Source of the DNA: Candidatus Woesearchaeota archaeon
GTDB lineage: Archaea; Nanobdellota; Nanobdellia; SCGC-AAA011-G17; UBA489
Direction of reading: 5' to 3'
Assembly: GCA_964367375.1 (NCBI GenBank)
Contig: CAYIXG010000001.1
Span: forward strand, 3,905-67,904
DNA length: 64,000 nt
The position numbers and the translations under genes were made by a program. The notes under the pieces are model-generated. The model had not been told where the DNA came from, did not search any database, and saw only the letters and a list, made by a program, of their open reading frames with translations. Shown here one piece after another: positions 1 to 64,000 of this stretch. The stretch's first letter is position 1, and the number at the start of each line of letters is the position of its first letter.

Positions 1-281
1 TTGAAAAAGAACATGGTAATAATTTTCATCTCAGAAGTGTCGTCTCCTGTATTCTGGCCAATTCGATATCGCTGGTACGTTCCTAGTTCTTTGATAAATT
101 CCAATCTTGTTATGCCTGACTCTTCTGCAATTTCTCTTTGTGCGGCAGTAAGGGGTGTTTCTCCATTCTCGATGTGCCCTTTGGGCAATGACCAAGAGAT
201 ACCTTTTTGATTAACTACTAAAACCTGTCCTCTCCTGTTGATTACGACGCCACCAGCGCATGGTGTTTGTTTTGGGTTCAT
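1..281 (-). CDS. NUDIX hydrolase (N-terminal part; gene continues past the left edge)
   Basis: Manual reverse-complement translation from ATG at 281-279 gives [57 protein letters not shown] with a canonical Nudix box (GX5EX7REUXEEXGU). No stop before position 1. Confidence 0.6.
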
Positions 282-320
282 TTAATCACTCAACCATTTT
301 ATGAACGTATGTAAGAGGGA

Positions 321-407
321 TGGTGCAGAGGCCAGGATTCGAACCTGGGAACTCACTAAGAGACAAGCCCCTGAAGCTTGCGCCGTTGACCACTTGGCTA
401 CCTCTGC
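321..407 (-). tRNA. tRNA-Leu(CAG), class II with long variable arm; CCA encoded
   Basis: Revcomp GCAGAGG-TA-GCCAAGTGGTCAACGGC-G-CAAGC-TTCAGGG-GCTTG-TCTCTTAGTGAGTTC-CCAGG-TTCGAAT-CCTGG-CCTCTGC-A-CCA. Perfect acceptor, anticodon and T stems; anticodon CAG; 15-nt variable arm. Confidence 0.8.
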
Positions 408-551
408 AGGAATAGAACAAAAAGTAAATTAAATATATAAAAAGGTATCCTCGAAGAGAAAGGGAATATGTGGTCAAACCAGAGGTTTATAGCCAAAGCT
501 GTAAGATAATAACCTTATTAAAGAAGGACGAATTGGTGTTGAGGGAGAAAA

Positions 552-1895
552 ATGGGTGATCAGGGAAAGCACAGGTATGCTATTATTGTATTGGCTCTCC
601 TTCTTTTAGGAGGCACATACTTTCTTCCCTTGCCATTGCCGCGAGAGGCGCAAGCAACTATTGCTATTACAGTCTTTGCAATGGTTTTATGGATATTTGA
701 GGTTCTTCCGTTATATATCACTGCTCTTGCTGTTGCGGTGTTACTTATCCTCCTCGGGGGGTTTCCTGCAGAAAAAGTATTCGCGCAGTTTTTCGACCGT
801 GTTGTTGTTCTTGTCTTGGGAGGTTTTGTAATTGCGGTGGCGATGCATAAGCATAAGCTGGATGAATATCTTGCATACAAATTATTAGGGAAGTTTAACG
901 TTTCTTCAAAAATGCTGTTGTTAGGGATGATTTTCGTGACAGCATTCCTTTCCATGTGGATGAGCAATTCTGCAGCTGCTGCAATTGCAATGCCGATCGC
1001 GCTTATTGTTCTTGCAAAAAACAAGATGAGGCCGCTGAAATCGAATTTCGGAAAATCAATGGTGCTGGCTGTTGCATATGGAGCGACAATAGGGGGAATA
1101 GGCACTCTTATTGGAAGCACCCCAAATGTGATGACGCAAAAATTTCTGACAGAAAATGGGTTGCAATTTGGATTTCTTGATTGGTTGATCAGGGGTTTTC
1201 CATTCATGGTGGTGATGATAATTATTTGTTGGATTCTTCTTTTTTTGTTTTTTATTCCTGAAAAGAAGAAGGTGAAGATGATCAAACATCCGCACCCATT
1301 CACTGCAAGTCAGAAGAAGGTTGCGGCGATTCTTGCAGGAACAATAATATTATGGATGACTGAGAATGTTCACGGGATTCATAATAGTGTTGTTGCGTTG
1401 ATTCCGGTGGTTCTGCTCTATGTGTTAAACCTTTTGGATGCGCAAGATTTTGGGAAGATTGACTGGGGTTCGTTAGTGCTCATCGGAGGGGGTATTGCGC
1501 TGGGAATGGCGATTGATGTGTCTGGATTGGATGATGTGTTTTCCTCAGGCTTGCACAGTGCGCTTCTCGGAAATTCTTACTTTGTTATATTATTAGCATT
1601 GGCAGGGACAGGGATCCTCATGACGAGCTTTTTGAGTAATACTGCTGCATCTGCAGTGTTAGTTCCTGTGATTACTGTGCTTGCTGCGACATTGGGGTTA
1701 AATGAAACAAATGTTGTTGTTGTGGCTGCAATGGGGGTAAGCCTTGATTTTATTTTCCCGATGGGGACTCCACCCTCTGCGCTTGCGTATGCCACACGAT
1801 ATATTACGATAAAAGACATGATGAAGGCAGGTCTGCTCCTTTCAATACTGGGTGCGTTTGTCCTGGCAGGAATAGCATATTTTACATGGATATAG
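552..1895 (+). CDS. Anion/cation permease of the ArsB/NhaD/CitMHS (DASS-like) superfamily
   Basis: 447-aa polytopic membrane protein with two homologous halves, each with an SNS(A)AAA(I)AMP / GSTPNV-type hairpin motif typical of this transporter superfamily. Confidence 0.5.
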   Translation: MGDQGKHRYAIIVLALLLLGGTYFLPLPLPREAQATIAITVFAMVLWIFEVLPLYITALAVAVLLILLGGFPAEKVFAQFFDRVVVLVLGGFVIAVAMHKHKLDEYLAYKLLGKFNVSSKMLLLGMIFVTAFLSMWMSNSAAAAIAMPIALIVLAKNKMRPLKSNFGKSMVLAVAYGATIGGIGTLIGSTPNVMTQKFLTENGLQFGFLDWLIRGFPFMVVMIIICWILLFLFFIPEKKKVKMIKHPHPFTASQKKVAAILAGTIILWMTENVHGIHNSVVALIPVVLLYVLNLLDAQDFGKIDWGSLVLIGGGIALGMAIDVSGLDDVFSSGLHSALLGNSYFVILLALAGTGILMTSFLSNTAASAVLVPVITVLAATLGLNETNVVVVAAMGVSLDFIFPMGTPPSALAYATRYITIKDMMKAGLLLSILGAFVLAGIAYFTWI

Positions 1896-2023
1896 ATTTT
1901 GAAGAGGTTACACAAGCAGAGGAGAACTCGTAAAAACAGCGGTCCGCATCTTTTTCGATACCATGAAAAAACTATAAACCCACTTTACGGTCAATGTATG
2001 GGTTTACGGCCAAAGCCAGAATA

Positions 2024-2066
2024 ACAGAAACCTTTATATATAACTTCACTTTTCTATTTATAAACA
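2024..2066 (+). promoter_or_regulatory. Archaeal BRE/TATA promoter region upstream of tfb (two TATA-like boxes)
   Basis: Purine-rich ACAGAAACC followed by TTTATATATA (2033-2042), and a second ATTTATAAA at 2056-2064. These sit 55-85 nt upstream of the tfb ATG. Confidence 0.4.
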
Positions 2067-2118
2067 TTGTTATGCTTTAGTACAATAATGGTACTTGTTG
2101 TGGGGGTTGGACACAGGT

Positions 2119-3042
2119 ATGGCAACATATATTAAGAAATGTCCGGAGTGCGGAAGCATTCATCTTTCTATTGATAAGGAAAAGGGAGAAGTCACCTGTA
2201 AAGATTGTGGTCTTGTCATCGAAGAGAAGATGATAGACTTTGGTCAGGAATGGAGGGAGTTTGAGGATTCTGAGGAGAAGCGAAGGCGCACTGGAGCTCC
2301 CATGACATATACGCGTTATGACAGAGGTTTAGGCACAGATATTGGTCAGAAGGGAGATATTTTTCAGTTAAAGGGCAAGGGAATGAACAAGTTCTTCCGC
2401 TTGCGAAAATGGCAGTATCGCATTTCGACCGCTATTGAACGCAATTTGAAGCTCGCTCTTGCAGAATTGAAGAGGGTTGCATCGTATTTGAAACTGCCAA
2501 AATCTGTGGAAGAAGAAGCTGCACGAATTTACACGCTTGCAGTGCAGCGTGGATTAGTAAGAGGCAGATCAATGGAGTCTGTTGTTTCAGGAGCGTTGTA
2601 TGCAGCGTGCAGGCGTCATGAAGTGCCGCGAACATTAGATGAGCTTTCAGAAGCCTCAGGTATTGATAAGAAGGAAGTGGGCAGAACATATCGCTTTATC
2701 ACTAGAGAATTAGGTATTAGAATTCTTCCGAGTAACCCTGTGGATTACATTCCACGCTTTGCATCTGCATTGAAATTAACTGCGGAAACTCAGTCAAAGG
2801 CAGTGGAAATTTTGGAGATGGCGGAAAAATCTGAATTAACTTCAGGTCGTGGTCCGACAGGGATTGCCGCAGCCTCATTGTATGTTGCTGCCTTGATGAA
2901 TAATGAGAAGAGAACGCAGAGGGAAGTAGCAGATATTGCAGGAGTGACTGAAGTGACTATTCGAAACAGATATAAAGAGCTGTTTAAGCGGTTAAAGTTG
3001 AAGGATATGATTAAGGAGAAGAAGAAAAAAGAGGGAGAGTGA
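2119..3042 (+). CDS. tfb: Transcription initiation factor IIB (TFB)
   Basis: N-terminal Zn ribbon CPECGS...CKDCG, followed by two cyclin-fold repeats and a C-terminal HTH (GVTEVTIRNRYKEL). Start taken at the first ATG, MATYIKKCPECG. Confidence 0.9.
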   Translation: MATYIKKCPECGSIHLSIDKEKGEVTCKDCGLVIEEKMIDFGQEWREFEDSEEKRRRTGAPMTYTRYDRGLGTDIGQKGDIFQLKGKGMNKFFRLRKWQYRISTAIERNLKLALAELKRVASYLKLPKSVEEEAARIYTLAVQRGLVRGRSMESVVSGALYAACRRHEVPRTLDELSEASGIDKKEVGRTYRFITRELGIRILPSNPVDYIPRFASALKLTAETQSKAVEILEMAEKSELTSGRGPTGIAAASLYVAALMNNEKRTQREVADIAGVTEVTIRNRYKELFKRLKLKDMIKEKKKKEGE

Positions 3043-3043
3043 T

Positions 3044-3862
3044 GTGCCTATCGGTGCGTTTATTTCGTTAATCAAAAAGAGCGTTGATGACCTCAAGAAG
3101 AATCTCATTGTTCTTGTTCCTGATGCGTTGCAGCTTGTTCTTTTTGTTGTATGTGGGTATATTATTCTGAAGGCAACAGGTATTCTGAATCTATTGTTTG
3201 AGTTAAAAAAGATTGATGATCCATTCCAAGTTCGGCAATTAGTGAGCGCAAACCTCTCCTCGTTTGGCGTTGCCACAATTATCGCAGTCGTGGTGTTCTT
3301 TTTTATCTCTTGTTTTTGTACAGGAATGCTTTTTTCCATGGTGAAGCAGGTCATAGTAAAAAAGAAGTCTTCTCTTCAAGAAGGATTGAAGGGAGGGGCA
3401 GCGTTTTTCTGGAGGATTGCTGCGGTGAAGCTGGTGATGGCGTTGTACGTTGCACTGGTCACCTTTTGTGGTCTTATTCTCCTGGTTCTTTTAAGTTTTG
3501 TCGGGAAGATTATAGGAGCAATTCTTGGCGGTTTATTAATCATTGTTGTGTACTTTTTCATTATAGTGGCATTCTTTTATAGGTACCCTGCGTTGTTCAG
3601 GCACGAAAAAACAGGGATGCAAGCAATGAAGGATGCGTTCACTTTTTTTAAAAAGGATAAGAAGTTTGTTATTGTCACAGCTGCAATCATTTATTTGATG
3701 TTTACAGGAGTCAACATTCTCACACAGTTGTTGCAGTCTGCGTTTGGTCAGGTAGTGGGAGTAACGGTGAGCGTTGTGCTGGGCATCATGATCAGCACGT
3801 GGTCTGCGCTGTTTTTGTATCACGCATATCTTGAAAGCGGGAAGAAGAGCAGCAAAGGTTAG
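3044..3862 (+). CDS. Hypothetical integral membrane protein
   Basis: 272 aa, GTG start right after the tfb stop, with at least 6 predicted TM helices. No recognisable motif. Confidence 0.4.
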   Translation: MPIGAFISLIKKSVDDLKKNLIVLVPDALQLVLFVVCGYIILKATGILNLLFELKKIDDPFQVRQLVSANLSSFGVATIIAVVVFFFISCFCTGMLFSMVKQVIVKKKSSLQEGLKGGAAFFWRIAAVKLVMALYVALVTFCGLILLVLLSFVGKIIGAILGGLLIIVVYFFIIVAFFYRYPALFRHEKTGMQAMKDAFTFFKKDKKFVIVTAAIIYLMFTGVNILTQLLQSAFGQVVGVTVSVVLGIMISTWSALFLYHAYLESGKKSSKG

Positions 3863-4758
3863 ACTCCTTTTGCTTCTCGTCTGAAGAGTGTTCCTTTCTT
3901 GAAGGGAAGGACCCAAGAAACCCAATCATGCAAAGCTTCATAACTTTTATTTGTAGTAAATCTTCCTGATCGAAGCCGTTGTTTGATGCATGCAATCAAG
4001 GCCTCTTCAGAAGAAAGATCCAGGTCTTCTCTAAATTCAGTATACGCAATGCCGATGTCTTCGATCCTATGTGCGTCAGAAACAGCAATAGCTGGTTTTC
4101 GGTGATGATGTGCAAAGATTTGCGCTCTGTCATTTGCTGCTCTGCTGTATTGTCCGAGGAAGGGGAATCGTGAAAGAAAGCGCGGAAGGGTGAGCTGTGC
4201 GTTATGTCCTTCAATGGCATCATACTGCTGCAAAAATCGTTCAAGCAAATCTTCGCCAACGCCTCTATGAAGAGTAACAAACGGATGTTCTGCAATTTGA
4301 ACAAGTCCTCTGTCGCTGCAATAGGTGAGAGTGTCTTGCAGGCTCATATCATTAGGTACACTGTTGCTTCCGATGACGAGATGGTCAATGACGCGGTCGC
4401 CTTCCCTGGCCATAACTGTTTGGCTGTTGACAAAAATGACGCGCTTGAAATCTCCTTCGATGCCAGGCATTTTTTCAACAACAGAGACCTTCTTTCCCAC
4501 ACGATTGTGCGTGTATCCTGGGCGGAGTGTAGAAGTATATCTCCATTGGGTAAGATATCCAAATCGGTCATGGACAGAACCGTGGGGGATTTCGCGCTCT
4601 TGGCTGGTGACTGCGCAGAGGTTTATTCCTCTGGTGATGGCTGCGTCGACAAAGAGCTGGAGCAAGTTTCTGCCCTCGTATCCTTGTGCGCAAAGCCAGT
4701 GGTCTTGAAAGCCAATTGGGCCGTGTGCGTGAAGGTCTGCTTTTACCGTTTCTGTCAT
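3859..4758 (-). CDS. PHP-domain metal-dependent phosphoesterase
   Basis: N-terminal KADLHAHGPIGFQDH (PHP motif I) with further conserved His/Asp downstream (AVSDAHR, HHH). Confidence 0.55.
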   Translation of the reverse strand: MTETVKADLHAHGPIGFQDHWLCAQGYEGRNLLQLFVDAAITRGINLCAVTSQEREIPHGSVHDRFGYLTQWRYTSTLRPGYTHNRVGKKVSVVEKMPGIEGDFKRVIFVNSQTVMAREGDRVIDHLVIGSNSVPNDMSLQDTLTYCSDRGLVQIAEHPFVTLHRGVGEDLLERFLQQYDAIEGHNAQLTLPRFLSRFPFLGQYSRAANDRAQIFAHHHRKPAIAVSDAHRIEDIGIAYTEFREDLDLSSEEALIACIKQRLRSGRFTTNKSYEALHDWVSWVLPFKKGTLFRREAKGV

Positions 4759-4807
4759 GAAAGAAAGAATAAACAGGTATTTTTAAGCATAACTCATAAT
4801 CATAAAA

Positions 4808-5701
4808 TTAAACAGATATTTTCATGAAGTCGTCAGCAGCAATGGTGTGCGGGAATATGGCTGTCGCTTCTGCAAGGAGCTCATCAACGTTTTTGTATCT
4901 CTGGCTAAAGTGGGTTAAGATGAGTTTTTTTGCCTTTGCTTTTTTTGCAATGGTTGCTGCTTGCGCTGCAGTTAAATGCTTGTATTCCTCTGCTTTCTCT
5001 GTGAGCGCTGAGGAGAACGTTGAATCTGCAACAAGGATGTCTGCTTCTTTCGCTGCTTTTGCAATGTTTGCGCAGATGTTTGTATCCAGGATAAACACGA
5101 TTTTCTTTCCTTTTTGAAGAAAGGTTACTTGGTGAGGGGTAATCTTTTTGCCTTTGAAGGTGATAGGTTTTCCCTCTTGGAGTGTGCCAAGAATTGGCCC
5201 TTGAGGAATGCCAATTTTCTTCACATAATCTATGTTTATTTTTCGTTTGTCATGTTCGAGGAAGGTGTATGCAATGCAGGGGATGCTGTGATTGAGGGCG
5301 TGTGCAAGTAAGGAGTAATCTTTGCCAGTGTAAAAAATGCCGTCCTTTGTAATTTCATGTACCTTAATGGGAATTCTTCGCTCTAAAGTGAAGATGGTAA
5401 GGAGTTGAGCAAGTCGTGCCTTTGTTCCTTTTGGTCCGAAGAGTTCAAGTGTTCCGTGGTAGTTGTTCTTTGCAAGGTTCTCAATAAGCCCTGGCAAGCC
5501 AAAGTAATGGTCGCCATGCCAGTGTGTAAGGAGAATTTTGGTGATTTTGGGCGGGGGAAACCCTGCAATGCGCAGTTGCCGCTGCGTGCCTTCGCCGCAG
5601 TCAATAAGAAGGTGTTCATTGGTGTGACTAAGCAAAATGCCGCTGTGGTTGCGGGTTGCCGTTGGCACCATGCTTCCAGTGCCGAGAAAGAGGATTTCCA
5701 T
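4808..5701 (-). CDS. rnz: Ribonuclease Z (tRNA 3'-processing endonuclease, metallo-beta-lactamase fold)
   Basis: MEILFLGTGS...THWHGDHYFGLPGL (HxHxDH), ~297 aa. Start placed at the ATG at 5701 rather than the upstream extension of the six-frame ORF. Confidence 0.8.
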   Translation of the reverse strand: MEILFLGTGSMVPTATRNHSGILLSHTNEHLLIDCGEGTQRQLRIAGFPPPKITKILLTHWHGDHYFGLPGLIENLAKNNYHGTLELFGPKGTKARLAQLLTIFTLERRIPIKVHEITKDGIFYTGKDYSLLAHALNHSIPCIAYTFLEHDKRKINIDYVKKIGIPQGPILGTLQEGKPITFKGKKITPHQVTFLQKGKKIVFILDTNICANIAKAAKEADILVADSTFSSALTEKAEEYKHLTAAQAATIAKKAKAKKLILTHFSQRYKNVDELLAEATAIFPHTIAADDFMKISV

Positions 5702-5734
5702 GGTTTTGTGCAGGGAAACGTTTTTAAATAATTT

Positions 5735-6292
5735 GTGCTTTGCAGGAGGATGTCTGACACAGAAGGAAACCTGGAAAAAGTGAAAGGCACCTTTGCACAG
5801 GGAAGAGTTGTTGCCGAGCACAGAGGTGCGGCAAAGGCGTTGCATACGAAGAGTAGGTTTGGTGAGGTGAAGGATGATAAGGTGAATTATTCATTCATTG
5901 AAGCGTTCTATTTGTTTGAGCAGAATAAGTTGGAAATAAAGGAGGGGAGGAAGAAAGTAACAAAAAAGCAGCTGTTGCAGAGGGCAGAGCAGAAAGAGAA
6001 GAATTTTTGGGTGAGGTATTGCGTCTTTCGCGAGTTGCGGTCTCGCGGCTATATTGTAAAGACAGCGTTAAAGTTCGGTGCAGATTTTCGGGTGTATGAT
6101 AAGGGTGTGAAGCCGGGTGAGGATCATGCGCGGTGGATTGTGTTTCCAGTAAAAGAATCAGAAACATTGACGTGGTATGAGTTGAGCGCGAAGAATCGGG
6201 TTGCGCATTCAACAAGAAAGCACCTTTTAATTGGTGTTGTTGATGAAGAGGATGATGTGACATTTTACGAATCACAGTGGATTCGTCCGTAG
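5735..6292 (+). CDS. endA: tRNA-splicing endonuclease EndA
   Basis: C-terminal catalytic domain KFGADFRVYDKG...HARWIVFPV and NRVAHSTRKHLLIGVVD (conserved Tyr/His/Lys triad region). Size matches the homotetrameric archaeal type; the true start may be the ATG at 5750. Confidence 0.75.
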   Translation: MLCRRMSDTEGNLEKVKGTFAQGRVVAEHRGAAKALHTKSRFGEVKDDKVNYSFIEAFYLFEQNKLEIKEGRKKVTKKQLLQRAEQKEKNFWVRYCVFRELRSRGYIVKTALKFGADFRVYDKGVKPGEDHARWIVFPVKESETLTWYELSAKNRVAHSTRKHLLIGVVDEEDDVTFYESQWIRP

Positions 6293-6309
6293 AAAGAATG
6301 ATATATTTC

Positions 6310-6648
6310 TTAGTCAAGGCAGATGCAGCTTTGAAATCCAAAGTTTCGTGCTTCTCTGAGTGATTGGAAGGATATTCTGTTCTTGGTGTTGATGTCTTCT
6401 GCAAGGGTGCAGTGCACATCGTGTACTTCTCTTGTTTGTTTGTCACCAATGTATGCTCTCATAACTCCTGTGGATTGGAGGAAAACGCGTTCGATGCGTT
6501 CAAGTCTTCGAATGATGTCATATTGTCTATTTTCTAAAGCAATGATGTCATTCTGAACGTAGTGGAATGAGTTCTGTACTTTTTGGTCGAAATGGCGGAG
6601 TTGTTTGGTGATCATCATCGGAGGATTTTGAAAGAGGTTTATAAACAT
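6310..6648 (-). CDS. Hypothetical coiled-coil protein (possibly prefoldin-beta-like)
   Basis: 112 aa with a predicted helix, a beta-hairpin (GVMRAYIGDKQT) and a second helix. Weak resemblance only. Confidence 0.3.
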   Translation of the reverse strand: MFINLFQNPPMMITKQLRHFDQKVQNSFHYVQNDIIALENRQYDIIRRLERIERVFLQSTGVMRAYIGDKQTREVHDVHCTLAEDINTKNRISFQSLREARNFGFQSCICLD

Positions 6649-6755
6649 AACTCATAATAAACGCTTAATAATCATAATATGGGTTAGGGAGAGGAAAAGG
6701 AGCACATAGTGTGGCATCATAATCCTTATAAGACTGCAATCATGTATGCTATAGT

Positions 6756-7574
6756 ATGGAGCCATTGAAAGAGAAAGTGTTGAAGTTTGTGCAGGAGCAC
6801 GGTCCTGCAGTGCCTTTGGAAGTATCAAAAGGGGTCGATCGGGAGAGTATTTTTGTGGGCGCTGTCTTGTCTGATTTGTTATCAAATAAGATGATTAAGA
6901 TTTCGAAAGCGAAGGTGGGTGGCAGTCCCTTGTATTATGCTGCTGGTCAAGAAGAAAATCTGTCAAGGCTCTTTAACTCGCTTCCAGAAAAGGAGAAAGA
7001 GGTGTATAATCTCTTGAAGGAGAAGAAGTTTATTGCAGATGAGGATGCGGAGCCTGCAGTGCGGGTTGCATTGCGGATGTTGCAGGATTTTGCAATGCCT
7101 ATGGAAATGGAAGGGAGGCTATTCTGGAGGTGGCATTTGACGCCGCAAACAGAGTTTAATCTGCAACAGCAAGTGCAGCCAAAAAAGGAGATCATGCAAG
7201 TACAAGAGCAGAAGCAGGTGCGCCTTTTCCCAGTGAAGAAGAGTGTCAAGGATGAGGGAATAGATGATTTTACGAATGTTGTAGATAATTATATCAAGAA
7301 GAATAATATTGTTATACTCAGCAAAGAATATATCAAGAAGAATAGGGAATTAGGAATGATGGTGCAGGTGCCATCAAATGTAGGTTCAATGCAGATGTAC
7401 CTCCTTGCAAAGAATAAGAAAACAATTACAGATAATGACATGATTCTTGCATACAATAGGGGGAATGAAAAAAAGCTGCCAACGCTCTTTTTGACTGCAG
7501 GAACGGTCACAAAGAAGGCAGAAATGTACAAGGAAAAGAATTTAAAAGGGTATGTGATCATACGCTCGTTATGA
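6756..7574 (+). CDS. Hypothetical protein with N-terminal winged-helix-like domain
   Basis: The N-terminal ~70 aa (VLKFVQEHGPAVPLEVSKGVDRE...) look like a wHTH; the rest is Lys-rich and uncharacterised. Confidence 0.35.
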   Translation: MEPLKEKVLKFVQEHGPAVPLEVSKGVDRESIFVGAVLSDLLSNKMIKISKAKVGGSPLYYAAGQEENLSRLFNSLPEKEKEVYNLLKEKKFIADEDAEPAVRVALRMLQDFAMPMEMEGRLFWRWHLTPQTEFNLQQQVQPKKEIMQVQEQKQVRLFPVKKSVKDEGIDDFTNVVDNYIKKNNIVILSKEYIKKNRELGMMVQVPSNVGSMQMYLLAKNKKTITDNDMILAYNRGNEKKLPTLFLTAGTVTKKAEMYKEKNLKGYVIIRSL

Positions 7575-8422
7575 AGAAGCAGGTTGTGTTCTTTGTTTTC
7601 TGGATGCTAGTCTTTACTGCAACTGCTTTTGGTGCAGTAGATAATATTGTTGATTATCTGCTGAAGATGGATGATCAGTATTATCTTGTTGTGGGTGCTG
7701 AAGGCAAAGGAGAAGATGTCTTTGCAGCCTCTGAAATTGCTGCAGCGATGAAGAAGGATTTTTCCGTTGATTTGCAAATTGGCGTTGAAGGGAAGGTAAG
7801 CGCAAAGGTAAGCAAGATTCTTGTTGGTCATCCCTGTGATAATAAGTTGATTGATCTGCCCTGTGATGATTGGCCATATAATGAGGGAGAAGCGCTCATA
7901 AAGATGATTGGGAATGATTTGATTATTGCAGGATCAACCCCTGAGGACACGAGGCGTGCAGCAGAAGTGATCACGCATTACAAAGATTTTCCGTTGTTGG
8001 AAAAACAGAAAGAGGTCATTGTGAAGGGAGACTCTTTGGAATATCAACTGCTTATTCTAGAGCCAGTGAAGAAGCAGTCCGAGTTTGTGTGCGGTGATAA
8101 TGTGTGTGAAACAGGAGAAAAAGTGTTTTGTTTTGCTGATTGCTTGCAAAAGAGCTGTTATGTATTGTGTGCAGAGCAGAAATTCGCGCAGTCCTTTTGT
8201 CGAAATGTGAAATCAAATCCGAATGTTCCTTCCTGTTTGTCTGGGGAAAGTGATTTTGGTGGAGGATATTGTGCGAATAAGATGACCTGCTGTTGTTTTA
8301 CTCCTTCTGCAGAGCCTGTGCAAGAGGAGCAGCAGGAACTTCCAGCAACCGAAGAGCCAAAAAAGAGTTTGCTCCAATGGCTGTTGAATGCAATCAAAGA
8401 GTTTTTTGCTATTCTTTTTTGA
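7571..8422 (+). CDS. Secreted protein with S-layer-like N-terminal domain and Cys-rich C-terminal region
   Basis: Signal peptide, then LVVGAEGKGEDVFAASEIAAAM, which resembles the archaeal S_layer_N domain. The C-terminal half has ~15 Cys. Confidence 0.4.
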   Translation: MKKQVVFFVFWMLVFTATAFGAVDNIVDYLLKMDDQYYLVVGAEGKGEDVFAASEIAAAMKKDFSVDLQIGVEGKVSAKVSKILVGHPCDNKLIDLPCDDWPYNEGEALIKMIGNDLIIAGSTPEDTRRAAEVITHYKDFPLLEKQKEVIVKGDSLEYQLLILEPVKKQSEFVCGDNVCETGEKVFCFADCLQKSCYVLCAEQKFAQSFCRNVKSNPNVPSCLSGESDFGGGYCANKMTCCCFTPSAEPVQEEQQELPATEEPKKSLLQWLLNAIKEFFAILF

Positions 8423-8427
8423 CATAA

Positions 8428-8730
8428 TCAGTTACTTAAACTAGTTTCTTCTTTGTAAGAGGGTGGTCCTCTGCTTCTGATGACATGGTATCTTGTTTCA
8501 ACAGTATAAATCTGTCCTTGGGGAAGATCATCAAAGAATTCTTGTAAAAAAATATCAATCTTTTTTGCAATGCCTTCTTCGCGAACATCACACACGTGCA
8601 GTCCAAAAATGTCATGCCGTGCGTCAATATCATCATAATGGATGCCGCGGCGAATGTTTCTCTCTTCTAATGCCTGCTGTGCCTTCTGTGCATATCCTAT
8701 GAGTTCAGGATGGAAGAGTTTAGCGTCCAT
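8428..8730 (-). CDS. Hypothetical protein
   Basis: ~100-aa ORF starting MDAKLFHPELIGYAQK with good codon usage. No motif recognised. Confidence 0.35.
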   Translation of the reverse strand: MDAKLFHPELIGYAQKAQQALEERNIRRGIHYDDIDARHDIFGLHVCDVREEGIAKKIDIFLQEFFDDLPQGQIYTVETRYHVIRSRGPPSYKEETSLSN

Positions 8731-8837
8731 AGATATCACTTTTCTTTCAAGAAACACTTTTTGGAAGCTTTTTAAAATTTTCTTGTGTATAGTGAATCAG
8801 AAAAAGAAAGAGATCTACTTAAGGATGGGTAGGGAAA

Positions 8838-8848
8838 CGTTTTTAAAG
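8838..8848 (+). promoter_or_regulatory. TATA-like box upstream of the tRNA-Asn / tRNA pair
   Basis: GTTTTTAAAGA, ~28 nt upstream of the tRNA 5' end at 8874. Confidence 0.3.
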
Positions 8849-8873
8849 AAACCTCGCTGTTTTTTGATGCAGT

Positions 8874-8960
8874 GCCTCGGTAGCTCAGCTCGGTAGAGCA
8901 CGTGGCTGTTATAAACCAGCAGATACCACGCGGTCGAAGGTTCAAATCCTTCCTGAGGCG
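8874..8960 (+). tRNA. tRNA-Asn(GUU) with a 13-nt canonical anticodon-loop intron
   Basis: GCCTCGG-TA-GCTC-AGCTCGGTA-GAGC-A-CGTGG-CTGTTA[t aaaccagcagat]a-CCACG-CGGTC-GAAGG-TTCAAAT-CCTTC-CTGAGGC-G. All stems pair; the mature molecule would be 74 nt. Confidence 0.7.
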
Positions 8961-8963
8961 GAT

Positions 8964-9100
8964 GGGCCGGTAGCTCAGCCTGGCTGGAGCACAGGAATGA
9001 AAATTGAAATTCCGCTCTATCGACTGATAGCATCAGGTCAGGCATCGAGAGTATCAACAGATACCGATAAAGGTCGGAGGTTCAAATCCTCTCCGGCCCA
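8964..9100 (+). tRNA. Intron-containing tRNA gene, isotype unresolved (137 nt; ~62 nt of intervening sequence)
   Basis: Perfect acceptor stem GGGCCGG/CCGGCCC+A, canonical D arm TAGCTCAGCCTGGCTGGAGC, and T arm GGAGG-TTCAAAT-CCTCT. The 84 nt between them cannot be folded by eye into one anticodon arm plus a single 37/38 intron. The gene sits 3 nt after tRNA-Asn. Confidence 0.5.
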
Positions 9101-9103
9101 CTC

Positions 9104-9111
9104 TTTTTTTT
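9104..9111 (+). terminator. Oligo-T (T8) archaeal terminator after the tRNA pair
   Basis: CTCTTTTTTTTAG immediately downstream of the tRNA 3' end. Confidence 0.4.
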
Positions 9112-9222
9112 AGAAAAATTCTACAGCCTACAGGATCATAAATAAACAGTGTTTGATTAATAATAAGGAAGAAGAAATAAGTAAATAGCATATAAAAATG
9201 AGGAATCTTTTTAAAGAGGATC

Positions 9223-9894
9223 ATGAATCTCAAGATAAAGGCGGGGATGATGCACATACAGCTTCATGATAAGAGGAATAATATCATCGCAGTCATTGTA
9301 TTAGTCATGCTTTTTATTGGTGCAATTGTACTTCTAATACAGTTTGGTCCTGAAGTTGCAAACATTCAAGGAGGGAAAAGAGAAGGATATACTGAACTGA
9401 CTGAGATAGATATGAGAGTAGTAAATGAGTTGCATGCAAATGAGCTCACAATACTCGGAATAAAACTAGGTGATACGGCAGAGGACGTGAAGAAGAGGAA
9501 AGGTAATCCGGATAAGATAGGGCAGAAGAATGATGGTTCTGAAAGATGGGAGTTTGGAGCAAGCATAGGCCTTGAAAAAACAGGGATGATACTTACTGTA
9601 AAGGATGGAAAAGTTGCAAGAATCATGCTTCTTCCATCGTTCAACAAGCTATTGAAAGGTGATCCCCTTCTGGGAGTGATGACAAAGAATGAAATGTATG
9701 CATGGCTGGGTGCTCCGGAAGAATTCTTTTTTCGGCAGGTGTCATCTTCAAGCGCGCGTGTGTATCGAGAATATCAGTATCAAGAAAAAGGATTCATTAT
9801 TAATATTTTGAGTGGTGATGTGGTAAGCGTTGGATTCACTTCTTACTTTGACGGGAAATCAGATTTAACGAGTGGTGTGCAGGTTACTTCGTAG
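9223..9894 (+). CDS. Hypothetical membrane-anchored protein
   Basis: 223 aa with one N-terminal TM helix (IIAVIVLVMLFIGAIVLLI) and a hydrophilic C-terminal domain. Confidence 0.35.
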   Translation: MNLKIKAGMMHIQLHDKRNNIIAVIVLVMLFIGAIVLLIQFGPEVANIQGGKREGYTELTEIDMRVVNELHANELTILGIKLGDTAEDVKKRKGNPDKIGQKNDGSERWEFGASIGLEKTGMILTVKDGKVARIMLLPSFNKLLKGDPLLGVMTKNEMYAWLGAPEEFFFRQVSSSSARVYREYQYQEKGFIINILSGDVVSVGFTSYFDGKSDLTSGVQVTS

Positions 9895-11374
9895 AAGATG
9901 CATGCTTTGGAAATAAATTTTCTACTGTACAAATGGGTTTTCCTGTGGGAAGGAGGCCAAATTTCACATCGTCATAATTGCCGCATCCAATAGCAAGGAA
10001 GGTGTTGATTTTGCCACTTGTTTCGGGAATAAAAGGGCTTAAGAGAATGCCAATGATTCTGATGGCATCAAGCACATTATACAAGACTTCATTCCGGTCT
10101 TTCGCGTTTTCCCAGGGTTTTCGTTCGTTGATATATTTATTTACCTCATGCACAAAATCCCAGATGGTTGCGAGCGCGTGGTGAAGTTCATATATTTTCA
10201 TGTGCTTCTCTATTTTTTTCAAGTTTAGTTTTTCAACCAGTTCGCCATCCGGCTCTCCTTCAGGAATTTTTCCTTGGCAATGCTTCACGACAAGGGATTG
10301 TGTTCTGCTAATCAAATTTCCTAAGTCGTTTGCAAGCTCGTTGTTCAATCTGTTTTTCAGTGCCTCTTCGTTGAAGTCGCCATCTTCATGAACAGGTATT
10401 TCTCGAATGAGGAAATAGCGGAGTGCATCGCTTCCATAGGTGTGGATGAGTGGAAAAGGGTCAATGCTTGTGCCTGTCGATTTTGAAACTTTTTTTCCAT
10501 TGACAGTTAAGTATCCATGAACAAGGATGGTTTTTGGAGGTTGAGCGTCAATGCCTAATAAAATTGCTGGCCAAATGACTGAATGGAACCAGTTGATGCC
10601 TTTTCCAATAACCTGGATGTTTGCAGGCCAGTATTTTTTGTATGCGTCACCATCAGGATATCCGAGAGCAGTGATATAATTGCTTAACGCATCGATCCAG
10701 ACGTAAATAGTATGTGTTTCATCTCCAGGCACTGGAATTCCCCATTGTGCATGCATTCTACTGACACACAAATCTTTCAATCCTTCAGTTTGCAAACGTT
10801 GCAGCATCTCTTTTCGTTTTCCTTCTGGAAAGACAAATTGTTTTGATTCAAGCAATGCATGTATCTTACTCTCATACTTGCTCATCTTGAAGAAATAGCT
10901 TTCTTGCTCAATCCATTCTGGTACTTTGTCATGCTCAGGACATTTTTTATTGACAAGGTCTTTTTCAGTGATATATGCCTCGCAGCCAGTGCAGTAGTAT
11001 CCTTTGTAGACTCCCTTGTAAATGTCTCCTTTGGAAAGAAGAGTGGTAAATATAGCTTGTGCGATTTTCACGTGCCTTTTTTCAGTTGTTTTAATAAAAT
11101 CATCATGAGAAATATGAAGCTCGGTGCAAAGCTGTTGAAAGATTTTTGAGTTTTGATTGACAAATGCTTGAGTAGGAATGCTAGCTGCTTGCGCTGCTTG
11201 CTCATTCTTTTGAGCATTCTCATCTGTGCCTGTGAGGAAGAAAACATCATCTCCCTTCAGGCGGTGCCATCGTGCAAGAACGTCTGCAATAACCTTCTCA
11301 TAGGCATGTCCAATATGGGGGCGAGCATTCACGTAGTCAATTGCTGTGGTGATATAGAAGGTTTTTGAAGGCAT
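9884..11374 (-). CDS. metG: Methionyl-tRNA synthetase
   Basis: Class I aaRS motifs HIGH (PHIGHAYE) and KMSKS (KVSKSTG), a connective peptide with CxxC, and a MetRS-specific anticodon-binding helical domain. Confidence 0.9.
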   Translation of the reverse strand: MPSKTFYITTAIDYVNARPHIGHAYEKVIADVLARWHRLKGDDVFFLTGTDENAQKNEQAAQAASIPTQAFVNQNSKIFQQLCTELHISHDDFIKTTEKRHVKIAQAIFTTLLSKGDIYKGVYKGYYCTGCEAYITEKDLVNKKCPEHDKVPEWIEQESYFFKMSKYESKIHALLESKQFVFPEGKRKEMLQRLQTEGLKDLCVSRMHAQWGIPVPGDETHTIYVWIDALSNYITALGYPDGDAYKKYWPANIQVIGKGINWFHSVIWPAILLGIDAQPPKTILVHGYLTVNGKKVSKSTGTSIDPFPLIHTYGSDALRYFLIREIPVHEDGDFNEEALKNRLNNELANDLGNLISRTQSLVVKHCQGKIPEGEPDGELVEKLNLKKIEKHMKIYELHHALATIWDFVHEVNKYINERKPWENAKDRNEVLYNVLDAIRIIGILLSPFIPETSGKINTFLAIGCGNYDDVKFGLLPTGKPICTVENLFPKHASSTK

Positions 11375-11458
11375 AATGTCATGTGAAAGAGAATACTTTA
11401 TATCTTTTTCTCTGGAAGCAAAACGTTAAAAAAGAACGGTTCTTCAGTAAGAAGCCGT

Positions 11459-11531
11459 GCGGTAGTAGTCCAACCTGGCAAGACACGACCTTCCCACGGT
11501 CGCGATGCGGGTTCAAATCCCGCCTGCCGCG
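11459..11531 (+). tRNA. tRNA-Gly(CCC)
   Basis: GCGGTAG-TA-GTCC-AACCTGGCA-AGAC-A-CGACC-TTCCCAC-GGTCG-CGAT-GCGGG-TTCAAAT-CCCGC-CTGCCGC-G. The acceptor has one G-U pair. Confidence 0.7.
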
Positions 11532-11535
11532 CTTC

Positions 11536-11607
11536 GGGCCCGTAGTCTATCGGCATGACGCCACCTTCACACGGTGGAGGTAGCAAGTTCAATTCTTGCC
11601 GGGCCCA
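11536..11607 (+). tRNA. tRNA-Val(CAC)
   Basis: GGGCCCG-TA-GTCT-ATCGGCA-TGAC-G-CCACC-TTCACAC-GGTGG-AGGTA-GCAAG-TTCAATT-CTTGC-CGGGCCC-A. Lies 4 nt after tRNA-Gly. Confidence 0.75.
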
Positions 11608-11683
11608 TTCTTTTTCGAAAGAGGCGAAAGAGTTTTGGTTAGTAAGAAGAAAAATCTAATAAGAATTGTAGTTCTACAACGTT

Positions 11684-11881
11684 ATGGAACCAAATAAAAT
11701 GAACACGGTAGCTACAGCAGTGATAGCATTTACGGCAATTTCTGGTCTGATGGTAGGCTTATATTTTAATCTAAAAATGATAAATAGTAAGATGATACAC
11801 ATCCTTATATCAGAATCTTTATTAATAGTGATAATCTATCTTTTTATATGGTGGATTTTGGTGAAAGTGAAAAATGAATAA
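11684..11881 (+). CDS. Small hydrophobic ORF in an AT-rich stretch (doubtful)
   Basis: 65 aa with two predicted TM helices. A second 32-aa hydrophobic ORF follows at 11877-11975. The local GC is ~30%. Confidence 0.2.
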   Translation: MEPNKMNTVATAVIAFTAISGLMVGLYFNLKMINSKMIHILISESLLIVIIYLFIWWILVKVKNE

Positions 11882-12080
11882 AGTCATAGAATGGTTAAAA
11901 AATAATTGGCAAATTATCCTAGTAATAATTTTGGTTCTGTACCTAATCACAAGACTTCAGGTACCTACGTAATGTATGTTTTTTTAAATATATAAACTAA
12001 GGTACTTGTATTCTTGTAAGCAGATAACCACTATCAAAGAAGTACTCACGCCAGCTGATTTAAGATTGTAATTGTCGGAA

Positions 12081-13382
12081 TTATTTCTTTCCTAAACTTT
12101 TCAGCCATCGTAAGAATGCGTTGAAGAATCCTGGCTCGACGCATACTTCTCCTTTGCAGAGATTGGTAGAACATTCAAAGTTGTTGCTGCATGAGCTATC
12201 AACAGGGAGTTGTTCAAGGACGTCTCCTTCGAGAGAACAGAATGTTGTTTCTTTCCGTGTGCCTACAGTCAAACACGCGTAATTATTTTCTGTGTCGTAG
12301 CATCCTTCGCAAGGATCAAGGCACATGTTATATTTTTCTGGACAAGAATTGGAGACACATTCAAAATCGTTTTTGCATGTTTGTGTTTTTTCTTTTTGTG
12401 CAGCAAATTGGTTGTCAAGCCCGCAGTAGTAGCCGTTTTCCCGATATGCAAAGGGAACACATCTGTTATCTGCAGTCATGCATCCACTGCATCCTTGTGT
12501 TCCAAGGGTGTATGAAATGCCTGGTGTATTGATACAATTGGCTTCAACGACAGCACTTCCCATGCCGCGGCAGGTGAACTGCCAGTTTGTGAAGGGAGCT
12601 GTACTTCCTAAACCTCCATAGCCACTTAACGGCGGCCTATTTTCGTATCCTGTGGATCCTGCTTCATTGCAGCCACCTTGTCCTCCAAGTGCTATTTCTC
12701 CACTACCACAAGATGCGATTGCGCTGTACGGTTCATACACTTCTGGAGTGTATTGCTGTTTTTGTTCAAAGATGTGGTGCAGAATGGTTGTTTCTTTTGG
12801 CACGCAAAATGCCTCGACTTCTGCTTTTCCTTCTCCCGCGCATCCTGCCATCCACCCTTGCAATTCATAATAGCCGTATCCTGTTGAGGTGCCGATGCGT
12901 TGGATGCCATTAGATACAGTCATGACAATTGCATTGTTTCCTGCTGGAATGCAGCGTGCTTGTCCTCCGATGGCAATTTCATTGGTGTTGCAGTTGGATT
13001 CTGCAAAGTAGGAGTTGTCATATCTTCCAGGGTTTGTGGAGGGGGTGCGAATGCCTGCTGTTGATGGCACTGTTCCTGAAGTTGCAACGCGATAGGAGAG
13101 TGAAGATCGTGGTGCACATAATGCCTGCACAAGTGCAACGCCGTCTCCAGTGCAAGTGACTTCCCATCCTTTTCCTCCAGGGAGGGATGTGCTTGATTGG
13201 AGCACTGCTCCTTGTGCTGTTTGTGTTCCTAATTGTCTGCATTCGACAGTTGCTCCGATTGCTATTTCATCTGATTCACAGAGGGATTGTGCGGTGAAAA
13301 TTTGTGCGGAAACAATGGCACTAAAAAGAACAATAAAAATGCTTATAGTAGAGAGGATTAATTTCATAAAATAAAGAATCAA
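12081..13382 (-). CDS. Secreted Cys-rich repeat protein (three ~85-aa CxxxEIA(I/L)GG repeats plus EGF-like C-terminal Cys knots)
   Basis: Signal peptide, then repeats SLCESDEIAIGATVEC / SNCNTNEIAIGGQARC / ASCGSGEIALGGQGGC. Each repeat ends ...(A/F)(L/F)C(A/V/I)(P/N), and a tail carries ~20 Cys. Confidence 0.5.
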   Translation of the reverse strand: MILYFMKLILSTISIFIVLFSAIVSAQIFTAQSLCESDEIAIGATVECRQLGTQTAQGAVLQSSTSLPGGKGWEVTCTGDGVALVQALCAPRSSLSYRVATSGTVPSTAGIRTPSTNPGRYDNSYFAESNCNTNEIAIGGQARCIPAGNNAIVMTVSNGIQRIGTSTGYGYYELQGWMAGCAGEGKAEVEAFCVPKETTILHHIFEQKQQYTPEVYEPYSAIASCGSGEIALGGQGGCNEAGSTGYENRPPLSGYGGLGSTAPFTNWQFTCRGMGSAVVEANCINTPGISYTLGTQGCSGCMTADNRCVPFAYRENGYYCGLDNQFAAQKEKTQTCKNDFECVSNSCPEKYNMCLDPCEGCYDTENNYACLTVGTRKETTFCSLEGDVLEQLPVDSSCSNNFECSTNLCKGEVCVEPGFFNAFLRWLKSLGKK

Positions 13383-13412
13383 AGAGGGTTTATTAAAGTA
13401 GTGGTGAGAGAA

Positions 13413-14339
13413 TTAAACGTCAACTTCTTTTGGAAGTGCAAAGGTCATGTCTTCAGTGGTAGTAGTAAGTGTTTCAACAGCAGCATGTGGGTATCTCAAT
13501 TTCAAGGCATCAATTGTTTCTTGGACTGCTGCTTCTAATGCAGATGCGCCTGCAGTGATTCCAATAATATGCACTTCATCCATCCAATGATAATCAATGG
13601 CAGTTGCATCAGGAATGAGATGTGCCTGAACGCCTCTATTGATTGCAGTTTCCACTAATCTGTTGGAGTTTGAGCTGGTAGTATCTCCAAGCACGAGGAT
13701 AAGTTGTGCGCGTTCTGCAAGTGCCTTGACAGAATCTTGCCTGTTTTGGGTTGCGTAGCAAATGTCATCAGTGCGGGGTGCACGAATGTTTGGAAACCGT
13801 CTGCAAAGTGCTGCAATAATGTTTCTTGTATCATCAACAGAGAGGGTTGTTTGAGTTAAATACGCAACCTTATCATGATTTGGAAGAGTAACTTTTTCAG
13901 CGTCAGCAACTGTTTCAATGAGAATCATAGGTGCATACCCCATGGTGCCGATAACTTCTTGGTGTTTTTTATGGCCAATAAGAAGAAGAGAATATCCATC
14001 GCGGTTGTAGCGAAGCGCTTCTAAGTGCACTTTTGTCACGAGAGGGCATGTTGCATCAATCATTTTGAGTTCGCGTGCTGCTGCTTCCTCTTTGACATTG
14101 GGGGAAGTGCCGTGTGCGCTGAAGATGATAAGGTTGCCAGCAGGTACTTGACCAAGAGTATCAACAAAAACAGCTCCTTTCTGTTCAAGCTCATGAATGA
14201 CTCGCTCATTATGAACTATGTGGTGTCGTACATACACAGGTGTTCCATAAATCGTGAGTGCGCGTTCAACAGTTTCAACTGCTCGTTCCACTCCTGCGCA
14301 GAATCCTCTGGGTTCTGCAAGCAATATTTTCTCAACCAT
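13413..14339 (-). CDS. ispH: 4-hydroxy-3-methylbut-2-enyl diphosphate reductase (IspH/LytB)
   Basis: Full-length 308 aa. PRGFCAGVERAV, SAHG, ATCPLVTKVH and TTSSNSNRL match the IspH core, and the three Fe-S Cys ligands are in the conserved positions. Confidence 0.85.
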   Translation of the reverse strand: MVEKILLAEPRGFCAGVERAVETVERALTIYGTPVYVRHHIVHNERVIHELEQKGAVFVDTLGQVPAGNLIIFSAHGTSPNVKEEAAARELKMIDATCPLVTKVHLEALRYNRDGYSLLLIGHKKHQEVIGTMGYAPMILIETVADAEKVTLPNHDKVAYLTQTTLSVDDTRNIIAALCRRFPNIRAPRTDDICYATQNRQDSVKALAERAQLILVLGDTTSSNSNRLVETAINRGVQAHLIPDATAIDYHWMDEVHIIGITAGASALEAAVQETIDALKLRYPHAAVETLTTTTEDMTFALPKEVDV

Positions 14340-14382
14340 AATAAATGAAACAAATGAGTAAGATTTTTAAAAGTAGTGAAAG

Positions 14383-14457
14383 CGCTCCCGACGAGATTTG
14401 AACTCGTGTTCCAAGCTCGAGAAGCTCGTGTCCTAGACCGGACTAGACGACGGGAGC
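14383..14457 (-). tRNA. tRNA-Glu(CUC)
   Basis: Revcomp GCTCCCG-TC-GTCT-AGTCCGGTCTA-GGAC-A-CGAGC-TTCTCGA-GCTTG-GAAC-ACGAG-TTCAAAT-CTCGT-CGGGAGC-G. Confidence 0.75.
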
Positions 14458-14510
14458 ATGGTCTTTAATCTCTAAAAGATGTTTAAAAAAGTATTGGAAC
14501 AAAGCACTCT

Positions 14511-14942
14511 TTATTCGCAAATAAACTCACATTTGGTGTTGGTTAAAACTCCGTCTTTTGTTGTTTGAACATTAATTCCGGGAAAAGGAAGGTTACTAGG
14601 GATCTTTTTAGAAACAGGATCACAAGGGCCTTTACATTCTATGGTACAAACAACTTTCCCTTTATGTCCTCCTGGACAGGTATAAGGTGTTGTTTCAGTA
14701 TATGGTTTTGATCCAGCAATAACACAATCACATGCAATACCTGTAGGTGCTGGTCCTACACGTTGGAGAGGTTGCGGTGCTGGTCGTGTGCTGGGTTGAG
14801 TGGTGGTAACTTGTTGTCCGGTAATAAAATCTGAATAATAATTTGAGGTGAAAGAAGCTGTAGGGTTAAGGAATGATAAGAAAAATGCGAGAACAATAAG
14901 TGTAATAATAAGCACAAAATGGTGATACCCTCTTTTTTCCAT
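14511..14942 (-). CDS. Small secreted Cys-rich protein
   Basis: 143 aa with a signal/anchor helix, then a Pro/Thr linker and 8 Cys (CDCVIAG...CPGGHKGKVVCTIECKGPCD...CEFIC). Confidence 0.35.
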   Translation of the reverse strand: MEKRGYHHFVLIITLIVLAFFLSFLNPTASFTSNYYSDFITGQQVTTTQPSTRPAPQPLQRVGPAPTGIACDCVIAGSKPYTETTPYTCPGGHKGKVVCTIECKGPCDPVSKKIPSNLPFPGINVQTTKDGVLTNTKCEFICE

Positions 14943-14984
14943 ACTCTTTCTTTTATATTGAAGTATTTAAATATTATGAAAAAG

Positions 14985-15086
14985 TAGCCCCGGGAGGATT
15001 TGAACCTCCGTCAGCGGAGCCAGAGTCCGCTATCCTTGGTCCATTAACCGTTTGGAGCTAATGTTAGACCGCTAGACTACGGGGCT
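14985..15086 (-). tRNA. tRNA-Gln(CUG) with a probable ~29-nt non-canonical intron in the D-loop
   Basis: Revcomp AGCCCCG-TA-GTCT-[agcggtctaacattagctccaaacggttaatggaccaa]-GGAT-A-GCGGA-CTCTGGC-TCCGC-TGAC-GGAGG-TTCAAAT-CCTCC-CGGGGCT-A. A1:U72 with A73 (the archaeal Gln signature), a perfect anticodon arm, and the extra sequence located between the D-stem halves. Confidence 0.5.
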
Positions 15087-15148
15087 ATGTGACTGAAGGG
15101 GAACAGCAAACGTTAATAAACATTTCTCACAAGTGAAGAGGGGTTGCA

Positions 15149-15454
15149 ATGATCATTATATACACAACATGCAAGGATAAGAAAGAGGCGGAGAAGATTT
15201 CTACTCGTTTGTTGAAGAAGAGGCTGTGCGCGTGCACGAATATCTTTCCTATTGCTTCAATGTACTGGTGGGAGGGAAGCCTGGTGAAGGGAAAGGAATG
15301 GGCAGTATGGATAAAGACGAAAAAAGGAAAATTTAATGAAGTGAGTAGAGAGATTAAAAAAGTGCATTCATATAAGACACCATGTATCCTGTCTTTTGCA
15401 GTGAAGCATAAAGATAGTAAATATCACGCGTGGTTACAAGGAGAAGTGAAATGA
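15149..15454 (+). CDS. cutA: Divalent-cation tolerance protein CutA
   Basis: 101 aa; MIIIYTTCKDKKEAEKISTRLLKKRLCACTNIFP...SMYWWEG matches the CutA1 family pattern. Confidence 0.7.
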   Translation: MIIIYTTCKDKKEAEKISTRLLKKRLCACTNIFPIASMYWWEGSLVKGKEWAVWIKTKKGKFNEVSREIKKVHSYKTPCILSFAVKHKDSKYHAWLQGEVK

Positions 15455-15867
15455 CATTGCAAGAGCCGACATCAATGGATGAGTGTGTCTATTTTACAAA
15501 CCGTTCTATTGGGAAGGGAAAGGCAAGGATGTGGGTCTTTCGGGAGAAATGCCCGAAGTGTGGTCAAGCATTGATGGGAAAGCCTCGGGATCCGAAAACA
15601 GGAAAGCCAAAGATTCGTGCAAAAGAGTATGTATGTCCATCGTGTCACTACACTGTTGAAAAAGAGGCGTATGAAGACACATTGACAGCGAATGTGCAAT
15701 ATACTTGTCCGTATTGTGCTTTGCAAGGAGAAATACAAGTGTCATTTAATCGGAGGAAGGTGCAGCGCGTTGATGAGGAGTTGCAGAAAAAAGCCACTGT
15801 GGATGCGTTGCGCTTTACATGTGGGAAATGTGGGAAGAATATTGACGTGACGAAGAAGATGAAGTAA
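15451..15867 (+). CDS. Zinc-ribbon protein (two CxxC...CxxC modules)
   Basis: CPKCGQ-(x21)-CPSCHY and CPYCAL-(x23)-CGKCGKN. The start overlaps the cutA stop. Confidence 0.4.
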   Translation: MTLQEPTSMDECVYFTNRSIGKGKARMWVFREKCPKCGQALMGKPRDPKTGKPKIRAKEYVCPSCHYTVEKEAYEDTLTANVQYTCPYCALQGEIQVSFNRRKVQRVDEELQKKATVDALRFTCGKCGKNIDVTKKMK

Positions 15868-15869
15868 TA

Positions 15870-16079
15870 TTATTCTTTTGACGCAAGTTTCACGTCTGCC
15901 CCTTTCACGGTTTTTCTGCCGGAGTGTTGTGCAAACTTGATTGCCTTCACACCAAGTCCTGCAGCGACTTCTTCAAGGTATTCTCTGAGGGCGTCTTTCG
16001 CGTCCTCGCTAACCCTGCCAGCTCCTGCTTTTTTCAGGAGTTTTTCCATGGCTGCCAAAGGCAGAATAGTGCGTGTCAT
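15870..16079 (-). CDS. Archaeal histone (HMf/HTa family)
   Basis: 69 aa; LPLAAMEKLLKKAGAGRVSEDAKDALREYLEEVAAGLGVKAIKFAQHSGRKTVKGADVKLA aligns along the whole length with the HMfB histone fold. Confidence 0.85.
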   Translation of the reverse strand: MTRTILPLAAMEKLLKKAGAGRVSEDAKDALREYLEEVAAGLGVKAIKFAQHSGRKTVKGADVKLASKE

Positions 16080-16124
16080 GGTAAAGAGCGTACGATTTAT
16101 TGATGAATGGGGAAAATAAGTTTG

Positions 16125-16139
16125 TTTATAAACTTTCTG
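16125..16139 (-). promoter_or_regulatory. BRE/TATA promoter of the histone gene
   Basis: On the minus strand, CAGAAAG-TTTATAAA lies ~45 nt upstream of the histone ATG. Confidence 0.35.
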
Positions 16140-16374
16140 CTTGAACAGGGTGTTCTTTCATAGAGAGGGAGAGAAGGGAAGAACGTGAGGAGGAAAAAAG
16201 AATGGAAAACCACAATCTTTAAAAACTAGTAATAGGCCTGCTATGTTACCCTTTACTGAACAATATGGCTCTGCCATATAATAAGCCAAAACAGCCGCTG
16301 ATTCTCAGCGAATACCGCCTAAGAGGGTGGTGTAGCACACGAAAAATGAGACACACATGAATAACTGGTAAGAC

Positions 16375-17301
16375 ATGGCAGGTGCAAACAGACTGAATTG
16401 GCCGCGAAGGGGAAGTATGCAATTTTGGCCCAGAAAGAGGTCTCGTCGCCCGTATCCCTGGGTGAGGTCATGGGCACTAGTTGCGCAGCCGAAGCTTCTG
16501 GGTTTTATTGGGTATAAGGCAGGAATGACGCACATTCTGTATAATGAGACTCGTTCAAATGCGCGGTTCAAGGGTGAAAAGGTGATGATGCCGGTAACTA
16601 TTCTTGAGTGTCCTCCGATAACTCCTCGTTCTCTCCGTTTTTATAAAAAAACAGTGTATGGCTTGCATCTGGTGGGTGAAGTATATCCTGAAAAAGGAAA
16701 AAAGCAGGGAAAGAAGCCTGATGTGTTTGATGAAGTTCGTTTGGTTATTGAAACAAACCCTGAAAAGACGGGGATTGGTAAAAAAGTTCCTGATGTGATG
16801 GAAATAACAGTTTCTGGTTCAAATAATGATGAAAAGGTTAAATATGCTTTAGATTTAATAAATAAGGATATAAAAGTCTCTGAAGTTGTTAAAGAGGGTC
16901 AATTTGTGGATGTGCATGGAGTAACAAAAGGAAAGGGGTATCAAGGAACAGTCAAGCGATATGGAGTGAAGATTCGCCAGCACAAATCAGAGAAAGTCAA
17001 GAGGGGCGTCGGTACATTAGGTCCATGGACGCCAAAGAAAGTTTCCTATCGTGTTCCACAGCCAGGAAAGATGGGATATCATGCACGAACAGAATATAAT
17101 AAGCAAGTGATCAAGATAAGTGCAAATCCCGAGGAGATTAATCCAAAGTCTGGATTGATCAAATATGGAAATGTCAAGAATGAGTATCTTCTGATTAAAG
17201 GGTCGCTTCCCGGTTCGCGAAAAAGGCCTCTTATAGTAACTGAATGTATTCGTCCATTGCACAAACCAGAGCAGAAGGAGATTATCTATATTCACAAATG
17301 A
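16375..17301 (+). CDS. rpl3: 50S ribosomal protein L3
   Basis: WPRRGSMQFWPRKRS N-terminus and FKGEKVMMPVTILE...GKGYQGTVKRYGVK core. Confidence 0.9.
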   Translation: MAGANRLNWPRRGSMQFWPRKRSRRPYPWVRSWALVAQPKLLGFIGYKAGMTHILYNETRSNARFKGEKVMMPVTILECPPITPRSLRFYKKTVYGLHLVGEVYPEKGKKQGKKPDVFDEVRLVIETNPEKTGIGKKVPDVMEITVSGSNNDEKVKYALDLINKDIKVSEVVKEGQFVDVHGVTKGKGYQGTVKRYGVKIRQHKSEKVKRGVGTLGPWTPKKVSYRVPQPGKMGYHARTEYNKQVIKISANPEEINPKSGLIKYGNVKNEYLLIKGSLPGSRKRPLIVTECIRPLHKPEQKEIIYIHK

Positions 17302-18161
17302 AAACTTCAATTTATGCAATTGATGGAAAGAAAGGAAGCACAATAGCATTGCCAGTGCAGTTTGCAGAGGAAGTGCGTCCTGATTTAATTCGGCGTGCAG
17401 TGGTGAGTATGCAAGCAAATGCGCGGCAGCCATATGGTGCGTTTCCAAAGGCTGGTCAGCGTCCATCTGCAGTCTTGTCCAGAAGAAGAAGAAAGTACAA
17501 GACATCATATGGGCATGGTATTTCAAGAGTGCCGAGAAAAGCATTATGGAAGCGAGGAAGGCAATTTGGATGGGTGGGCGCGTTTGCTCCGGGAATGGTG
17601 AAAGGAAGAAGAGCGCATCCTCCAAAAGCGCAGAAGATATTTGCAAAGAGTATTAATGAAGGGGAGAGAAGAAAGGCAATCAGGTCTGCGCTTGCAGCGT
17701 CAGTGAACATTGAATGGGTGAAGAATCGCGGTCATAAAGTGTCTGAGCTTCCCTCTGTTGTGGAAAAGAAAATGGAGAAAATCACGAAAACGAGCGAAGT
17801 CTATGAGGTGTTGCAACGATTGCAGTTAGGGCAAGAGCTTGATCGCGTTGCAGGAAGAAAAGTGCGTGCAGGAAAAGGAAAGCTTCGCGGAAGAAGGTAC
17901 AAGACAAAAAAAGGGCCATTAATTGTAGTTGCAGGAGCGTGTGCATTGTTAAAAGCGGCGCACAATATTCCAGGTGTGGATGTGTGTGCAGTGCACCAGG
18001 TGAATGCAGAGCGTCTAGCTCCAGGTGGAAATCCTGGGCGGCTTACTATTTACAGTGAAGATGCAATTGCTCGCTTGGAAAAGGAGCAGTTGTTCATGCA
18101 CAAGAAAAACAGGAGAGGAAAATTAGAACAGCGGAAGGACAAGGGAGAGACAAAGGAATAA
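17298..18161 (+). CDS. rpl4: 50S ribosomal protein L4 (L1e)
   Basis: MKTSIYAIDGKKGSTIALP... The ATG overlaps the rpl3 stop (ATGA). Confidence 0.9.
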   Translation: MKTSIYAIDGKKGSTIALPVQFAEEVRPDLIRRAVVSMQANARQPYGAFPKAGQRPSAVLSRRRRKYKTSYGHGISRVPRKALWKRGRQFGWVGAFAPGMVKGRRAHPPKAQKIFAKSINEGERRKAIRSALAASVNIEWVKNRGHKVSELPSVVEKKMEKITKTSEVYEVLQRLQLGQELDRVAGRKVRAGKGKLRGRRYKTKKGPLIVVAGACALLKAAHNIPGVDVCAVHQVNAERLAPGGNPGRLTIYSEDAIARLEKEQLFMHKKNRRGKLEQRKDKGETKE

Positions 18162-18164
18162 ACC

Positions 18165-18425
18165 ATGGATCCCTATATCGTTATTCACAATCCAATCACA
18201 ACAGAGAAGGCAGTCAGATTAATGGAATCTCAAAACAAGCTCGTGTTTATTGTTGATCAGAAAGCAACGCGCAATGATATTAAGAAGGCTGCAGAAGAAA
18301 TGTTTAAAATTAAAGTGCTGAAGGTAAATACATTAATTAATAGGTGGGGAAAGAAGAAGGCCTATGTAAAGCTTTCTCCGGAAACTCCGGCAATTGATGT
18401 GGCAACACAGCTCGGGTTGTTATAA
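18165..18425 (+). CDS. rpl23: 50S ribosomal protein L23
   Basis: 86 aa; [43 protein letters not shown]. Confidence 0.9.
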
Positions 18426-18426
18426 A

Positions 18427-19152
18427 ATGGGAAAACGAATTATCTCGCAACGGCGCGGACGGGGAACATTTACTTACAGAGCGCCCTCCCATCACTATGT
18501 TGCAGCAGTGAAGCATCGGCAGTATGATGAGATTGAGCGGTCTGGCATGGTGAATGGAATTATTGTTGATTTGGTTGATTGCCCTGGACATTCTGCGCCA
18601 CTCGCGCAGGTGAAATATGAAAACAATGATAAAGGGTACATTTTTGCTGCAGAAGGAATGAAGATGCATGACACAATTGCAAGCGGTTTTAATGCCCCGG
18701 TAAAGGTTGGATGTACACTTCCGTTAAAGAAAATTCCTGAGGGGACGCACATTTACAATATTGAAGTGAGGCCTGAGGATAAGGGGAAGTTGGTGCGCGC
18801 GGGAGGAAGCTCAGCTCAAATAGTGGGAATAACAGAGCATGAAGTGACTGTGATGATGCCATCGCGAAAGAAAAAGGTGTTTCATCCCCTCTGCCGTGCA
18901 ACAATTGGGATCATTGCCGGATCAGGAAGGAAGGAAAAGCCGTTCATGAAGGCAGGAAAGAGGCATCATGCGATGCGTGCAACAGGAAAACTGTATCCAA
19001 GAACATCCGGTGTTGCGATGAACGCTGTTGATCATCCCTTTGGAAGTGGTCGTGGTCGACATGTCGGAAAACCAAAGACAGTATCGCGGCACGCTCCTCC
19101 GGGAAGAAAAGTAGGAAAGATTGCTGCACGAAGGACAGGAAGGAGAAGATAA
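18427..19152 (+). CDS. rpl2: 50S ribosomal protein L2
   Basis: MGKRIISQRRGRGT...GGRGRHVGKPKTVSRHAPPGRKVG. Confidence 0.9.
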   Translation: MGKRIISQRRGRGTFTYRAPSHHYVAAVKHRQYDEIERSGMVNGIIVDLVDCPGHSAPLAQVKYENNDKGYIFAAEGMKMHDTIASGFNAPVKVGCTLPLKKIPEGTHIYNIEVRPEDKGKLVRAGGSSAQIVGITEHEVTVMMPSRKKKVFHPLCRATIGIIAGSGRKEKPFMKAGKRHHAMRATGKLYPRTSGVAMNAVDHPFGSGRGRHVGKPKTVSRHAPPGRKVGKIAARRTGRRR

Positions 19153-19153
19153 G

Positions 19154-19558
19154 ATGGTCATAAAGCAGTTTTCATATCGGGGAAAAACATTGGAAGAATT
19201 GCAGAAGATGGATGTGAAAGAGTTCATGCAGTGTGTCACATCAAGGAAAAGAAGGACATTGAAGCGGAACATTGTCGAGCAGTACAAGCCACTAATTGAA
19301 AAAATAAGGAAGGCAAAGGCAGGATTAAGGAAGAAGCCGATTAAGACGCACGCGCGCGAGATGGTTGTCTTGCCAGAAATGGTGGGATTGACAATTCATG
19401 TGCATGCAGGAAAAGCGTTTGTTCCTATCATAATTACAGAAGAAATGATTGGATTGTTCCTCGGCGAGTTAACCATGACGCGATCAAGAGTTGAGCACTC
19501 TGCGCCAGGTATTGGTGCAACAAAGTCAAGTACCGCTGCGGCAACAAAGGCGAAGTAA
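19154..19558 (+). CDS. rps19: 30S ribosomal protein S19
   Basis: MVIKQFSYRGKTLEELQKM...GLTIHVHAGKAFVPIIITEEMIGLFLGE. Confidence 0.9.
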   Translation: MVIKQFSYRGKTLEELQKMDVKEFMQCVTSRKRRTLKRNIVEQYKPLIEKIRKAKAGLRKKPIKTHAREMVVLPEMVGLTIHVHAGKAFVPIIITEEMIGLFLGELTMTRSRVEHSAPGIGATKSSTAAATKAK

Positions 19559-19559
19559 C

Positions 19560-20084
19560 ATGGCTGAAAACGAACATACGGCATCAGTGTATGGGAAGAA
19601 TTTGCCTATTTCGACGAAGCAGACGCATGAAATTTGTAGTTTTATTAGAGGAAAGTCTATTGCAGCATCGAAGGCGTACTTGCAGCAGGTGATGGCAAAG
19701 CAAAAGGCAATTCCATTCAAGAAGTTTAATCAGGATACAGGTCACAAGAGGACGATGGCTGCAGGAAGGTATCCTTTCAAAGCATCAAAGTACATGATTA
19801 AAATGTTGGAGTCTTTAGAAGCGAATGCAAGCAACAAGGGTTTAGACACGGATGCGTTGTATATTAAGACAATTATTTCAAACTGGGCTTCTCGACCCTT
19901 TCATTTTGGAAGAAAGAGGAGAGTGAAGATGCGGAGGACGCACGTGCAGATTATTGCTGAGGAAAGAGAAAATAAAGAGAAAAAGCGTGCGCCACCTCAG
20001 AAGAAAGCGCAGCCAGCACCACAAGTGCAAAAGCAGGAGCACAAGCAACAGGAAGCGACGCAGAAGGAGCAACAGAAAAAATGA
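19560..20084 (+). CDS. rpl22: 50S ribosomal protein L22 (Lys/Gln-rich C-terminal tail)
   Basis: MAENEHTASVYGKNLPISTKQTHEICSFIRGKSI..., followed by a ~50-aa low-complexity KQE tail. Confidence 0.85.
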   Translation: MAENEHTASVYGKNLPISTKQTHEICSFIRGKSIAASKAYLQQVMAKQKAIPFKKFNQDTGHKRTMAAGRYPFKASKYMIKMLESLEANASNKGLDTDALYIKTIISNWASRPFHFGRKRRVKMRRTHVQIIAEERENKEKKRAPPQKKAQPAPQVQKQEHKQQEATQKEQQKK

Positions 20085-20908
20085 TTGAGCGTCAATTTGT
20101 CTCTCAAAAATTGAAGGAGAAGCAGATTCAACAGTACATGGCAAAGACCTTGTCCAAGGCAGGGTATTCACATACGGAAATTAAAGTGACTCCTTTGGGA
20201 GAGAAGGTCATTATTTACACCACAAGGCCAGGAATTGTTGTCGGGAAGAAGGGCGAGAACATCAAGAAGTTGACTGCATACTTGAAGAGCAAGTTCAAGA
20301 TGGAGAATCCGCAGATTGAGGTGGGTGAGGTGCAAAACCCAATGCTTGATGGGCAGTATGTTGCTGATCGTATTGCATACAATCTTGAGCGGTTTGGTGC
20401 AAAGCGTTTCAAGTCCATTGGATATAAGGTGTTGCAGGAAGTGATGAGTGCAGGAGCAACAGGTGTCGAGCTTGTAATTTCAGGAAAGGTGCCAAGTTCG
20501 CGTGCAAAGTCATGGCGTTTTTCCGCAGGCTATTTGAAGAAGTCAGGAGACATTCATTATTCAAAGATAAAGAAGGTTATTGTTGAGGCAAATTTGAAGA
20601 TTGGAGTTATTGGAATCAAGTTGAGTATCATGACTCCAGATATTGAGCTTCCAGACAAGATGGTTATTATTGATGACAAGACAGTGAAGCTTGAGGAAGT
20701 GAAGCAAGAAAGTGCAGTTGTGGAGAAGAAAGAGGAAGCAATAATTGAGGTGAAGGAGTCTGCAGTGCAGGTTGTTGAAAAGCAGGAAGGGCAAGCAGAA
20801 GCAAAGCCAACAAAGAAGAGAGTAAAAAAATCAGAAGCTGAGCAGAAAGAGAAGAAGCCAAGAAAAACAAAGAAGGAGAAGGAAGATGGCACTGATTCGA
20901 AAGAGTGA
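20081..20908 (+). CDS. rps3: 30S ribosomal protein S3 (KH domain; long K/E-rich C-terminal extension)
   Basis: MIERQFVSQKLKEKQIQQYM...VVGKKGENIKKL (KH), then a ~75-aa KE-rich tail. Confidence 0.9.
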   Translation: MIERQFVSQKLKEKQIQQYMAKTLSKAGYSHTEIKVTPLGEKVIIYTTRPGIVVGKKGENIKKLTAYLKSKFKMENPQIEVGEVQNPMLDGQYVADRIAYNLERFGAKRFKSIGYKVLQEVMSAGATGVELVISGKVPSSRAKSWRFSAGYLKKSGDIHYSKIKKVIVEANLKIGVIGIKLSIMTPDIELPDKMVIIDDKTVKLEEVKQESAVVEKKEEAIIEVKESAVQVVEKQEGQAEAKPTKKRVKKSEAEQKEKKPRKTKKEKEDGTDSKE

Positions 20909-21173
20909 ATTTCGGCAGATGACAGAAATGCAATTGAAAGAAAAGCTTGGAGAGTTGAGAAAGGAAATGCTCAAAATTAATGCGCAGCGTTCAACAAAAA
21001 CAACGCCGGAAAATCCAGGAAGGATCAAGGCAGTGCGGAAGACGATTGCGCGAATACTCACCGTTCAACACCAGATGAAAACAGCAAAGCCTCAACAGCA
21101 GCAACAGCAGAAAGAGAAGCGTGTTGAAGGAAAGAAAAAAGTGCAAGGAGGAAAGAAAACAAAGCATGAGTGA
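20886..21173 (+). CDS. rpl29: 50S ribosomal protein L29
   Basis: [35 protein letters not shown]. Confidence 0.85.
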
Positions 21174-21474
21174 AATATGCCCAAAATGCGGACTTGCAAA
21201 GGCGCTCTGCGTATGTGAAACCATTGCGAAAGAAGAGCAGAAGATTAAAGTGACTGCGATGAAGCGGAAGTTTGGAAAGATGACGACAGTGGTGACAGGG
21301 ATCAGCGCAAAGGATATCGATTTGAAGGATGTCGGAAAAAAGCTCAAATCAAAGCTTGCGTGTGGCGGCACGGTCAAGAACAATGCAATAGAATTGCAAG
21401 GTGACCACCGGCAGCAGGTAAAGGAAGAGCTTATAAAAATGGGTTTTTCCGCAGAATCGATAGAAGTGAAGTAA
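21166..21474 (+). CDS. Translation initiation factor SUI1 (aIF1)
   Basis: [18 protein letters not shown]..., with [20 protein letters not shown] and [18 protein letters not shown] of the SUI1 fold. Confidence 0.8.
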
Positions 21475-21475
21475 C

Positions 21476-21736
21476 ATGCGGGTCAAGGACATCTTGAAGT
21501 GCGAGCTCATCGGGCTTGCAGTTGAGGTGGTCAGCGCAAAGAACCCGAGCCTGAATGGCATCCGTGGAAAAGTGGTGGACGAGACGAAGTACACGCTCGT
21601 CATTGAAACAGTGAGAGGCGTGAAGCGGCTCATCAAGAGCCAAGTCACGTTAAAAATGAACATGGAAGGAAAAACAGTTGAAGTGGAAGGGAGCGCCCTT
21701 GTGGGGCGTTCTGAAGAAAGGATAAAAAAACGATGA
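21476..21736 (+). CDS. rnp1: RNase P protein component 1 (Rpp29/Pop4 homologue)
   Basis: 86 aa; LIGLAVEVVSAKNPSLNGIRGKVVDETKYTLVIE (Sm-like barrel). It is in the conserved archaeal position between L29/SUI1 and S17. Confidence 0.7.
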   Translation: MRVKDILKCELIGLAVEVVSAKNPSLNGIRGKVVDETKYTLVIETVRGVKRLIKSQVTLKMNMEGKTVEVEGSALVGRSEERIKKR

Positions 21737-22089
21737 AAGCAGCAACACAGAAGAAGGAAGGAAAAAGTTCCAGTATTGGATTAGCAGTCGCTCTCCCTAC
21801 AAAAACGTGCAATGATAGGCATTGCCCTTTTCATGGCGGCTTAAAACTGCGGGGAAGAGTTTTTACAGGAAAAGTATTGAGGAATGTGTTTCATAGAACA
21901 GTAGCAATTGAGTTTGGCCGGCAAATTCTCTTGAAGAAGTATGAGCGTTTCGAGAAGCGAAAGACGAGGATTACTGCGCATGTTCCTGATTGTCTGGATG
22001 TGAAGAAGGGATCAATGATAAAGGTAGTGGAATCTCGTCCTATTTCAAAGACAAAGTCGTTCGTTGCTGTCGAGGTGATAAAGCAATGA
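21733..22089 (+). CDS. rps17: 30S ribosomal protein S17
   Basis: GRVFTGKVLRNVFHRTVAIEF...MIKVVESRPISKTKSFV. Confidence 0.85.
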   Translation: MKAATQKKEGKSSSIGLAVALPTKTCNDRHCPFHGGLKLRGRVFTGKVLRNVFHRTVAIEFGRQILLKKYERFEKRKTRITAHVPDCLDVKKGSMIKVVESRPISKTKSFVAVEVIKQ

Positions 22090-22487
22090 AAGCGTTGAAG
22101 GCGAGCATGTCAAAGCCCTTGGTGCATGGAAGCATTATCGAGGCATGTGATAATTCAGGAGCAAAGAAGTTGAAAGTGGTTTCAGTTAAAGGATCAAAGA
22201 CAGTGAAAGGCCGTTTTCCACAGTGCGGAATTGGTGATTTCATCATGGTGTCTGTGGTGAAAGGAAATCCAACAATGAGGAAGCAGGTTGTTCCTGCAAT
22301 TGTGGTGAGGCAGAAGAAAGAGTATCGGCGTCCTGATGGAACACGGGTGTCTTTTGAGGATAATGCAGCAGTTGTTCTCAAGGATGACAAGGGAAACCCA
22401 AAGGGGACTATTTTTAAGGGTCCTATTGCGAAGGAGGCTGCAGAGCGCTGGCCGGGAATTTCAAAGGTAGCGCACATGGTGGTGTAA
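22086..22487 (+). CDS. rpl14: 50S ribosomal protein L14
   Basis: MKALKASMSKPLVHGSIIEACDNSGAKKLKVVSV... The ATG overlaps the rps17 stop. Confidence 0.9.
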   Translation: MKALKASMSKPLVHGSIIEACDNSGAKKLKVVSVKGSKTVKGRFPQCGIGDFIMVSVVKGNPTMRKQVVPAIVVRQKKEYRRPDGTRVSFEDNAAVVLKDDKGNPKGTIFKGPIAKEAAERWPGISKVAHMVV

Positions 22488-22491
22488 GAGA

Positions 22492-22884
22492 ATGAAACAA
22501 ATATTTGTGAAGTCATGGAAGAAAAGTAAGCAGCCGAGAAAGCAGCGCAAGTATCAAGCGCACGCGCCGTTGCATATCAAGCAGAAGTTTATGGGGGCTC
22601 CGTTGTCAAAGGATTTGCAGAAGAAATACAAGATTAAAACAATAGGTGTGCGGAAAGATGACAAGGTGAAGATCATGCGAGGCCAGTTTAGGAAGCAGAC
22701 AGGGAAGGTCGTTGCAGTGTTGTTGAAGCGTTCACGGATGTTTGTAGAGGGGGCGCAGCGTGTCAAGCGTGATGGGACAAAAGTTTTTTACCCGTTGCAT
22801 CCTTCGAATGTGCAGATTATTGAGATGGTCACAACTGATAAGGAGAGGATGAAGAGGGCTGAACAAGGGAAGGAGAAGAAATAA
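22492..22884 (+). CDS. rpl24: 50S ribosomal protein L24 (KOW)
   Basis: KDDKVKIMRGQFRKQTGKVVAV (KOW motif). Confidence 0.85.
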   Translation: MKQIFVKSWKKSKQPRKQRKYQAHAPLHIKQKFMGAPLSKDLQKKYKIKTIGVRKDDKVKIMRGQFRKQTGKVVAVLLKRSRMFVEGAQRVKRDGTKVFYPLHPSNVQIIEMVTTDKERMKRAEQGKEKK

Positions 22885-22885
22885 G

Positions 22886-23563
22886 ATGGTTCATTTGAAA
22901 AGATTATCCACACCACGATCATGGCCGGTGAAGAGGAAAGAAAACACATACATTTCAAAGCCTTCACCAGGTCCGCATACGCAAAAAACAGCAATTGCAA
23001 TAAATGTTATATTAAGAGATATTCTTGAGTATTCTAAGACAGTACGCGAAACAAAGAAGGTGCTTCATGATAAGCAGGTGATGGTGAATGAAAGGATAGT
23101 GCAAGATCATCGTTTCCCCGTGGGTATTTTGGATCAGATTTCAATAGAGGCAATGAAGGAAACGTTTGTGTTGTTGTACAAAGAGAATGGTAAATTATTT
23201 TTGCAGAAGATGGGGAAGGAGAAGCATGATCGGGCGCTGAAGATTGTGAACAAGACAATTCTATCAAAGAATAGGGTTCAGCTGAACTTGTATGATGGGG
23301 AGAACATCATTGTTGATAAGGACACGTTTAAGGTGGGCGATAGCATTATTCTTGAGAATAAGAAAGTGAAGAAGCATTTAAAGTTTGAGAAAGGTGCGTT
23401 GGTGTATCTTGTTGGTGGAAAGCACATTGGGGCAATAGGGTCTCTTGAAGAGGTGAAGAAGACGCAAGGGTTTGAGAAGGAGAGAATTATTGTTGGGATG
23501 AAGAAGGAGAAGATTGAGACAGCAAAGGAGTATGCGTTTGTCATTGACAAGCCATTTGAATAA
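22886..23563 (+). CDS. rps4e: 30S ribosomal protein S4e
   Basis: MVHLKRLSTPRSWPVKRKENTYISKPSPGPH... Confidence 0.9.
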   Translation: MVHLKRLSTPRSWPVKRKENTYISKPSPGPHTQKTAIAINVILRDILEYSKTVRETKKVLHDKQVMVNERIVQDHRFPVGILDQISIEAMKETFVLLYKENGKLFLQKMGKEKHDRALKIVNKTILSKNRVQLNLYDGENIIVDKDTFKVGDSIILENKKVKKHLKFEKGALVYLVGGKHIGAIGSLEEVKKTQGFEKERIIVGMKKEKIETAKEYAFVIDKPFE

Positions 23564-24099
23564 TGATGAATCAACACGCGCAATTGCAGAAAGAGAATGT
23601 CATGCGAAAGATTCGCGTAGAGAAGATTAACCTCAATCTTGGTGTGGGTGGATCTGGAGATAAGCTGGACAAGGCGTTGAAACTGCTTGAGAAGATAACT
23701 GGCAGGAAGCCGGTTGCTGTTGCAACAAAAAAGAGAATTCCCACATGGGGTCTGCGCCCGGGGTTGCAGATTGGTGCTCGTGTCACGATGCGCGGGAAAA
23801 AAGCAGAAAGTCTTTTGGGAAACTTGTTGAAGGCTGTTGACAGCAAAATGAAGGAATCAAGCTTTGATGATGCAGGAAATGTTTCATTTGGAATTGCAGA
23901 GTATATTAATATTCCTGGGGTGAAGTATGATTCTGAAATAGGGATCATTGGTTTTGAAGTTGCAGTGACGTTGCAGCGCCCGGGATTTCGAGTGAAGAGG
24001 CGGAGAATGATGCAAAGAAAAGTAGGAAGGAAGCATAGGATCACTCATGCTGAGGCAATTGCATTCATGAAAGAAAGGTTTGGGGTGCATGTCGAATGA
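23563..24099 (+). CDS. rpl5: 50S ribosomal protein L5
   Basis: [25 protein letters not shown]...[12 protein letters not shown]. Confidence 0.9.
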
Positions 24100-24326
24100 C
24101 TACAAGTAGCTATACAAAGGTGTTCAAGCAGCTGAAGAGCAAGCCTGCAAAGTTGCTGAAGTTCAAGAAGCATAACGCTCCGAAGAAAAGGACGTGCGGA
24201 AAGGCGTTGCACAAGTGCAGGATGTGTGGGAGGGCTGGGGGCCACATCCAAAAATATGGCTTGAAGCTCTGTCGTCAGTGTTTTAGGGAAATTGCAAAGG
24301 ACATAGGATTCAAGAAGTATGCGTAG
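24096..24326 (+). CDS. rps14: 30S ribosomal protein S14 (Zn type)
   Basis: [32 protein letters not shown]. Confidence 0.9.
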
Positions 24327-24337
24327 GAGAACAAACC

Positions 24338-24727
24338 ATGTTAAATGATCCATTAGCAAACGCGTTGAACATGATGATGAACGCGCAAAAGGCAGGAAAA
24401 TCGTTTTGTACAGTGAAGCCAATCTCAAAGATGATGATGAAAGTGCTTGATATCATGCATGATCATAAGTATATTGGAAAGGTTGAGGTTGTTGATGAGA
24501 GGCAAGGGAAAATGATTCGGGTTGAGTTATTGGGGAAGATTAACAATTGTGCGGTTGTGAAGCCTCGGTATTCGGTGAAGAAGGGAACGTACGAAAAATT
24601 TGAGGAAAGATATCTCCCTGCAAAGAATTTTGGGTTTTTGATTGTTTCAACGTCAAAGGAAATAATGACGCATCTTGAAGCAAAGGAAAAAGGATTGGGA
24701 GGAATGTTGCTGGCGTATGTCTACTAA
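24338..24727 (+). CDS. rps8: 30S ribosomal protein S8
   Basis: MLNDPLANALNMMMNAQKAGK...GGMLLAYVY. Confidence 0.9.
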   Translation: MLNDPLANALNMMMNAQKAGKSFCTVKPISKMMMKVLDIMHDHKYIGKVEVVDERQGKMIRVELLGKINNCAVVKPRYSVKKGTYEKFEERYLPAKNFGFLIVSTSKEIMTHLEAKEKGLGGMLLAYVY

Positions 24728-25280
24728 TAAAAAGAAGGAAAAAAGGATTGTGGAAAGCATAGATGTTCCTGAAGGATGTCAAGTGACGATACAGGAGAAT
24801 GTCATGAAAGTAAAGGGAAAATCTGGAGAGGTGCAGCGAATGCTGGCTGATCCTGAGGTGGAAATAGTTCAAAGAGAAAATGTGATTACGCTTTCATCTG
24901 AAAATGTTTCAAGAAATGGAAAGAGGATGCTGATGACTTTCCGAGCGCATATCAAGAATTTGATTCAGGGTGTGAATGAAAAGTTTGTGTACACGTTAAA
25001 GATATGTTCTGGCCATTTTCCCATGACTGTAAAAGTGGAGAAGAGTCAGGTGATGGTGTCTAACTTTTTAGGGGAGAAGATTCCAAGAAAGGCGAAGATT
25101 CTTCCGGGTGTTGATGTAAAGGTTGACAAAGAGATGATTACTGTTTCGTCATCAGATATTGAGGCTGCAGGGCAAACCGCTGCAAACATAGAGACAATGA
25201 CAAGAATTAGGAACAGAGATCGGAGGGTGTTTCAAGACGGATGTTATATTGTTGAGACGCCGAGGAAAAAGTTTATATGA
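24717..25280 (+). CDS. rpl6: 50S ribosomal protein L6
   Basis: Two L6 alpha/beta repeats (VTIQENVMKVKGKSGEV... and HFPMTVKVEKSQVMV...). Start at the internal ATG overlapping the rps8 end. Confidence 0.85.
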   Translation: MSTNKKKEKRIVESIDVPEGCQVTIQENVMKVKGKSGEVQRMLADPEVEIVQRENVITLSSENVSRNGKRMLMTFRAHIKNLIQGVNEKFVYTLKICSGHFPMTVKVEKSQVMVSNFLGEKIPRKAKILPGVDVKVDKEMITVSSSDIEAAGQTAANIETMTRIRNRDRRVFQDGCYIVETPRKKFI

Positions 25281-25849
25281 GCAGCTCTCCATCAGTATTG
25301 CAGTTGAGGAATGCATTAAAGAAAAAAAAGCCTGTCTTTCGAAAGACAGACGCGCACAAGTGCAAAAAGTTGGAGGCAAATTGGCGTCAGCCTCGAGGGA
25401 GGCATAGCAAGTATAGGTTGAAGTTGAAGTCTCGGCCGCGTCAGCCTTCGATAGGTTTTTCTTCGCCGAAAGAAGTCCGTTTTTTTACTGCTGATGGTTA
25501 TCCTCTGCTTCTCGTATATAACAGTGCAGACCTTGGGGGAGTAAAGACTCCTATTACTATTGCAAGTGGAGTGGGAACAAGAAAGCGAATAGAGATTATA
25601 AAGAAGGCAAAAGAATTGCACCTTTCCATTACAAATGTGAAGGATGGGGATGTGTTTGTGAAGAACGTTGAAGACATGTTGAAGCAGAAGAAGGAAAGGA
25701 AGAAGAAGGTTGCTGAGAAGAGGCAGCAATTGAAAGAGACTGCAGCGAAGAAAGAGGCAGAAAAGGAAGAGAAAGCAGAGCAGGAAACGGTTGAGGATCG
25801 TGAGAAGAGAGAAAAGGAGTTGAAGAGGAAGGTGCTGGAGCAAGGATGA
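25277..25849 (+). CDS. rpl32e: 50S ribosomal protein L32e (K/E-rich C-terminal tail)
   Basis: WRQPRGRHSKYRLKLKSRPRQPSIGF, then a ~70-aa KE-rich extension. Confidence 0.85.
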   Translation: MSSSPSVLQLRNALKKKKPVFRKTDAHKCKKLEANWRQPRGRHSKYRLKLKSRPRQPSIGFSSPKEVRFFTADGYPLLLVYNSADLGGVKTPITIASGVGTRKRIEIIKKAKELHLSITNVKDGDVFVKNVEDMLKQKKERKKKVAEKRQQLKETAAKKEAEKEEKAEQETVEDREKREKELKRKVLEQG

Positions 25850-26340
25850 AACTCACAACACAGCGAAGGATTGCCGCGCAGTTGTTGAAGTGCGGTGAAA
25901 AGAGAGTATGGTTTGATCCTGAAAGTTTGGCTGAAATTAAAGAGGCGATTACAAAGAATGATATAAGAAATATGATTAATCATAAAGCCATTCAAAAGAG
26001 GCACAAGACATCCATTTCAAGGTGTAGGGCGCGTCAGCACCTTGCGCAACGAAAGAAGGGAAGAAGGCAAGGCCAAGGATCAAGGAAAGGGACTGCGTCT
26101 GCACGGATGGAGTCAAAGAGAAAGTGGATTAATGCAATTCGGGCGCAGCGGCGATTGTTAAAATCATTGCGTGATCATGAAAAGATAGCTTTAAGAACGT
26201 ACCATAGTCTGTATGCAAAAGCGAAGGGTGGTTTTTTTAGAAGCAGAAAGCACATACAATTGTATTTGGAGGAACATGACTTAATATACCATGCCAAGAC
26301 TCAAGAAAAGGCGAAGTCTCCCGCTCCGAAGAAAGCGTGA
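25846..26340 (+). CDS. rpl19e: 50S ribosomal protein L19e
   Basis: MKLTTQRRIAAQLLKCGEKRVWFDPESLAEIKEAITKNDIRNMI. Confidence 0.85.
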   Translation: MKLTTQRRIAAQLLKCGEKRVWFDPESLAEIKEAITKNDIRNMINHKAIQKRHKTSISRCRARQHLAQRKKGRRQGQGSRKGTASARMESKRKWINAIRAQRRLLKSLRDHEKIALRTYHSLYAKAKGGFFRSRKHIQLYLEEHDLIYHAKTQEKAKSPAPKKA

Positions 26341-26797
26341 GGGTCGCACGGATTACAGGAAGCGGTTGCAGCTCCTTGTATCGAGGAAGCCCAGATTAGT
26401 AGTGAGAAAATCGTTGAAAAATGTGGGCATGCAGCTTGTTGAATATGGTGAGAAAGGTGATAAAATAATGGTGCATGCGTCAACGAAAGAGCTTGAGCAA
26501 AAATTTGGGTGGGTGGGTGCGAGAAGAAACACGCCTGCAGCGTATCTGACAGGATATTTAGTCGGGTTAAAAGCGAAGCAAAAGAAGATACTCGCAGCTG
26601 TTGCAGATTTAGGGTTGCAGCGTGCGGTGAATGGGGCAATCATTTTTGCTGCAGTGAAGGGTGTGAATGATGCTGGCGTTGCAGTTCCTCTTGGGAAGGA
26701 GATGTGTCCCAGTGATGATCGAATCAGCGGAAAGCATTTGAAGAATGTGAAGTTTGCTGAAGTGAAGCAAAAGATTGAGGCGGCTTTTAAAAAATGA
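26291..26797 (+). CDS. rpl18: 50S ribosomal protein L18 (L5e)
   Basis: RRKREGRTDYRKRLQLLVSRKPRLVVRKSLKNV. The start overlaps the rpl19e end. Confidence 0.85.
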   Translation: MPRLKKRRSLPLRRKREGRTDYRKRLQLLVSRKPRLVVRKSLKNVGMQLVEYGEKGDKIMVHASTKELEQKFGWVGARRNTPAAYLTGYLVGLKAKQKKILAAVADLGLQRAVNGAIIFAAVKGVNDAGVAVPLGKEMCPSDDRISGKHLKNVKFAEVKQKIEAAFKK

Positions 26798-27651
26798 AAG
26801 AAGAGAAAACTGAAGAAATCAAAGCTCCTGAGAATCAGCAGGAAGCGGTTGTCGTTGAGGAAGGCAGTATTCCTCAAGAGAAGCAAGAGCTTGTCAAAGT
26901 GCAAGATGAAGTGGTGCCTGAAGCTGTTGATGTTCCTGTGGGAATTGCGCGGGAGCAGGGTTTTGATAAGGAGAAGTGGCATCCGAAGACGAAGCTGGGA
27001 ATGCGTGTAAAAGCAGGAGAAATTACAACCATTGATGAAATTTTAGATAAGGGTGTGCGTATTTTTGAGGCAGAAATTGTGGATTGTTTGGTGCAGGATG
27101 TGGATATTGATTTGCTTGCAGTTGGTCAGTCAAAGGGGAAGTTTGGTGGGGGGAAGCGTTCGATTTGGCGGCAAACGCAAAAGAAAACGAGAGAGGGAAA
27201 TAAACCCAGTTTTACTGCATTGGTTGTTGCGGGAAACAGGGATGGTTATATTGGTCTTGGTGCGGGAAAGGCAAAGGAAACGGTTCCTGCCAGGGAAAAG
27301 GCAACGCGAAATGCAAAGTTAAGTGTAATGAAGATTCTGAGAGGGTGTGGCTCATGGAGGTGTGGGTGTGGAACGCCGCATTCAATTCCATTTACTGTTA
27401 AAGGAAAGTGTGGGTCAGTGATTGTGAAGCTTATTCCTGCGCCGAAAGGAACGAAGTTATGTACAGAAAAGGAGTGTGCAAAGATTTTGGAGCTTGCAGG
27501 GATTAAGGATGTGTATATGCGATCCTTAGGTCATACAGCAACCAAGATGAATTTGGTGAAGGCATGTTTTATTGCGTTGAAGAAGTTGACAGAAATGAAG
27601 ATGACTCCAGAATATTATAAAATTGCTGGAGTGAAGGAAGGGAAGAAATGA
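26794..27651 (+). CDS. rps5: 30S ribosomal protein S5 (acidic N-terminal extension)
   Basis: GNRDGYIGLGAGKAKETVPAREKATRNAKLSVM...GIKDVYMRSLGHT. The first ~60 aa are an E/Q/V-rich extension. Confidence 0.9.
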   Translation: MKEEKTEEIKAPENQQEAVVVEEGSIPQEKQELVKVQDEVVPEAVDVPVGIAREQGFDKEKWHPKTKLGMRVKAGEITTIDEILDKGVRIFEAEIVDCLVQDVDIDLLAVGQSKGKFGGGKRSIWRQTQKKTREGNKPSFTALVVAGNRDGYIGLGAGKAKETVPAREKATRNAKLSVMKILRGCGSWRCGCGTPHSIPFTVKGKCGSVIVKLIPAPKGTKLCTEKECAKILELAGIKDVYMRSLGHTATKMNLVKACFIALKKLTEMKMTPEYYKIAGVKEGKK

Positions 27652-28142
27652 CAGAGAAAGAGCCAGTGAAGTTGGTACGGGTTGCGGTTATTCGGATCAG
27701 AGGAGATACTGGAATAAAGGCTCCAATTAAAAAAACATTGGAGTTATTGCGTTTATATAGAAAGCATCATTGTGTGATCATTGCAAATAATCCGACAGGT
27801 GTGGGAATGTTGACAAAGGTGAAGGATGTAGTAACATGGGGAGAGATTGATGAGGAAACGTGTCAATTGCTGCTTGCGAAGCGTGGTCTTCTTCCGGGAA
27901 AGGGGCATTTGTCTCCAGAGTATGTGCAGGAAAAAATGAAGATGTCTCTTGATCAGTTTGTGAAAGAGTTTATGGCATTAAAGCGCGAATTGCAGGATGT
28001 TCCTGGATTAAAGTCTTTTTTTAAGTTGAAGCCTCCGGAAAGAGGTTTTGAACGCAAAGGGATAAAGGTGCCTTTCTCATTGGGCGGTTCTCTCGGGTAT
28101 CGGAAAGATGCGATTAATGACCTCTTGAGGAGGATGATGTAG
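27648..28142 (+). CDS. rpl30: 50S ribosomal protein L30
   Basis: VRVAVIRIRGDTGIKAPIKKTLELLRLYRKHHCVII. Confidence 0.85.
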   Translation: MTEKEPVKLVRVAVIRIRGDTGIKAPIKKTLELLRLYRKHHCVIIANNPTGVGMLTKVKDVVTWGEIDEETCQLLLAKRGLLPGKGHLSPEYVQEKMKMSLDQFVKEFMALKRELQDVPGLKSFFKLKPPERGFERKGIKVPFSLGGSLGYRKDAINDLLRRMM

Positions 28143-28144
28143 GA

Positions 28145-28543
28145 ATGACAGTGAACAAGAGAAAAAAGAATTCGAGAAGGCACGGCAAGACGACGCATGG
28201 TTATGGTTCAAGGAAGAAGCATCGCGGTGCGGGAAATCGTGGAGGAAGGGGGATGGCAGGAACAGGAAAGCGAGCAGATCAAAAAAAGATAAGCATCATT
28301 AAGGAGTATAATGGGGAATATTTTGGAAAGCATGGTTTTGTGTGTCAGACAACAAAAGCAGTGAAGACAGTGAACATTGAGGACTTGCCTGCAAGTGGGG
28401 AAGTGAATTTGCGGGTGTTGGGTATTGGAAAATTGTTGGGAAAGGGAATGCCAAAGGGAAAGCTGACAGTAATTGTGGATGCAGTGTCAAAGAAGGCGCA
28501 GGAGAAGATTGAAAAAGCAGGGGGAAAAATAGTTTCTGAGTGA
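28145..28543 (+). CDS. rpl15: 50S ribosomal protein L15
   Basis: KRKKNSRRHGKTTHGYGSRKKHRGAGNRGGRGMAGTGKRADQKK. Confidence 0.85.
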   Translation: MTVNKRKKNSRRHGKTTHGYGSRKKHRGAGNRGGRGMAGTGKRADQKKISIIKEYNGEYFGKHGFVCQTTKAVKTVNIEDLPASGEVNLRVLGIGKLLGKGMPKGKLTVIVDAVSKKAQEKIEKAGGKIVSE

Positions 28544-29952
28544 CCATGGGCGTTTTTGAGTCTATCTTATCATTTCTTCCTGAGGTGAGGAAGCCAACAG
28601 AAAAGCGGTTGTCTTTTAAGGTGAAGTTAAAGTGGACGCTGCTGATTTTGGTTGCGTTCTTTGTGTTGTCTGTCATTCCGTTGTTTGGATTGGGAGAAAA
28701 CGCGTTGTCGCAGTTTGAGTCTTTGTCTATTATTCTGGGTGCAAGTTTTGGTTCAATTATGTCATTAGGTATTGGCCCGATTGTCACTGCATCTATTGTG
28801 TTGCAGTTGTTGAGCGGTTCTGGGATTTTGAAGCTGGACACAACAACAAAGGAAGGGAGGGCGCGCTTTCAAGGCTTACAGAAAGTGTTGACAATCTTTT
28901 TCATCTTGTTTGAGGCGATTATTTATGTGTTTATGGGTGGTCTTGCCCCTGCGCAGACGTTGTTGGGAACGTCTTCGTATCTGCTTATACAATTAATCTT
29001 GGTGTTTCAGTTGGTGCTTGGCGGGTTTATTGTGATGTATATGGATGAGGTGGTGAACAAGTACGGCTTTGGCTCGGGAATATCATTGTTCATTGCTGCA
29101 GGAGTGTCGAGCGAGTTGTTTATTCGTGCATTTTCTCCGTTGACGCGTGCAGGAACGTGGGCGTTTGGAGGTGCAGAGGCTCCGATTGGTCAGGTGTGGG
29201 TGTTGTTCACATCGTTGATTGGAAGAAACCCGGTGGGTGCTGGGCTTGCGTTAGCCTCAATCCTTGCAACAGTGTTAATTTTTGTTTTGGCAGTGTATGG
29301 TCAGGCAATGAAGATTGAAATTCCTCTCTCATTTGGAAGGATTCGTGGTCATGGGATTCGGTGGCCGTTGAAGTTTATGTACACTTCGAACATTCCTGTT
29401 ATTTTGACTGCAGCATTGCTTGCAAACATTCAGTTGTGGGCGAGGTTGTTGGAGAAGTGGGGGCATCCTCTTTTTGGAACGTATATTGGAAATCTTCCTG
29501 CATCAGGCTTGGTAACCTGGGTGTTTCCGCCGAATTTGATACAGGGAATCATCACAAGTTCTTTAAGAATGATTGATGTGGCGCACGCCTCTGTGTACCT
29601 ATTGTTTATGACTGGGGGTGCGGTGTTATTCTCTATTTTCTGGGTGCAAACTTCTGGAATGGACGCTGCATCACAAGCAAAGCAGATGATGGCGTCTGGC
29701 TTGCAGATTCCCGGGTTTAGACGCGATCCGCGGGTGTTGGAGCAAATTTTAGGAAGATACATCATGCCCTTGACAGTGTTGGGTGCGATTTCAGTGGGAT
29801 TGCTTGCAGGTTTGGCTGATGTGTTGGGTGCATTGTCTCAGGGAACAGGAATCTTGCTGACAGTCATGATTATTTATAAGCTGTATGAGGATATTGCGCA
29901 GCAGCACATGATGGATATGCATCCTGCGTTGCAGAAGATGATGGGTGAATAA
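28540..29952 (+). CDS. secY: Preprotein translocase subunit SecY
   Basis: 10-TM SecY/Sec61-alpha; GIGPIVTASIVLQLL, the plug region and GTGILLTVMIIYKLYE. The likely true start is the ATG at 28546. Confidence 0.9.
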   Translation: MTMGVFESILSFLPEVRKPTEKRLSFKVKLKWTLLILVAFFVLSVIPLFGLGENALSQFESLSIILGASFGSIMSLGIGPIVTASIVLQLLSGSGILKLDTTTKEGRARFQGLQKVLTIFFILFEAIIYVFMGGLAPAQTLLGTSSYLLIQLILVFQLVLGGFIVMYMDEVVNKYGFGSGISLFIAAGVSSELFIRAFSPLTRAGTWAFGGAEAPIGQVWVLFTSLIGRNPVGAGLALASILATVLIFVLAVYGQAMKIEIPLSFGRIRGHGIRWPLKFMYTSNIPVILTAALLANIQLWARLLEKWGHPLFGTYIGNLPASGLVTWVFPPNLIQGIITSSLRMIDVAHASVYLLFMTGGAVLFSIFWVQTSGMDAASQAKQMMASGLQIPGFRRDPRVLEQILGRYIMPLTVLGAISVGLLAGLADVLGALSQGTGILLTVMIIYKLYEDIAQQHMMDMHPALQKMMGE

Positions 29953-29954
29953 AG

Positions 29955-30425
29955 ATGGTGCTTGACAAGTTTTTTGATGTGTTGTTTTATCCGTTTCTGC
30001 ACTTTTTGTCTCCGCGGTGGAGTCTGATTGGGATTTCTCTTATTATTACAGTTCTCATTACGCTTGCATATAAGTTCTTGACCAATCAGCAGAGGATGAA
30101 GGAATTGAAGGCTGAGGTGAAGGACTTGCAAGCGAAGATGAAGGAGAGTAAGGAGGATAAGGATAAGCTGATGCAGCTGAATCAGCAGGCGATGGGAAAG
30201 AATTTGGAAGTGATGAAGCACAGCTTGCGCCCCACATTAATCACCTTTATTCCGATTATTATCATCTTTTCGTGGCTCAGAAACACGTATTTGCCTGCAG
30301 GCGACCTTTTTTCATGGAATGCGGATATTATCCTTTTTGGGAGCGGGATAGGGTGGTTATGGACATATATTCTGTGTTCATTCATTTTTAGCTTGATCAT
30401 AAGAAAAGTTTTAAAAATCCAGTAG
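29955..30425 (+). CDS. DUF106 family membrane protein (Oxa1/EMC3-like insertase homologue)
   Basis: 3-TM protein with a coiled-coil loop (KELKAEVKDLQAKMKESKEDKDKLMQLNQQAMGKN). This is the conserved archaeal position downstream of secY. Confidence 0.6.
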   Translation: MVLDKFFDVLFYPFLHFLSPRWSLIGISLIITVLITLAYKFLTNQQRMKELKAEVKDLQAKMKESKEDKDKLMQLNQQAMGKNLEVMKHSLRPTLITFIPIIIIFSWLRNTYLPAGDLFSWNADIILFGSGIGWLWTYILCSFIFSLIIRKVLKIQ

Positions 30426-30439
30426 GTTATGGAAAGACT

Positions 30440-30709
30440 ATGACAACAAAAGGGCAGCGTTCGACACATCGGAGAAAAGTCAAGCGAAAGCTTCCAGGAG
30501 GAAGGATGCAGGTGTCTTTTGAGAAGAAAAGGCCGAGGAAGGCAGTATGCGCATCGTGTGGAATGCAGTTGTTGGGAGTCCCGCAAGAAATTCCCTCGCA
30601 GCTGAAAAAAATGCCAAAATCGCAGCGCAGGCCGGAACGCCCGTATGGTGGGGTGTTATGCTTTAACTGTTTAAAGGAATCAATGATGGAGAGGGCTCGG
30701 CAAACATGA
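30440..30709 (+). CDS. rpl34e: 50S ribosomal protein L34e
   Basis: MTTKGQRSTHRRKVKRKLPGGRM...CASCGMQLLGV...CFNC Zn ribbon. Confidence 0.8.
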   Translation: MTTKGQRSTHRRKVKRKLPGGRMQVSFEKKRPRKAVCASCGMQLLGVPQEIPSQLKKMPKSQRRPERPYGGVLCFNCLKESMMERARQT

Positions 30710-31107
30710 TGGATGTTGGACGCCTCGCGATGAAGATTGCGGGAAAGGAAGCGGGGAAGATTGTTGCAGTTGTTGATGTGCTTGATGAGGGTTTTGTCTT
30801 GGTGGATGGTCAGGTGAAGCGGAGAAGGTGTAATATTAATCATCTTGAGCCGCTGCAGAAAGAGATTGAAATTAAGAAGAATGCATCGCATGCGGAAGTG
30901 GTGAAGGAGTTGAAAAAATTAGGTATTGAAGTAATTGAAAAAAAGCCAAAGGCTGCAGTGCAGCGCCCAATAAAGGTGAGAGGAAAAAAGAAGGAAGTGG
31001 TGGAGGAAAAGAAAGAGGTGAAGAAGGAAAAGAAGGAAGGTGCAGAAGAGAAAAAGGTGAAGAAGGGTGCAAGTAAAAAGCCTCGTGCAGCGAAGAAGGG
31101 TAAATGA
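30706..31107 (+). CDS. rpl14e: 50S ribosomal protein L14e (KOW; Lys-rich tail)
   Basis: VGRLAMKIAGKEAGKIVAVVDVLDEGFVLVDG, then a KKE-rich tail. Confidence 0.8.
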   Translation: MMDVGRLAMKIAGKEAGKIVAVVDVLDEGFVLVDGQVKRRRCNINHLEPLQKEIEIKKNASHAEVVKELKKLGIEVIEKKPKAAVQRPIKVRGKKKEVVEEKKEVKKEKKEGAEEKKVKKGASKKPRAAKKGK

Positions 31108-31526
31108 GCAGTCAAAAGAGTCCTGACAAAGAGCTTGTGCAGACAAAATATTTTGAGTTGCAAATGATCAAGGAGCAGCTTGATCAGCTGCAGAAGCAGG
31201 CAGTGTTTATTTCTCAGCGTGCGGAAGAGCTGTCTCAACTGCAGGAGAATGTGCAGTCATTGCAGGAAATGAGTACGGGTGCAGACATGTTTGTGCAGAT
31301 AGGCGCGGGTATTCACGTGAAGGCTGCATTGCAGGACACGGAAAAAGTCTTGGTGAATGTGGGTGCAGATACAGTGGTGCAGAAGAGTATGGGCGAGGCT
31401 GTGGATTTAATTAAGAAGCAGGTTGCCGAACTCAGAGAAGTTGAAACTTCAGCAAGTGTGCAGGTGGAGAGGCTTGCCGAACGCGGAAGGGCATTGCATG
31501 AGGAATTAAAAGGGTTAATGAAATAG
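31104..31526 (+). CDS. pfdA: Prefoldin alpha subunit (probable)
   Basis: 140 aa: N-terminal coiled coil, two beta-hairpins (MFVQIGAGIHVKAAL / VLVNVGADTVVQKS), C-terminal coiled coil. Confidence 0.55.
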   Translation: MSSQKSPDKELVQTKYFELQMIKEQLDQLQKQAVFISQRAEELSQLQENVQSLQEMSTGADMFVQIGAGIHVKAALQDTEKVLVNVGADTVVQKSMGEAVDLIKKQVAELREVETSASVQVERLAERGRALHEELKGLMK

Positions 31527-31592
31527 GATGCCTTTCTCTGAAACATCTACCATCAACTCTCATAATTCTTTTAAACCTCTTGGTGAGTAAGA

Positions 31593-32951
31593 GTGTTCAT
31601 GAACTCCTTGTTTTCTTTATATGCGCGAAAGGATGTGCAGAGGGTCATGGTGGAGTTTGCGAGGGAGAGGGAGGTTGCTGTTCTCTTTGGGGAGAATGGG
31701 TTTGGGAAGAGGCCAGACATGGTGCAGTTTGATTCTGATATTGTGGAGTTTGCAAAAGCTGGTGCAACCTCGTTTCATTTTTCTGAAGAGCGTTGGAGTG
31801 ATCCTCTTCGGTTGTCGACAGGGATGTCAAGAAAAGAGTTGGACGAGTTGCGTATCGGCTGGGATTTGGTGTTGGATATTGATTGTCCTTTTGTGGAATT
31901 TTCAAAGGTGGTTGCAGGGTTGTTAATTGAAGCGTTGCAGTTTTGTGATGTGAATCATCTGGGAATGAAATTTTCTGGGAATAAGGGGTTTCATATTATT
32001 GTTCCGTTTGAATCCTTTCCAGCAACAGTGAACAATCAGGCAGTGAGAATATTGTTTCCTGATGGGCCTCGCGTGATTGCGAAATACCTTTCCTCACTAA
32101 TTCGGGAGCCGTTGGCAACGCAGTTGTTAGCAATAAGCACGATTGGTGAAATGGCAAAAGCGACGGGAAAGCCTGAGGCTGCGTTGAAGGTGAATCACCA
32201 GTTTAATCCGTATGCTGTTGTGGAGATTGATACTATTTTGATTTCGTCTCGGCACTTGTTTCGTGCGCCGTACTCGGTGAATGAAAAGTCTGGGTTGGTG
32301 AGCGTTCCATTAAAAATGGGTGAGTTGAAGCATTTTGAGCCGCCAATGGCAAAAATAAGCAACATAAAGGAAGTTGTTTCTTTTATGGACAGGGAAAAGG
32401 CGCGTCCGGAAGAAGCGTATCATTTGCTGGTGCAGGCGTTTGATCATGAGAAGAAGCATGCATTGGTGATGGAGCAGCAGGTGCAGGGAAAAGAGGGAAG
32501 GACATTTGCAGAGGTGAAGGAGAAGGTGGGGGAGCAGTGTTTTCCGCAGTGTATGCAGAAGCTGTTGAAAGGTGTGGAGACTGACGGGAGGAAGAGGTCA
32601 TTATTTGTGTTGATCAATTTCTTGAAGAGCATGAATTATTCGATGGATGAGATTGAGCAGAAAATCATGGAGTGGAACAAAAAGAATTACGAGCCGTTGA
32701 GGGAAGGATACGTGAAGGCGCAGCTGAGTTGGCATAAGCGTCAGCAGGCGAGTGTGTTGCCTCCGAATTGTAGTCATGAGGCATATTACAAGGCGTTAGG
32801 AGTGAAGTGTGCAGAAGAAATTTGTACCAGGTGTAAGAATCCGGTGAATTACGCGTTGCGGTTGTATAGGATGCAAGCAAATGAGAAGACATCGAGAGAA
32901 AAGAAGGATGCTAGGCAGAAGAAAATAAGGAAACGATCTTCTGAAAAGTAG
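31593..32951 (+). CDS. priS: DNA primase small (catalytic) subunit PriS
   Basis: WDLVLDIDCP (catalytic DxD) and KFSGNKGFHIIVP (SGxxGxH), plus C-terminal CFPQC...CTRCKNP Zn motifs. Confidence 0.8.
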   Translation: MFMNSLFSLYARKDVQRVMVEFAREREVAVLFGENGFGKRPDMVQFDSDIVEFAKAGATSFHFSEERWSDPLRLSTGMSRKELDELRIGWDLVLDIDCPFVEFSKVVAGLLIEALQFCDVNHLGMKFSGNKGFHIIVPFESFPATVNNQAVRILFPDGPRVIAKYLSSLIREPLATQLLAISTIGEMAKATGKPEAALKVNHQFNPYAVVEIDTILISSRHLFRAPYSVNEKSGLVSVPLKMGELKHFEPPMAKISNIKEVVSFMDREKARPEEAYHLLVQAFDHEKKHALVMEQQVQGKEGRTFAEVKEKVGEQCFPQCMQKLLKGVETDGRKRSLFVLINFLKSMNYSMDEIEQKIMEWNKKNYEPLREGYVKAQLSWHKRQQASVLPPNCSHEAYYKALGVKCAEEICTRCKNPVNYALRLYRMQANEKTSREKKDARQKKIRKRSSEK

Positions 32952-33471
32952 TGTCATCATATCTTCTTTTGTATTCTTTGAGGATGCGGGTGAGCGTGCC
33001 GAGGTGCACGTTTGGATAAAGTGTCAGGAGGTATTGGCAGAATTGGGTGACATTTTTGGGTTTATGGGTTTGTTTGCAGCGTTCGAAATCAATGAGGACA
33101 ATTCTTTTTCCGTGAATGATGATGTGTTTGACAGGGTTGTTCATCTCGTATTTGGTAACATAAAGCTTGTCCATGGTGTAGCATTGGTGCAAGATGTGAA
33201 GTGCAACGTGCTTTCTTTTTAGGGGTGTGGCGTGTGGCCACCAGTGCTTAATGGGGATTCCTTTTATATATTCCATATAGAGTTTGCCCTTGGAGAATTG
33301 GTAGTAACGCGGCCCGATGTTATAGGTATTGAGGAGCTTCAGCCATCGCGCTTCGTTTTCGATGCGGTTAATGGCTGTGCTGTCTGGTCGTTTTGTCTTG
33401 ACAACAGTTTGTTTTCCTCGAAAAGAGGTGAGGAAGAGAATGCCTCGTTTTCCTTTGGCGAGTTGCTTCAT
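32911..33471 (-). CDS. Small atypical protein kinase (Bud32/RIO/Kdo-kinase-like)
   Basis: 186 aa; G-rich loop region KGKRGILF...VVKTK and a C-terminal ...IIIHGKRIVLIDFERC, comparable to the Bud32 HGDL...IDFG catalytic/DFG region. Its 3' end overlaps the priS 3' end by 41 nt on the opposite strand. Confidence 0.4.
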   Translation of the reverse strand: MKQLAKGKRGILFLTSFRGKQTVVKTKRPDSTAINRIENEARWLKLLNTYNIGPRYYQFSKGKLYMEYIKGIPIKHWWPHATPLKRKHVALHILHQCYTMDKLYVTKYEMNNPVKHIIIHGKRIVLIDFERCKQTHKPKNVTQFCQYLLTLYPNVHLGTLTRILKEYKRRYDDTTFQKIVSLFSSA

Positions 33472-33614
33472 GGAGATAATGGGTGTAACTGTTTATTTAA
33501 GGGTTATCGAGCCTTTCTTTGAATGCAATAAATGAAAAAGGAATGGTTTTTGTTTCATATTAATTACTACTAATAGATAGTTAAATTTATAAACGAAGCT
33601 TTTTCTTCTCTGGT

Positions 33615-34253
33615 ATGCCAATACTCACTGCTCAAAATAACCTGTATCTTCAAGGATTTGTTCGTGTTGAAACCAACCCTAAGCGTAGGGACATGTCTCC
33701 ACCTTTTCAAGATCGTGCGGGAAGAACTTTTTTTCCTCAAATTGTTATATTAGGACCAAGTACTGATGCTGTTCTTGGTGAATCATCATCAGGATTCCAG
33801 GAAGAAACACCCTGCAGTCCTTTTTCCCAATTTTACGCATCAGTGAATAACAATGTTCCAAGCATTGCGGGAGGGGATGTGTATGAAACACTTGCTTCTC
33901 GTATAAATGGTCCTGATACGCAACTGGATCTTGAAGACAAGATCAGTTTCTTGGCAGGCATTGAGCATGTTCTTGATGAAGCATTTGCGTTAGTGATGCC
34001 GGTGACTGTGCGAGTGCCAGATCTTCCAAGGTCGCTGCGATTATCTTCTACTCATATAATTCTTCCTCAAAGAGCAGATATACATCTCATGCAAAAACGT
34101 GTTCATGTTTCTCTTGAAGAAGTTTCTCCTTTGCTTCTTGCATCTCATCTTCAAGTAGCAAAGAGGAGGAATTGTTCTGGTGATAAGCTTCTGAGTTTGT
34201 ATACTGAGTTTGTTGGTCTTGGATACATGTGCACACTCAGTTTTTCATCTTAA
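33615..34253 (+). CDS. Hypothetical protein
   Basis: 212-aa ORF with no recognisable motif. Coding status uncertain. Confidence 0.25.
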   Translation: MPILTAQNNLYLQGFVRVETNPKRRDMSPPFQDRAGRTFFPQIVILGPSTDAVLGESSSGFQEETPCSPFSQFYASVNNNVPSIAGGDVYETLASRINGPDTQLDLEDKISFLAGIEHVLDEAFALVMPVTVRVPDLPRSLRLSSTHIILPQRADIHLMQKRVHVSLEEVSPLLLASHLQVAKRRNCSGDKLLSLYTEFVGLGYMCTLSFSS

Positions 34254-34254
34254 G

Positions 34255-35037
34255 TTATGCTGCCCAGCAGTAGGTGTCTTGTGTTTGTGGTTTGATGCAG
34301 GAACATTCAGTCACGATATAAGCAATATCGATGCACACATCTGGGTGTTGTGTTTGCGTGAATGTAGGTGCAGAAGGATCCACATCTTGCTTGTACGCAT
34401 TATACATGAAGAATCCTCCATCATTCACATCAAACAATGCTTCATGCACCACTGAGGATGCAGGCACAAACTCTCCGCCTGCTTGATGACACACATCAGA
34501 AGGATCATTTCTGCATACTACTGTCTTTGGAGGGGCAATCGCATCATAGGATAAGGTGACTCCTTCTTGAATTCCCTCATGCGTTCCGAGCACTTCAAAC
34601 GTGCGCAACACCGTTTGACAACTCCCTTCAAAGCGGATCAGTGTCGGGTTCACTGCAACAAAGGACACAGAATCCTGGTCAGTTGCCGCGTCTTGAAGTT
34701 CGTTGTACGCGGGAAGTGGTTTTCCAAGATTGTCTTCTGGCCATGGCCCTTTGGGCACTTCTTCTATGTACTCTGGGATGCATGCGGTAAATCCGTTTGT
34801 ATTCTGCTGATCAAACATGAGGTCTTGTAAGATGCCGTCAGCAAGCGATAACCCATACAACGGATCACCTGTTATTTCATCAGCGCTTTCATCAACTCCC
34901 ATTCCAGTCACAACATCTGTCTTTTCTGTTTTTGTGGATAATAATACTGCGCTCAGAATGACAATTCCAAGCACGAGGAGTGTTACCATCTTATTGTTTA
35001 TTCCTGTTTCCTTATGCATTGGTTTTTGTTGGTTCAT
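34255..35037 (-). CDS. Membrane-anchored secreted protein
   Basis: Start placed at the ATG (35037-35035) preceding the TM segment MVTLLVLGIVILSAVLL. The upstream part of the six-frame ORF overlaps the preceding gene and is probably not translated. Confidence 0.4.
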   Translation of the reverse strand: MNQQKPMHKETGINNKMVTLLVLGIVILSAVLLSTKTEKTDVVTGMGVDESADEITGDPLYGLSLADGILQDLMFDQQNTNGFTACIPEYIEEVPKGPWPEDNLGKPLPAYNELQDAATDQDSVSFVAVNPTLIRFEGSCQTVLRTFEVLGTHEGIQEGVTLSYDAIAPPKTVVCRNDPSDVCHQAGGEFVPASSVVHEALFDVNDGGFFMYNAYKQDVDPSAPTFTQTQHPDVCIDIAYIVTECSCIKPQTQDTYCWAA

Positions 35038-35044
35038 TTTCTTT

Positions 35045-36580
35045 TTAGTCTCCTCCTTGTTTGTCTGGGAGGGTGTTGGTTGGGCATTGGCAGGTGGTGC
35101 TGCAGGTTCCTTGTATTCCTTTTGCATCTGTGCAGGGAGTGCTTGGCGGGTCACATTGTTCACCAATATCAATCTTGCTGTTGCCACAGTTCGGTTGACA
35201 CGTGCAACTGCTTGTTTTGCAGTATAAGCCATTGCCACACGCACCTGGCTGACAACCCGGAGTTTTTGAATCCCCATCACATCCAACGCCTGTTGTTCCT
35301 GTTGGAGGTGGTGTTGTAAGGGCTACAACTCCTCCAGAACCTATCATCCATCCAAAGAATCGTTTCCACCATGATGGTCTGGGAGCTGTTTGGCCTGGAC
35401 TTGTTGTTCCAGGGGCTGTTGTTCCTGGACTTGTTGTTCCTGGTGTGGTGGTGCCTGAGCTTGATTTTCCTGTGCTTCCTCCCTTAATAATTTTAGTATT
35501 TCCTCCTCCTGTTTGGCCTCGAGGTATGCACTCGCAGTCCATAGTATTCATGATAATGGATGCGCATGAGGGGCGTGAAGAAAAGAAGAGTGTTCTCAGG
35601 TGAAGGTTATCATCATTGATAGGACCGTTAAGTACGATGTTGAGAATCATTTGTTGAAAAGGGCTATAGCCAAGTGTTAAGTGGGGATATTGTTGACTCA
35701 TATAATTTTGTATGTCAGTAAGCGCAGCATAAAAATCATTTGGTGTATTAATGGGAGCAACAGGGACAAGTTGCAAATGATTTACTGCTTGCGCATATGG
35801 GTTGCAGAATCCTGGAAGATTGGTAGAAGTAGTGCATTGGTCAGATTTACAAGTTACTGGCATTGCAGAAGGAATGCCTACCATTCCTGGAGCGTCGATG
35901 GGAAAACCTTCATTAATTGAAAATCCGCGCACTCGGCGCCCTTGCGCAGTTTCTTGTTGGACCTCTGCACAGGAAATACCAGAGTGAAAGACAGCACGAA
36001 CGTCGTAATGTGCGTCCGGCCATGCAAGAACGCAGCTTCCTCTGTTTCGTGGTTGTGAACTCTGAGATAATTGAACGCCTGCGTTTATTCGATTTTCAAA
36101 CTCTTCTAAAGCAGTGGGTGGATCTGCTGGTTCGGGGTCTGTGGACCCTGTTCCTGTGGTGGAAGAGCCTGCAGGAGTGTATACAGGTGGAGGTTGTAAT
36201 TGTCCTGTTGGTGGCACATAGGGAGCAAGTACAGGAGGTGGAGGATTACATCCTCCCATAAAATTGTTCAAAAGATTATACAGCAAGTATCCTGCAGCGA
36301 ATCCTCCAGATGCGGATGTTCGTGTGGGCGTACGACCTCCTACTCGTCCAGGAGGCTGAAGTTGTGATGCACCTGGTGGAGGATTAATCGGACCATACAC
36401 TGGTCCACTTGGACCCCATCCTGAAGGTACTTGCACTGCTGGTGGTTGAATGACTACTGGACTCGTTGCCGCAACATCAGGAGAGGAAATGGTAAATATC
36501 GATAGAAACGTAATACCTGACAAAGCGCCTATCAGAATAATGGTGAATAAATGAGAGTGATGACTGTCCTCTTTTTTCAT
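35045..36580 (-). CDS. Secreted Pro/Gly/Thr-rich surface protein with Cys-rich C-terminus
   Basis: Signal/anchor helix, then long PxxP/GT-rich low-complexity linkers (TTPGTTSPGTTAPGTTSPG) and a C-terminal CxC-rich module. Confidence 0.45.
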   Translation of the reverse strand: MKKEDSHHSHLFTIILIGALSGITFLSIFTISSPDVAATSPVVIQPPAVQVPSGWGPSGPVYGPINPPPGASQLQPPGRVGGRTPTRTSASGGFAAGYLLYNLLNNFMGGCNPPPPVLAPYVPPTGQLQPPPVYTPAGSSTTGTGSTDPEPADPPTALEEFENRINAGVQLSQSSQPRNRGSCVLAWPDAHYDVRAVFHSGISCAEVQQETAQGRRVRGFSINEGFPIDAPGMVGIPSAMPVTCKSDQCTTSTNLPGFCNPYAQAVNHLQLVPVAPINTPNDFYAALTDIQNYMSQQYPHLTLGYSPFQQMILNIVLNGPINDDNLHLRTLFFSSRPSCASIIMNTMDCECIPRGQTGGGNTKIIKGGSTGKSSSGTTTPGTTSPGTTAPGTTSPGQTAPRPSWWKRFFGWMIGSGGVVALTTPPPTGTTGVGCDGDSKTPGCQPGACGNGLYCKTSSCTCQPNCGNSKIDIGEQCDPPSTPCTDAKGIQGTCSTTCQCPTNTLPDKQGGD

Positions 36581-36751
36581 ATTCTTTTATTTTCTTCTTT
36601 ATATATAAACATTTCGAACAAAAAAGTGGTATAATGCGAACAGAACAATGAGAATGCGCTGCGACTTGATTAATAATATGCTAGCAGGCTAATAGCAATC
36701 TTTATTAATGTGTAATGAGGAAGAGAAAAGAAATAAAAGAGGGAATTCTGT

Positions 36752-38551
36752 ATGAAAAAAGCGCTCCTGAGGTTGTTTTTCCTTTGTGGTATCCTTCTCG
36801 GATTTCTTGGTGTGGTGGGTGCGCAGTCCTCATTTGATGCGCAAAAGGGGTATGAATGGCTGGTAAGCCAATGTCAGAATGGGAATTGTGACGGCGATCT
36901 TATTGCAACTGCCTTTTACACATTAGCAATGAAGGATGCGGGTCAAGTGGACTATGCAGAGGAAGGTCTTGATTATATAAAGTCGCGAAAGGCGAATAAT
37001 GAGGCGTGTTGGCCTTCAGGGAGCTGTAAGGTGAAGGAAACCGCGTTTGCGCTGTGGGTGTTGAAAGAGTTTGGTGAGGATGTTGATGCAGGTGATCGGT
37101 GGTTGAATGATGCCTTGTCTGCAGCGCCGAGTTTGCAGGACTTCTGGTTTCTTGAGGTAGTCACTTCAAATAATGGGACGTGCAAAATTTCCTATGCTCT
37201 CGGTAATAATGACACTATTCAGCGTGATGTGAGTGTGAACGCGGGAAGGTTTCCTGATTGTCCCGGAGCTGTCAACACATTCTTTAATCTGAACACGTGT
37301 TTGCAGAATAATCTGTTGAATAATAATCCTGCATTGGAGCTGGATATTAATTGCAATCAGCTTGGTCCGAGCACGATTTTGTCAGTGATCTTCAATACTG
37401 CGTCATTGTATTATGTGATTGAGGAGGCGGAAACGTCAAGGAAAGTGATTACAATCCAGAATGGGTGTTTGGGAACGACAAAGAATAGCGCGTGCAATTA
37501 TGACACGTCTTTGTTTTCAAACTGGCTATTGTCTGCTATTGGTTCTGATACGACGGTGTTGTTGTATGTGAAGAACAATGCAGATGAGTTGAAAGCAGTG
37601 GATAACAGCTTGTTGTATTTGTCTGCAAGTCAGGCATTGCGGCAGAAGTATTTAGATAATTTAATTGGGTTGCAGAGGAATGATGGGAGTTTTAACAAGC
37701 AGGTGTTTGAGACAGCAATTGCAACGCTTGCGTTGCGTCAGTCTGGCCAAGGTCAAGCCTTGACAAGTGCTGTTGATTGGTTGAAGTCGAAGCAGCGCCC
37801 TGATGGTTCGTGGGATAACAGCGAGTTGAAGACTGCTGCAACGTTATATGCTGCATTTACGAGCGAGGCGATTTCCTTGCCTCCGATTGGAAGCGCGGGC
37901 CCTGGAAAAAGTCCTGGTCCTTCTTCTGAGCCAGGGTTTTGTGGTGATGGCACCTGTGACCCTGATGAGAACTCGGTGTCATGTGCATCAGATTGTCCTT
38001 CAAGTGTGTGCGTGGTGAATGGTATTTGTGAAACATATGCGAATGAGGATTCTTCAAATTGTCAGCAGGATTGTACGTGTGGTGATGGTATTTGTGATGA
38101 TGCAGAGTCCACTGCATCTTGTACAGAGGATTGCGGTGAGCCGACAACGCAGCAGCCTGCAGTGTGCGGCAATGGCGTGCTTGAGGGTGCGGAAGAGTGT
38201 GATATTGACACTGCAACAGGATTTGGCGATGATAGTGCATGTCCAGGGAAGTGCACGGCAAGTTGTTCGTGTGGTGAGAAGAAGAAGGGCTTCCCTTGGT
38301 GGATTACTATTGTCCTCGCGATTGCAGTGGTTGTTGCAATAGTGATGTATATGCGATTTAAAGGCTCGCCTGGAGGAAAGAGGAAGCCGTCTGGATTTTC
38401 ATTTGGTGCAGATATAAAGATGCCGAAAATGCCTGCATCAAGGACGCAGGTACGGTATCCGCAACAGCAGCAGTCGCAAAAGAGTTCAAAGGTTGAGGAT
38501 GAGCTTGATAAGTCTATTGAGGAAGCGAAGAAATTATTGGGAAAGATGTAG
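36752..38551 (+). CDS. Type-I membrane surface protein with alpha/alpha-toroid (prenyltransferase/terpene-cyclase-like QW) repeats and CGDGxCD repeats
   Basis: Signal peptide, then repeated ...A(F/L)(A/Y)LWVL... and KQRPDGSWDN QW-like motifs. Three CGDG(T/I)CD...C modules follow, then a TM helix WWITIVLAIAVVVAIVMYM and a basic tail. Confidence 0.45.
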   Translation: MKKALLRLFFLCGILLGFLGVVGAQSSFDAQKGYEWLVSQCQNGNCDGDLIATAFYTLAMKDAGQVDYAEEGLDYIKSRKANNEACWPSGSCKVKETAFALWVLKEFGEDVDAGDRWLNDALSAAPSLQDFWFLEVVTSNNGTCKISYALGNNDTIQRDVSVNAGRFPDCPGAVNTFFNLNTCLQNNLLNNNPALELDINCNQLGPSTILSVIFNTASLYYVIEEAETSRKVITIQNGCLGTTKNSACNYDTSLFSNWLLSAIGSDTTVLLYVKNNADELKAVDNSLLYLSASQALRQKYLDNLIGLQRNDGSFNKQVFETAIATLALRQSGQGQALTSAVDWLKSKQRPDGSWDNSELKTAATLYAAFTSEAISLPPIGSAGPGKSPGPSSEPGFCGDGTCDPDENSVSCASDCPSSVCVVNGICETYANEDSSNCQQDCTCGDGICDDAESTASCTEDCGEPTTQQPAVCGNGVLEGAEECDIDTATGFGDDSACPGKCTASCSCGEKKKGFPWWITIVLAIAVVVAIVMYMRFKGSPGGKRKPSGFSFGADIKMPKMPASRTQVRYPQQQQSQKSSKVEDELDKSIEEAKKLLGKM

Positions 38552-38572
38552 CCAATATATTTATTAAGCGTC

Positions 38573-39853
38573 TTGTTCTGGATAGGGTGCATGAATAAAG
38601 AGGTAATATTTGTCTTGTTTTTCGTAGCAGCATGTCCTTTGGTGTTTGCGCAGGAGCAGGTGAGTGTGCAGGTGTATAAAGAGTTGTATGTTCCTGGAGA
38701 GTCAGTGCAAGCAGAAATAAGGGTGAATGGTTCTGTAAGTGAAATTGATGAGCATCATATTGAGTTGCACAATGAACAAGGGCAAAAGATAGCAATAGCC
38801 CCCTTTCTTGATGTGATTGAAAATGGCCATTTGTTTTTGGTGTTTGATCTTCCTCTGGGTGCTGAGGAAGGCGTGTATGCCTTGAAGGTTGTTGACATTC
38901 CTTTTCAAGTGAACAATGTGCTGCAATTAGTGACTGCAGAAAAGCCTCTGAGTGTTGCTCCTGCAACCCCTGTTATTTCTCTCTTTCCAGGGTTTGTGAA
39001 GGTTGATCGCGAGAGAGTGTCAGTGAATGTGCGGTTAACAAACAAAGGAGGTTCAGCGCAGGTGCAGGTGGCTGCTCCTGAATTTGTTGCTCATGTGTAT
39101 CAAACACCGCAAGTGTTGAATCAAGGAGCGACAAGGCTGTTCAAGTTTGCAATTGATGCTTCTGCAGTGGCAGAGTCGACGAAAGAGTTCATAACCTTTT
39201 CATATGCAAACAAAGAGTACAAGCTTCCTCTGTTTATTTTCAAAGAAGAGACTGGAGAGAGTATTTGGGAGGATTTCTTTTTTGTCACAACAACCTCTTT
39301 GATCAACAAAACAATAGGAGAGGATGAAATGGTAGAAAGGGTTTTGAGAGTGAAGAATAATGGAAGTGCTCAGATTGAACTGTCTCTTCACGCAACTCCT
39401 GAAGTAAGTGAGGTGGTTGAGGTGTCTCCATCAAACATAATACTTGCACCGGGTGAAGAAAAGGAGGTTCTTGTTTCTCTCAATAAAGAGAAGGATGCGA
39501 TTCAAGGGATATACAGAGGTTCAATTGTGGCTGCAACAACAAAGAAGGAGGTTGTGTTTGGTGTGGTTGTTGAGGTCAGAGGGTCTGAGGTGGGAATCAT
39601 CACAAAACAGGATATCTTTGATGATCTTCCTCTTGAAGTTCCGGACAAGAAAGAGCAAAAGGGGATTCAGGTGATTGATTTTAATTTTACAAGCACTCAA
39701 GAAGCAGAGCCTTCTGATAATAAGAGGAAGGGTGGTTTTCTTGTGCTTTCTCTTGTTATTGTTCTTCTTCTCCTTTTTGTGTTTCTGATAAAGAAGAAGA
39801 ATGTGAAAAGGACAACGTTTCAGCAGTATATCTCAGGGATGAAAAAGAGGTAA
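38573..39853 (+). CDS. Secreted adhesin-like protein with CARDB/DUF11-like Ig-fold repeats and C-terminal TM anchor
   Basis: Signal peptide and two or more ~110-aa beta-rich repeats (V.N.G......L.......V.P....L.PGEEKEV.V.L), then a C-terminal TM FLVLSLVIVLLLLFVFLI followed by KKKN. Confidence 0.4.
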   Translation: MFWIGCMNKEVIFVLFFVAACPLVFAQEQVSVQVYKELYVPGESVQAEIRVNGSVSEIDEHHIELHNEQGQKIAIAPFLDVIENGHLFLVFDLPLGAEEGVYALKVVDIPFQVNNVLQLVTAEKPLSVAPATPVISLFPGFVKVDRERVSVNVRLTNKGGSAQVQVAAPEFVAHVYQTPQVLNQGATRLFKFAIDASAVAESTKEFITFSYANKEYKLPLFIFKEETGESIWEDFFFVTTTSLINKTIGEDEMVERVLRVKNNGSAQIELSLHATPEVSEVVEVSPSNIILAPGEEKEVLVSLNKEKDAIQGIYRGSIVAATTKKEVVFGVVVEVRGSEVGIITKQDIFDDLPLEVPDKKEQKGIQVIDFNFTSTQEAEPSDNKRKGGFLVLSLVIVLLLLFVFLIKKKNVKRTTFQQYISGMKKR

Positions 39854-39857
39854 GGGT

Positions 39858-40298
39858 CTATTTTTTGTCTTCTTTTTTTATTTCTTTAAGTTCGCCTCGC
39901 TCTATTTTTCTCTTGAACAACAAGTTTTCCGCGTACACGTTCTTGAAGACCATGTCGAATTTGTGCATGTGGGCGAGGAGGTCGTTCATGAGGTTGTCAA
40001 TGTCTTTGTTTTTCACGAGCAGCGATGTGGGTTGGATGACTTCAATGGAGCTGGGCATGAAGTCAAAGCAGAAGCTGATGATGTCTTGCACTTTTTTAAC
40101 GTGGAATTCCGCTTCGATGAATCCTGTCCAGAGGGGCTTTTTTTCGTATTCAACAGGGTCGAATTTCTGTTCTTTGATGAGGGTGAGATAGTCTTGCTGT
40201 TTGAGTTTTTCAAGAACTGTGTTGAGTGCTTTGTCAACATGCTCTTTTGGTCCGCCGAGGATTTCGATAATGCTACGAACAGTGATGGTTTCGTCCAT
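39858..40298 (-). CDS. Hypothetical cytoplasmic protein
   Basis: 146 aa, no motif recognised. Confidence 0.3.
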   Translation of the reverse strand: MDETITVRSIIEILGGPKEHVDKALNTVLEKLKQQDYLTLIKEQKFDPVEYEKKPLWTGFIEAEFHVKKVQDIISFCFDFMPSSIEVIQPTSLLVKNKDIDNLMNDLLAHMHKFDMVFKNVYAENLLFKRKIERGELKEIKKEDKK

Positions 40299-40300
40299 GG

Positions 40301-41779
40301 TTAATCTCGTTTGATAATAAGGTATCCAATAATGACGATGCTGAGGATGCCAAAAATGGTCAGCATGAGTGGTTTCATGCGGGTTGCTGGCGATTGGTAG
40401 ACTACTGCGCCTGTCACAGCATCCATGGAATGGTTGCGAGAAGTGGTGTTTATAATGGTTTCGGGCTCTGTGGAGGGTGTGGCAAGAAATGTGGTGCTTG
40501 TTTCTCTGGAAGGGCAGGATCCTTTTTTTGTTCCTGCAATAATGAGATCTTTGGTGATGGTAAAGCCAAGTCCGCGAACAAGGAGGGTATACGTTCCATT
40601 CGGGATGTGGAGGTCGCAGTTTGAAGGAATGACAATGGGAAGTCTCAGGAGGAGGGGTGTTTTTTCTTCAAGAATGTCTGCATGAACGTCCTCGCTGAGG
40701 TTTGTGATGGAAAGAGTGATGCTGCTTTCTTCAGTGTTTCCTTTGTAAACATCAAGAGTAACATAAATGGTTGATCCAAAAGGAATGGTTTTGTTGGTGC
40801 TGAGAGAAAGGTCTTTGAGAATGACAAGTGATTGGTCTTCTGCAGAAGGTTCTACAGTAAGTCTATTTTCCTCTCCAGGTGTAGGGTCACTCAGTACGAA
40901 TGTGTCTTCTATGGTTGCCCATGATTTTCCTTCTTGAGAGTCTTCATAGCTGGCTTCTGTGATAATGGTTTCATCATCTTTCAGCATGACGTGTTCAAAT
41001 CCTTTATTATTAAGGATGCTTCGCCCATTAAAATACACAGCAAGATAGGCGTCTGAGTGAATCGTGGTGCTTGTAATTACGTTTGCGCTGGTGATCGTAA
41101 CGCAATTATTTCCTGCGTCACATATACGGAGTCCGGAAACGTCAACAGTATTCTCTTGCGCATACAGTTCAACCCATTCTCCATCTGGAGTTTCTGCCGC
41201 GTCTTGTCCTTTGGGGTTGGGCATGATTTCAGTTATTTGTAATGAGGAGTAATCTTGAGGAGGTTGATTGAGAGTAACATTGGGTTCTGAGCTCGTGTTT
41301 TGTTGTGGGATGATATTTTCTTCTCCTGGTGTGGGTTCGCATTCAAAGATAGTTAAGGGAGGGGTGTTGCAGAGGGATTTGTTATTGTTGTTTCCTCCCA
41401 TGCTGTTGTCGTAGCTTATGGAGTGAATGATTTGTGTTGTTTGGTCTCGGATGATAATCGTATCTTGATCATTGTTGAGGTTGTTGCCTATAGAGTTTCC
41501 AGCGGAGTAGATGCTTGCATTAATGTCAGTAAAGTTGAATCCATCTTCAACAATAAGGTAAAAAGTGCTGTCTCCATCTTGGATAAGCGTTAAAGAGTCG
41601 CTGCTGGTTGCGTCTTCAATGGTGTAAAGGCTGAGGTTGATTTCTTCGTCAGAATAGATTTCAACATATTCTTTGGTGTTGTCATTTCCTTCAGGATTGT
41701 ACATGATTTCGGTGATGAAGGTTGCTGCAAATGCTTGGGGAATGATAATAAGAAGGATAATGAAGAGGAATTGTTTCAT
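40301..41779 (-). CDS. Surface protein with two lamin-tail-domain (LTD) modules and C-terminal TM anchor
   Basis: ATFITEIMYNPEGNDNTKEYVEIYSDEEINLSLYTI and LQITEIMPNPKGQDAAETPDGEWVELYAQ match the LTD signature (ITE(I/V)MxNP.G.D...E(W/Y)(V/I)E). C-terminal TM LMLTIFGILSIVIIGYLII. Confidence 0.55.
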   Translation of the reverse strand: MKQFLFIILLIIIPQAFAATFITEIMYNPEGNDNTKEYVEIYSDEEINLSLYTIEDATSSDSLTLIQDGDSTFYLIVEDGFNFTDINASIYSAGNSIGNNLNNDQDTIIIRDQTTQIIHSISYDNSMGGNNNNKSLCNTPPLTIFECEPTPGEENIIPQQNTSSEPNVTLNQPPQDYSSLQITEIMPNPKGQDAAETPDGEWVELYAQENTVDVSGLRICDAGNNCVTITSANVITSTTIHSDAYLAVYFNGRSILNNKGFEHVMLKDDETIITEASYEDSQEGKSWATIEDTFVLSDPTPGEENRLTVEPSAEDQSLVILKDLSLSTNKTIPFGSTIYVTLDVYKGNTEESSITLSITNLSEDVHADILEEKTPLLLRLPIVIPSNCDLHIPNGTYTLLVRGLGFTITKDLIIAGTKKGSCPSRETSTTFLATPSTEPETIINTTSRNHSMDAVTGAVVYQSPATRMKPLMLTIFGILSIVIIGYLIIKRD

Positions 41780-41970
41780 GAAAAGAGTGGTGAGGAGAAG
41801 GTTAAAAAGAGTTTATGAATGTGCAAGAAAAGAGTTTCGGAAAAAGGGGAAAGATTACGGGAAGGTGGTGGTTTCATAATTTTAGATAGGTGTAAGAAGG
41901 AAAATAGTGTGCTGAAACGTTTATTGCTTCTTTTTTGTTATTAAAAGGGAATAGAAAGGTTTATTAATTT

Positions 41971-42384
41971 TTGATTATGAACAAAGGTATGGTTTTGAAA
42001 AAAGAGGAGAATAAAAAGAGAGTTATATATCTTTTTATAGGAGGAGTGTGCTTAGTAATCCTGTTGGTGCTTTTAAAGGCAAATAGTGGAGAAAGAGAGC
42101 TAAGGAGCGGGAAAGTGAACACGCCTGCCGGTTTTGCGACCGTCTGCCAAGGAGGAAACGCGTATTCTTATTTTTGCTGTTATGGAACAGGTGCGAATGG
42201 AAAAGCTGTAAGTGTAAAAGCGAATGTGAAAAATGGTAATCTTCCAACTGCAGGGGATGTGAATGGGGATGGGAAAGCGGAGACGGTTCCTCAAGTAGTG
42301 TGTTATACTGTTATTACAACTATGCATAAAGATACAACAAAGATTGAACAGTCAAAAGAGGTTACGTGTAACGATCAATGTTAA
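41971..42384 (+). CDS. Small membrane-anchored Cys-containing secreted protein (first of four tandem genes)
   Basis: 137 aa; TM VIYLFIGGVCLVILLVLL, then 8 Cys. Confidence 0.4.
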   Translation: MIMNKGMVLKKEENKKRVIYLFIGGVCLVILLVLLKANSGERELRSGKVNTPAGFATVCQGGNAYSYFCCYGTGANGKAVSVKANVKNGNLPTAGDVNGDGKAETVPQVVCYTVITTMHKDTTKIEQSKEVTCNDQC

Positions 42385-42393
42385 CGTGAAAAA

Positions 42394-42849
42394 ATGATAA
42401 AAAAAGAGGGAGTGATGGTTGGTGGATGTTTTCTCTTAGTCTTTTTATTCCTTTTTGGCCAGTCAGAAGAGGTAACAGCACTACAATGTAGTGGGGGGTT
42501 ACCCTCATCATCGGCAGAAGTATGCTCAGAGGCATCTAATGAAGGTGGTGGCATTACAGTGAACTGCTTCGCTACAGATACACAAGCGCAGTGTGATGCG
42601 CGATTGTTTAAGTTGGCAGGAGAAGCAAACGCAGCAAAGGGAAAAAAATGTTCTCCAGGATGTGTTCCTGTGGTGGATCATGCTCCTGGTTCAAATCCAA
42701 CCTCAAGTTCCAGTGGCTCCTGGCCTCCAGTAACAGCTGGGGGGACAAGGTGTGTGAAAGTGAATTTTGCCTGTCCTTGTGTTGAAGAAGAGTTAGGAGA
42801 AAATGAGCTTCAGGGTAAATATGCAGGATTTTGTGATTTGTTAGCATAA
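42394..42849 (+). CDS. Small secreted Cys-rich protein (second of four)
   Basis: 151 aa; signal peptide and ~12 Cys. The intergenic gap from the previous gene is only 9 nt. Confidence 0.4.
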   Translation: MIKKEGVMVGGCFLLVFLFLFGQSEEVTALQCSGGLPSSSAEVCSEASNEGGGITVNCFATDTQAQCDARLFKLAGEANAAKGKKCSPGCVPVVDHAPGSNPTSSSSGSWPPVTAGGTRCVKVNFACPCVEEELGENELQGKYAGFCDLLA

Positions 42850-42850
42850 C

Positions 42851-43582
42851 ATGATACATAACAATAAGGTGATTGTAACAGTACTGCTCATGATAGCTGC
42901 TGCTCTTTTTATTCAGTCATATGCTGTGAAAGATGGAGAAGTGCAGGATAATGTCCTGACAGGATATGCAACAACAGATCAGTGTCCGGAAACGAATCCA
43001 AATGTGAATGCATGTCCTCCAAAGATTCAAAAGAAGGAATGTTATCCTGTTGCAAAGTCTCCTTTTGAGCCAGGAACTGAGGAAGAGGTTGAAGTTTCTT
43101 GTACTGCAACTACGACAATTGGGAGCACAATACAGGTGCTAATGTCATACCTTGGAGGGGCGTACACAGCGACATATACAGGAACAGTGATTGCAGGTCC
43201 TACTCCAGCAACAGGAACAGGTGGGACATTTTATACGTGTTTAGTGCTTATTACACATCAAGATTCAGTTCCGCCAGAAACGCGGAATGCGCTTGCGTGT
43301 GATGCGGCAAAGAATAATGCAAATGCAAAATTAACATCAACTACGGGTTCAGGCGAACAGCAAGCGAAGCTTGATGCACTGTGTCAATGGTTTGCAAGTC
43401 AAGGTGGCGTAAATTCGGGGTGTACTGGTGAACGAAGGCCTAAGCCAACAATAAGTAATTGTTTTGCTTCTGCAGATGGTTCTCAGCAGTGTGTGTGCAT
43501 GGAATGGCATTGCAAGTTTAGTAGAGAAGCGTACCAACAGTCACTACAGCAAAATGCTGGTGCTACTGGAAGTGGAGACTGA
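42851..43582 (+). CDS. Secreted Cys-rich protein (third of four; paralogue of the fourth)
   Basis: 243 aa; N-terminus MIHNNKVIVTVLLMIAAALFIQSYAVKDGE, 12 Cys. Confidence 0.4.
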   Translation: MIHNNKVIVTVLLMIAAALFIQSYAVKDGEVQDNVLTGYATTDQCPETNPNVNACPPKIQKKECYPVAKSPFEPGTEEEVEVSCTATTTIGSTIQVLMSYLGGAYTATYTGTVIAGPTPATGTGGTFYTCLVLITHQDSVPPETRNALACDAAKNNANAKLTSTTGSGEQQAKLDALCQWFASQGGVNSGCTGERRPKPTISNCFASADGSQQCVCMEWHCKFSREAYQQSLQQNAGATGSGD

Positions 43583-43585
43583 TAG

Positions 43586-44314
43586 ATGAATAAGCAGCCA
43601 GTAATTATAATACTAATAATTGTTGCTGCAGCTCTTATCCTGCAGACATATGCTGAGAAGGGTTCTGCATTCTCTGGTTTTGCTTCAATTGCTGATTGTC
43701 CTGCAAGTGTGAAGGTGCCTGTGTGCACTCCTATTGGAACAATTCCATATAACCCTCCTGGGGAGGGTGAAGCAACAACAAGCACAAAAGCATGGAAAGT
43801 GCTTTGTCTGGTAAGCAGTAGTTATTGTGGCGCAAATGCTGCTCTTCCTCTATGTGCAAATGCAGCAGCTGTAAATGCTTTGCCAGGTCAACTCATGCCT
43901 CTTCCAGTGTCTGGCGCTTCTCCTGGTGCTAATGGACAGCCAGTTGGTCCAATTGGGGGCACTATATCTGCAACGCATCTACCACCAAAAAGGCAGCGTG
44001 CAGGAAATTTTTGTCAGATATCTATTGAAGTGACGGTAACAACAACCAAGGGAACGTATGATGATAAGCTGAATGAGATGAAGAAGAATGCATGTGCTGC
44101 TGCAAAGGCGTCTGCTGCGAATGCTGTAGCGAACAATGTTTGTGCGGAGTTGCAAATAGAATGTAGCAAGCATAATATTCAGGGGAAGACTTGTATTCCT
44201 GATAATAGCAAGAAGATAACTGATTGCGGAAATGCGGACGGAAGCTGTGATGAGAAGGACGGGAGCATGTGCACATATGTGTGCGGTGGATGTAAATGGC
44301 AGGAAACTAAATAG
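43586..44314 (+). CDS. Secreted Cys-rich protein (fourth of four; paralogue of the third)
   Basis: 242 aa; N-terminus MNKQPVIIILIIVAAALILQTYAEKGSA has the same architecture as the preceding gene. 16 Cys. Confidence 0.4.
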   Translation: MNKQPVIIILIIVAAALILQTYAEKGSAFSGFASIADCPASVKVPVCTPIGTIPYNPPGEGEATTSTKAWKVLCLVSSSYCGANAALPLCANAAAVNALPGQLMPLPVSGASPGANGQPVGPIGGTISATHLPPKRQRAGNFCQISIEVTVTTTKGTYDDKLNEMKKNACAAAKASAANAVANNVCAELQIECSKHNIQGKTCIPDNSKKITDCGNADGSCDEKDGSMCTYVCGGCKWQETK

Positions 44315-44328
44315 GATTAAAAAAATGT

Positions 44329-46632
44329 TTATTCTTCTCGAAACTTTTTGTATCTGTTTTTCAGAGTAGTAAATTCAAGGACAGGAAGATTATCAGTGTT
44401 GACAAGGGTGATGTTCTGCACATACTCATGCAGTTCTTCGTTTGTTCGGGTGTAGAGTGCAGTCATAAACGTTTTGGTGGTGTTGTATTCTTCCCACTGA
44501 AGATCAGCAAGTTCTTTTTTAACGCCCTCTGGAATAGTGTTGAGATTCTTCTGGAGTGTTTCCATAACAGAGAGGGGTGTTGCTGTTGCGACAACAACCA
44601 CATCTCCCCTGCTGTCTTTGTCTGCGCCGAGGTTGAATTCATATGCATAAGGAAACACGCTGAGGACAGTGTTGATGAAGAGCTGGTAGTCTTTTTCAGA
44701 CATTTCATATCTGGGCACCCATTGAGATAATATCCCTTTTTCATTCAAGTGGTTTCGTGCAGCCTGGTAAAATTCTTTGGTGAAGAGATTTGATACACCT
44801 GAAACCCAGATGTTTGGGGGTTCTGAAACAATGACATCATATTTCTCTTGTGTTGTTTCGATGTAGTTTCTGCCGTCTGCGAGGATAAGATTGACTTTCT
44901 CATTCTTGAGCACATCTTCGTTGTAGGATGCAATCACGGTGCCGACAGCTTCTGCGACTGCAGGATCTATTTCAATGACATCAATGGTTGGAATGGAATG
45001 TTTAACTGCAGATGCTGTGCTGAATCCTCCGCCGAGGCCGATGATTGCCATCTGTGCGGGACTGGGGTGAAGGAGCAAGGGGATATGAGTGAGCATGGCT
45101 TGTGTTAATTGGTCGCCTAAAGATGCGTCTGCTTTTCCGTTATTCTTCAGAATAATGTTTGTTCCTTGCCAGACAACGCTCACTTGTCCATAGGGGCTGT
45201 TTTTCAGAAAGACAATGCTGTCTCTTCCTTCCTTTGCATTGATGTAGCTTTCAATGGAATCATAGCGAGTGCCATGGTAATACACGCCTCCAAAGATGTA
45301 ATCTGAGTTGTGGAGGGAGGTGAAGAATATTGCTCCAATGATGAGGATGAAAAAGAGTGCTTCTGCAACGTTGATGCGTATGGGTTTTTCCGCATAAATG
45401 AGGAAGAATGCTGCTGCAATGAAGAGGTAAATGCTTGCCGCAAATGTAGATGAGTAATTAAGTCCAAAGATTGGGATGATGGCAAATCCTGCAAGGAATG
45501 CGCCAAAAATGGCTCCGCAGGAATTGATTGCATACAGTTTGCCGACGCCTTCTCCGACTTTTTCGTGGTGGAGAACAATGGAGCTGAGAAGAGGTAAAGT
45601 GATTCCCATGAGAAACGTGGGAATCAGAAGGATTGCAATCAAGGTGAGTGTTTGCAGCGAAAGGAAGGTGGCATAGGTGGGAGAGGCGAAGAAAATGGTC
45701 AAGAACCATCGGTCAAGGTAGGGAAAGACTTTGATGAGGGTGATGCCAAAGATGCCTATGAAAAATTCAACCATGGCAAATGCAGTGATTTTATGGGTTA
45801 TCTTGTGCTGCCATTTAGCATAACAAAAGCTGCCAGCACCAAGTCCGAGTAAGAAGCTGATAAGGACAATGCCAAAGGAGTACACACCACTTCCATAAAT
45901 GAGAGAAACAAATCGTGTCCAGATGACTTGGAACATGAGTGCTGCGCATCCCGAAAGAAAAAAGAGGAAGAGCACGCTTCGAGAAATGGGGGAAGAGTGG
46001 GTGGTTGCTGATGGTTCTTGTGGTGATCGAATGGGAAAGGTGAGGATGCCTGCGATGAAGTTGGCGAGAGACGCAATGATTGATGTGGTCAGGAATCCGA
46101 ATGAGGGGATGAAGAAGAAGATGGCTATAAGGACTCCTAATGATCCGCCAATGGTGTCTATTGCATAGGGGATGCCGACCGAAGATCCAATAGCGCGGTG
46201 CTGTTCATGGTAGAGTTTGATGATCATGGGAAATACTGCGCCAATGAGGAACGTGGGAATAATGAGGACAAGTGCAGCAAGAAAGAATTGCACGAGCCAG
46301 AAGAGGAAGAGTGAGGAGAAAGCGTTGTGAAGAGCAGTATAGAGGTGTCTGATGAGGGGGAAAAGAATAAGAGTTAAGAAGCAGCTGATGCCAATGCCAA
46401 AAGAGAAATAGCTGACGAGTCGTGATTTGTTTGCTGATCGTTCGATAAGCTTCCCTCCATAATAGCCGCCGAGGGCGAGCCCTGCCATGAAGACAGTGAG
46501 CACAGTGCTGACTGCGATGGCGCTTGTGCCAAAGATGTGGGATAATTCTCGTGACCACACAATTTCGTAGACAAGTGCGCTGAGTGAGGTGAAAAAGATG
46601 GTAAAAAGATAAATAAAAGTCTTGGAATGCAT
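44329..46632 (-). CDS. Fused polytopic membrane domain + spermidine-synthase-like (aminopropyltransferase-fold) protein
   Basis: 767 aa; ~14 N-terminal TM helices in two MFS-like halves. The C-terminal domain has the Rossmann motif IIGLGGGFSTASAV and ...VIVSEPPNIWVSGVSNLFTKEFY, typical of spermidine synthase. Confidence 0.6.
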   Translation of the reverse strand: MHSKTFIYLFTIFFTSLSALVYEIVWSRELSHIFGTSAIAVSTVLTVFMAGLALGGYYGGKLIERSANKSRLVSYFSFGIGISCFLTLILFPLIRHLYTALHNAFSSLFLFWLVQFFLAALVLIIPTFLIGAVFPMIIKLYHEQHRAIGSSVGIPYAIDTIGGSLGVLIAIFFFIPSFGFLTTSIIASLANFIAGILTFPIRSPQEPSATTHSSPISRSVLFLFFLSGCAALMFQVIWTRFVSLIYGSGVYSFGIVLISFLLGLGAGSFCYAKWQHKITHKITAFAMVEFFIGIFGITLIKVFPYLDRWFLTIFFASPTYATFLSLQTLTLIAILLIPTFLMGITLPLLSSIVLHHEKVGEGVGKLYAINSCGAIFGAFLAGFAIIPIFGLNYSSTFAASIYLFIAAAFFLIYAEKPIRINVAEALFFILIIGAIFFTSLHNSDYIFGGVYYHGTRYDSIESYINAKEGRDSIVFLKNSPYGQVSVVWQGTNIILKNNGKADASLGDQLTQAMLTHIPLLLHPSPAQMAIIGLGGGFSTASAVKHSIPTIDVIEIDPAVAEAVGTVIASYNEDVLKNEKVNLILADGRNYIETTQEKYDVIVSEPPNIWVSGVSNLFTKEFYQAARNHLNEKGILSQWVPRYEMSEKDYQLFINTVLSVFPYAYEFNLGADKDSRGDVVVVATATPLSVMETLQKNLNTIPEGVKKELADLQWEEYNTTKTFMTALYTRTNEELHEYVQNITLVNTDNLPVLEFTTLKNRYKKFREE

Positions 46633-46713
46633 ACGGAGCGTATAAGGTGGATGTTTTTAAGGGTATTGCATACTGAAACATGAATGTTTGTATGAATACC
46701 TTTCATTGAAATA

Positions 46714-47484
46714 ATGTATATAAAAAGAGATGGGAAAAGAGTGAGGATGCCTGAATTATCATATCTGGTGCGGGACATGCTCAACACTGAACCTCCAGGC
46801 GGGTTAATTCTGGTGACAGGGACAATGGCTGGTGGCAAGTCGAGAGAGATTGTTGCGGCCTTGCACATCGCATACCAAAGGCTAAACGGAAAGGGTGTGC
46901 AGTTGTTCAGGCCGGGAAAGGATTCTCGGATGCAGGTGTCGCGGGATAGGGTTGAGATTCGGTATCCTGTTGAAGCAGTAATAAATGCTGCAGAGCTTGA
47001 GAGAAAAGTGCAGGGAGATACAAAGGTTGTGGGTATTGATGAGGCACATTTTCTGGATGCGGGTATTGTTGAATTGTGCCGATCATTTGTGACCTATGGG
47101 AAAGTGGTGGTTGTGGGTACGTTGTTGTTTGATTTTCGTGGCGAAGACATGCCCTTTATGCAGGGAGAAGATGGAAGAACGGTGATGGATTTGTTGCGAA
47201 TAGCAGATCAGATTGTTCCGCAAGGTGTGGTGAACTGTAATTACGTTTCTCCAGAAGGGAGGACGTGTAATAGGCTGGCCTCGCAAGTGCAAAGGTATAA
47301 GGTAGGAAATCCTGCGAATGTGTTGCTAGCGTCTAATGCTTCTGATAGAGTGCACATTGTTGATGATAAGCAGAGCGAGTGGCTGTATGCGCCAGTGTGT
47401 ACGCATCATCACTTCGTTCCGGGAAGTCGTGACAAACATAGGAATCGCACTATTCCTGAAAGCGCGTCATTTCGTTTGAGTTAG
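46714..47484 (+). CDS. tdk: Thymidine kinase (TK1 type)
   Basis: P-loop VTGTMAGGKSRE, VVGIDEAHFLD, VVVGTLLFDFRGE, and a C-terminal Zn ribbon NCNYVSPEGRTCNR...VCTHHH. The true start may be the ATG at 46747. Confidence 0.7.
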   Translation: MYIKRDGKRVRMPELSYLVRDMLNTEPPGGLILVTGTMAGGKSREIVAALHIAYQRLNGKGVQLFRPGKDSRMQVSRDRVEIRYPVEAVINAAELERKVQGDTKVVGIDEAHFLDAGIVELCRSFVTYGKVVVVGTLLFDFRGEDMPFMQGEDGRTVMDLLRIADQIVPQGVVNCNYVSPEGRTCNRLASQVQRYKVGNPANVLLASNASDRVHIVDDKQSEWLYAPVCTHHHFVPGSRDKHRNRTIPESASFRLS

Positions 47485-47872
47485 CTCTGCAAAAGAAATG
47501 CCTTTCTTTGCAGTGATGGCAACTGAATAGCCATACAGTTGTGCAGGTGTTTTTTCAAGCTGGGAAGGTTTGACAAATCTCCACGGAACGTGATTGAATC
47601 GGATGCCAATCCAGGGTTCAGCGCCGAATCCTTTTGCAAAGGTGATCAATTCTTGTATTTGTTCGTTTGTGATGTATTGTTTTCTGTCTCCCTTTGCTGA
47701 TTTGCATTCGATTGCTAAGATGCGTCCTTTTTTTCCTGCAATGAGATCTGGGTTTGGTAAGGGTGTTGATCCGCTGCCTGCTGCTCTTACAACAACCCAT
47801 CCGTGGTTGAAGAGCATGTGAAAAAGTTCCCGCTCAACGCGACTTCCTTTTGCTTTGTTGATAGTTAATCAC
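47467..47872 (-). CDS. hjc: Holliday-junction resolvase Hjc, with an apparent +1 frameshift near the 5' end
   Basis: From the ATG at 47817 the ORF encodes MLFNHGWVVVRAAGSGS..PDLIAGKKGRILAIECKS (Hjc nuclease core). The conserved N-terminal motif KGSRVEREL is encoded in frame immediately upstream with no start codon. A GTG at 47872 in the -1 frame would give MINYQQSK-GSRVERELFHM... if one A were removed from the A4 run at 47848-47851. Confidence 0.6.
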
Positions 47873-47976
47873 CTCACATAATAATTAGGTTTGTTCTTGT
47901 TTATTAAGGTATTGTGTTTTTTTAGTTAGTTTCTTGTTCGCTGCGCTCACGCTTTTGCTATCAGTAAAATGTTCGA

Positions 47977-48630
47977 TTATTGTTTCTCACCAATTAATAG
48001 AATAAACTTCCCTTTTGCTTTGAAACCATATTCTGGAGTATGAAGTAGATTATCTTCATACGTTGATTCTTGCATAGTTATTGAATAATTTTTAAGAAAT
48101 CTTTTTAATAATTTTTTAGCAGCATTCATTGTATATAATGTACTATATTTTGATTCATCTTGTTTGTTAAAAGGTTCTCTTTGAATATCAGTAGCAAAAT
48201 CAAGTATAATCATTCCTTTCTTTTTCAAAATCCTATTTATCTCTAAAAAAATAAATTCTAATTGTTTTTCTTTGAATAAATGTAAAGTTCCTGTACAAAA
48301 TACTCCATCAAATGACTTATCATCAAAAGGAAATGTTGTAGTTATATCAAATTGTTTCAATTCTACTTTCTGTTTTTGTTTTTCAGATAATTTTGATTCA
48401 ATTTTTTTTAATTCATTTGTATTTAAATCAGATACAGTTAGTTTATTTACTTTCTCAAGCAATTCAGGAAGATATCTACCATCTCCTGCTGCGAGATCAA
48501 GCCAAGTTCCTTTCATTTCAGTTTGTTTTAGTAATCGAAGAGTTAATACTTCTCCTTCACCCCAGATTGATTTGTTTAACATAACTATAATTAAAAAATA
48601 GAGATTAATAATCTTTCGGAGAATTAACAC
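47977..48630 (-). CDS. Class I SAM-dependent methyltransferase, in a ~27%-GC island
   Basis: Motif I WLDLAAGDGRY, motif post-I LTVSDLN, and motif II/III region DGVFCTGTLHLF...KKGMIILDF. The base composition is strikingly more AT-rich than the flanking genes. Confidence 0.6.
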   Translation of the reverse strand: MLILRKIINLYFLIIVMLNKSIWGEGEVLTLRLLKQTEMKGTWLDLAAGDGRYLPELLEKVNKLTVSDLNTNELKKIESKLSEKQKQKVELKQFDITTTFPFDDKSFDGVFCTGTLHLFKEKQLEFIFLEINRILKKKGMIILDFATDIQREPFNKQDESKYSTLYTMNAAKKLLKRFLKNYSITMQESTYEDNLLHTPEYGFKAKGKFILLIGEKQ

Positions 48631-48699
48631 TCTAGCTCAAGCGTGAACCTTTATGTTCACCATAACAAGAAAAAATAAATTACTCTTCTAACTATCTCT

Positions 48700-48746
48700 T
48701 AAGTAAAAAATAAAAAGAAAAAAGGAGACTTTTTTTTACAAGTCTC
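48700..48746 (-). terminator. Hairpin + T-tract terminator of the histone-fold gene
   Basis: Inverted repeat GAGACT / AGTCTC (48725-48730 / 48741-48746) spans the stop codon. On the minus strand it is followed by CTTTTTTTCTTTTTATTTTTT. Confidence 0.35.
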
Positions 48747-48906
48747 GTGCTTTGACGGTTGCTCTGCCGTTGTCTTTTGCGCGACGAGAGGCGTCTTTGA
48801 TAAGGTCTTCGACTTTCTTGCTGAGTTCTTCTGCGAAGTCTCCAGCAACGTTCATGTTTTTGACGAATTCCTTAATTTTGCTTCGAACAACTAAAAGTTC
48901 TGCCAT
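48736..48906 (-). CDS. Small histone-fold protein
   Basis: MAELLVVRSKIKEFVKNMNVAGDFAEELSKKVEDLIKDASRRAKDNGRATVKARDL has helix-strand-helix spacing consistent with a histone-fold / archaeal histone-like monomer. The six-frame ORF extends 12 codons upstream to 48942. Confidence 0.45.
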   Translation of the reverse strand: MAELLVVRSKIKEFVKNMNVAGDFAEELSKKVEDLIKDASRRAKDNGRATVKARDL

Positions 48907-49047
48907 GGTTTGTTTCACCTCGGTTGTTTTGGTTATTGACAATATTTGGCCTTCAGAAGGCCTGTATTGCGTGTTTATGAGAGTTTGGGATATGTGCTTA
49001 TATTTAAGCTTTTCTCTTAAAAAGAGGGTGAACGAGGAAAATAATGC

Positions 49048-50526
49048 TTATTTTGGAGAAGTATCTTTCATGAAGGGAAAGAAAACCACATCTCTGATAG
49101 ATTCTTGTCCAGTAAGAATCATAGTAATGCGATCAACGCTGATGCCGACTCCACCTGTGGGTGGCATGCCCACTTCGAGTGTTTGCACGAATTCTTCGTC
49201 CATGGGATGTGCTTCTTCGCTTCCCGCGCGTAATTGTCGTGCTTGTTCTTCGAGAAGTTGTCTTTGCAGTAGAGGATCATTAAGTTCTGAGTATGCATTT
49301 CCAATTTCCATTCCCGCAACATATGGCTCAAATCGTTCAATCAACTGAGGATTTCCTCGTTTCGTTTTGCAGAGCATTGTGGTTTCTTTTGGATGGTCAA
49401 TAATAAAGACTGGTCCGACAAGTTTGTCTTCGCAAAGTTCTTCAAAAAGAAGTTGAATGGCAATGCCTCGAGTGTAGTCTCCTTCATATTCGATGTTGTA
49501 GTTGCGAAGTGTTGCTTGAATTTCTGCATCACTAAGTTTTGTGACATTAATTTTTGCATATTTTTTGATGGCATCAATCATGCTCAAGCGTTGCCATGGA
49601 GGTTGCAGGTTAATGGTTTTTCCTTTGAATACACACTTAGTAGTTCCGTTCACTTGTTTGGCAATAAATGCAACCATTTGTTCTGTAAGCTTCATGACAT
49701 CTTCATAGTCCCAGTATGCTGCATATGCTTCCATGAGAGTGAATTCTGGATTGTGTGTCCTGTCAATGCTTTCATTTCTGAAGTCTTTGCTTATTTCATA
49801 CACTTTTTCAAATCCGCCAACAATTAATCGTTTGAGATAAAGCTCATCAGAAATGCGGAGATACACGTCCATTTTCAGGTCATGGAGAAACGATTTAAAG
49901 GGTCGTGCGTTTGCTCCTCCGTAAATTTTTTGGAGGACTGGCGTTTCTACTTCAAGGAATCCTTTGGTGTCGAGAAATGCGCGCATGCTGCTGACAATCT
50001 GTGCGCGCTTGATAAAAATAATTTTTGTTTCTGGATTGCTAATAAGATCAAGATGTCTGTTTCTGTAGCGCGCTTCAACGTCTTTCAAGCCATGCCATTT
50101 TTCAGGGAGCGGTCGAATAGATTTGGTGAGAAGTGTCATCTGTGTGCAATGGATGGTGATTTCTCCCATTTTGGTTCTGAAGACAGTGCCGTGAATGCCG
50201 ACAATGTCTCCAATGTCAAATTTCTTGAAGAGTTCGTATTGGGTGCTGCCAATATCATCCTCCTTGATGTAGAACTGTATCTTTCCAGAAGCATCTTGGA
50301 GGTGTGCAAAGCTTGCCTTTCCCATTCTTCGAAGGCTCACAATTCTTCCAGCGACAGATACCTTGTTTTTTGTTTTCTCTTCTTTTTTGAGCTTCTTGAA
50401 ACGGTCAAGAATGGCTATTGTGTCATGTGTTTTTTCAAAGGTGTATGGATAAGGATTGATACCAAGCTTCTTGATGTCCTCGAGTTTTTTCAGTCGTTCG
50501 TTGATCAGCTCTTGTTCTGGTTGCAT
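49048..50526 (-). CDS. lysS: Lysyl-tRNA synthetase, class II
   Basis: N-terminal OB anticodon-binding domain, then class II motifs 1-3 (RNRHLDLI..., FRNESIDRTHNPEFTLMEAY, GGVGISVDRI). Confidence 0.9.
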   Translation of the reverse strand: MQPEQELINERLKKLEDIKKLGINPYPYTFEKTHDTIAILDRFKKLKKEEKTKNKVSVAGRIVSLRRMGKASFAHLQDASGKIQFYIKEDDIGSTQYELFKKFDIGDIVGIHGTVFRTKMGEITIHCTQMTLLTKSIRPLPEKWHGLKDVEARYRNRHLDLISNPETKIIFIKRAQIVSSMRAFLDTKGFLEVETPVLQKIYGGANARPFKSFLHDLKMDVYLRISDELYLKRLIVGGFEKVYEISKDFRNESIDRTHNPEFTLMEAYAAYWDYEDVMKLTEQMVAFIAKQVNGTTKCVFKGKTINLQPPWQRLSMIDAIKKYAKINVTKLSDAEIQATLRNYNIEYEGDYTRGIAIQLLFEELCEDKLVGPVFIIDHPKETTMLCKTKRGNPQLIERFEPYVAGMEIGNAYSELNDPLLQRQLLEEQARQLRAGSEEAHPMDEEFVQTLEVGMPPTGGVGISVDRITMILTGQESIRDVVFFPFMKDTSPK

Positions 50527-50607
50527 GAAGTGCCAGTAGGTGGCTTGTTTATATAGTTTATTATGAGGAAAGGAAGATATATAAACTGTTTTTCTAATCG
50601 AAGTATT

Positions 50608-51021
50608 ATGGCACTTTCAGAGGAAGAGCAGAAAATATTGTATTCTATCATTGTAGATTCGGAGAATGATCCAATGAAGCCGGAGTTTCCTCCGGATAAT
50701 CCTCAGTTTCCTGCAACTCCTACGTTTAAGATTGAGGTGCCTGGGTTTTCGAATGTGTGGTTAAAAGACGAAAGTAAGAATCCAACAGGCACAAATAATG
50801 ATCGGAAGGCATGGGAGATGGTGGTTACATATCGGGATTTTTTACTTACAAAGAAGAATGGCCAGATTAAGGAGAAGCTCCCACAGCTATCAGTTATCAC
50901 TTCAGGTTCCGCTGCTATTGCAATTCAATCACTGTTGAGACATTACAAACTTCCGCCATTAAAATGCTTAGTTGACTTGGATTTAAAAGATGAGATTCTT
51001 TTGAACTATGAATACTACTAG
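50608..51021 (+). CDS. Truncated PALP-fold (threonine-synthase/Trp-synthase-beta-like) protein apparently lacking the PLP lysine
   Basis: TPTFKIEVPGFSNVWLKDESKNPTGTNNDRKAWEM matches the PALP K-D-E-x-x-N-P-T-G-S-F-K-D-R motif but has NN in place of FK. SVITSGSAAIAIQS matches the SSGNxG glycine loop. The ORF stops about 40 aa later, ~150 aa short of a full PALP domain, and its end overlaps the next gene by 14 nt. Confidence 0.45.
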   Translation: MALSEEEQKILYSIIVDSENDPMKPEFPPDNPQFPATPTFKIEVPGFSNVWLKDESKNPTGTNNDRKAWEMVVTYRDFLLTKKNGQIKEKLPQLSVITSGSAAIAIQSLLRHYKLPPLKCLVDLDLKDEILLNYEYY

Positions 51022-52525
51022 TAAACCTTTTTTTTCTGAAGAAAAGGAAAAATTAGGAAATAAATTCGCATTTGTTAGGATTTTGGGAGATGATCGTTTT
51101 GATCAGAATATCGGAGATTATAATGTTGGGTTAAGATACCTTGCTGATGCAGTGAAAAGAAAAGGGGTAGGAGTGGACATTTATGACCCTCTTGATACGG
51201 ATAGGCTTACTAATCCTCAAGGATACGCTGTGGTTGGGTTTTATGTGCATCACATTAACATAGTTAAAAGTTTAGATCTTGCAAAAGCATTGAAAAAAAA
51301 TTCTAGACAACCATTTATTGTATTTGGAGGTCATCATGCTTCTGCAACTGCGAAGGAAATTCTAGAAGATAACCCTTTTGTCGATGCAGTTTGTGTTGGG
51401 GAAGGGGAAGATATAATGTGCGAGATAGCTGGAAAGGTTGCGTCTGAAGAAGATATTTCAAATTATCGCGGAAAATTATCCTCAAATCCATATTGGGATA
51501 TTGAAAACTTGTCTTTTCCGGAAATGCCAGAAGAGGTTTCTATTGCGAGGGTAAGCACTTCGAGAGGGTGTCCATATTCGTGTTCTTTCTGTACAACTCC
51601 TGCAATCAGAAAAATTCGAGGAGAACCCTTATTTAGAGCAAGAAGCCCTGAGAGTGTTGTTGAGGAGATAAGTAGATATGTGGAGGCAGGTGCAAAACAG
51701 GTGAGGATAAATGATGATATTTACATTCAGAGAAACTCAAGGACTCATGGCAGAGCTTTAGAGATTGCAAGAAAATTATTGCAAAATAGAGTAGATGCTA
51801 ATTATAAGGCAGAATTCAGGATTGATGCGTTTGATCCTAATCAAATTTCTGAGTTAAGACTGTTGAGAGAGTCTGGTTTAAGAGAAGTGTTTTTAGGAAT
51901 CGAAAGTGGCAGTGATAAAATTCTTGAAGAGTATAACAAGAAACTGAAAAGGAGAGATATTCTAGAGAGATTACATATGTATAACGATGTAGGTATTGTT
52001 GTTAACGCCGGAAACATATTAGTGTCTCCAAATAGTTCCATTGATGAGATTTGTGATTCTGTAGAAGGGTTTAGGAGCTTTGGTTTAGCGTATCTGTTTT
52101 TTAGGAGAGTGACGTTTCGTGCACACATTTTTCCAGGAACAGAGCTTGAAAGAAGATTACTTCTTGAGGGGAGAATAGAAGATAAGCCAAGATATGTTGA
52201 TCGTAAGTATAGGCTTTTAGATAGGAGGATTGAAGATATTGCAACACTTTTTGAAGAGAGGATGCCTGAGTTTCTTAATAATTACGGAAGTTTTTTTTCC
52301 ACAAGAAGAAGGGTGTTACATAAGGTATATGATGGGGACTCTTCTAATAACAAAAGAAAAGTGTTAGCTATACTAGATTTGCTTAATAACAAAGTTGCTG
52401 ATTTGTTAATAGTGTGGTTTATGAAACTAGATCCAAAGCGAATTACCACTCATACTGCTGATGAGGTATTTGAGGTGATCGGCGATATGTTTGGAGAAGC
52501 TGAGAAAGGGTTAAAAGATGTTTGA
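51008..52525 (+). CDS. Cobalamin-binding-domain radical SAM enzyme (class B rSAM)
   Basis: N-terminal Rossmann-like B12-binding-type domain (PFIVFGGHHASA...VDAVCVGEGE), then the rSAM core SRGCPYSCSFCTTP (Cx3Cx2C) and GIESGSDKIL. Confidence 0.7.
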   Translation: MNTTSKPFFSEEKEKLGNKFAFVRILGDDRFDQNIGDYNVGLRYLADAVKRKGVGVDIYDPLDTDRLTNPQGYAVVGFYVHHINIVKSLDLAKALKKNSRQPFIVFGGHHASATAKEILEDNPFVDAVCVGEGEDIMCEIAGKVASEEDISNYRGKLSSNPYWDIENLSFPEMPEEVSIARVSTSRGCPYSCSFCTTPAIRKIRGEPLFRARSPESVVEEISRYVEAGAKQVRINDDIYIQRNSRTHGRALEIARKLLQNRVDANYKAEFRIDAFDPNQISELRLLRESGLREVFLGIESGSDKILEEYNKKLKRRDILERLHMYNDVGIVVNAGNILVSPNSSIDEICDSVEGFRSFGLAYLFFRRVTFRAHIFPGTELERRLLLEGRIEDKPRYVDRKYRLLDRRIEDIATLFEERMPEFLNNYGSFFSTRRRVLHKVYDGDSSNNKRKVLAILDLLNNKVADLLIVWFMKLDPKRITTHTADEVFEVIGDMFGEAEKGLKDV

Positions 52526-53267
52526 GAAGAACTTATATGTAATTAGTGGAGCTCATGGGTCAGGAAAATCGACGCTTGTCAAAAGAGTCAGTGATCATTT
52601 AAAGGAAACTGGTGTGCCATTTGTATCTGTTTCAGAAGTTGCAAGATTATGCCCTTATCCAGTAGGTGAGAAGTCTACATCGCTCGCACAACAGTGGATT
52701 TTGTATCATCAAGCATTTACTGAGATAATTCTTGGACAGTTAAGATTGCCTGTTATTCTTGATAGATGTGTTGTTGATCATTATTCATATTATATTCATT
52801 GGAATGCCGGTCCTGAGATCTTCTTAGAGTCTTTCTTAGATAGATATCAGAGAGTGTTTAAACTTCCAGCAAGGAGAGAGTTTCTTGTCTCTGATGGGTT
52901 GCGACCAATTGATATTGAATACCAAAGGAAGATTGATCGTGTTATTACTGCTATGTATGGTAAGAGTGATAGGGGAAAGGATTGGTATGTAAATCTTGAT
53001 CCTACTAAAGATGAGAGTATTGCTCTAGTAGAAAGGGAAGTGAGGAGGTATACAAAGGGTGTTTCATCGTTAGTAAGATGGCCTGATTTGGGTGAGGTGG
53101 TGAATGGTGAGTTAGAAATTGTTTCTACTCTTGATTCTGAATCCGTGTCTGGAATTATTGCAAGTATATTATCTTTTTGTGGTACTTCAGGTTATATAGT
53201 AAGAGTTATCAATGCTCCTGATTCAATCAAAAAGCATCTAGTAGAACAAGGGTTAGTCAATACATAA
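52518..53267 (+). CDS. P-loop nucleotide/nucleoside-kinase-like protein (dTMP-kinase/dNK fold)
   Basis: Walker A ISGAHGSGKSTLV. DRCVVDHYSYYIHWNAG resembles the DRY/DRS lid-region motif of thymidylate and deoxynucleoside kinases. The start overlaps the rSAM stop by 8 nt. Confidence 0.5.
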   Translation: MFEKNLYVISGAHGSGKSTLVKRVSDHLKETGVPFVSVSEVARLCPYPVGEKSTSLAQQWILYHQAFTEIILGQLRLPVILDRCVVDHYSYYIHWNAGPEIFLESFLDRYQRVFKLPARREFLVSDGLRPIDIEYQRKIDRVITAMYGKSDRGKDWYVNLDPTKDESIALVEREVRRYTKGVSSLVRWPDLGEVVNGELEIVSTLDSESVSGIIASILSFCGTSGYIVRVINAPDSIKKHLVEQGLVNT

Positions 53268-53687
53268 TTTTTTATCTTGATCGATTTTGAAGTGAATTTT
53301 TTTGTTTCTATAGGCTTGTAGTGCTTCTTTTGCGAAGGGGAGTAATTGGTCTTCTACTTCGTATGGATGGATCCAAAAGGCAGTTGCTTCTTCAGTATCA
53401 GTTGGGTTGCCATCTCCTTTCCCATATAGTAATAATACTACTCTATGATCTTTAACACTTTTGTTTCTGAGTTCGCAAAAACCAATTGGGCGCAATGAGT
53501 CGGCTGGTATTTTAATACCTGTTTCTTCGAAGATTTCTCTTGCTGCACCTTGGTTTGACCATTCTCCAAATCTGAGACCTCCTCCAGGAATGGATAATTT
53601 ATTAACATAAGGGCCTTTTTTCAGTTTAATAAAGAGAAGCTTGCCTTGATCGTTTTCTACGATTGCATTGACGTTCAAACGAAGCAT
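53253..53687 (-). CDS. NUDIX hydrolase
   Basis: GGGLRFGEWSNQGAAREIFEETGI (Nudix box); 144 aa. Convergent with the kinase-like gene, with a 15-nt overlap. Confidence 0.75.
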   Translation of the reverse strand: MLRLNVNAIVENDQGKLLFIKLKKGPYVNKLSIPGGGLRFGEWSNQGAAREIFEETGIKIPADSLRPIGFCELRNKSVKDHRVVLLLYGKGDGNPTDTEEATAFWIHPYEVEDQLLPFAKEALQAYRNKKIHFKIDQDKKLCID

Positions 53688-53922
53688 AAAACTATGTCAT
53701 TTCTACTATTTATAAAATTATTGGGAAAGAGAACTCTGTAGAAAGTTTCACTAAAATTATTAATTGATGAGCGTTTCGTTATCTCTTAAAAACTTAAACG
53801 ATAACTAAAGATGTTCTCATGGCAGTTTACATAGATAAAAGCTTTCAGCAAAATAATTCAGAGCCTTCTATAGAGCGAGGAGTGAGTGAACATTTAAATA
53901 ACTTGCTTTTCTCTAACTGAGG

Positions 53923-54969
53923 ATGGAAGAATATCTTTTTGTCTTGGGAAGGGATCACGTGTTGAGCGTCGCAGAACTCTTTTCCTACTTCAAGAGAAAG
54001 CACATCAAGCATGAGTTGAAATATAAGGATAGCGCTGTTGCGTTGTTTTTGCTTGAAAAACTTCCAAATATTAATGAGCTTGGCGGCACAGTGAAGATTG
54101 CAAAAAAGGTTGACCTCAAGAGTATTGTTCCGGAGAAGAATAAGGTCTTGTTTTCCTTCACATCTGTCGATAAGAAAGATATACTGTTAGAGGAGGTGAA
54201 AGATTTCTTTAAGAGCGAGAAAGTGAAGGCCATGCAGAAGTATGCGCAAACAATAAACATTCCTCCGTCAAAGTCCGGAATGCTAGACTATGAATTTCTG
54301 CAGTTCAGAAAGCGGTTGTTTCAAGTGGTGAGTGTTTCAAATCCAAAAGGATACAAGGAGCGCGATGAAAATCGCCCTGCGTTTGACGCAATGAAAGTAA
54401 TTTCCATTCGGCTTGCAAAGATCTTGATTAACTTGGCTGAGGCAGAGGAAGAGATTGTGGATCCTTTTTGTGGAACAGGAACAATATTGCAGGAAGCAGT
54501 ATTGCTTGGATATAAGGGAATTGGCATTGATAGGAATATTGTTGAGGCGAAGAGAAACATTTCTTGGTTAGGTGAGCATGCTGCACAAAAGGTGCGGCTG
54601 ATCGAGGGGGATGCACGAAATATCTCTGCATTGATCAAGAGGGGAGAAGCAGTAGTGACTGAACCGTATTTGGGCCCGTATTTGCGGAAGCTTCCTTCAC
54701 AAGGAGAGGCGAAGAAGATTATTGCTGAGCTTGAAGTGTTGTATAAGCACGTGTTGAAAGAGCTTGCGAAAGTGATTTCTGGAAGGGTAGTTATCATTCT
54801 TCCGCGTATTCGCACCTTTACGCAAAAGTATGGTATTCAGGAAGATATCATTGGAAATGCAGGCTATAGGCCTGTCAAGCTTCCTGAGGGAATCCCAAAC
54901 CCTATCTTTTATAGGAAGAAGAGGAGTCGGGTAGAACGCTTTATTTACGTTCTCGAAAAGCTTAAATAG
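53923..54969 (+). CDS. THUMP-domain RNA methyltransferase (Trm14/RlmL-like N2-guanine MTase family)
   Basis: N-terminal THUMP-like region, then motif I VDPFCGTGTILQEA and motif IV-like VVTEPYLG (the (D/N)PP(Y/F) equivalent). Confidence 0.55.
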   Translation: MEEYLFVLGRDHVLSVAELFSYFKRKHIKHELKYKDSAVALFLLEKLPNINELGGTVKIAKKVDLKSIVPEKNKVLFSFTSVDKKDILLEEVKDFFKSEKVKAMQKYAQTINIPPSKSGMLDYEFLQFRKRLFQVVSVSNPKGYKERDENRPAFDAMKVISIRLAKILINLAEAEEEIVDPFCGTGTILQEAVLLGYKGIGIDRNIVEAKRNISWLGEHAAQKVRLIEGDARNISALIKRGEAVVTEPYLGPYLRKLPSQGEAKKIIAELEVLYKHVLKELAKVISGRVVIILPRIRTFTQKYGIQEDIIGNAGYRPVKLPEGIPNPIFYRKKRSRVERFIYVLEKLK

Positions 54970-54992
54970 CCTCTGGTTGAGAATGCTTTTGA

Positions 54993-55184
54993 ATGGGAAG
55001 AATCAAGACACAGCTGATTAAGAGAACGAGCATGAAGTTGTACAAGCTGCATAAGAATAAATTTTCGACTGATTTTGATAAGAATAAGGTAGCAGTGCAG
55101 GGTGTATTGATAACGAAGTATAAGAAGATGCGAAATATTGTTGCGGGGTATATTACGCGCTTGGTGAAGAAGAATACAGATTAA
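54993..55184 (+). CDS. rps17e: 30S ribosomal protein S17e
   Basis: MGRIKTQLIKRTSMKLYKLHKNKFSTDFDKNK... Confidence 0.8.
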   Translation: MGRIKTQLIKRTSMKLYKLHKNKFSTDFDKNKVAVQGVLITKYKKMRNIVAGYITRLVKKNTD

Positions 55185-55263
55185 AGGGATGCGATACGCT
55201 TAAATAGTTTTAAAAGAAAAGAAGTTTCAGGGAGAGGTTCTATAAACGACTGGGGGTATACTT

Positions 55264-55593
55264 ATGGCAGAAGATAACAGTGATCAGCAACCTGAGGAAA
55301 AACAGCAAAGAGGCAGTAATGACAATGTGGTGTTTATTGGCGGAAAGCCATTCATGAATTATGTGACAGGAGTTGTCATGCAGTTCACCACTCAAGGTGC
55401 GAATGAAATTATCATTAAGGCTCGGGGGAAGTTTATCAGCAGGGCTGTGGACATCGCAGAAGTAGCGACAAAGAGGTTCTTGGAAGAGCAGGTGTTTGTG
55501 AAGGATATTAAGATTGATAGTGAAGAATTTAAGAACAAGGAAGGGAAGCAGGTGCGCGTGTCAACAATAGAGCTTACCCTAGGAAGAAAATAA
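55264..55593 (+). CDS. albA: DNA/RNA-binding protein Alba
   Basis: NVVFIGGKPFMNYVTGVVMQF...EIIIKARGKFISRAVDIAEV...VSTIELTL matches the Alba (Sso10b) fold along its whole length. Confidence 0.8.
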   Translation: MAEDNSDQQPEEKQQRGSNDNVVFIGGKPFMNYVTGVVMQFTTQGANEIIIKARGKFISRAVDIAEVATKRFLEEQVFVKDIKIDSEEFKNKEGKQVRVSTIELTLGRK

Positions 55594-55660
55594 TTTCTTG
55601 TTTTGTCCGAGAGTAAGGTTTATAACTCGTTAGTACTCTAAAAAGTCAAGAGGTGATGGA

Positions 55661-57352
55661 ATGGGAAGCATATTTCTTGAGATTGGGATCATTCTCATTG
55701 CAACAACCATTCTTGTCCTTTTATTTCGTTTTCTGAAGCAGCCTCCGATGCTCGCGTACATTGTTTCTGGCTTGATCATGGGCCCTTTGGTGTTTAACAT
55801 TATTAAAAACCAAGAGATTCTTTCCAGTTTTTCCCAAATAGGGATTGCGTTCTTATTGTTTATTGTCGGTTTAAGTTTAAATATCAACATTTTGCGTGAA
55901 GTGGGAAAGGTTTCGGTCATTGCAGGCATTGGCCAAGTGCTTTTCACTGGATTATTAGGGTGGTATGTGGGAACATGGATTGGATTTTCCGCCTTGGAAT
56001 CAATGTATTTGGGTGTTGCGCTTGCGTTCAGCAGCACTATTATCGTGATCAAGCTCTTGTCTGATAGTAATGACTTGGAAACATTGCATGGAAAGATTGC
56101 AGTGGGATTTTTGCTTGTCCAAGATGCGATTGCAGTGTTCTTGTTGATTCTTCTCAGCAGTTTTAACGCAGACGGCTTGGGAATTAATATTGGAATAACT
56201 ATTATTAAAGGAATTATTGTGTGTGGAATTGCATTTCTTGCAAGTAAATTGTTTGTCACGAATCTTTTTGAGAAGGTTGCTCGTGCTCCAGATACTCTTT
56301 TTATCACTGCCATTTCGTGGTGTTTTGCGCTTGCCACCATTTCATATGGTCTTGGTTTTACTCTGGAGATGGGTGCATTTCTTGCAGGCGTCAGTTTAGC
56401 GTCATTGCCCTATAGTGTTGAGATATCGAACAAGATTAAGCCGCTTCGCGATTTCTTCATCATTCTCTTTTTTGTAGGCATTGGCTCATCAGTTGTACTG
56501 CCAAATCTTCAAGAACAGTTGATAACAATCATCGTGTTGTCTCTGTTTGTGCTTGTAGGGAAGCCGTTGATTGTGGTAATCATAATGAGCATTCTCGGAT
56601 TCAAGAGCAGAACAGGTGTTTTGTCAGGTGTTGCAATTGCCCAGATTAGTGAGTTTAGCTTGATTTTAGTTGCGGTGGGAATGCAGCTCGGGCATGTGTC
56701 TGCTGCAGTAGTTTCAATAGTCTCTGCAGTAGGTATTGTAACCATTGCAGCGTCAACCTACATGATCACATACAATGAGAAGTTGTTTGCATTTTTTTCA
56801 AAATATGTGAAGTGGATGGAAAGGAAGGATATTTTTGAGAAGAAATTGTCGTTGCATCACGAGTCAAAGCAGTATGATGTGATCTTGCTTGGTCAGCATA
56901 GAATAGGATATAGCATCTTAAAAAATTTGATACAAAAGAAGGAAAGGTTGTTGGTTGTGGATTATAATCCGACAATTGTGAAGGATTTGATTGCAAAGAA
57001 GATTCCGTGTATTTATGGTGATGTTGCTGATCCTGATATTTTGGGAGAATTAAGGAAATACAAGCCGAAGATCGTTATTTCAACGATTCACTTGTTTGAG
57101 GATAATCTTCTGGTAACAAAGATCTTCAGGAAGCTGGGAAGGAATATCACGTTGATTGTGACGGCAAGCACAATTAAGAAGGCATTGGAATTGTATGCTG
57201 ATGGTGCAGATTATGTAATCATTCCTCATATTTTGGGAGGGGAGAAAGTGTCGAGCATGTTGCGATCAACGATTGCGGATAAGCGAAAGTTAAAGATATT
57301 GAAGAGTAAGCATATTAAGGAATTGTTGAACGCGGAAATTCCTCAACAGTAA
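55661..57352 (+). CDS. Cation:proton antiporter (CPA2/Kef-type) with C-terminal TrkA-N (KTN) domain
   Basis: 12-13 TM helices with Kef/NapA-like motifs (GPLVFNIIKN, ISEFSLILVAVG). C-terminal Rossmann VILLGQHRIGYSILKNL...VVDYNPTIV. Confidence 0.7.
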   Translation: MGSIFLEIGIILIATTILVLLFRFLKQPPMLAYIVSGLIMGPLVFNIIKNQEILSSFSQIGIAFLLFIVGLSLNINILREVGKVSVIAGIGQVLFTGLLGWYVGTWIGFSALESMYLGVALAFSSTIIVIKLLSDSNDLETLHGKIAVGFLLVQDAIAVFLLILLSSFNADGLGINIGITIIKGIIVCGIAFLASKLFVTNLFEKVARAPDTLFITAISWCFALATISYGLGFTLEMGAFLAGVSLASLPYSVEISNKIKPLRDFFIILFFVGIGSSVVLPNLQEQLITIIVLSLFVLVGKPLIVVIIMSILGFKSRTGVLSGVAIAQISEFSLILVAVGMQLGHVSAAVVSIVSAVGIVTIAASTYMITYNEKLFAFFSKYVKWMERKDIFEKKLSLHHESKQYDVILLGQHRIGYSILKNLIQKKERLLVVDYNPTIVKDLIAKKIPCIYGDVADPDILGELRKYKPKIVISTIHLFEDNLLVTKIFRKLGRNITLIVTASTIKKALELYADGADYVIIPHILGGEKVSSMLRSTIADKRKLKILKSKHIKELLNAEIPQQ

Positions 57353-57394
57353 TCCCTCAAAAGAGTTATAAAGAAGCGTTTCATTGGTGAGGAG

Positions 57395-58300
57395 ATGGAA
57401 TATCCTTTGGTTGTTTCTCATCTGAGAAAGTCGTATAAGGCAGGGCGAGAAGTAGTGCACGCAGTGCGTGATGTCTCGTTTAAAGTGAGGAGGGGGGAAA
57501 TTTTTGGATTGCTCGGGCCAAATGGTGCAGGAAAAACGACAACGATTAACATGCTAACTGGTATTTTAACGCCAGATAGTGGGACAGTGAAGTTTTTTGG
57601 AATGTCTGAATGTGAAGAAACAAGAAATAGGATTAACACGGCAACTGCGTATAATAATCTCAATGGAGTTATTACAGTGCAGCAAAACTTGAGGGTGTAT
57701 GCGAAGATGTATAATATAAGAAATGCGAATGCTGTTATTGATGATCTGTTGCAGAAGTTTGAAATCAATGATTTAAGGAATAGAAGGGTGTATGATCTTT
57801 CGTCTGGTCAGAAAACAAGGGTGAATTTGTGTAAAAGCTTGATTAACAGCCCTGATCTAATATTCTTGGATGAGGCGACTGCTGGTTTAGATCCGCATAT
57901 TGCGCATGAGGTGAGGAAGAAGATTAAGGAATTAAAAACGACAGTGATTTTTACGTCTCATATTATGTATGAGGTTGAGGAGTTGTGTAACAGGGTTGCT
58001 TTTTTGAGCAAGGGAAAGATTTTGAAGATTGACACGCCAGAAAAAATAAGGGGAATGATCAAGGAAAACGTGATTATTGTGGAGTTTTTGTCTGAGCCAA
58101 GAAATGCAGAGCGGATTTTACAAGACTTGAATGTTGTGGGAAAGTCAAAAAATAAGGTTATTATTAAGCTGAAAGGAAAGGAAGATCTTGATAAGATAGT
58201 GCATAAACTTGTCACATCAGGATTTAAGATTCGGGATTTGCATGTGAAGAAGCCGACGCTTGACGAGATTTTTATCAGGGTTGCGAAGGGTGCGTTATGA
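57395..58300 (+). CDS. ABC transporter ATP-binding protein
   Basis: Walker A GPNGAGKTT, signature LSSGQKTRV, Walker B LIFLDEATAGLD. Confidence 0.85.
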   Translation: MEYPLVVSHLRKSYKAGREVVHAVRDVSFKVRRGEIFGLLGPNGAGKTTTINMLTGILTPDSGTVKFFGMSECEETRNRINTATAYNNLNGVITVQQNLRVYAKMYNIRNANAVIDDLLQKFEINDLRNRRVYDLSSGQKTRVNLCKSLINSPDLIFLDEATAGLDPHIAHEVRKKIKELKTTVIFTSHIMYEVEELCNRVAFLSKGKILKIDTPEKIRGMIKENVIIVEFLSEPRNAERILQDLNVVGKSKNKVIIKLKGKEDLDKIVHKLVTSGFKIRDLHVKKPTLDEIFIRVAKGAL

Positions 58301-59076
58301 GGTGGCATAGAATTCAGGCGATGTTGATGAAGTATTGGTATATTTCAAGAAATAGCCTGGACAGGATTTTTGATGTGGTGTACTGGCCGGTCATTGGGGT
58401 CATCGTGTTTGGATTCACGACTCTCTATTTGGAGAAGGCGGCAGGGGTGCCAAATGTAATTATTTTCTTGCTTGGAGGAATGCTGATGTGGAATTTGTTT
58501 GAAAGAATTTCGCAGGATGTGGGAGTATATATTTTAGAGGAGTTTTGGAGTCATAATGTTGCAAACACGTTTGTCACGCCATTGAAAGAGTCGGAATTGT
58601 TTGTTGCCTTGTGCATTGTGGGTTTTATTAGATCTTTGATAAGCTTTACAGTGATGGTTGGTATTGCATTAATAGGGTATCAGTTTAACTTTTTTAATGG
58701 GGGACTCATCTCTCTACTCTTTGTGATTCCGCTATTCCTGTTTGCGTGGGGTCTTGGTCTTTTAATGTCTGGCATGATTTTCCGTTTTGGAATGCGTATT
58801 CAAGTGTTTGTGTGGGGTGTAAGCTATTTGTTGCAGCCGCTTGCAGCAGCATATTATCCTGTGGAAACATTGCCAGTGGTATTGCAAAAGGCTGCTCTTT
58901 TTACGCCATTAGTATATGTCTTTCAGGGATTTCGTCTTTCGTATGGGGGAGCGTTTTCAGTTCAGTATCTTCTGGCTGCGCTTGGATTAAGTGTTGTGTA
59001 TCTTGTGATAGGATACTTTATCTTTACAAGGTGTGTAAAAAAGGCGAGAAGGTCTGGCTTGTTGACAAAGTATTAA
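58297..59076 (+). CDS. ABC-2 type transporter permease
   Basis: 6-TM permease coupled by a 4-nt overlap to the preceding ATPase gene. Confidence 0.7.
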   Translation: MRWHRIQAMLMKYWYISRNSLDRIFDVVYWPVIGVIVFGFTTLYLEKAAGVPNVIIFLLGGMLMWNLFERISQDVGVYILEEFWSHNVANTFVTPLKESELFVALCIVGFIRSLISFTVMVGIALIGYQFNFFNGGLISLLFVIPLFLFAWGLGLLMSGMIFRFGMRIQVFVWGVSYLLQPLAAAYYPVETLPVVLQKAALFTPLVYVFQGFRLSYGGAFSVQYLLAALGLSVVYLVIGYFIFTRCVKKARRSGLLTKY

Positions 59077-59114
59077 GCGATAGACTTTTATAATACGATG
59101 ACACAGCATATATA

Positions 59115-59393
59115 ATGAATATAAAAGAATTTGTAAAGATAACTAAAGCAAAGATATTTTTGTTTCTTATTGTGTTTGCAGCGTCAAGTATTCCTCGACG
59201 GGCAAATGTGGTTGATGCAGTCATTACATACACTGGTTTTCCGTTTCCATATATTACTGCAGTTACAGGAGCAAAACTAAATCAGCTTCCAGTAACAAAC
59301 TATGCTTTTTCATTGCTTGGATTAGCAATAGATGTTCTTGTATTATATATTGTTGTTGCGATAATAGTCTCTCTTATAAGAAAGATGAAGTAA
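59115..59393 (+). CDS. Small membrane protein (hypothetical)
   Basis: 92 aa, 3 predicted TM helices. Confidence 0.3.
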   Translation: MNIKEFVKITKAKIFLFLIVFAASSIPRRANVVDAVITYTGFPFPYITAVTGAKLNQLPVTNYAFSLLGLAIDVLVLYIVVAIIVSLIRKMK

Positions 59394-59397
59394 AAAG

Positions 59398-59472
59398 TGC
59401 CTTGGGGCGGATTTGAACCGCCGACCCTCGCCTTATGAAAGCGATGCTCCAGCCAGGCTGAGCTACCAAGGC
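59398..59472 (-). tRNA. tRNA-Met(CAU), elongator type
   Basis: Revcomp GCCTTGG-TA-GCTC-AGCCTGGCTG-GAGC-A-TCGCT-TTCATAA-GGCGA-GGGTC-GGCGG-TTCAAAT-CCGCC-CCAAGGC-A; G1:C72. Confidence 0.75.
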
Positions 59473-59513
59473 ATCCACAAACCTTTTAAAAAGCTCTATA
59501 AAAGGATTTCTCT

Positions 59514-60113
59514 ATGAGAGATGAAGGAAAGAAGGCAAGGAAGTCAGAATATCCGATTGGTGATTTATTTTTGAATAGGTGGTCTCCTCGTGCAATGGCA
59601 AGCGAAAGTCTTGATGATGAGGATGTGTTTGCCTTGTTTGAGGCTGCGAAGTGGGCTCCGTCATCATATAATAATCAGCCCTGGAGGTTTATTGTTGCGC
59701 GAACGGAAAAAGATAGGAAAGTGTTCATAAATTTAATGGGTGCGTTTAATCAGCAGTGGGCTGGCAAGGCTCCGGTATTAATAGTGGTGCTTGCAAAGAA
59801 AACCTTTGATCATAATAACAAGCCTGCAGCGACGGCAATGTTTGATGCAGGTGCTGCGTGGGAAAATTTGGCATTAGAAGGGACGCGTCGGGGATTGGTA
59901 GTGCATGCAATGGAAGGGTTTGATTATGAGAAGACGCGAAAAGAGCTGGGTGTTCCTGATGACTATGCTGTTTGTTGCATGGTTGCCATTGGAAAGCCAG
60001 GAAAGAAGGAGGATCTTCCGAAAGAGATGCAGGAGCGTGAAAAGCCTTCTGAGAGAAAGCCGTTGAAAGAATTATTATTTGAAGGGAAGTTTGGAAAGAA
60101 ATTACTGGAGTAA
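59514..60113 (+). CDS. Nitroreductase-family flavoprotein
   Basis: RWSPRAM...APSSYNNQPWRFIV... Confidence 0.75.
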   Translation: MRDEGKKARKSEYPIGDLFLNRWSPRAMASESLDDEDVFALFEAAKWAPSSYNNQPWRFIVARTEKDRKVFINLMGAFNQQWAGKAPVLIVVLAKKTFDHNNKPAATAMFDAGAAWENLALEGTRRGLVVHAMEGFDYEKTRKELGVPDDYAVCCMVAIGKPGKKEDLPKEMQEREKPSERKPLKELLFEGKFGKKLLE

Positions 60114-60506
60114 CTTTTTAATGGCTTGTGCGACTTGTGCTTCTTCTCCTTTGGTGTATGTGCCATGTGGCCAGTTGATTAACCCATCCTGAGCAAATCG
60201 GGGGATTACATGAAAGTGAATATGGTTCACAACTTGTCCTGCTGCTCTCCCGTTGTTTTGGCCGATGGTGACTCCTTCTGCATAGGATGCGAGTGCATGT
60301 GTTACTTTTTTGAGGAGGGGCATAACCTCTGCGAGAACTGCATGAGGGGTATCTATTATGTTTTCATAATGCTCTTTCGGAATAATTAAAGTATGGCCTT
60401 TGCTGATAGGAGCAATATCAAGAAAGGCAAGTGCTTTTGGTGTTTCATCTATTTTTGTGCAAGGAATATCTCCTTTCACGATCTTGCAAAAGACGCAGTC
60501 TGTCAT
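60102..60506 (-). CDS. HIT (histidine triad) family hydrolase
   Basis: CVFCKIV...HTLIIPKEH...QVVNHIHFHVIPR (HxHxHxx motif). Confidence 0.8.
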   Translation of the reverse strand: MTDCVFCKIVKGDIPCTKIDETPKALAFLDIAPISKGHTLIIPKEHYENIIDTPHAVLAEVMPLLKKVTHALASYAEGVTIGQNNGRAAGQVVNHIHFHVIPRFAQDGLINWPHGTYTKGEEAQVAQAIKKLLQ

Positions 60507-60550
60507 AGGTATAAGAAGGAAATACTTCTTTAAAAAGCTTCGTGCGAATG

Positions 60551-60973
60551 TTATGCGGATTGAGATGCAGCAAGTCGTTCGAGTTCGTTGGTGACGACTG
60601 GAATTGAGATTGTCTGGAATTGTCGATATTGGTGCATGTTTCCAATAGGGTCTCGAACAAAATGTTCATAGAAATCTAGTGTAAAGTCCACTTTCAGGAA
60701 AAAGAGAGTGTATTGTAGTAAGGGGTTTACGCAGATGCTCAGGGGAATTCCTCTAGTATCTCGGGAATAGTTAATGTCATGAGATTGTGTGCCTTGCCAG
60801 GAAGGTCGTGTTTCAAAGGTGAGGGCATCCGTCCTGTGAGCGACTCTCACTCCTTGTTTGGCGATGTGTTGGAGATCTGAAAAAGAGGTGATATTTCTTG
60901 TGCGAAAGAAGGCAAGAATGTGTGTTGCTGCAATAGTAAGGTCTTTTCGTGTGCATGGTAAGATGGTTGTCAT
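60551..60973 (-). CDS. Hypothetical protein
   Basis: 140 aa, no confident motif. Confidence 0.3.
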   Translation of the reverse strand: MTTILPCTRKDLTIAATHILAFFRTRNITSFSDLQHIAKQGVRVAHRTDALTFETRPSWQGTQSHDINYSRDTRGIPLSICVNPLLQYTLFFLKVDFTLDFYEHFVRDPIGNMHQYRQFQTISIPVVTNELERLAASQSA

Positions 60974-61050
60974 AACAAAAGAGAGTAAAGGGAAACCTTT
61001 TAATGGTTTCTGAAATAACTATTACTATCTAGTATAAATGAAAGAGTGGA

Positions 61051-61124
61051 TGGACCAGTCGGGATTCGAACCCGAGGCCCCCACCGTGCGAGGGTGGTGC
61101 TCTACCAGGCTGAGCTACTGGCCC
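61051..61124 (-). tRNA. tRNA-Ala(CGC)
   Basis: Revcomp GGGCCAG-TA-GCTC-AGCCTGGTA-GAGC-A-CCACC-CTCGCAC-GGTGG-GGGCC-TCGGG-TTCGAAT-CCCGA-CTGGTCC-A. The G3:U70 Ala identity pair is present. Confidence 0.75.
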
Positions 61125-61167
61125 ATGGAAGAAGCTTGCGAGAATGTTGTTTAAAAATCCATCGGCA

Positions 61168-61860
61168 CTAGAGTGAACCATTCACTGTTTGTATGTAGGA
61201 AAGTACTTGTTTCAAATTTTTTATTGCATGATCATATGTTTTCTTCCGTCGTTCGATGAGGAGTGCGTGCATGCCTATCTTTTTTGCAGGAAGATAATCT
61301 TTTTCGTATGTGTCTCCAATCATGATTGCTTCTGATGGTTTCACTTTAAATACGTGTAATACTACTTTGAATAAGGAGAGGTGTGGTTTTCTTTTGCCAT
61401 GTTCTGCAGAGATAATCATGTGGTCTGCATATGTGCTTAATCCTATAGTGTCAAAATGATATCGTCCATGTTGGCCCCAGTTAGTAATAAATGCAATCTT
61501 ATATCCTTTGTTCTGTAATGTTCTCAAAACATTTCTCGTTTCTTTGTAATAATGGAGGTGTTTGTGAGCATGACGGTTTTGGAGCATTTTTTCTTTGAAG
61601 AAATGAAAGAATTCGTCGCTGTTTTGGATAATTCTGACCCCAATGCGCTTCATATAAAGGCGAACTGCTTTGTTGACCTCTTTGTGGATTTTGACATCGA
61701 AGATTTCTGCGCGAAGCTTACCAAAGAGGAGATTTTTATTCAGTCCATATTTTTGGCAAAGAGTATCATGGTGAGAAGGATGGAACAATCTCTGAAATGG
61801 TCTTTTATCATAGATTAATGTGTTTCCAACATCAAAACATACCAGTTTGATTTTTTTCAT
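61168..61860 (-). CDS. HAD-superfamily hydrolase
   Basis: Motif I LVCFDVGNTL, motif II ITNWG, and motif III/IV K...MIGDTYEKD. Confidence 0.7.
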   Translation of the reverse strand: MKKIKLVCFDVGNTLIYDKRPFQRLFHPSHHDTLCQKYGLNKNLLFGKLRAEIFDVKIHKEVNKAVRLYMKRIGVRIIQNSDEFFHFFKEKMLQNRHAHKHLHYYKETRNVLRTLQNKGYKIAFITNWGQHGRYHFDTIGLSTYADHMIISAEHGKRKPHLSLFKVVLHVFKVKPSEAIMIGDTYEKDYLPAKKIGMHALLIERRKKTYDHAIKNLKQVLSYIQTVNGSL

Positions 61861-61869
61861 AGGAAAGAC

Positions 61870-61943
61870 TGGACCAGTCGGGATTCGAACCCGAGGCCCC
61901 CGCCATGCCGAGGCGGTGCTCTACCGAGCTGAGCTACTGGCCC
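61870..61943 (-). tRNA. tRNA-Ala(GGC), with C at position 33
   Basis: Revcomp GGGCCAG-TA-GCTC-AGCTCGGTA-GAGC-A-CCGCC-TCGGCAT-GGCGG-GGGCC-TCGGG-TTCGAAT-CCCGA-CTGGTCC-A. It is identical to the CGC copy except in the D-loop and anticodon arm, and the G3:U70 pair is present. Confidence 0.65.
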
Positions 61944-62062
61944 TTTTGAGAAAGAAGGTGTTTCTGGAGAGTTTAAAGACTTTGCGACTGGAAAAAGAAT
62001 TGCTTTTTGAGGTATATACAGAAACCTTTTTAAAGAAGTGTGAAGATTCATTCTTTTTTAGG

Positions 62063-62734
62063 ATGGGTTCCCTATTACAAGGATTTCTTCGGGTTGGTAC
62101 ATATGCCACAAAGATTGGTGATTATATAACAAGTGTAGCAAGAGGAATATTCAGGTCGGGGGTGAATGGTGTTCAGCAAGAAAATGAAATTCCAGGCAGA
62201 AATAATTCTTTAGTGATAGAAAGGACTCCTGTGAGAGAAGGAGATATTCCTTTAAGTGTGCGGTGGACGCAATACTTTCAGCGTCTTGATGGTTTGAAAG
62301 CAAGGGCAGGAGAGAATGGAGGTGTGAAAAAAATTGAGAGAATGGTGAGTACAGCATTAAGAGTATACACAGCATGTAATGAAGGGCATGATATGTTTGG
62401 TGAAGAGTTAAAAAATTGGCATAATGTGTGTGTGCGAGTTCCGTTATTGCGTGGGGTAAATGCGGATGCGATGAAGAGTGATGGGATTGAAGATAAATTA
62501 GAAGGTATTCGTGTGCAAGGAGAGAAATTGCCTACAAACAGGGAGAGGTATTGTTTGTACACAAGATTGATGGCATTGAGATCATCTTTGATGTTAAGAA
62601 TAATGAATGAAAGCATGTACACCTATATTAAAGGAGCTTCAGTAGAGGAAATTGCGAACGAGTTGATTAAAGAAGATGCTGATTTACGCGACGAGTTTGC
62701 CTGCCTTAGCAAAGAGCAGCTCTTTGTTCAGTAA
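62063..62734 (+). CDS. Hypothetical protein
   Basis: Start trimmed to the first ATG downstream of the tRNA-Ala gene, because the six-frame ORF from 61820 overlaps the tRNA. No motif recognised. Confidence 0.3.
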   Translation: MGSLLQGFLRVGTYATKIGDYITSVARGIFRSGVNGVQQENEIPGRNNSLVIERTPVREGDIPLSVRWTQYFQRLDGLKARAGENGGVKKIERMVSTALRVYTACNEGHDMFGEELKNWHNVCVRVPLLRGVNADAMKSDGIEDKLEGIRVQGEKLPTNRERYCLYTRLMALRSSLMLRIMNESMYTYIKGASVEEIANELIKEDADLRDEFACLSKEQLFVQ

Positions 62735-64000
62735 TTGGTGTAAAGTGTCATGCAGTTTTTCAACAGGTACGCGAATTTGCTTCTCAGTGTCTCTATCGCG
62801 CACAGTCACGGTGTTATTCTTGAGCGTGTCGTGATCAACAGTAATGCAGTAAGGAGTTCCTGCTTCTGCTGCGCGTAAATACCGTTTGCCAATGCTTCCG
62901 CTTTCATCATATTCCACAACAAAATATTTTTCGAGTTGTGCTTTGAGAGCAAGTGCTTTTTCTGGAAGGTTTTCTCTTTTAAGGAGAGGATAGATTGCGA
63001 TATCTATGGGTGCAATAGGATAAGGAACAGCGAAGATAGTTTTTCCTTCGCCAAGTGTTTTCTTTTCGTAAAAAATGTCCAGTAAAGCAAAAGTCATGCG
63101 GTCTGGTCCGAATGCAATTTCAAGGATGTGGGGCACAACTTTGCTCCCATCTTCTCGTGTCACTTGAAGGGTTTGTTTAGAAAACTTTTCGTGTTGTGTT
63201 AAATCATAATCCTGTCTTTCATGGATGCCACACATTTCTATCCAGCCAAATGATTTGAGGTTCACTTCAATGTCCCATGCGTCATCTGCATAGAAAGCGC
63301 GTTCGTCTGGATGGTGTTGGCGCATGCGTATTCTTTCTCTTGGAATGCCCATCTTGATGAATTGTTGGTATGCAAGCCAAAGGCACCATGCGTATGCTTT
63401 TGTCTGCAGGTATTTCTTTTTGAGTGCATCTGCAAGTGAAATGTCTTGTGGTTTTTTTCCAGTGTCTTGGTCGTTGTGCGTCCAGAGTGGAAGTGTATCT
63501 TGTGCTGCATGGATAAATGCAGGAAAGTCATTTTTTAAAAGAGGATCAATGAAGAGTTGTGCTTCTCCTTGGGTGAATTCTCTGCTTCTCAAGACGTGCT
63601 GTCTTGGGCTTATTTCATTGCGGAACGCTTTTCCGATCTGGAAAATACCGAATGGTAATTTTTTTCTGAAGAATTCGTGTGCTCTTTTGAATGTGAGGTA
63701 TGTTGCGGTTGCAGTCTCCGGACGGAGTGAGGCATCTGTGTCGCTGACAACTGTTTTCATCATCAGACTTTTTCTGTCGATGTCATATATGAAATCTCCT
63801 CCGCAAGTAGGGCATTTCATGTGATGTTCCTGGATGAAGGTCAGCAATTGTTGATCAGAGAAGCTGTCTGCGCACACATCATATTGTTCCTCAATGAGTT
63901 TGTCAACGCGGAAGGTTGCTTTGCACTTTTCACAGCTGATAGCTTTATCAACAAATGTGTCTAAGTGTCCGGATGCCTTCCAGACAATATCTGGTAAGAC
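62684..64000 (-). CDS. glyS: Glycyl-tRNA synthetase, archaeal/eukaryotic alpha2 type (C-terminal ~440 aa; gene continues past the right edge)
   Basis: Class II core FRNEISPRQHVLRSREFTQGE. C-terminal anticodon-binding domain VVEYDESGSIGKRYLRAAEAGTPYCITVD. Upstream in-frame sequence ...PDIVWKASGHLDTFVDKAISCEKCKATFRVDKLIEEQ has no stop up to position 64000. Confidence 0.85.
   Translation of the reverse strand, partial: VLPDIVWKASGHLDTFVDKAISCEKCKATFRVDKLIEEQYDVCADSFSDQQLLTFIQEHHMKCPTCGGDFIYDIDRKSLMMKTVVSDTDASLRPETATATYLTFKRAHEFFRKKLPFGIFQIGKAFRNEISPRQHVLRSREFTQGEAQLFIDPLLKNDFPAFIHAAQDTLPLWTHNDQDTGKKPQDISLADALKKKYLQTKAYAWCLWLAYQQFIKMGIPRERIRMRQHHPDERAFYADDAWDIEVNLKSFGWIEMCGIHERQDYDLTQHEKFSKQTLQVTREDGSKVVPHILEIAFGPDRMTFALLDIFYEKKTLGEGKTIFAVPYPIAPIDIAIYPLLKRENLPEKALALKAQLEKYFVVEYDESGSIGKRYLRAAEAGTPYCITVDHDTLKNNTVTVRDRDTEKQIRVPVEKLHDTLHQLLNKELLFAKAGKLVA

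Follow-up and report, generated by a model that had tools for sequence, protein, structure and literature searches.

A tRNA-Ile(GAU) gene very likely interrupted by three bulge-helix-bulge introns in a Woesearchaeota archaeon

Positions 8964-9100 on the + strand of the window, the whole 64,000-nucleotide stretch of Candidatus Woesearchaeota archaeon DNA analysed here, very likely constitute a real tRNA-Ile(GAU) gene interrupted by three protein-spliced introns. A preliminary description had placed a 137-nt tRNA gene with approximately 62 nt of intervening sequence at this site; its coordinates proved exact and the 62 extra nt were counted, as 79 nt lie between A26 and the variable loop AGGTC where 17 are expected. 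The gene follows tRNA-Asn(GTT) (8874-8960) after the 3-nt spacer GAT (8961-8963), as described. The reported tRNA body can also be read in the sequence, namely a perfect 7-bp acceptor stem (GGGCCGG/CCGGCCC) with discriminator A, a D-arm (GCTC-AGCCTGGCTG-GAGC) and a T-arm (GGAGG-TTCAAAT-CCTCT), and the D-arm TAGCTCAGCCTGGCTGGAGCA is indeed identical to that of the tRNA-Met gene at 59398-59472. The same description found no continuous 5-bp anticodon stem, and none is present in the unspliced gene. The gene and its flanks are identical across three independent assemblies of one groundwater sample; therefore, the gene is not an assembly artefact.

Regarding the intervening sequence, arrangements of up to three introns were enumerated exhaustively and scored for cloverleaf fit (maximum 24). 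The 62 extra nt resolve uniquely into introns of 27, 14 and 21 nt at positions 27/28, 37/38 and 43/44. The enumeration recovered CTCGA-CTGATAA-TCGAG as a perfect 5-bp anticodon arm, and when a 4-bp helix and two 3-nt bulges were demanded per intron, this three-intron model was the single top solution with a score of 24. The earlier suggestion of multiple or non-canonically positioned bulge-helix-bulge (BHB) introns has both sequence and comparative support. The gene is divided as follows.

8964 to 8992, + strand: exon 1 (acceptor 5′ strand, D-arm, A26 and C27; GGGCCGGTAGCTCAGCCTGGCTGGAGCAC), from sequence and BHB enumeration
8993 to 9019, + strand: intron 1, 27 nt, position 27/28, BHB-framed, AGGAATGAAAATTGAAATTCCGCTCTA
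9020 to 9029, + strand: exon 2 (positions 28-37, TCGA CTGATA: rest of the anticodon-stem 5′ strand, anticodon GAT and A37)
9030 to 9043, + strand: intron 2, 14 nt, canonical position 37/38, BHB-framed, GCATCAGGTCAGGC
9044 to 9049, + strand: exon 3 (positions 38-43, A TCGAG: A38 and the anticodon-stem 3′ strand)
9050 to 9070, + strand: intron 3, 21 nt, position 43/44, BHB-framed, AGTATCAACAGATACCGATAA
9071 to 9100, + strand: exon 4 (variable loop AGGTC, T-arm, acceptor 3′ strand and discriminator A73)

These four exons, of 29, 10, 6 and 30 nt in turn, are collinear within 137 nt, so that the gene is neither a split nor a permuted tRNA gene, and CCA is not encoded at the 3′ end of exon 4. The spliced product is 75 nt long, with fully paired stems of 7, 4, 5 and 5 bp, U33 and A37; its anticodon loop CTGATAA, variable loop AGGTC and discriminator A are those of a class I tRNA, and ARAGORN calls the 75-mer tRNA-Ile(gat).

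All three introns are framed by a central helix with 4/4 pairs and by 3-nt bulges on opposite strands. The central helix of intron 1 is GAGC(22-25)/GCTC with the bulges AC|A and TA|T; together with a 5-bp inner helix (GGAAT/ATTCC) and a 2-bp outer helix (G-C, U.G), this motif is close to the strict hBHBh′ form. Intron 2 pairs CTGA(32-35) with TCAG, has the bulges TA|G and GC|A, and uses the anticodon stem as an outer helix of 4 bp (5 once intron 1 is removed), with an inner helix of 1 bp. The helix of intron 3 is ATCG(38-41)/CGAT with the bulges AG|A and AA|A, closed by the inner hairpin GTATC-AACA-GATAC (5 bp), and since its outer helix consists of only 1 bp, the motif belongs to the relaxed HBh′ type. 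Strict and relaxed BHB forms are both accepted as archaeal tRNA introns (PMC4090602). The flanking helices of the chosen introns measure 5, 4 and 5 bp, which places them among the few of the 98 BHB candidates that reach 4-5 bp. When the 79-nt middle was shuffled 300 times with dinucleotides preserved, a perfect cloverleaf (24) was reached via BHB-framed introns once, and never (0/300) with comparable flanking helices.

The three hairpins noticed in the preliminary description all exist. Two of them, GGAAT/ATTCC and (G)TATC-AACA-GATA(C), are the inner helices of introns 1 and 3, respectively, whereas CTATC-GACT-GATAG, which spans the border of intron 1 and exon 2 and the anticodon, falls outside the final model. 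The heptamer CTGATAG does include the anticodon GAT, although splicing puts A in place of its final base. The other proposed anticodon loop, TTGAAAT (GAA), is located in the loop of intron 1 and does not serve as an anticodon loop. A rival reading with a single long intron does use GAA: ARAGORN, when introns are allowed, returns a tRNA-Phe(GAA) with a 41-nt intron. To this solution we assign virtually no probability: it leaves two mismatches in the 5-bp anticodon stem, a 26-nt unpaired variable loop and a 96-nt product, its intron lacks BHB framing, and comparative data fix the anticodon arm as CTCGA-CTGATAA-TCGAG. No single-intron solution exceeds 21/24, which is the best score of the single- and two-intron solutions together, and the anticodon stems of these are mismatched. 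A further candidate rejected by hand, with CAACAGAT|A-CCGAT as a tRNA-Asn-like canonical 3′ junction, yields 3/5 anticodon-stem pairs and a 7-nt variable loop. The likeness of CAACAGATA|CC to the junction of the tRNA-Asn intron, also pointed out previously, is coincidental, the true 3′ splice site of intron 3 lying 8 nt further on (CGAT-AA|A).

Comparison with relatives (loci designated by L numbers) leads to the same mature tRNA. Intronless tRNA-Ile(gat) genes occupy the same syntenic place, after tRNA-Asn and beside MetRS, in related Woesearchaeota/Nanoarchaeota genomes (L013, L074 and L002), and the Asn-Ile tandem recurs in L012, L013, L074, L002, L028 and L033. The anticodon arm and variable loop of the window gene are identical to those of the intronless L017 and L074 genes, which ARAGORN calls tRNA-Ile(gat); in other relatives, whether they have one, two or three introns, splicing leads to this anticodon arm in the mature tRNA, and in-silico splicing of the three-intron L011 gene yields the intronless L074 gene base for base. 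A metagenome scan returned 22 loci with 18 unique genes, and the exact 27/28, 37/38 and 43/44 layout was found in 10 unique genes. A perfect cloverleaf results in all 28 unique family members parsed (L035 and L038 stand outside this set). The automatic BHB solver was unsuitable for relatives with 3/4-pair central helices or very long introns (L003, L005, L012, L035, L042 and L065), most of which were resolved by exon-pattern parsing and by hand. Across the family, 0, 1, 2 or 3 introns are distributed over five sites (27/28, 30/31, 37/38, 43/44 and 45/46) in an otherwise almost invariant tRNA, a series suited to the study of intron gain and loss outside Thermoproteales.

The inner helices of this family vary in sequence yet stay paired. 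Intron 1 has its position and architecture in common with 12 other unique genes, including a recognisably homologous intron in L106 (aGGAATTctaAATTCCGCTCag); the pairs of its central helix are preserved by 11-13 of 13 genes, and its inner helix covaries. Intron 3 is common to L003 and L011, which were found independently via MetRS synteny, and to 17 unique metagenomic genes in which helix and bulge conservation was imposed by the search pattern, the independent cases being the window gene, L003 and L011 only. Its inner helix also covaries, the first pair being formed in 20/20 genes by three pair types and the second in 19/20 by five. A rival reading is that introns 1 and 2 alone are removed and the 21-nt intron 3 is retained as a class II-like long variable arm with the stem GTATC/GATAC. 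Although a 5-bp hairpin directly after position 43 stands about where such an arm belongs, 11 unpaired bases (CGATAAAGGTC) would follow it, which is not the case in class II variable arms, and the segment is bounded by the perfect ATCG/CGAT helix, whose 3-nt bulges are correctly in register. Moreover, it is missing in orthologues with the same exons (L028, L037, L005, L065 and the intronless genes), and in two lineages the third intron is located at 45/46 (L012 and L042, by hand check). Furthermore, tRNA-Ile belongs to class I. Retention of intron 3 is considered very unlikely.

Conservation likewise argues against a decaying pseudogene or tRNA-like remnant whose functional counterpart is located elsewhere in the genome, which is judged extremely unlikely. 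A second intact tRNA-Ile(GAU) gene could sit outside the 64 kb in view, and the unspliced gene scores just 35.6 bits in Rfam. However, the spliced product is perfect in every stem, as are the three BHB motifs, relatives have their tRNA-Ile(GAU) gene at this same syntenic position, and the Asn-Ile pair lies between a candidate TATA-like promoter element and a likely oligo-T terminator. The three-intron layout is kept in 10 other unique genes with covarying helices, indicating purifying selection on splicing. The degenerate tRNA-like element offered as an option in the preliminary description is hence at odds with a spliced product that is perfect and conserved across many genomes.

The interrupted gene is poorly visible to standard tRNA finders, which miss it because three short introns break it. 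The refuting outcome named in the preliminary description, a covariance-model search without any tRNA hit, does not arise, the Rfam tRNA model matching exactly 8964-9100 at 35.6 bits (gathering score 29), with the entire anticodon arm skipped as a 79-nt local insertion. Rfam detection was weak in both intron-bearing genes run (the window gene and L005). In default mode, ARAGORN reported no tRNA at 8964-9100 and made no call among the intron-bearing tRNA-Ile(GAU) genes checked (the window gene and six relatives). Owing to the ARAGORN misses and weak Rfam scores, genomes of ultrasmall archaea will seem to lack an essential tRNA, and such apparent loss distorts completeness estimates and claims of reduced translation machinery. 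Among box C/D, group I intron and further RNA families, Rfam gave no other at gathering score, and the few sub-threshold matches listed at E up to 1 (whole window) or up to 10 (8850-9130) look like chance. A permissive Rfam scan and our own acceptor/T-arm scan revealed no hidden tRNAs beyond the ten of the window.

Several neighbouring elements may participate in expression and processing of the tRNA.

4808 to 5701, - strand: RNase Z-like metallo-beta-lactamase (Pfam Lactamase_B_2 and Lactamase_B above cutoff)
5750 to 6292, + strand: tRNA-splicing endonuclease EndA, 180 aa from ATG (Pfam PF01974, 2e-28; PF02778, 2e-12)
8840 to 8847, + strand: candidate archaeal TATA-like box TTTTTAAA, approximately 27-34 nt 5′ of tRNA-Asn, read from the sequence
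8874 to 8960, + strand: tRNA-Asn(GTT), interrupted by a single 13-nt intron at the canonical 37/38 site (8912-8924, TAAACCAGCAGAT); Rfam tRNA, 58 bits
9104 to 9111, + strand: run of eight T just 3′ of tRNA-Ile, a likely archaeal oligo-T terminator, also read from the sequence

In this conserved tandem of tRNA-Asn and tRNA-Ile, tRNA-Asn comes first, and its intron was framed by hand with the helix CTGT/GCAG and the bulges TA|T and AT|A. The RNase Z-like protein probably starts at the methionine of MEILFLG; with the tRNase Z model PF13691 it reaches 26.2 bits, slightly less than the cutoff of 27, and the product is a predicted tRNA 3′-end processing enzyme, which would remove the 3-nt spacer from tRNA-Asn.

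EndA, whose gene lies 2.7 kb upstream of tRNA-Ile, is the enzyme expected to cleave all three BHB motifs. An identical EndA protein is recorded on a 216-kb contig. Among solved structures, EndA is nearest to the Nanoarchaeum equitans alpha subunit (3iey_A, 3e-36), and it aligns nearly full length to the M. jannaschii enzyme (1a79), N-terminal domain included and without long gaps. Broad-specificity EndA types carry a lysine-bearing loop, either L1 or L2 within the N-terminal domain or, as in N. equitans, L3 separating the catalytic Tyr from the catalytic His, and such loop insertions have been linked to cleavage of relaxed motifs (PMC5829648). The window EndA has neither an L1/CSL, an L2/ASL nor an L3 insertion with a conserved lysine: its Tyr-to-His spacing of 9 residues (YDKGVKPGEDH) equals that of M. 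jannaschii, N. equitans having 6 more (kkGkrse), and the same spacing, with no Lys-rich insertion, is seen in 119 of its 120 closest homologues. Set against the relaxed motif of intron 3, this implies either that a second subunit is encoded outside the window or that the loop rule fails here. Searches by tblastn found no EndA paralogue or beta subunit in the window, and no RtcB was detected among the 27 window proteins scanned against Pfam (64-kb window). The metagenomic contigs with three-intron genes carry no EndA, so that no link between EndA type and intron content could be obtained.

We infer the following course of co-transcription, cleavage, ligation and ordered splicing for the tRNA-Ile precursor. 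The TATA-like box would drive a joint transcript of tRNA-Asn and tRNA-Ile, 3 nt apart, and RNase P and RNase Z would trim its ends. Each intron with its flanking exon bases would fold into a BHB motif, EndA would cleave after the second base of each 3-nt bulge, and an RtcB-type ligase would join the four exons into the 75-nt tRNA, to which CCA would be added later. The central helix of intron 1 uses GAGC of the D stem and that of intron 3 uses ATCG at 38-41; therefore, these motifs are incompatible with the cloverleaf required by intron 2.

Intron 2 possesses a further feature. Its 3′ part, AGGTCAGGC, is complementary over 8-9 nt to the D-loop region GCCTGGCT, and the resulting pairing is present in the minimum-free-energy fold. 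Members of the tRNA-Ile family have this complementarity between the canonical 37/38 intron and the 5′ half of the D-arm in common; of 17 canonical introns in other tRNAs at the same loci, 15 lack it. The complementarity is superficially guide-like, as would be the case if the insert held a box C/D guide RNA instead of plain introns. In the tRNA-Trp intron of Euryarchaeota, such a guide consists of C (RUGAUGA), D (CUGA) and C′/D′ boxes flanking guides of 10-12 nt. However, neither a C nor a C′ box is present here, TGATGA occurring nowhere in 8964-9100, the sole CUGA is the anticodon loop, introns of 14-27 nt are too short for a C/D RNA, and the permissive Rfam scan of 8850-9130 (E up to 10) placed no small-RNA family on 8964-9100. 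The embedded guide raised in the preliminary description can accordingly be given next to no credence.

In terms of the three-intron model, folding calculations favour a precursor in which introns 1 and 3 are presented ahead of intron 2. Enforced folds gave -52.2 kcal/mol for the motifs of introns 1 and 3 and -48.6 for the cloverleaf with the intron 2 motif, compared with -54.6 for the unconstrained fold. In primary transcripts family-wide, the pairing probability was 0.05 for the D stem, 0.08 for the anticodon stem and 0.01 for the intron 2 helix, and 0.53 and 0.57 for the helices of introns 1 and 3, respectively. After removal of introns 1 and 3 in silico, the window precursor still prefers the intron 2/D-arm helix (-40.3 versus -32.5 for the canonical precursor), indicating that the proposed order is not forced by thermodynamics alone, and the anticodon stem probability reaches just 0.44 family-wide. 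A simple thermodynamic switch for splicing order is thus not fully supported by these models.

A joint proposal, which we put forward tentatively and consider rather doubtful, is that intron 2 acts as a built-in refolding element ordering the splicing and that the loop-less EndA clade processes relaxed non-canonical motifs. According to this proposal, the long-range intron 2/D-arm helix would block the D stem and the canonical motif in the primary transcript, GAGC (22-25) and ATCG (38-41) would thereby be freed for the two non-canonical BHB motifs, and introns 1 and 3 would leave first and intron 2 last. If true, a large Woesearchaeota/Nanoarchaeota EndA clade without the known broad-specificity loops would contradict the loop-insertion rule. 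Should these side observations hold, they would bear on how multi-intron precursors fold for ordered splicing and on the substrate range of EndA.

Multi-intron archaeal tRNAs are already known, and the window gene adds another case. In Thermoproteales, up to three introns occur per tRNA (PMC4090602, PMC8450103), for example at 25/26, 37/38 and 56/57 in Pyrobaculum tRNA-Pro(UGG) (Sugahara et al. 2007/2008, summarised in PMC4090602 and PMC8450103). As in those genes, one canonical and two non-canonical introns are BHB-framed for endonuclease splicing (predicted here), the motifs overlap mature stems and cannot all coexist with the cloverleaf, and standard finders miss the gene. In contrast to the hyperthermophilic crenarchaeal hosts, the host here is a mesophilic groundwater DPANN archaeon, its EndA lacks the crenarchaeal-type loop, and its non-canonical introns, at 27/28 and 43/44, are symmetric about the anticodon stem. 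Common intron sites have been listed as 20/21, 22/23, 25/26, 29/30, 30/31, 45/46, 53/54, 56/57, 59/60, 3/4, etc. (PMC4090602); 27/28 and 43/44 are not named there, but as the list ends with "etc.", these positions cannot be called unreported. The canonical 37/38 intron resembles that of the neighbouring tRNA-Asn, bases 32-35 pairing with intron 2 and the bulges holding 36-37 and 38, whereas the tRNA-Ile family adds the stretch complementary to the 5′ half of the D-arm. Among DPANN archaea, disrupted tRNAs are represented by the split tRNAs of Nanoarchaeum and the non-canonical introns of ARMAN-2. Kaneta et al. 2018 mapped multi-intron tRNAs in Woesearchaeota, Pacearchaeota and others, and took incomplete tRNA sets in new DPANN genomes to point to undetected disrupted genes (PMC5829648). 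The window gene, from the same superphylum and displaying the same phenomenon, is one such hidden case; unlike the Nanoarchaeum split tRNAs, it is contiguous, collinear and not permuted. Kaneta et al. 2018 also tied DPANN tRNA disruption to EndA with a C-terminal, lysine-rich "L3" insertion (PMC5829648), an association from which the window EndA and 119/120 of its closest homologues depart in lacking L3.

The gene at window positions 8964-9100 begins after a 3-nt spacer downstream of tRNA-Asn(GTT) (8874-8960). Its acceptor stem is a perfect 7 bp (GGGCCGG/CCGGCCC; discriminator A), its canonical D-arm matches that of tRNA-Met (59398-59472) exactly, and a T-arm is present; the sequence agrees with the preliminary description on all of these features, including the shared D-arm. 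The stretch between A26 and the variable loop AGGTC is 79 nt long instead of the expected 17, a surplus of 62 nt that bears out the estimate of about 62 nt of intervening sequence. An ARAGORN run on the window did not call the gene. The covariance-model search proposed in the same description gave an Rfam tRNA match to exactly 8964-9100 (35.6 bits, above the gathering score of 29), which depends on the whole anticodon arm being taken as a 79-nt local insertion. Three independent assemblies of the Hainich H51 0.1-um groundwater metagenome contain identical copies of the gene with its flanks, and the nearest relatives of the MetRS encoded at 9884-11374 are from Woesearchaeota/Nanoarchaeota MAGs (≤64% identity). 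The window, which carries TFIIB, a ribosomal-protein/SecY operon, primase and several aminoacyl-tRNA synthetases, is ordinary core chromosome.

All arrangements were enumerated in which up to three segments are taken out of the 79 nt, leaving 17 nt for an anticodon arm in which U33 is present and position 37 is a purine. The bulge-helix-bulge (BHB) rule applied to each segment was a 4-bp helix flanked by two 3-nt bulges, one on each strand, cut after the second bulge base, in a register verified on the adjacent tRNA-Asn intron and against PMC4090602. The enumerated arms with five paired stem positions include CTCGA-CTGATAA-TCGAG, obtained by taking out 27, 14 and 21 nt. Under the BHB rule, no other solution ranks as high as this three-intron reading, which attains the maximum possible (7 + 4 + 5 + 5 stem positions paired, U33 and A37). 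Of 98 BHB candidates, its three introns belong to the few whose flanking helices reach 4-5 bp. When the middle 79 nt were shuffled with dinucleotides preserved, the maximum cloverleaf score appeared in 1 of 300 shuffles, and in none of the 300 together with comparable flanking helices. ARAGORN identifies the spliced 75-mer as tRNA-Ile(gat). The gene is, as predicted from its sequence, a hidden three-intron tRNA-Ile(GAU), in line with the earlier suggestion of multiple or non-canonically placed BHB introns.

Predicted features of the tRNA-Ile(GAU) gene (plus strand) and its flanks, in window coordinates; hyphens in bulges mark the cut
8840-8847, TATA-like TTTTTAAA upstream of tRNA-Asn, candidate promoter element
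8964-8992, exon 1, 29 nt
8993-9019, intron 1, site 27/28; helix GAGC/GCTC; bulges AC-A and TA-T; inner helix GGAAT/ATTCC; outer helix 2 bp
9020-9029, exon 2, 10 nt
9030-9043, intron 2, site 37/38; helix CTGA/TCAG; bulges TA-G and GC-A; outer helix is the anticodon stem
9044-9049, exon 3, 6 nt
9050-9070, intron 3, site 43/44; helix ATCG/CGAT; bulges AG-A and AA-A; inner hairpin GTATC-AACA-GATAC; outer helix 1 bp
9071-9100, exon 4, 30 nt
9104-9111, T8 run after the gene, candidate terminator

The intron mode of ARAGORN offers instead a tRNA-Phe(GAA) with a 41-nt intron, which is rejected for its two anticodon-stem mismatches and unpaired 26-nt variable loop. A reading in which intron 3 stays in place as a long variable arm conflicts with the exact BHB framing of the segment and with the existence of orthologues that lack it; it would also leave 11 unpaired bases after the hairpin. 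The embedded box C/D guide raised in the preliminary description is excluded, as its defining boxes are absent. Other tRNA genes show related annotation problems. ARAGORN without intron handling returned the window tRNA-Asn (8873-8961) as 'tRNA-???' with a 4-base anticodon, and labelled tRNA-Gln/tRNA-Asn genes with canonical introns 'tRNA-Phe' at two related loci (L037 7110-7195, L002 10900-10986); automated tRNA inventories of these genomes can be expected to show wrong isotypes in addition to gaps. The window tRNA-Gln(CTG) (14985-15059, minus strand) scores 31.1 bits with Rfam, barely over the gathering score, and the other intronless window tRNAs score far higher (54-66 bits).

Loci anchored on MetRS carry a tRNA-Ile(GAU) gene in the equivalent position. 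It is intronless in L013, L074, L017 and L002, each called by ARAGORN, and tRNA-Asn immediately precedes it in L013, L074 and L002. A single intron is found in L037 (canonical) and L038 (5' of the anticodon), and two in L028 (30/31 and 37/38) and L005 (27/28 and 37/38). Three introns occur in L003 and L011 (30/31, 37/38 and 43/44), L042 (27/28, 37/38 and 45/46) and L012 (30/31, 37/38 and 45/46), the 45/46 sites having been worked out by hand. Because the L011 gene after in silico splicing is identical to the intronless L074 gene, the splice-site rule is validated on an independent pair. The tRNA-Ile genes of L005 (8118-8290, minus strand) and L065 (7040-7210, minus strand), from different genomes, each have a 75-nt canonical intron with a common core, GGAGGTGAG ... 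AAGAGC-N-ATGCTCT hairpin, and their 5' introns lie at different sites (27/28 and 30/31, respectively). This core may be a conserved intron-borne RNA element; an Rfam scan of L005, the one of the two scanned, found the tRNA alone and no further family.

Metagenome contigs were scanned with a pattern in which the anticodon, the sequence of exon 3 and the 3' terminus of intron 3 were obligatory, which yielded 22 loci with 18 unique genes. Ten of the 18 have exactly the window layout (27/28, 37/38 and 43/44), seven have 30/31, 37/38 and 43/44, and one has 37/38 and 43/44 only. Five loci derive from the same aquifer sample as the window, including L109, whose T-arm is that of the window gene; L106, from a different sample, has an intron 1 recognisably homologous to that of the window. 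All 28 unique parsed family members give a perfect cloverleaf after in silico splicing and share the same anticodon arm, with CCCGA/TCGGG in L012. In the 27/28 class, each of the four pairs of the intron 1 central helix is kept in 11-13 of 13 genes, and the first three pairs of its inner helix persist in 12/13, 9/11 and 10/10, each represented by four to five pair types. The first two pairs of the intron 3 inner helix persist in 20/20 and 19/20 genes, represented by three and five pair types; in the metagenomic set, conservation of the intron 3 central helix and bulges follows from the design of the search pattern and is independent in the window, L003 and L011 only. The perfect spliced product, conserved intron layout and covarying helices contradict a pseudogene, and the perfect, widely conserved product gives no support to the degenerate tRNA-like element considered earlier.

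Within the three-intron gene, the features that define a substrate of the archaeal splicing endonuclease occur three times. An EndA gene matching PF01974 and PF02778 is found 2.7 kb upstream, with an RNase Z-like gene beside it. The TATA-like element and the T8 run suggest that tRNA-Asn and tRNA-Ile would be co-transcribed. By analogy with established archaeal tRNA splicing and processing, EndA cleavage would leave 2',3'-cyclic phosphate and 5'-OH ends, RtcB would ligate the exons, and CCA would be added to the tRNA-Ile. The central helix of intron 1 employs the D-stem 3' strand, that of intron 3 employs A38-G41 of the anticodon arm, and the anticodon stem serves as the outer helix for intron 2; therefore, no single fold can show all three motifs plus the cloverleaf, the same mutual exclusion as in crenarchaeal multi-intron tRNAs (PMC8450103). 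The best window precursor fold has -52.2 kcal/mol with the motifs of introns 1 and 3 enforced and -48.6 kcal/mol with the cloverleaf and intron 2 motif enforced, the unconstrained minimum being -54.6 kcal/mol. Family-wide, the mean pairing probabilities of the intron 1 and intron 3 helices in the primary transcript are 0.53 and 0.57, respectively. Those of the D stem, anticodon stem and intron 2 helix are 0.05, 0.08 and 0.01, and 0.06, 0.44 and 0.14 without introns 1 and 3. With moderate confidence, the folding model points to intron 2 being removed last, after introns 1 and 3. In the window gene, the canonical conformer is still disfavoured after loss of introns 1 and 3 (-32.5 versus -40.3 kcal/mol).

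Across the tRNA-Ile family, the canonical 37/38 intron shows complementarity to the 5' strand of the D-arm and to the D-loop (mean z -2.06 versus shuffled introns; 18 of 24 unique genes below -1.64). The pairing was noted in the window (9030-9043 with 8978-8985), L003, L011, L028, L037, L042 and L091-L112, and the paired sub-segments differ from gene to gene. Other tRNA segments score near 0 against this intron, except, as expected, the anticodon loop, and 17 canonical introns of other tRNAs at the same loci have a mean D-arm z of +0.13. Cognate intron/D-arm pairs modestly exceed non-cognate ones (120 of 5000 permutations as good, p ~0.024). In the minimum-free-energy fold of the window precursor, the pairing is an 8-bp helix, GCCUGGCU/AGGUCAGGC, which would keep the D stem from closing and conceal the intron 2 motif; it may be a built-in, though unproven, cis-acting device that orders splicing.

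The window EndA (5750-6292, plus strand) aligns with the M. jannaschii enzyme over nearly its full length with no long gaps. The N. equitans enzyme has a Lys-rich insertion between the catalytic Tyr and His, whereas the window EndA has none, nor do 119 of its 120 closest Woesearchaeota/Nanoarchaeota homologues; an N-terminal loop insertion relative to M. jannaschii is likewise absent from all of them. Relaxed-motif cleavage has been tied to such insertions (PMC5829648), yet intron 3 shows a relaxed BHB motif although the neighbouring EndA lacks the Lys-rich insertion. It is possible that a partner subunit is encoded elsewhere in the genome; the 64-kb window holds no second EndA-like gene. EndA, the RNase Z-like gene, the tRNA-Asn/tRNA-Ile pair and MetRS lie within ~6.5 kb (4808-6292 and 8874-11374), and L002 keeps the order EndA ... 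tRNA-Asn, tRNA-Ile, MetRS. Gene calls in L081, L082, L084 and L085 place a same-strand gene other than the RNase Z-like gene directly upstream of an identical EndA.

Over-long tRNA candidates, all on minus strands, were seen at four related DPANN loci: a 151-nt tRNA-Asn-like candidate with insertions in the D-loop and elsewhere (L042 9566-9716), one of 169 nt (L041 506-674), a 139-nt tRNA-Asn with a ~53-nt intron (L080 6801-6939), and one of 109 nt (L010 10833-10941). Because of these candidates, multi-intron or long-intron tRNAs look common in this group. In Thermoproteales, tRNA genes carrying as many as three BHB introns are well documented (PMC4090602, PMC8450103); sites 27/28 and 43/44 are missing from the short, open-ended site list of PMC4090602, and earlier reports of them are possible. 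Kaneta et al. (2018) mapped multi-intron tRNAs in DPANN genomes, including one from Woesearchaeota, and pointed out that incomplete tRNA sets in such genomes imply disrupted genes that escaped detection (PMC5829648). The multi-intron phenomenon is already known; 8964-9100 is a clean case from a widespread family that has been systematically missed, and it raises two testable questions, on precursor folding and on endonuclease specificity.

What the first reader, a model, noticed from the sequence alone, without database searches (positions are those of the whole stretch)
13413..14339. Bacterial-type MEP-pathway enzyme IspH (LytB) in an archaeal chromosome
A full-length, well-conserved IspH with all three [4Fe-4S] cysteine ligands sits between a secreted Cys-rich repeat protein and a tRNA-Glu gene. 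Archaea make isoprenoid precursors through mevalonate-type pathways and normally lack MEP enzymes. No other MEP gene is present in this window. Either it was laterally acquired from bacteria and has been repurposed, for example for salvage or HMBPP detoxification, or it reflects an unusual hybrid isoprenoid metabolism in a reduced-genome archaeon.
Basis: partly seen in the sequence, partly recalled or inferred. Interest (0 to 1): 0.5.

Follow-up and report, generated by a model that had tools for sequence, protein, structure and literature searches.

The report
Bacterial-type IspH in a DPANN archaeon
A tiny groundwater archaeon of the Woesearchaeota/Nanoarchaeota group carries an intact bacterial-type IspH, the last enzyme of the bacterial route to isoprenoid building blocks; this was already reported for the group, so the only open point is whether the enzyme works alone here or with partner genes elsewhere in the genome.

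Summary
Window 13413-14339 (-) encodes a full-length 308-aa IspH/LytB. It scores 300 bits on Pfam LYTB and passes TIGR00216. It is about 52% identical to E. coli IspH, keeps all 16 functional residues checked (including Cys14, Cys98, Cys194), and its predicted fold matches E. coli IspH at TM 0.92-0.94.

The contig is archaeal: TFB, histone, an archaeal ribosomal-protein operon, a fused PriS-PriL primase, and SecY 70-80% identical to Nanoarchaeota/Woesearchaeota SecY. An independent assembly shows the same linkage, and GC and codon use match the host, so contamination is excluded. No other MEP, mevalonate or prenyltransferase gene was found in the 64 kb.

The gene sits in a variable, tRNA-flanked islet between MetRS and the ribosomal operon. 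Relatives lack IspH there.

Bacterial MEP genes in Woesearchaeota are already published (Castelle & Banfield 2018; Castelle 2021; Huang 2021; Hoshino & Gaucher 2018). This is a new member of a known kind.

One wrinkle remains. This is the long E. coli-like type and is solitary, as in five other archaeal loci. One DPANN contig places this type beside IspG, ferredoxin, an FNR-like reductase and SUF genes. Published tables show ispH-only Woesearchaeota genomes. I could not retrieve the rest of this genome, so pathway versus salvage stays open.

The parts
13413..14339 (-). ispH (lytB) coding sequence, 308 aa, long E. coli-like type. Cluster ligands Cys14/Cys98/Cys194; His43, His76, His126, Glu128, Thr164, Thr165, Ser222, Ser223, Asn224, Ser266.
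   Evidence: AlphaFold model: mean pLDDT 95.6. Foldseek TM 0.92-0.94, rmsd 1.7-2.0 A to E. coli IspH structures 3KE8, 3F7T and 3SZU.
14363..14372 (-). TTTTAAAAAT, a TATA-box-like element centred about 28 nt upstream of the ispH ATG, inside the 42-nt spacer after tRNA-Glu. This would give a leaderless or near-leaderless archaeal transcript.
   Evidence: Read directly from the sequence. This is inference only, because the spacer is AT-rich and such a match can arise by chance. The sigma-70 scan of the region is at background: 12 sites found against 8.3 +/- 2.9 expected.
14382..14457 (-). tRNA-Glu(CTC), immediately upstream of ispH on the same strand. Together with tRNA-Gln(CTG) it is the conserved anchor of the islet.
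   Evidence: The same tRNA-Glu(CTC)/tRNA-Gln(CTG) pair sits between MetRS and the Zn-ribbon gene in relative L090.
14984..15059 (-). tRNA-Gln(CTG), the second conserved tRNA of the islet.
12081..13367 (-). Secreted Cys-rich repeat protein with no Pfam or NCBIfam family. It lies 45 nt downstream of ispH on the same strand and is the second lineage-specific gene of the islet.
   Evidence: Relatives L090 and L150 have no homologue at this position.
11459..11607 (+). tRNA-Gly(CCC) and tRNA-Val(CAC), at the left edge of the variable islet.
9884..11374 (-). Methionyl-tRNA synthetase, the conserved left backbone gene.
   Evidence: Orthologues at 48-49% identity flank the same region in L090 and L150.
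15451..17301 (.). Conserved right backbone: Zn-ribbon protein (+), archaeal histone 15870-16079 (-), ribosomal protein L3 16375-17301 (+), which starts the ribosomal-protein operon.
   Evidence: The same order occurs in L090 (Zn-ribbon 60%, histone 73%, L3 60% identity) and partly in L150.

Best explanation
The gene encodes a catalytically competent [4Fe-4S] HMBPP reductase (IspH). A Woesearchaeales/Nanoarchaeia-type DPANN archaeon obtained it from bacteria. The transfer is old enough that base composition and codon use now match the host, and a TATA-like archaeal promoter element precedes the gene.

The enzyme takes two electrons from a reduced ferredoxin or flavodoxin. [quoted passage not shown]

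I take it to be the terminal step of the bacterial MEP route, or at least of an IspG-IspH end-module. This archaeal group is already known to have adopted that route in place of the mevalonate pathway. On this reading the partner genes lie elsewhere in the genome and are not clustered with it.

**Shown here:** family membership, intact active site, fold, archaeal host, lineage-specific position in a tRNA-flanked variable islet, and solitary status within 64 kb.

**Inferred:** enzymatic activity, expression, the bacterial donor, and above all the presence of IspG and upstream enzymes elsewhere in the genome.
For: **Family, active site and fold**
- Family membership and full length.
- All 16 E. 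coli functional residues are conserved.
- Predicted fold matches E. coli IspH at TM 0.92-0.94.

**Archaeal DPANN host**
- Window genes include TFB, histone, ribosomal proteins L32e/L19e/S4e, fused primase, prefoldin and Alba.
- SecY is 70-80% identical to proteins named Nanoarchaeota, Nanoarchaeia or Woesearchaeota archaeon.

**Not an artefact**
- An independent ENA assembly from Hainich groundwater (0.1 um fraction) carries ispH-tRNA-Glu on one side and MetRS on the other at 100% identity. The two sides are joined across a 100-N scaffold gap.
- ispH GC is 0.441, GC3 0.324 and codon log-likelihood -1.073. Window genes average 0.427 +/- 0.039, 0.41 +/- 0.083 and -1.087 +/- 0.061.

**Bacterial affinity and DPANN relatives**
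- The best 80 genome-collection hits are all bacterial at 49-56% identity.
- In neighbour-joining trees the protein falls in an assemblage of DPANN and Ignavibacteria-like (FCB) IspH, with bootstrap 49-58%. Hoshino & Gaucher 2018 describe the same pattern.
- A profile of six DPANN-type IspH ranks Nanoarchaeia and Woesearchaeota proteins above all named bacterial ones.

**Pathway context in the group**
- Literature.
- On an archaeal contig (L173), the same long-type IspH lies next to a bona fide IspG (NF001540, 420.7 bits, cut-off 345). A 2Fe-2S ferredoxin, an FNR-like reductase and a SufBDS-NifU-SufC operon are also adjacent.
Against: - No MEP partner, ferredoxin or flavodoxin of that kind, or prenyltransferase occurs in the 64-kb window or the 5.8 kb upstream of it.
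- Five other archaeal loci with this IspH type (L082, L085, L086, L171, L172, representing four lineages) also lack any MEP gene within +/-10 kb, less where the contig ends.
- Pathway-positive Woesearchaeota are reported to have co-located MEP genes. Their ispH has a Halanaerobium best hit, and its domain matches end near residue 270, suggesting a shorter protein.
- Fig. 3a source data of Huang 2021 show ispH without any of the other six genes in subgroups B (1/8), C (1/11), E (1/9) and I (2/21). ispH is also in excess of ispG in subgroups D, H and J.
- The tree is star-like, so neither the donor nor the number of transfers is resolved.
Confidence: 0.5

Rival explanations
1. Stand-alone salvage enzyme. 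The genome has IspH but no IspG or upstream MEP enzymes and no mevalonate pathway. The archaeon is a likely episymbiont. It would take up HMBPP made by bacterial neighbours or hosts and convert it in one step into IPP and DMAPP for its few isoprenoid needs. It might equally use the enzyme to remove HMBPP.
For: - ispH-only Woesearchaeota genomes appear in published source data. In subgroups B, C, E and I, none of 49 genomes has any other MEP gene, yet 5 have ispH.
- ispH is solitary in the window and in five other archaeal loci.
- It occupies different genomic positions in different lineages, which suggests repeated gain or relocation of this one gene:
  - window: between MetRS and L3;
  - L171: next to GlyRS and RadA;
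  - L082/L086: next to a thermosome gene.
- IspH identity to L171 is 55%, while L171 TFB is 85%, Alba 75% and GlyRS 61% identical to the window's.
- 41 relatives with at least 3 kb upstream of L3 lack IspH at the window's position.
- A related locus carries a lytic transglycosylase and an M23 peptidase. This fits the published suggestion that some small-genome Woesearchaeota and Pacearchaeota may be episymbionts of bacteria.
Against: - Absence from the neighbourhood is not absence from the genome, and in bacteria MEP genes are usually dispersed.
- One DPANN contig pairs this IspH type with IspG, ferredoxin and an FNR-like reductase.
- HMBPP is a charged, low-abundance intracellular metabolite and no importer is known.
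- Metagenome-assembled genomes are incomplete.
- Nothing in the window points to a transporter linked to ispH.
Confidence: 0.35
2. The protein has drifted to another role, or is a relic on its way out. Other roles could include reduction or hydration of a different allylic or acetylenic substrate, or a regulatory 'LytB'-type role.
For: - It has no pathway context.
- IspH substrate promiscuity is noted in the literature (PMC13001223).
Against: - Every substrate-binding and catalytic residue is unchanged, in the window protein and in eight related proteins.
- The reading frame is intact, and a 99.4%-identical variant exists in another sample.
- The fold is predicted with very high confidence in the closed IspH geometry.
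- This degree of conservation argues for selection on the canonical reaction.
Confidence: 0.12
3. Assembly or binning artefact: a bacterial fragment joined to an archaeal contig.
For: The gene's nearest named relatives are mostly bacterial.
Against: - Archaeal tRNAs and genes flank it on both sides within one contig.
- The same junctions occur at 100% identity in an independently assembled replicate sample.
- Composition and codon use are indistinguishable from neighbouring genes.
- Homologues sit in unmistakably archaeal contexts in at least five other lineages.
Confidence: 0.03

Closest known systems
E. coli IspH/LytB (HMBPP reductase; PDB 3KE8, 3F7T, 3SZU)
   Same: - About 52% identity over the full length.
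- Same length class, including the C-terminal extension.
- All three cluster cysteines conserved, plus His41, His74, His124, Glu126, Thr167, Thr168, Ser225, Ser226, Asn227 and Ser269.
- Predicted structure superposes at TM 0.92-0.94.
   Different: - Encoded in a DPANN archaeon.
- Preceded by a TATA-like element instead of a bacterial promoter.
- No MEP partner genes found nearby.
- Activity not tested.
MEP-pathway clusters of Woesearchaeota (Castelle & Banfield 2018; Castelle et al. 2021, PMC8204110; Huang et al. 2021, PMC8421398, subgroup J)
   Same: - Bacterial IspH in a Woesearchaeota-type archaeon that apparently lacks the mevalonate route.
- Interpreted as horizontal acquisition from bacteria.
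   Different: - In those genomes ispH lies within a few genes of ispG and ispF. Its best match is Halanaerobium (Firmicutes), and its domain matches end near residue 270, suggesting a shorter protein.
- Here the protein is the long E. coli-like type (NF002190) and is solitary in 64 kb.
- I could not obtain a subgroup-J sequence for direct comparison, so the 'different type' statement rests on the published annotation tables.
Long-type IspH of other DPANN archaea found here
   Same: - The set: P0103 (GCA_014384375.1), P0054 (GCA_016180105.1), P0264 (Nanoarchaeia), P0265 (GCA_016185605.1), P0254 (contig Ga0210057_1000177).
- 302-312 aa and 54-58% identical to the window protein.
- Same conserved residues in the members included in the residue check (P0103, P0073, P0054).
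- Archaeal gene neighbourhoods.
- Ranked first by a DPANN IspH profile.
   Different: - Each lineage has the gene at a different locus.
- P0254 alone has IspG, a ferredoxin, an FNR-like reductase and SUF genes adjacent.
- Mutual identities (52-60%) are no higher than identities to bacterial IspH, and clade support is weak (bootstrap 49-58%).
IspH of Ignavibacteria/FCB-group bacteria (P0267, P0332)
   Same: They fall in the same weakly supported assemblage as the DPANN proteins. This matches the DPANN + CPR + FCB grouping reported by Hoshino & Gaucher 2018.
   Different: - The context of P0267 is bacterial, with a DNA polymerase III alpha subunit and a Por secretion tail.
- Dxs lies about 4 kb away.

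Membership tests
[quoted passage not shown] | Full-length match to the family models above curated cut-offs | tested here: met
   - PF02401: 300.7 bits, cut-off 24.5, profile positions 1-267 of 267.
- TIGR00216: 296.5 bits, cut-off 187.85.
- NF002190: 411.7 bits, cut-off 389.
- NF002188: 413 bits, slightly below its cut-off of 420.
[quoted passage not shown] | Three conserved cysteines that hold the [4Fe-4S] cluster (E. coli C12, C96, C197) | tested here: met
   Cys14, Cys98 and Cys194 align with them. They are invariant in the 60-sequence alignment.
[quoted passage not shown] | Diphosphate-binding and proton-relay residues (E. coli H41, H74, H124, E126, T167, T168, S225, S226, N227, S269) | tested here: met
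   All are identical in the window protein: H43, H76, H126, E128, T164, T165, S222, S223, N224, S266.
[quoted passage not shown] | Three-domain trefoil alpha/beta fold | tested here: met
   - AlphaFold2 model: mean pLDDT 95.6, pTM 0.89.
- The only Foldseek hits at E <= 0.001 are IspH structures. TM is 0.92-0.94 to the E. coli enzyme and 0.96 to the Plasmodium enzyme.
[quoted passage not shown] | HMBPP reductase activity with a low-potential electron donor | not testable with these tools
   - This needs complementation of an E. coli ispH mutant or an in vitro assay.
- No ferredoxin or flavodoxin was recognised in the window.
Complete bacterial MEP pathway in an archaeon (as described for Woesearchaeota) | Dxs, Dxr, IspD, IspE, IspF and IspG encoded in the same genome | not testable with these tools
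   - None occurs in the 64-kb window or the 5.8 kb upstream.
- The rest of the 216-kb contig and of the genome could not be fetched.
Complete bacterial MEP pathway in an archaeon (as described for Woesearchaeota) | Co-location of ispH with other MEP genes, as reported for the pathway-positive Woesearchaeota clade | tested here: not met
   - No MEP gene lies within 13 kb on one side or 50 kb on the other.
- In the literature, co-location is reported.
DPANN-associated IspH lineage | Branches with IspH from DPANN archaea and not with one bacterial phylum | tested here: inconclusive
   - Neighbour-joining places it with DPANN plus FCB-type sequences, but bootstrap is only 58% (201 sequences) and 49% (292 sequences).
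- Internal branches are very short.
- A profile search ranks DPANN-named proteins first.
- No maximum-likelihood program was available.
Archaeal (DPANN, Woesearchaeales/Nanoarchaeia-like) replicon | Archaeal information-processing genes on the same contig and best matches to that group | tested here: met
   - Window genes: TFB, histone, an archaeal ribosomal-protein operon with L32e, L19e and S4e, fused PriS-PriL primase, prefoldin, Alba.
- SecY is 70-80% identical to Nanoarchaeota/Woesearchaeota proteins.

The most novel reading that the evidence does not exclude
A solitary long-type IspH, with no IspG, no upstream MEP enzymes and no mevalonate pathway, has been gained or moved repeatedly in Woesearchaeales/Nanoarchaeia-type DPANN archaea. 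It would serve as a one-enzyme salvage route that turns HMBPP taken from bacterial hosts or neighbours into IPP and DMAPP. That would be a cross-domain dependence on a bacterial pathway intermediate. It is visible in published presence/absence tables, but none of the papers I read discusses it.
Probability: 0.3. Interest if true: 0.6.

Novelty: new member of a known kind. Interest (0 to 1): 0.25.

Why it matters
**As it stands:** this is one more example of a known pattern. Woesearchaeota-type DPANN archaea have replaced or supplemented archaeal isoprenoid precursor synthesis with bacterial MEP enzymes. The pattern bears on the 'lipid divide' and on how much these reduced archaea borrow from bacteria.

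**The part worth following:** the distribution of ispH relative to the rest of the pathway.
- If many DPANN genomes truly carry only IspH, or only IspG, IspH and a ferredoxin, they would depend on bacterial MEP intermediates.
- That would point to bacterial rather than archaeal partners.
- It would also be a rare case of salvage of a late isoprenoid intermediate.

The L173 module (SUF, ferredoxin, FNR-like reductase, IspH, IspG) is also a tidy, testable unit. It shows how an oxygen-sensitive bacterial Fe-S end-module can be installed in an archaeon.

Tried and rejected
1. **Finding the organism's own genome in the species-representative collection.** I used IspH as the query. 
2. **Walking along the 216-kb parent contig.**
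   - Look-ups returned only short ENA and Logan contigs.
   - The left end gained 5.8 kb with no MEP gene.
   - The right-end gene is GlyRS, which is cut by the window end, so its protein was not on record.
3. **Synteny test.** I fetched 80 metagenome loci around ribosomal protein L3 of relatives. None has IspH. This shows the locus is lineage-specific but says nothing about the rest of those genomes.
4. **Mobile-element signature.** No att-like direct repeats, integrase or transposase occur around the islet. The 'integrative element at a tRNA' idea was dropped.
5. **Recent-transfer signature.** GC and codon use are not deviant, so the idea was rejected.
6. **Literature supplements.**
   - The gene-neighbourhood table of Castelle 2021 and the supplement of Hoshino & Gaucher 2018 are not held.
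   - The ispH alignment of Huang 2021 is held, but the subgroup-J gene identifiers I searched for do not occur in it. I therefore made no direct sequence comparison with the cluster-borne IspH.
7. **NUDIX proteins as possible type-1 IPP isomerases.** Only weak MutT-like and RppH-like scores, far below cut-offs, so rejected.
8. **Phylogeny.** Only neighbour-joining with bootstrap was possible. Single versus multiple acquisitions remain unresolved.
Full report

Yes. The minus strand of 13413..14339 carries an ATG-initiated ORF of 308 codons.
- It matches Pfam LYTB (PF02401) from the first to the last profile position: 300.7 bits, cut-off 24.5.
- It passes the TIGR00216 ispH_lytB equivalog (296.5 bits, cut-off 187.85) and the NF002190 subfamily model (411.7 bits, cut-off 389). 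It is 7 bits short of the NF002188 equivalog cut-off.
- Against solved structures the best matches are E. coli IspH entries, at E about 1e-95 over residues 4-307.
- I aligned it with E. coli IspH and eight related proteins and checked 16 functionally described positions. All are identical:
  - cluster ligands C12, C96, C197, which are Cys14, Cys98, Cys194 here;
  - H41, H74, H124, E126, T167, T168, S225, S226, N227, S269;
  - three further conserved positions.
- An AlphaFold2 model built on a 60-sequence alignment has mean pLDDT 95.6. It superposes on E. coli IspH-HMBPP complexes at TM 0.92-0.94 and rmsd 1.7-2.0 A. Only IspH structures score at E <= 0.001.

- A Cys-rich protein with an N-terminal signal-like segment lies at 12081-13367. 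It has three internal repeats of about 285 nt and no family match.
- tRNA-Glu(CTC) lies at 14382-14457, 42 nt upstream of ispH on the same strand.

**2. Is the replicon archaeal, and is the gene really part of it?**

The window encodes clearly archaeal genes:
- TFB (2119-3042) and an archaeal histone (15870-16079);
- the archaeal ribosomal-protein operon from L3 to L15, including L32e, L19e and S4e, followed by SecY (16375-29952);
- a fused PriS-PriL primase (31599-32951), prefoldin, and Alba (55264-55593).

SecY is 70-80% identical to proteins that NCBI names Nanoarchaeota, Candidatus Nanoarchaeia or Candidatus Woesearchaeota archaeon. The organism is therefore a Woesearchaeales/Nanoarchaeia-type DPANN archaeon.

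Exact-sequence look-ups show the window belongs to a 216,132-bp NCBI contig. The same proteins also occur in ENA assemblies of the 0.1-um fraction of Hainich groundwater well H51.

Contamination or chimerism is excluded:
- One ENA contig (L001) reproduces ispH, tRNA-Glu and most of the Cys-rich gene on one side and tRNA-Val, tRNA-Gly, MetRS and four more genes on the other, at 100% identity. The two sides are joined by a 100-N scaffold gap.
- ispH has GC 0.441, GC3 0.324 and a codon-choice log-likelihood of -1.073. The 46 window genes average 0.427 +/- 0.039, 0.41 +/- 0.083 and -1.087 +/- 0.061.

The 42-nt spacer upstream of the ATG contains TTTTAAAAAT centred about 28 nt before the start codon. 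That is where an archaeal TATA box for a leaderless mRNA would sit. This is suggestive only, because the spacer is AT-rich.

**3. What surrounds it, and how old is the locus?**

No other MEP enzyme, mevalonate-pathway enzyme, IPP isomerase or prenyltransferase was found in the window.
- Pfam scans covered 48 ORFs, including every large non-ribosomal one.
- tblastn with an IspG from an archaeal contig and a bacterial Dxs was negative.
- The 5.8 kb upstream of the window, seen in L088, adds LSM, S8e, Sua5 and a NUDIX protein, and nothing relevant.

I fetched 80 metagenome loci around ribosomal protein L3 of relatives (45-60% L3 identity).
- 41 of them have more than 3 kb upstream of L3, and none has IspH there.
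- The closest, L090, keeps the backbone MetRS - x - tRNA-Glu(CTC) - tRNA-Gln(CTG) - x - Zn-ribbon - histone - L3. It has unrelated hypothetical genes where the window has the Cys-rich gene and ispH.
- L150 has MetRS, two tRNAs and the Zn-ribbon gene directly adjacent.

So ispH sits in a small variable islet anchored by tRNA genes. Its presence there is specific to this lineage. There are no att-like repeats and no integrase. The gene is fully ameliorated, so the insertion is not recent.

**4. Relatives of the protein**

- Apart from a 99.4%-identical variant in another sample (2 substitutions), nothing exceeds 60% identity.
- The 80 best matches among species-representative genomes are all bacterial, at 49-56% identity. 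They span Actinomycetota, Planctomycetota, Proteobacteria, Acidobacteriota and others.
- In neighbour-joining trees the window protein groups with proteins from DPANN archaea, bacteria of the Ignavibacteria/FCB type and one further bacterium. Support is 58% (201 sequences) and 49% (292 sequences), and internal branches are very short.
- A profile of six DPANN-type sequences retrieves another 20 or so proteins of 302-316 aa ahead of the bulk of bacterial IspH. All the named ones near the top are archaeal: Candidatus Nanoarchaeia and Candidatus Woesearchaeota.
- This agrees with Hoshino & Gaucher 2018, who found DPANN MEP enzymes grouping with CPR and FCB bacteria.
- Mutual identities among the archaeal lineages (52-60%) are no higher than identities to bacteria. 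One versus several acquisitions cannot be decided here.

**5. Genomic contexts of those relatives**

Archaeal contexts without any MEP gene in the sequence available (up to 10 kb each side):
- L082 and L086, one lineage (GCA_014384375.1): thermosome, TrmB, Spt5, FtsZ.
- L085, Woesearchaeota GCA_016180105.1: archaeal FBP aldolase/phosphatase, Lon.
- L171, marine Nanoarchaeia: L37e, LSM, S8e, tRNA-splicing endonuclease, S17e. Its TFB is 85%, Alba 75% and GlyRS 61% identical to the window's, while IspH is only 55% identical. ispH lies between GlyRS and RadA.
- L172, Woesearchaeota GCA_016185605.1: ispH - LAGLIDADG - RadA.

Bacterial contexts:
- L087: bacterial RpoB and SSB.
- L170: DnaE, Por secretion tail, and Dxs about 4 kb away.

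One archaeal contig is different. L173 carries diphthamide synthase, aIF2-gamma, S6e and aIF5B. There ispH lies in the order SufB - SufD - SufS - NifU - SufC - 2Fe-2S ferredoxin - FNR-like reductase - small ORF - IspH - small ORF - IspG. The IspG passes its equivalog model (NF001540, 420.7 bits, cut-off 345). That is a coherent Fe-S end-module with its own electron supply.

**6. What is already known?**

Bacterial MEP genes in this archaeal group are established in the literature:
- Castelle et al. [quoted passage not shown] They cite Castelle & Banfield 2018 for the first report.
- Huang et al. 2021 state that only the MEP pathway exists in Woesearchaeota. They place it mainly in subgroup J and infer bacterial donors.
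- An oxygen-deficient-zone study finds MEP genes in Woesearchaeota and Nanoarchaeota genomes.

**7. What is slightly unusual?**

Two things.
- *A different IspH type.* The pathway-positive subgroup-J genomes have ispH within a few genes of ispG and ispF. Its best match is Halanaerobium, and its domain matches end near residue 270, suggesting a shorter protein. The window protein is the long E. coli-like type and is solitary. This comparison rests on published annotation tables, not on a direct alignment.
- *ispH-only genomes in published data.* The Fig. 3a source data of Huang et al. give ispH frequencies that exceed those of the other six genes wherever ispH occurs. In subgroups B, C, E and I, 5 of 49 genomes have ispH while none has any other MEP gene. 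None of the papers I read comments on this.

Together with the five solitary archaeal loci above, a stand-alone IspH is a real possibility. L173 shows that this IspH type can also accompany IspG.

**8. Most likely mechanism**

The enzyme reduces HMBPP to IPP and DMAPP using a low-potential ferredoxin or flavodoxin. The intact active site and fold support this; the activity itself is inferred.

I rate the readings as follows:
- 0.5: it is the last step of an endogenous but unclustered MEP route, or at least of an IspG-IspH end-module.
- 0.35: it is a solitary salvage enzyme acting on HMBPP obtained from bacteria.
- 0.12: it has another role or is a decaying relic. The perfect conservation argues against this.
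- 0.03: it is an artefact.

The discriminating datum is the gene content of the rest of this genome, which the tools could not deliver.

**9. Verdict**

- It is a new member of a known kind, with low-to-moderate interest (0.25).
- The most novel reading not excluded is a recurrent, one-enzyme HMBPP salvage in DPANN archaea: probability about 0.3, interest about 0.6 if true.

Noticed in passing
L173:3843-12615 (JGI contig Ga0210057_1000177, archaeal context): A compact module: SufB - SufD - SufS - NifU - SufC - 2Fe-2S ferredoxin - FNR-like reductase - small ORF - IspH - small ORF - IspG. It sits on a DPANN-type contig that also carries diphthamide synthase, aIF2-gamma, S6e and aIF5B. It looks like a self-sufficient Fe-S end-module of the MEP pathway installed in an archaeon.
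   Followed up: partly
window 49048-50526 (-): The lysyl-tRNA synthetase is the bacterial-type class II enzyme (TIGR00499 lysS_bact, 596 bits, cut-off 428). It may be another bacterial-like gene on this archaeal contig.
   Followed up: no
window 47000-54000: A lower-GC stretch (0.36-0.39 against about 0.43). It includes:
- a methyltransferase at 47977-48582 with GC 0.26 and GC3 0.13, the strongest compositional outlier in the window;
- a B12-binding radical SAM protein at 51008-52525, whose weak best NCBIfam match is 'lipid biosynthesis B12-binding/radical SAM';
- an AAA_28 protein and a NUDIX protein.

A B12-binding radical SAM and a second radical SAM gene also lie about 6 kb from ispH in L082.
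   Followed up: partly
window 31599-32951 (+): A single 450-aa protein combines the small and large primase subunit domains (PriS-PriL fusion).
   Followed up: no
window 44329-46632 (-): A 767-aa fused MFS-like membrane domain plus spermidine synthase (NCBIfam NF037959, fused MFS/spermidine synthase).
   Followed up: no
window 8873-9100 (+): Two adjacent tRNA-like genes that are longer than usual. One is 89 nt, and ARAGORN could not assign it an amino acid (four-base anticodon call). The other is 137 nt and scores 35.6 bits on the Rfam tRNA model. Both probably contain introns.
   Followed up: no
window 35045-44314 and 12081-13367, 14511-14942: Many predicted secreted or membrane-anchored proteins without family assignment. 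Several are Cys-rich and one has lamin-tail domains (40301-41779). The Cys-rich protein next to ispH has three repeats of about 95 aa.
   Followed up: no
L171:17576-20707 (relative; marine Nanoarchaeia contig Ga0211525_10001095): An SLT lytic transglycosylase and an M23 peptidase lie 7-10 kb from that genome's ispH. Castelle et al. 2021 suggested that murein-degrading proteins of this kind indicate bacterial hosts for some Woesearchaeota and Pacearchaeota.
   Followed up: no
Huang et al. 2021 (PMC8421398), Fig. 3a source data: ispH is more frequent than any other MEP gene in every Woesearchaeota subgroup where it occurs. It occurs alone in subgroups B, C, E and I. The paper's text does not discuss this.
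   Followed up: partly

Follow-up and report, generated by a model that had tools for sequence, protein, structure and literature searches.

A tRNA-Gln(CUG) gene with a predicted 29-nt D-loop intron in a Woesearchaeota-like archaeon

The window analyzed here is the whole of a 64-kb stretch of archaeal DNA (64,000 nt). A 102-nt tRNA gene lies on its minus strand and reads, from 15086 to 14985, AGCCCCG UA GUCU AGCGGUCUA-[ACAUUAGCUCCAAACGGUUAAUGGACCAA]-GGAU A GCGGA CUCUGGC UCCGC UGAC GGAGG UUCAAAU CCUCC CGGGGCU A. An earlier note, made from the sequence alone, had described this gene as carrying the A1:U72 and A73 signature of archaeal tRNA-Gln, a perfect anticodon arm (GCGGA-CUCUGGC-UCCGC), a 4-nt variable region, and a standard T arm. 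All of these are seen in the sequence; direct reading gives an acceptor stem of 7 perfect base pairs and the anticodon CUG at 15023..15021. A1:U72, A73, and a CUG or UUG anticodon mark archaeal tRNA-Gln, and the same features are found in the tRNA-Gln of all relatives. The D-stem strands GUCU and GGAU are separated by 38 nt, as had been reported, which correspond to a 9-nt D loop and 29 extra nucleotides. The same 102-nt sequence occurs in independent assemblies of one aquifer community (L001 and L002/L007) and is therefore not an assembly artefact. The organism is a DPANN archaeon of the Woesearchaeota or GTDB Nanoarchaeota kind, names also borne by the closest named homologues of its EndA; the source contigs are from 0.1-um-filtered Hainich groundwater (aquifer well H51). 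No second tRNA-Gln(CUG) was found in the 64 kb by ARAGORN and an Rfam E-value scan, and the Rfam scan of the window revealed no further disrupted tRNAs. The features of the locus and of two other genes of the window are collected in Table 1.

Table 1. Coordinates of the tRNA-Gln locus, its predicted intron elements, and related genes in the window
Feature	Position	Strand	Remarks
Pre-tRNA-Gln(CUG) gene, 102 nt	14985..15086	minus	Mature 5' end at 15086, A73 at 14985; CCA not encoded
5' exon, pre-tRNA nt 1-22	15065..15086	minus	Acceptor 5' strand, U8 A9, D-stem GUCU, D loop AGCGGUCUA
29-nt intron ACAUUAGCUCCAAACGGUUAAUGGACCAA, pre-tRNA nt 23-51	15036..15064	minus	Junctions predicted by the BHB cut rule
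3' exon, pre-tRNA nt 52-102	14985..15035	minus	From D-stem strand GGAU through anticodon arm, variable region and T arm to the 3' acceptor strand and discriminator A73
Central BHB helix, 5' strand GGUC	15067..15070	minus	Includes G18 G19; pairs with GACC
Central BHB helix, 3' strand GACC (intronic)	15038..15041	minus	Followed by AA| and the predicted 3' splice site
3-nt bulge UA|A with predicted 5' splice site	15064..15066	minus	MFE and centroid structures
Intron hairpin h' CAUUAGCU / GGUUAAUG, 8 bp, loop CCAAAC	15042..15063	minus	MFE and centroid folds
TATA-like box TTTATTAA, context GAAATGTTTATTAACG	15113..15120	minus	About 27-36 nt before the 5' end of the full-length gene
Oligo-T run just past A73-C	14979..14983	minus	Similar T runs after other tRNA genes
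EndA, tRNA-splicing endonuclease	5735..6292	plus	Pfam PF01974 and PF02778; TIGR00324 endA, 121 bits
tRNA-Ile(GAU), three introns	8964..9100	plus	BHB cut rule, then ARAGORN call

When applied to the unspliced locus, ARAGORN and Rfam returned only a truncated, mismatched gene (14984/5..15059), in which the intron segment AGCUCCA is taken as a false acceptor strand. The truncated call scored 31.1 bits with Rfam, where the gathering score is 29, and the window's other uninterrupted single-exon tRNAs scored 54 to 66 bits. A tRNA-Trp with a canonical 37/38 intron, or a tRNA of another isotype, had been named in advance as the reading that could displace tRNA-Gln; both were looked for, and both fail. 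The heptamer CTCCAAA, against which the earlier note had warned as a possible false Trp anticodon loop, sits in and beside the loop of the intron hairpin, and its flanks AUUAG and CGGUU form no 5-bp stem. In canonical-intron mode, ARAGORN modeled the 102-mer as a tRNA-Ile(AAU) with an 8-nt intron, whose D, anticodon, and extra arms all contain mismatches.

The insert had been assigned to the D loop, at roughly positions 20 to 22, rather than to the anticodon loop. This placement is supported, with the insert lying between A21 and G22. Splice junctions were predicted using the BHB cut rule, which sets the cuts 2 nt beyond the 3' end of either strand of a 4-bp central helix; canonical introns, with nt 32-35 in this helix, are cut at 37/38 (PMC4090602). 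Applied to tRNA-Gln, the rule locates the cuts in GGUC-UA|A and GACC-AA|G and removes exactly 29 nt, giving the predicted spliced junction ...AGCGGUCUA|GGAUAGCGG..., and the favored junction would yield the spliced sequence GGUCUAGGAU. Since A|A/G is read at either junction, the notations 21/22 and 20b/21 for the intron site are equivalent and describe one and the same product. The spliced 73-nt sequence is a flawless tRNA-Gln(CUG) with perfect stems in the ARAGORN drawing; its D arm consists of a 4-bp stem and a 9-nt loop, and U8, A14, G18 G19, A21, and the T-loop sequence UUCAAAU are all retained.

The minimum free energy and centroid structures of the 102-mer both consist of a cloverleaf with the intron motif (-42.3 kcal/mol; z = -2.97 relative to shuffles). 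The D region comprises, in order, the D stem, a 3x2 internal loop (AGC versus AA), the GGUC-GACC central helix with pair probabilities of 0.98, the UAA bulge, and the 8-bp hairpin. A hairpin formed by ATTAG and TTAAT had previously been described in the insert; it is indeed present, but its extent was underestimated, as it belongs to the longer 8-bp helix CAUUAGCU/GGUUAAUG. Folding had been proposed as a way to look for a relaxed BHB motif, hBH or HBh', at the predicted junctions, and an HBh' motif was found. Its H-B-h' half is complete, with the UAA bulge placed between GGUC/GACC and the 8-bp intron helix. The 3' site AA|G, in contrast to that of a strict hBHBh' motif, lies in the 3x2 internal loop that adjoins the D stem and has no clean 3-nt bulge, which assigns the motif to the relaxed HBh' class. 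All defining features of the relaxed class are present, and the 3' site is the only point at which the motif departs from a strict BHB. A strict hBHBh' conformer with an outer helix CUAGC/GAUAG was also considered; its forced fold has an energy of -26.1 versus -42.3 kcal/mol, about 16 kcal/mol worse, and it is unlikely to be the dominant structure.

We compared the motif with shuffles of the insert. A central helix formed at the required place in 2% of shuffles; the frequency fell to 1.6e-4 when a flush intron helix of 4 bp or more was required as well, and a flush 8-bp helix as observed was obtained in 0 of 200,000. These frequencies make a chance origin of the motif unlikely. Within the window, no other copy of the intron sequence was found at up to 7 mismatches.

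The tRNA-Ile(GAU) gene of the window provided an internal control for the cut rule. Unspliced, this 137-nt gene scored 35.6 bits with Rfam and was missed by ARAGORN. The rule defines three introns in it: 27 nt at 27/28 (central helix GAGC/GCUC), 14 nt at 37/38 (CUGA/UCAG), and 21 nt at 43/44 (AUCG/CGAU). Their excision leaves a clean 75-nt sequence that ARAGORN identifies as tRNA-Ile(GAU). This result indicates that the rule gives correct junctions in the window organism, and also that the organism has other introns at noncanonical positions. Furthermore, the rule fits the canonical introns of the window tRNA-Asn and of the tRNA-Gln of a comparison locus, L003.

Flanking signals were inspected on both sides of the gene. 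An A/T box comparable to the TATA-like box of tRNA-Gln is found at a similar distance upstream of every other tRNA transcription unit in the window. Measured to the start of the truncated ARAGORN call, the tRNA-Gln box is about 55-63 nt away. The oligo-T run beyond the 3' end is likely an archaeal terminator. Both the putative promoter box and the T run are consistent with a full-length tRNA-Gln gene.

To place the intron in context, tRNA-Gln genes of relatives were collected. At a syntenic locus with the CutA1 and DUF7560 genes alongside (L010), tRNA-Gln(CUG) has no intron, carries the D loop AGCGGUCAA, and scores 66.8 bits with Rfam; it differs from the window exons at four unpaired positions only, and all stem positions are identical. 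In another DPANN genome from the same site (L003/L009), the only intron is a canonical one of 15 nt at 37/38. Among loci encoding homologues of the DUF7560 protein, synteny is lost in most, and L022/L023 and L027 were informative. The L027 gene has introns at about 29/30 and at 37/38, and its D loop is free of introns. An exon-anchored DNA pattern scan gave one match in the genome collection, without a D-loop intron, and three in the metagenome collection; in one of these three (L011), the D loop is interrupted by a 17-nt intron that lies, in a BHL-like motif, about 2 nt upstream of the window's site. These genes show turnover of tRNA-Gln introns among close relatives, with none, one at 37/38, a pair at 29/30 and 37/38, or one in the D loop. 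The 143-aa open reading frame downstream of the window gene has one homologue only, located on three short contigs; a chimeric Glu/Gln tRNA-like sequence stands in place of tRNA-Gln on these contigs.

The closest counterpart of the window intron was found at the syntenic locus L022/L023, represented by two independent assemblies, where tRNA-Gln(CUG) carries a 21-nt intron at the same D-loop site. Its motif, AGC-GGCC-AA|A-UUAG-UUAAAU-CUAA-GGCU-AA|-GCAC, has the architecture of the window gene. A nearby tRNA-Glu(CUC) in L022 has a 24-nt D-loop intron (GGUC-AA|A-UUAAU...AUUAG-GAUC-AA|). In silico splicing of both L022 genes yields clean tRNAs, and the minimum free energy structure of the tRNA-Gln contains the motif. 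In these two tRNAs, a bulge AA|A takes the place of the UA|A of the window, and the central helix covaries (GGCC/GGCU in Gln, GGUC/GAUC in Glu). Across the window tRNA-Gln and the L022 tRNA-Gln and tRNA-Glu, 97% of cells pair and 6 of 12 pairs are changed on both sides, in an alignment of n = 3 sequences that was hand-trimmed to structural segments; neither any of 500 shuffles nor any slid register equaled the observed pairing. The similarity of the introns in pairwise alignments is weak.

What chiefly stays uncertain about the mature sequence is whether 20b is U or A, and this depends on the choice of junctions. The intron could be real and be removed at other junctions than those predicted by the rule, although we regard this as improbable. 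Two such variants were considered, each of which also removes 29 nt. The first, GGUC|UAAC...GACC|AAGGAU, would leave the D loop AGCGGUCAA, as found in L010 and L011; the second, AGCGG|UCUAAC...AAUGGA|CCAAGGAU, would leave AGCGGCCAA, the D loop of L003, L009, and L022. A 9-nt D loop results from all of the junction variants. Neither alternative, however, keeps the 2-nt spacing between a 4-bp helix and the cut that holds for the three window tRNA-Ile introns, the canonical intron of L003, and the literature (PMC4090602), and the second cuts within the central helix despite its high pair probability. In addition, the 5'-exon D loop with the rule-predicted junction ends in GGUCUA, the same ending as that of the D loop in the window organism's tRNA-Glu, which argues against both variants.

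The earlier note had also placed a BHB-recognizing EndA in the window, and the presence of an EndA was borne out by both Pfam endonuclease domains and a catalytic triad. The Tyr, His, and Lys of the triad are invariant in an alignment of homologues. Translation probably starts at the ATG at 5750, giving a protein of 180 aa. Its best PDB match is the Nanoarchaeum equitans catalytic subunit (3iey_A, 2.9e-36), followed by the Methanopyrus kandleri and Methanocaldococcus jannaschii enzymes. The divergent neighbor of this gene encodes RNase Z. No second EndA subunit or paralogue was found in the 64-kb window, and no RtcB among the larger open reading frames checked.

According to PMC3488258 and PMC5829648, which define the loops CSL/L1, ASL/L2, and L3 of broad-specificity EndA enzymes, and to PMC3241643, cleavage of relaxed or noncanonically placed introns is ascribed to these loops. 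Together with 10 Woesearchaeota and Nanoarchaeota homologues, the window EndA is colinear with the strict alpha4 EndA of M. jannaschii. Neither a crenarchaeal CSL-like nor an ARMAN ASL-like insert was present in these proteins. The 6-residue basic insert of N. equitans (L3, residues 90-98, positioned by the residue numbers in PMC3488258) was likewise absent (YDKGVKPGEDH versus YDIGVIPKKGKRSEREH). With no broad-specificity loops in this EndA, cutting of a relaxed D-loop motif is not guaranteed on published rules. The enzyme presumably excises the tRNA-Gln intron.

The lack of known broad-specificity loops would also be compatible with a tRNA pseudogene disabled by an unremoved 29-nt insertion. 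Such a reading agrees with the poor, truncated call from the standard finders and with the relative in which an apparently rearranged Glu/Gln chimeric tRNA occupies the orthologous place, which indicates that tRNA genes of this region can decay. We nevertheless consider a pseudogene very improbable. The exons match the intact L010 orthologue at every stem position, the insert has precise HBh' geometry, and the architecture is kept in the L022 tRNA-Gln and tRNA-Glu with compensatory changes. A promoter box and terminator are present, and the window holds no other tRNA-Gln(CUG).

A negligible chance was left to the option that the shorter gene 14984/5..15059 reported by ARAGORN and Rfam is the real tRNA-Gln, with the upstream 27 nt as a leader, or that the locus encodes another isotype (Trp or Ile): the intron segment AGCUCCA does pair, imperfectly, with the acceptor 3' strand, but the resulting acceptor stem contains an A.C mismatch and a G.U pair, the D stem has 3 bp and is rich in wobbles, the score falls far below those of the other single-exon window tRNAs and the intron-less L010 orthologue, the TATA box would lie farther upstream than it does from the full-length gene, and the Ile and Trp models have the mismatched arms and the unclosed CUCCAAA stem noted above.

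On the features described above, we consider it very likely that 15086..14985 is a functional tRNA-Gln(CUG) gene interrupted by a 29-nt BHB-type D-loop intron that is predicted to be spliced. In the proposed pathway, the gene would be transcribed from its own TATA-like promoter, with transcription ending at the oligo-T run. In the precursor, the 4-bp central helix would form between G18 G19 U20 C20a and the GACC close to the intron's 3' end. This would place the 5' splice site in the UA|A bulge between this helix and the 8-bp intron hairpin, and the 3' splice site AA|G would follow the other helix strand by 2 nt, within the 3x2 loop adjoining the D stem. EndA (5735-6292) would cleave both sites, and an RtcB-type ligase, presumably encoded outside the window, would join A21 to G22. 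The product would be a 73-nt tRNA with the D loop AGCGGUCUA, in which G18 and G19 are freed for the elbow between the D and T loops. We infer that the tRNA-Gln is cleaved, ligated, and used in translation in this manner.

Archaeal D-loop introns are already known, and the tRNA-Gln gene adds an example of them but no new mechanism. Introns outside the anticodon loop occur in Crenarchaeota, Nanoarchaeota, ARMAN, and others, with 20/21, 22/23, 25/26, and 29/30 among their positions; BHB, hBH, and HBh' introns can be transplanted to many tRNA positions and are gained and lost between close relatives (PMC4090602). The three-intron tRNA-Ile of the window and the varied tRNA-Gln intron positions in relatives resemble the introns of Thermoproteales, Nanoarchaeota, and ARMAN, but belong to a Woesearchaeota-like lineage. 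One Woesearchaeota genome was included in the survey of Kaneta et al. (2018), who reported raised tRNA-gene disruption in DPANN. No description of the window's tRNA-Gln D-loop intron was found in the literature.

The nearest known system is the tRNA-Glu(UUC) of M. kandleri, which has an HBh' D-loop intron at 20b/21; a broad-specificity EndA cleaves this intron in vitro, and the mature tRNA is observed by RNA-seq (PMC5829648). The two genes share a relaxed HBh' D-loop intron at an equivalent site in a Glx-family tRNA, with D-loop nucleotides sequestered in the motif. The EndA of M. kandleri, a hyperthermophilic euryarchaeon, has (alpha-beta)2 architecture, and the tRNA-Glu(UUC) of that organism has an additional canonical intron. 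In contrast, the window comes from a mesophilic DPANN archaeon of groundwater, its tRNA is of the Gln(CUG) isotype, and the D-loop intron is the sole one in the gene.

The tRNA-Thr(UGU) of Aeropyrum pernix also has an intron in its D loop, which is matured in vivo and cleaved in vitro (PMC3241643); for the window gene, excision is a prediction. EndA alone suffices for the A. pernix intron, with neither a guide RNA nor a modification, although it acts more slowly than on anticodon-loop introns, and the strict EndA of Archaeoglobus fulgidus hardly cuts it (PMC3241643). The A. pernix intron was labeled a canonical BHB by its authors and is served by a CSL-bearing (alpha-beta)2 enzyme, whereas the window EndA has no CSL-like insert.

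A mesophilic, Woesearchaeota-like lineage would thereby join the organisms with noncanonical tRNA introns. The pairing of an HBh' D-loop intron with a loop-less alpha-type EndA constitutes a substrate-enzyme pair that bears on the L1/L2/L3 rule for broad specificity. It is conceivable, though we hold it to be rather doubtful, that in Woesearchaeota-like DPANN a plain alpha-type EndA, with no CSL/L1, ASL/L2, or L3, processes relaxed (HBh'/BHL) noncanonical introns, including those in the sterically awkward D loop, and that the similar D-loop introns in tRNA-Gln and tRNA-Glu of relatives were perhaps transposed between the two Glx tRNAs. If such processing is real, EndA would have an additional way of recognizing relaxed substrates that has yet to be described.

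For annotation, the consequence is that DPANN genomes would seem to have no, or damaged, tRNA-Gln and tRNA-Glu where finders miss tRNAs with D-loop introns, and such "missing" tRNAs enter completeness estimates and claims of host dependence. ARAGORN and Rfam truncated or missed every D-loop-intron tRNA met in this analysis: the two L022 genes were not reported by Rfam at E <= 0.1, the window tRNA-Gln was returned in truncated form at 31 bits, and the L011 gene scored 30 bits.

D-loop introns in Glx tRNAs (tRNA-Gln and tRNA-Glu) were also found in a syntenic relative, which is represented by two independent assemblies, L022 and L023 (ENA ERZ4903072 and ERZ27254763). In both, tRNA-Gln(CUG) and tRNA-Glu(CUC) are interrupted in the D loop by introns that share the HBh' design of the window's tRNA-Gln intron, and neither L022 gene was called by Rfam at E <= 0.1. 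The introns may have moved between tRNA-Gln and tRNA-Glu, although their sequences show weak similarity.

Other relatives differ in where tRNA-Gln(CUG) is interrupted. In L011, from an AT-rich relative (JGI Ga0209542), the intron lies about 2 nt upstream of the window site and can be placed in two registers, one of which leaves a 9-nt D loop and the other an 11-nt one; Rfam recovered only a truncated gene (29.9 bits). The L027 gene, from a relative from Hainich well H41, has two introns elsewhere and a D loop without one. Among the relatives, intron positions in tRNA-Gln(CUG) turn over fast.

Upstream of a homologue (53% identical) of the 143-aa window ORF at 14511-14942, three contigs (L004 to L006) carry a chimeric tRNA-like sequence, in which the 5' ~62 nt resemble tRNA-Glu(CUC) and the last ~12 nt the 3' end of tRNA-Gln. 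The chimera may reflect recombination across the shared T loop, or it may be an odd or split tRNA. Mis-assembly may also account for it.

Features located in the window and in contigs of relatives (L-numbers)
Feature	Location	Strand	Introns	Remarks
tRNA-Gln(CUG)	L022 1043-1136; same in L023	-	21 nt, D loop	HBh'
tRNA-Glu(CUC)	L022 540-638; same in L023	-	24 nt, D loop	HBh'
tRNA-Gln(CUG)	L011 4514-4603	-	17 nt, D loop	bulge-helix-loop-like motif
tRNA-Gln(CUG)	L027 251-353	-	~15 nt at 29/30; 15 nt at 37/38	
Chimeric tRNA-like sequence	L004 ~990-1075; also L005, L006			independently assembled contigs
tRNA-Asn(GUU)	window 8874-8960		14 nt, canonical	
tRNA-Ile(GAU), 137 nt	window 8964-9100	+	27 nt at 27/28; 14 nt at 37/38; 21 nt at 43/44	in-silico splicing
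RNase Z	window 4808-5845	-		TIGR02651, 323 bits
EndA	window 5735-6292	+		
LytB/IspH homologue	window 13413-14339	-		Pfam LYTB, 300 bits
DNA primase, single 452-aa ORF	window 31593-32951	+		

Within the window, tRNA-Ile(GAU) was not called by ARAGORN and scored 35.6 bits unspliced with Rfam; removal of its three introns leaves a 75-mer that is a clean tRNA-Ile. A gap of 3 nt separates it from tRNA-Asn(GUU), which lies upstream, and the two are therefore probably transcribed together.

In alignment A1 (EndA and its homologues), the window EndA runs colinear with the alpha4 enzyme of M. jannaschii and shows no N. equitans-type basic loop (L3) and no CSL- or ASL-like insert; many homologues have Lys-rich N-terminal tails. 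Relaxed and non-canonical introns are present in the genome despite an EndA without these loops, and the lack of L3 is hard to reconcile with the claim that this loop occurs widely in DPANN. EndA and RNase Z form a divergent pair, a small tRNA-processing gene pair. Since the TIGR02651 match begins at residue ~49 of the RNase Z ORF, their true starts probably do not overlap.

The LytB/IspH homologue, which adjoins tRNA-Glu, is unusual in an archaeal genome, as archaea normally rely on the mevalonate pathway. The primase ORF has matches to the small as well as to the large archaeal/eukaryotic subunit and therefore appears to be a fused PriS-PriL.
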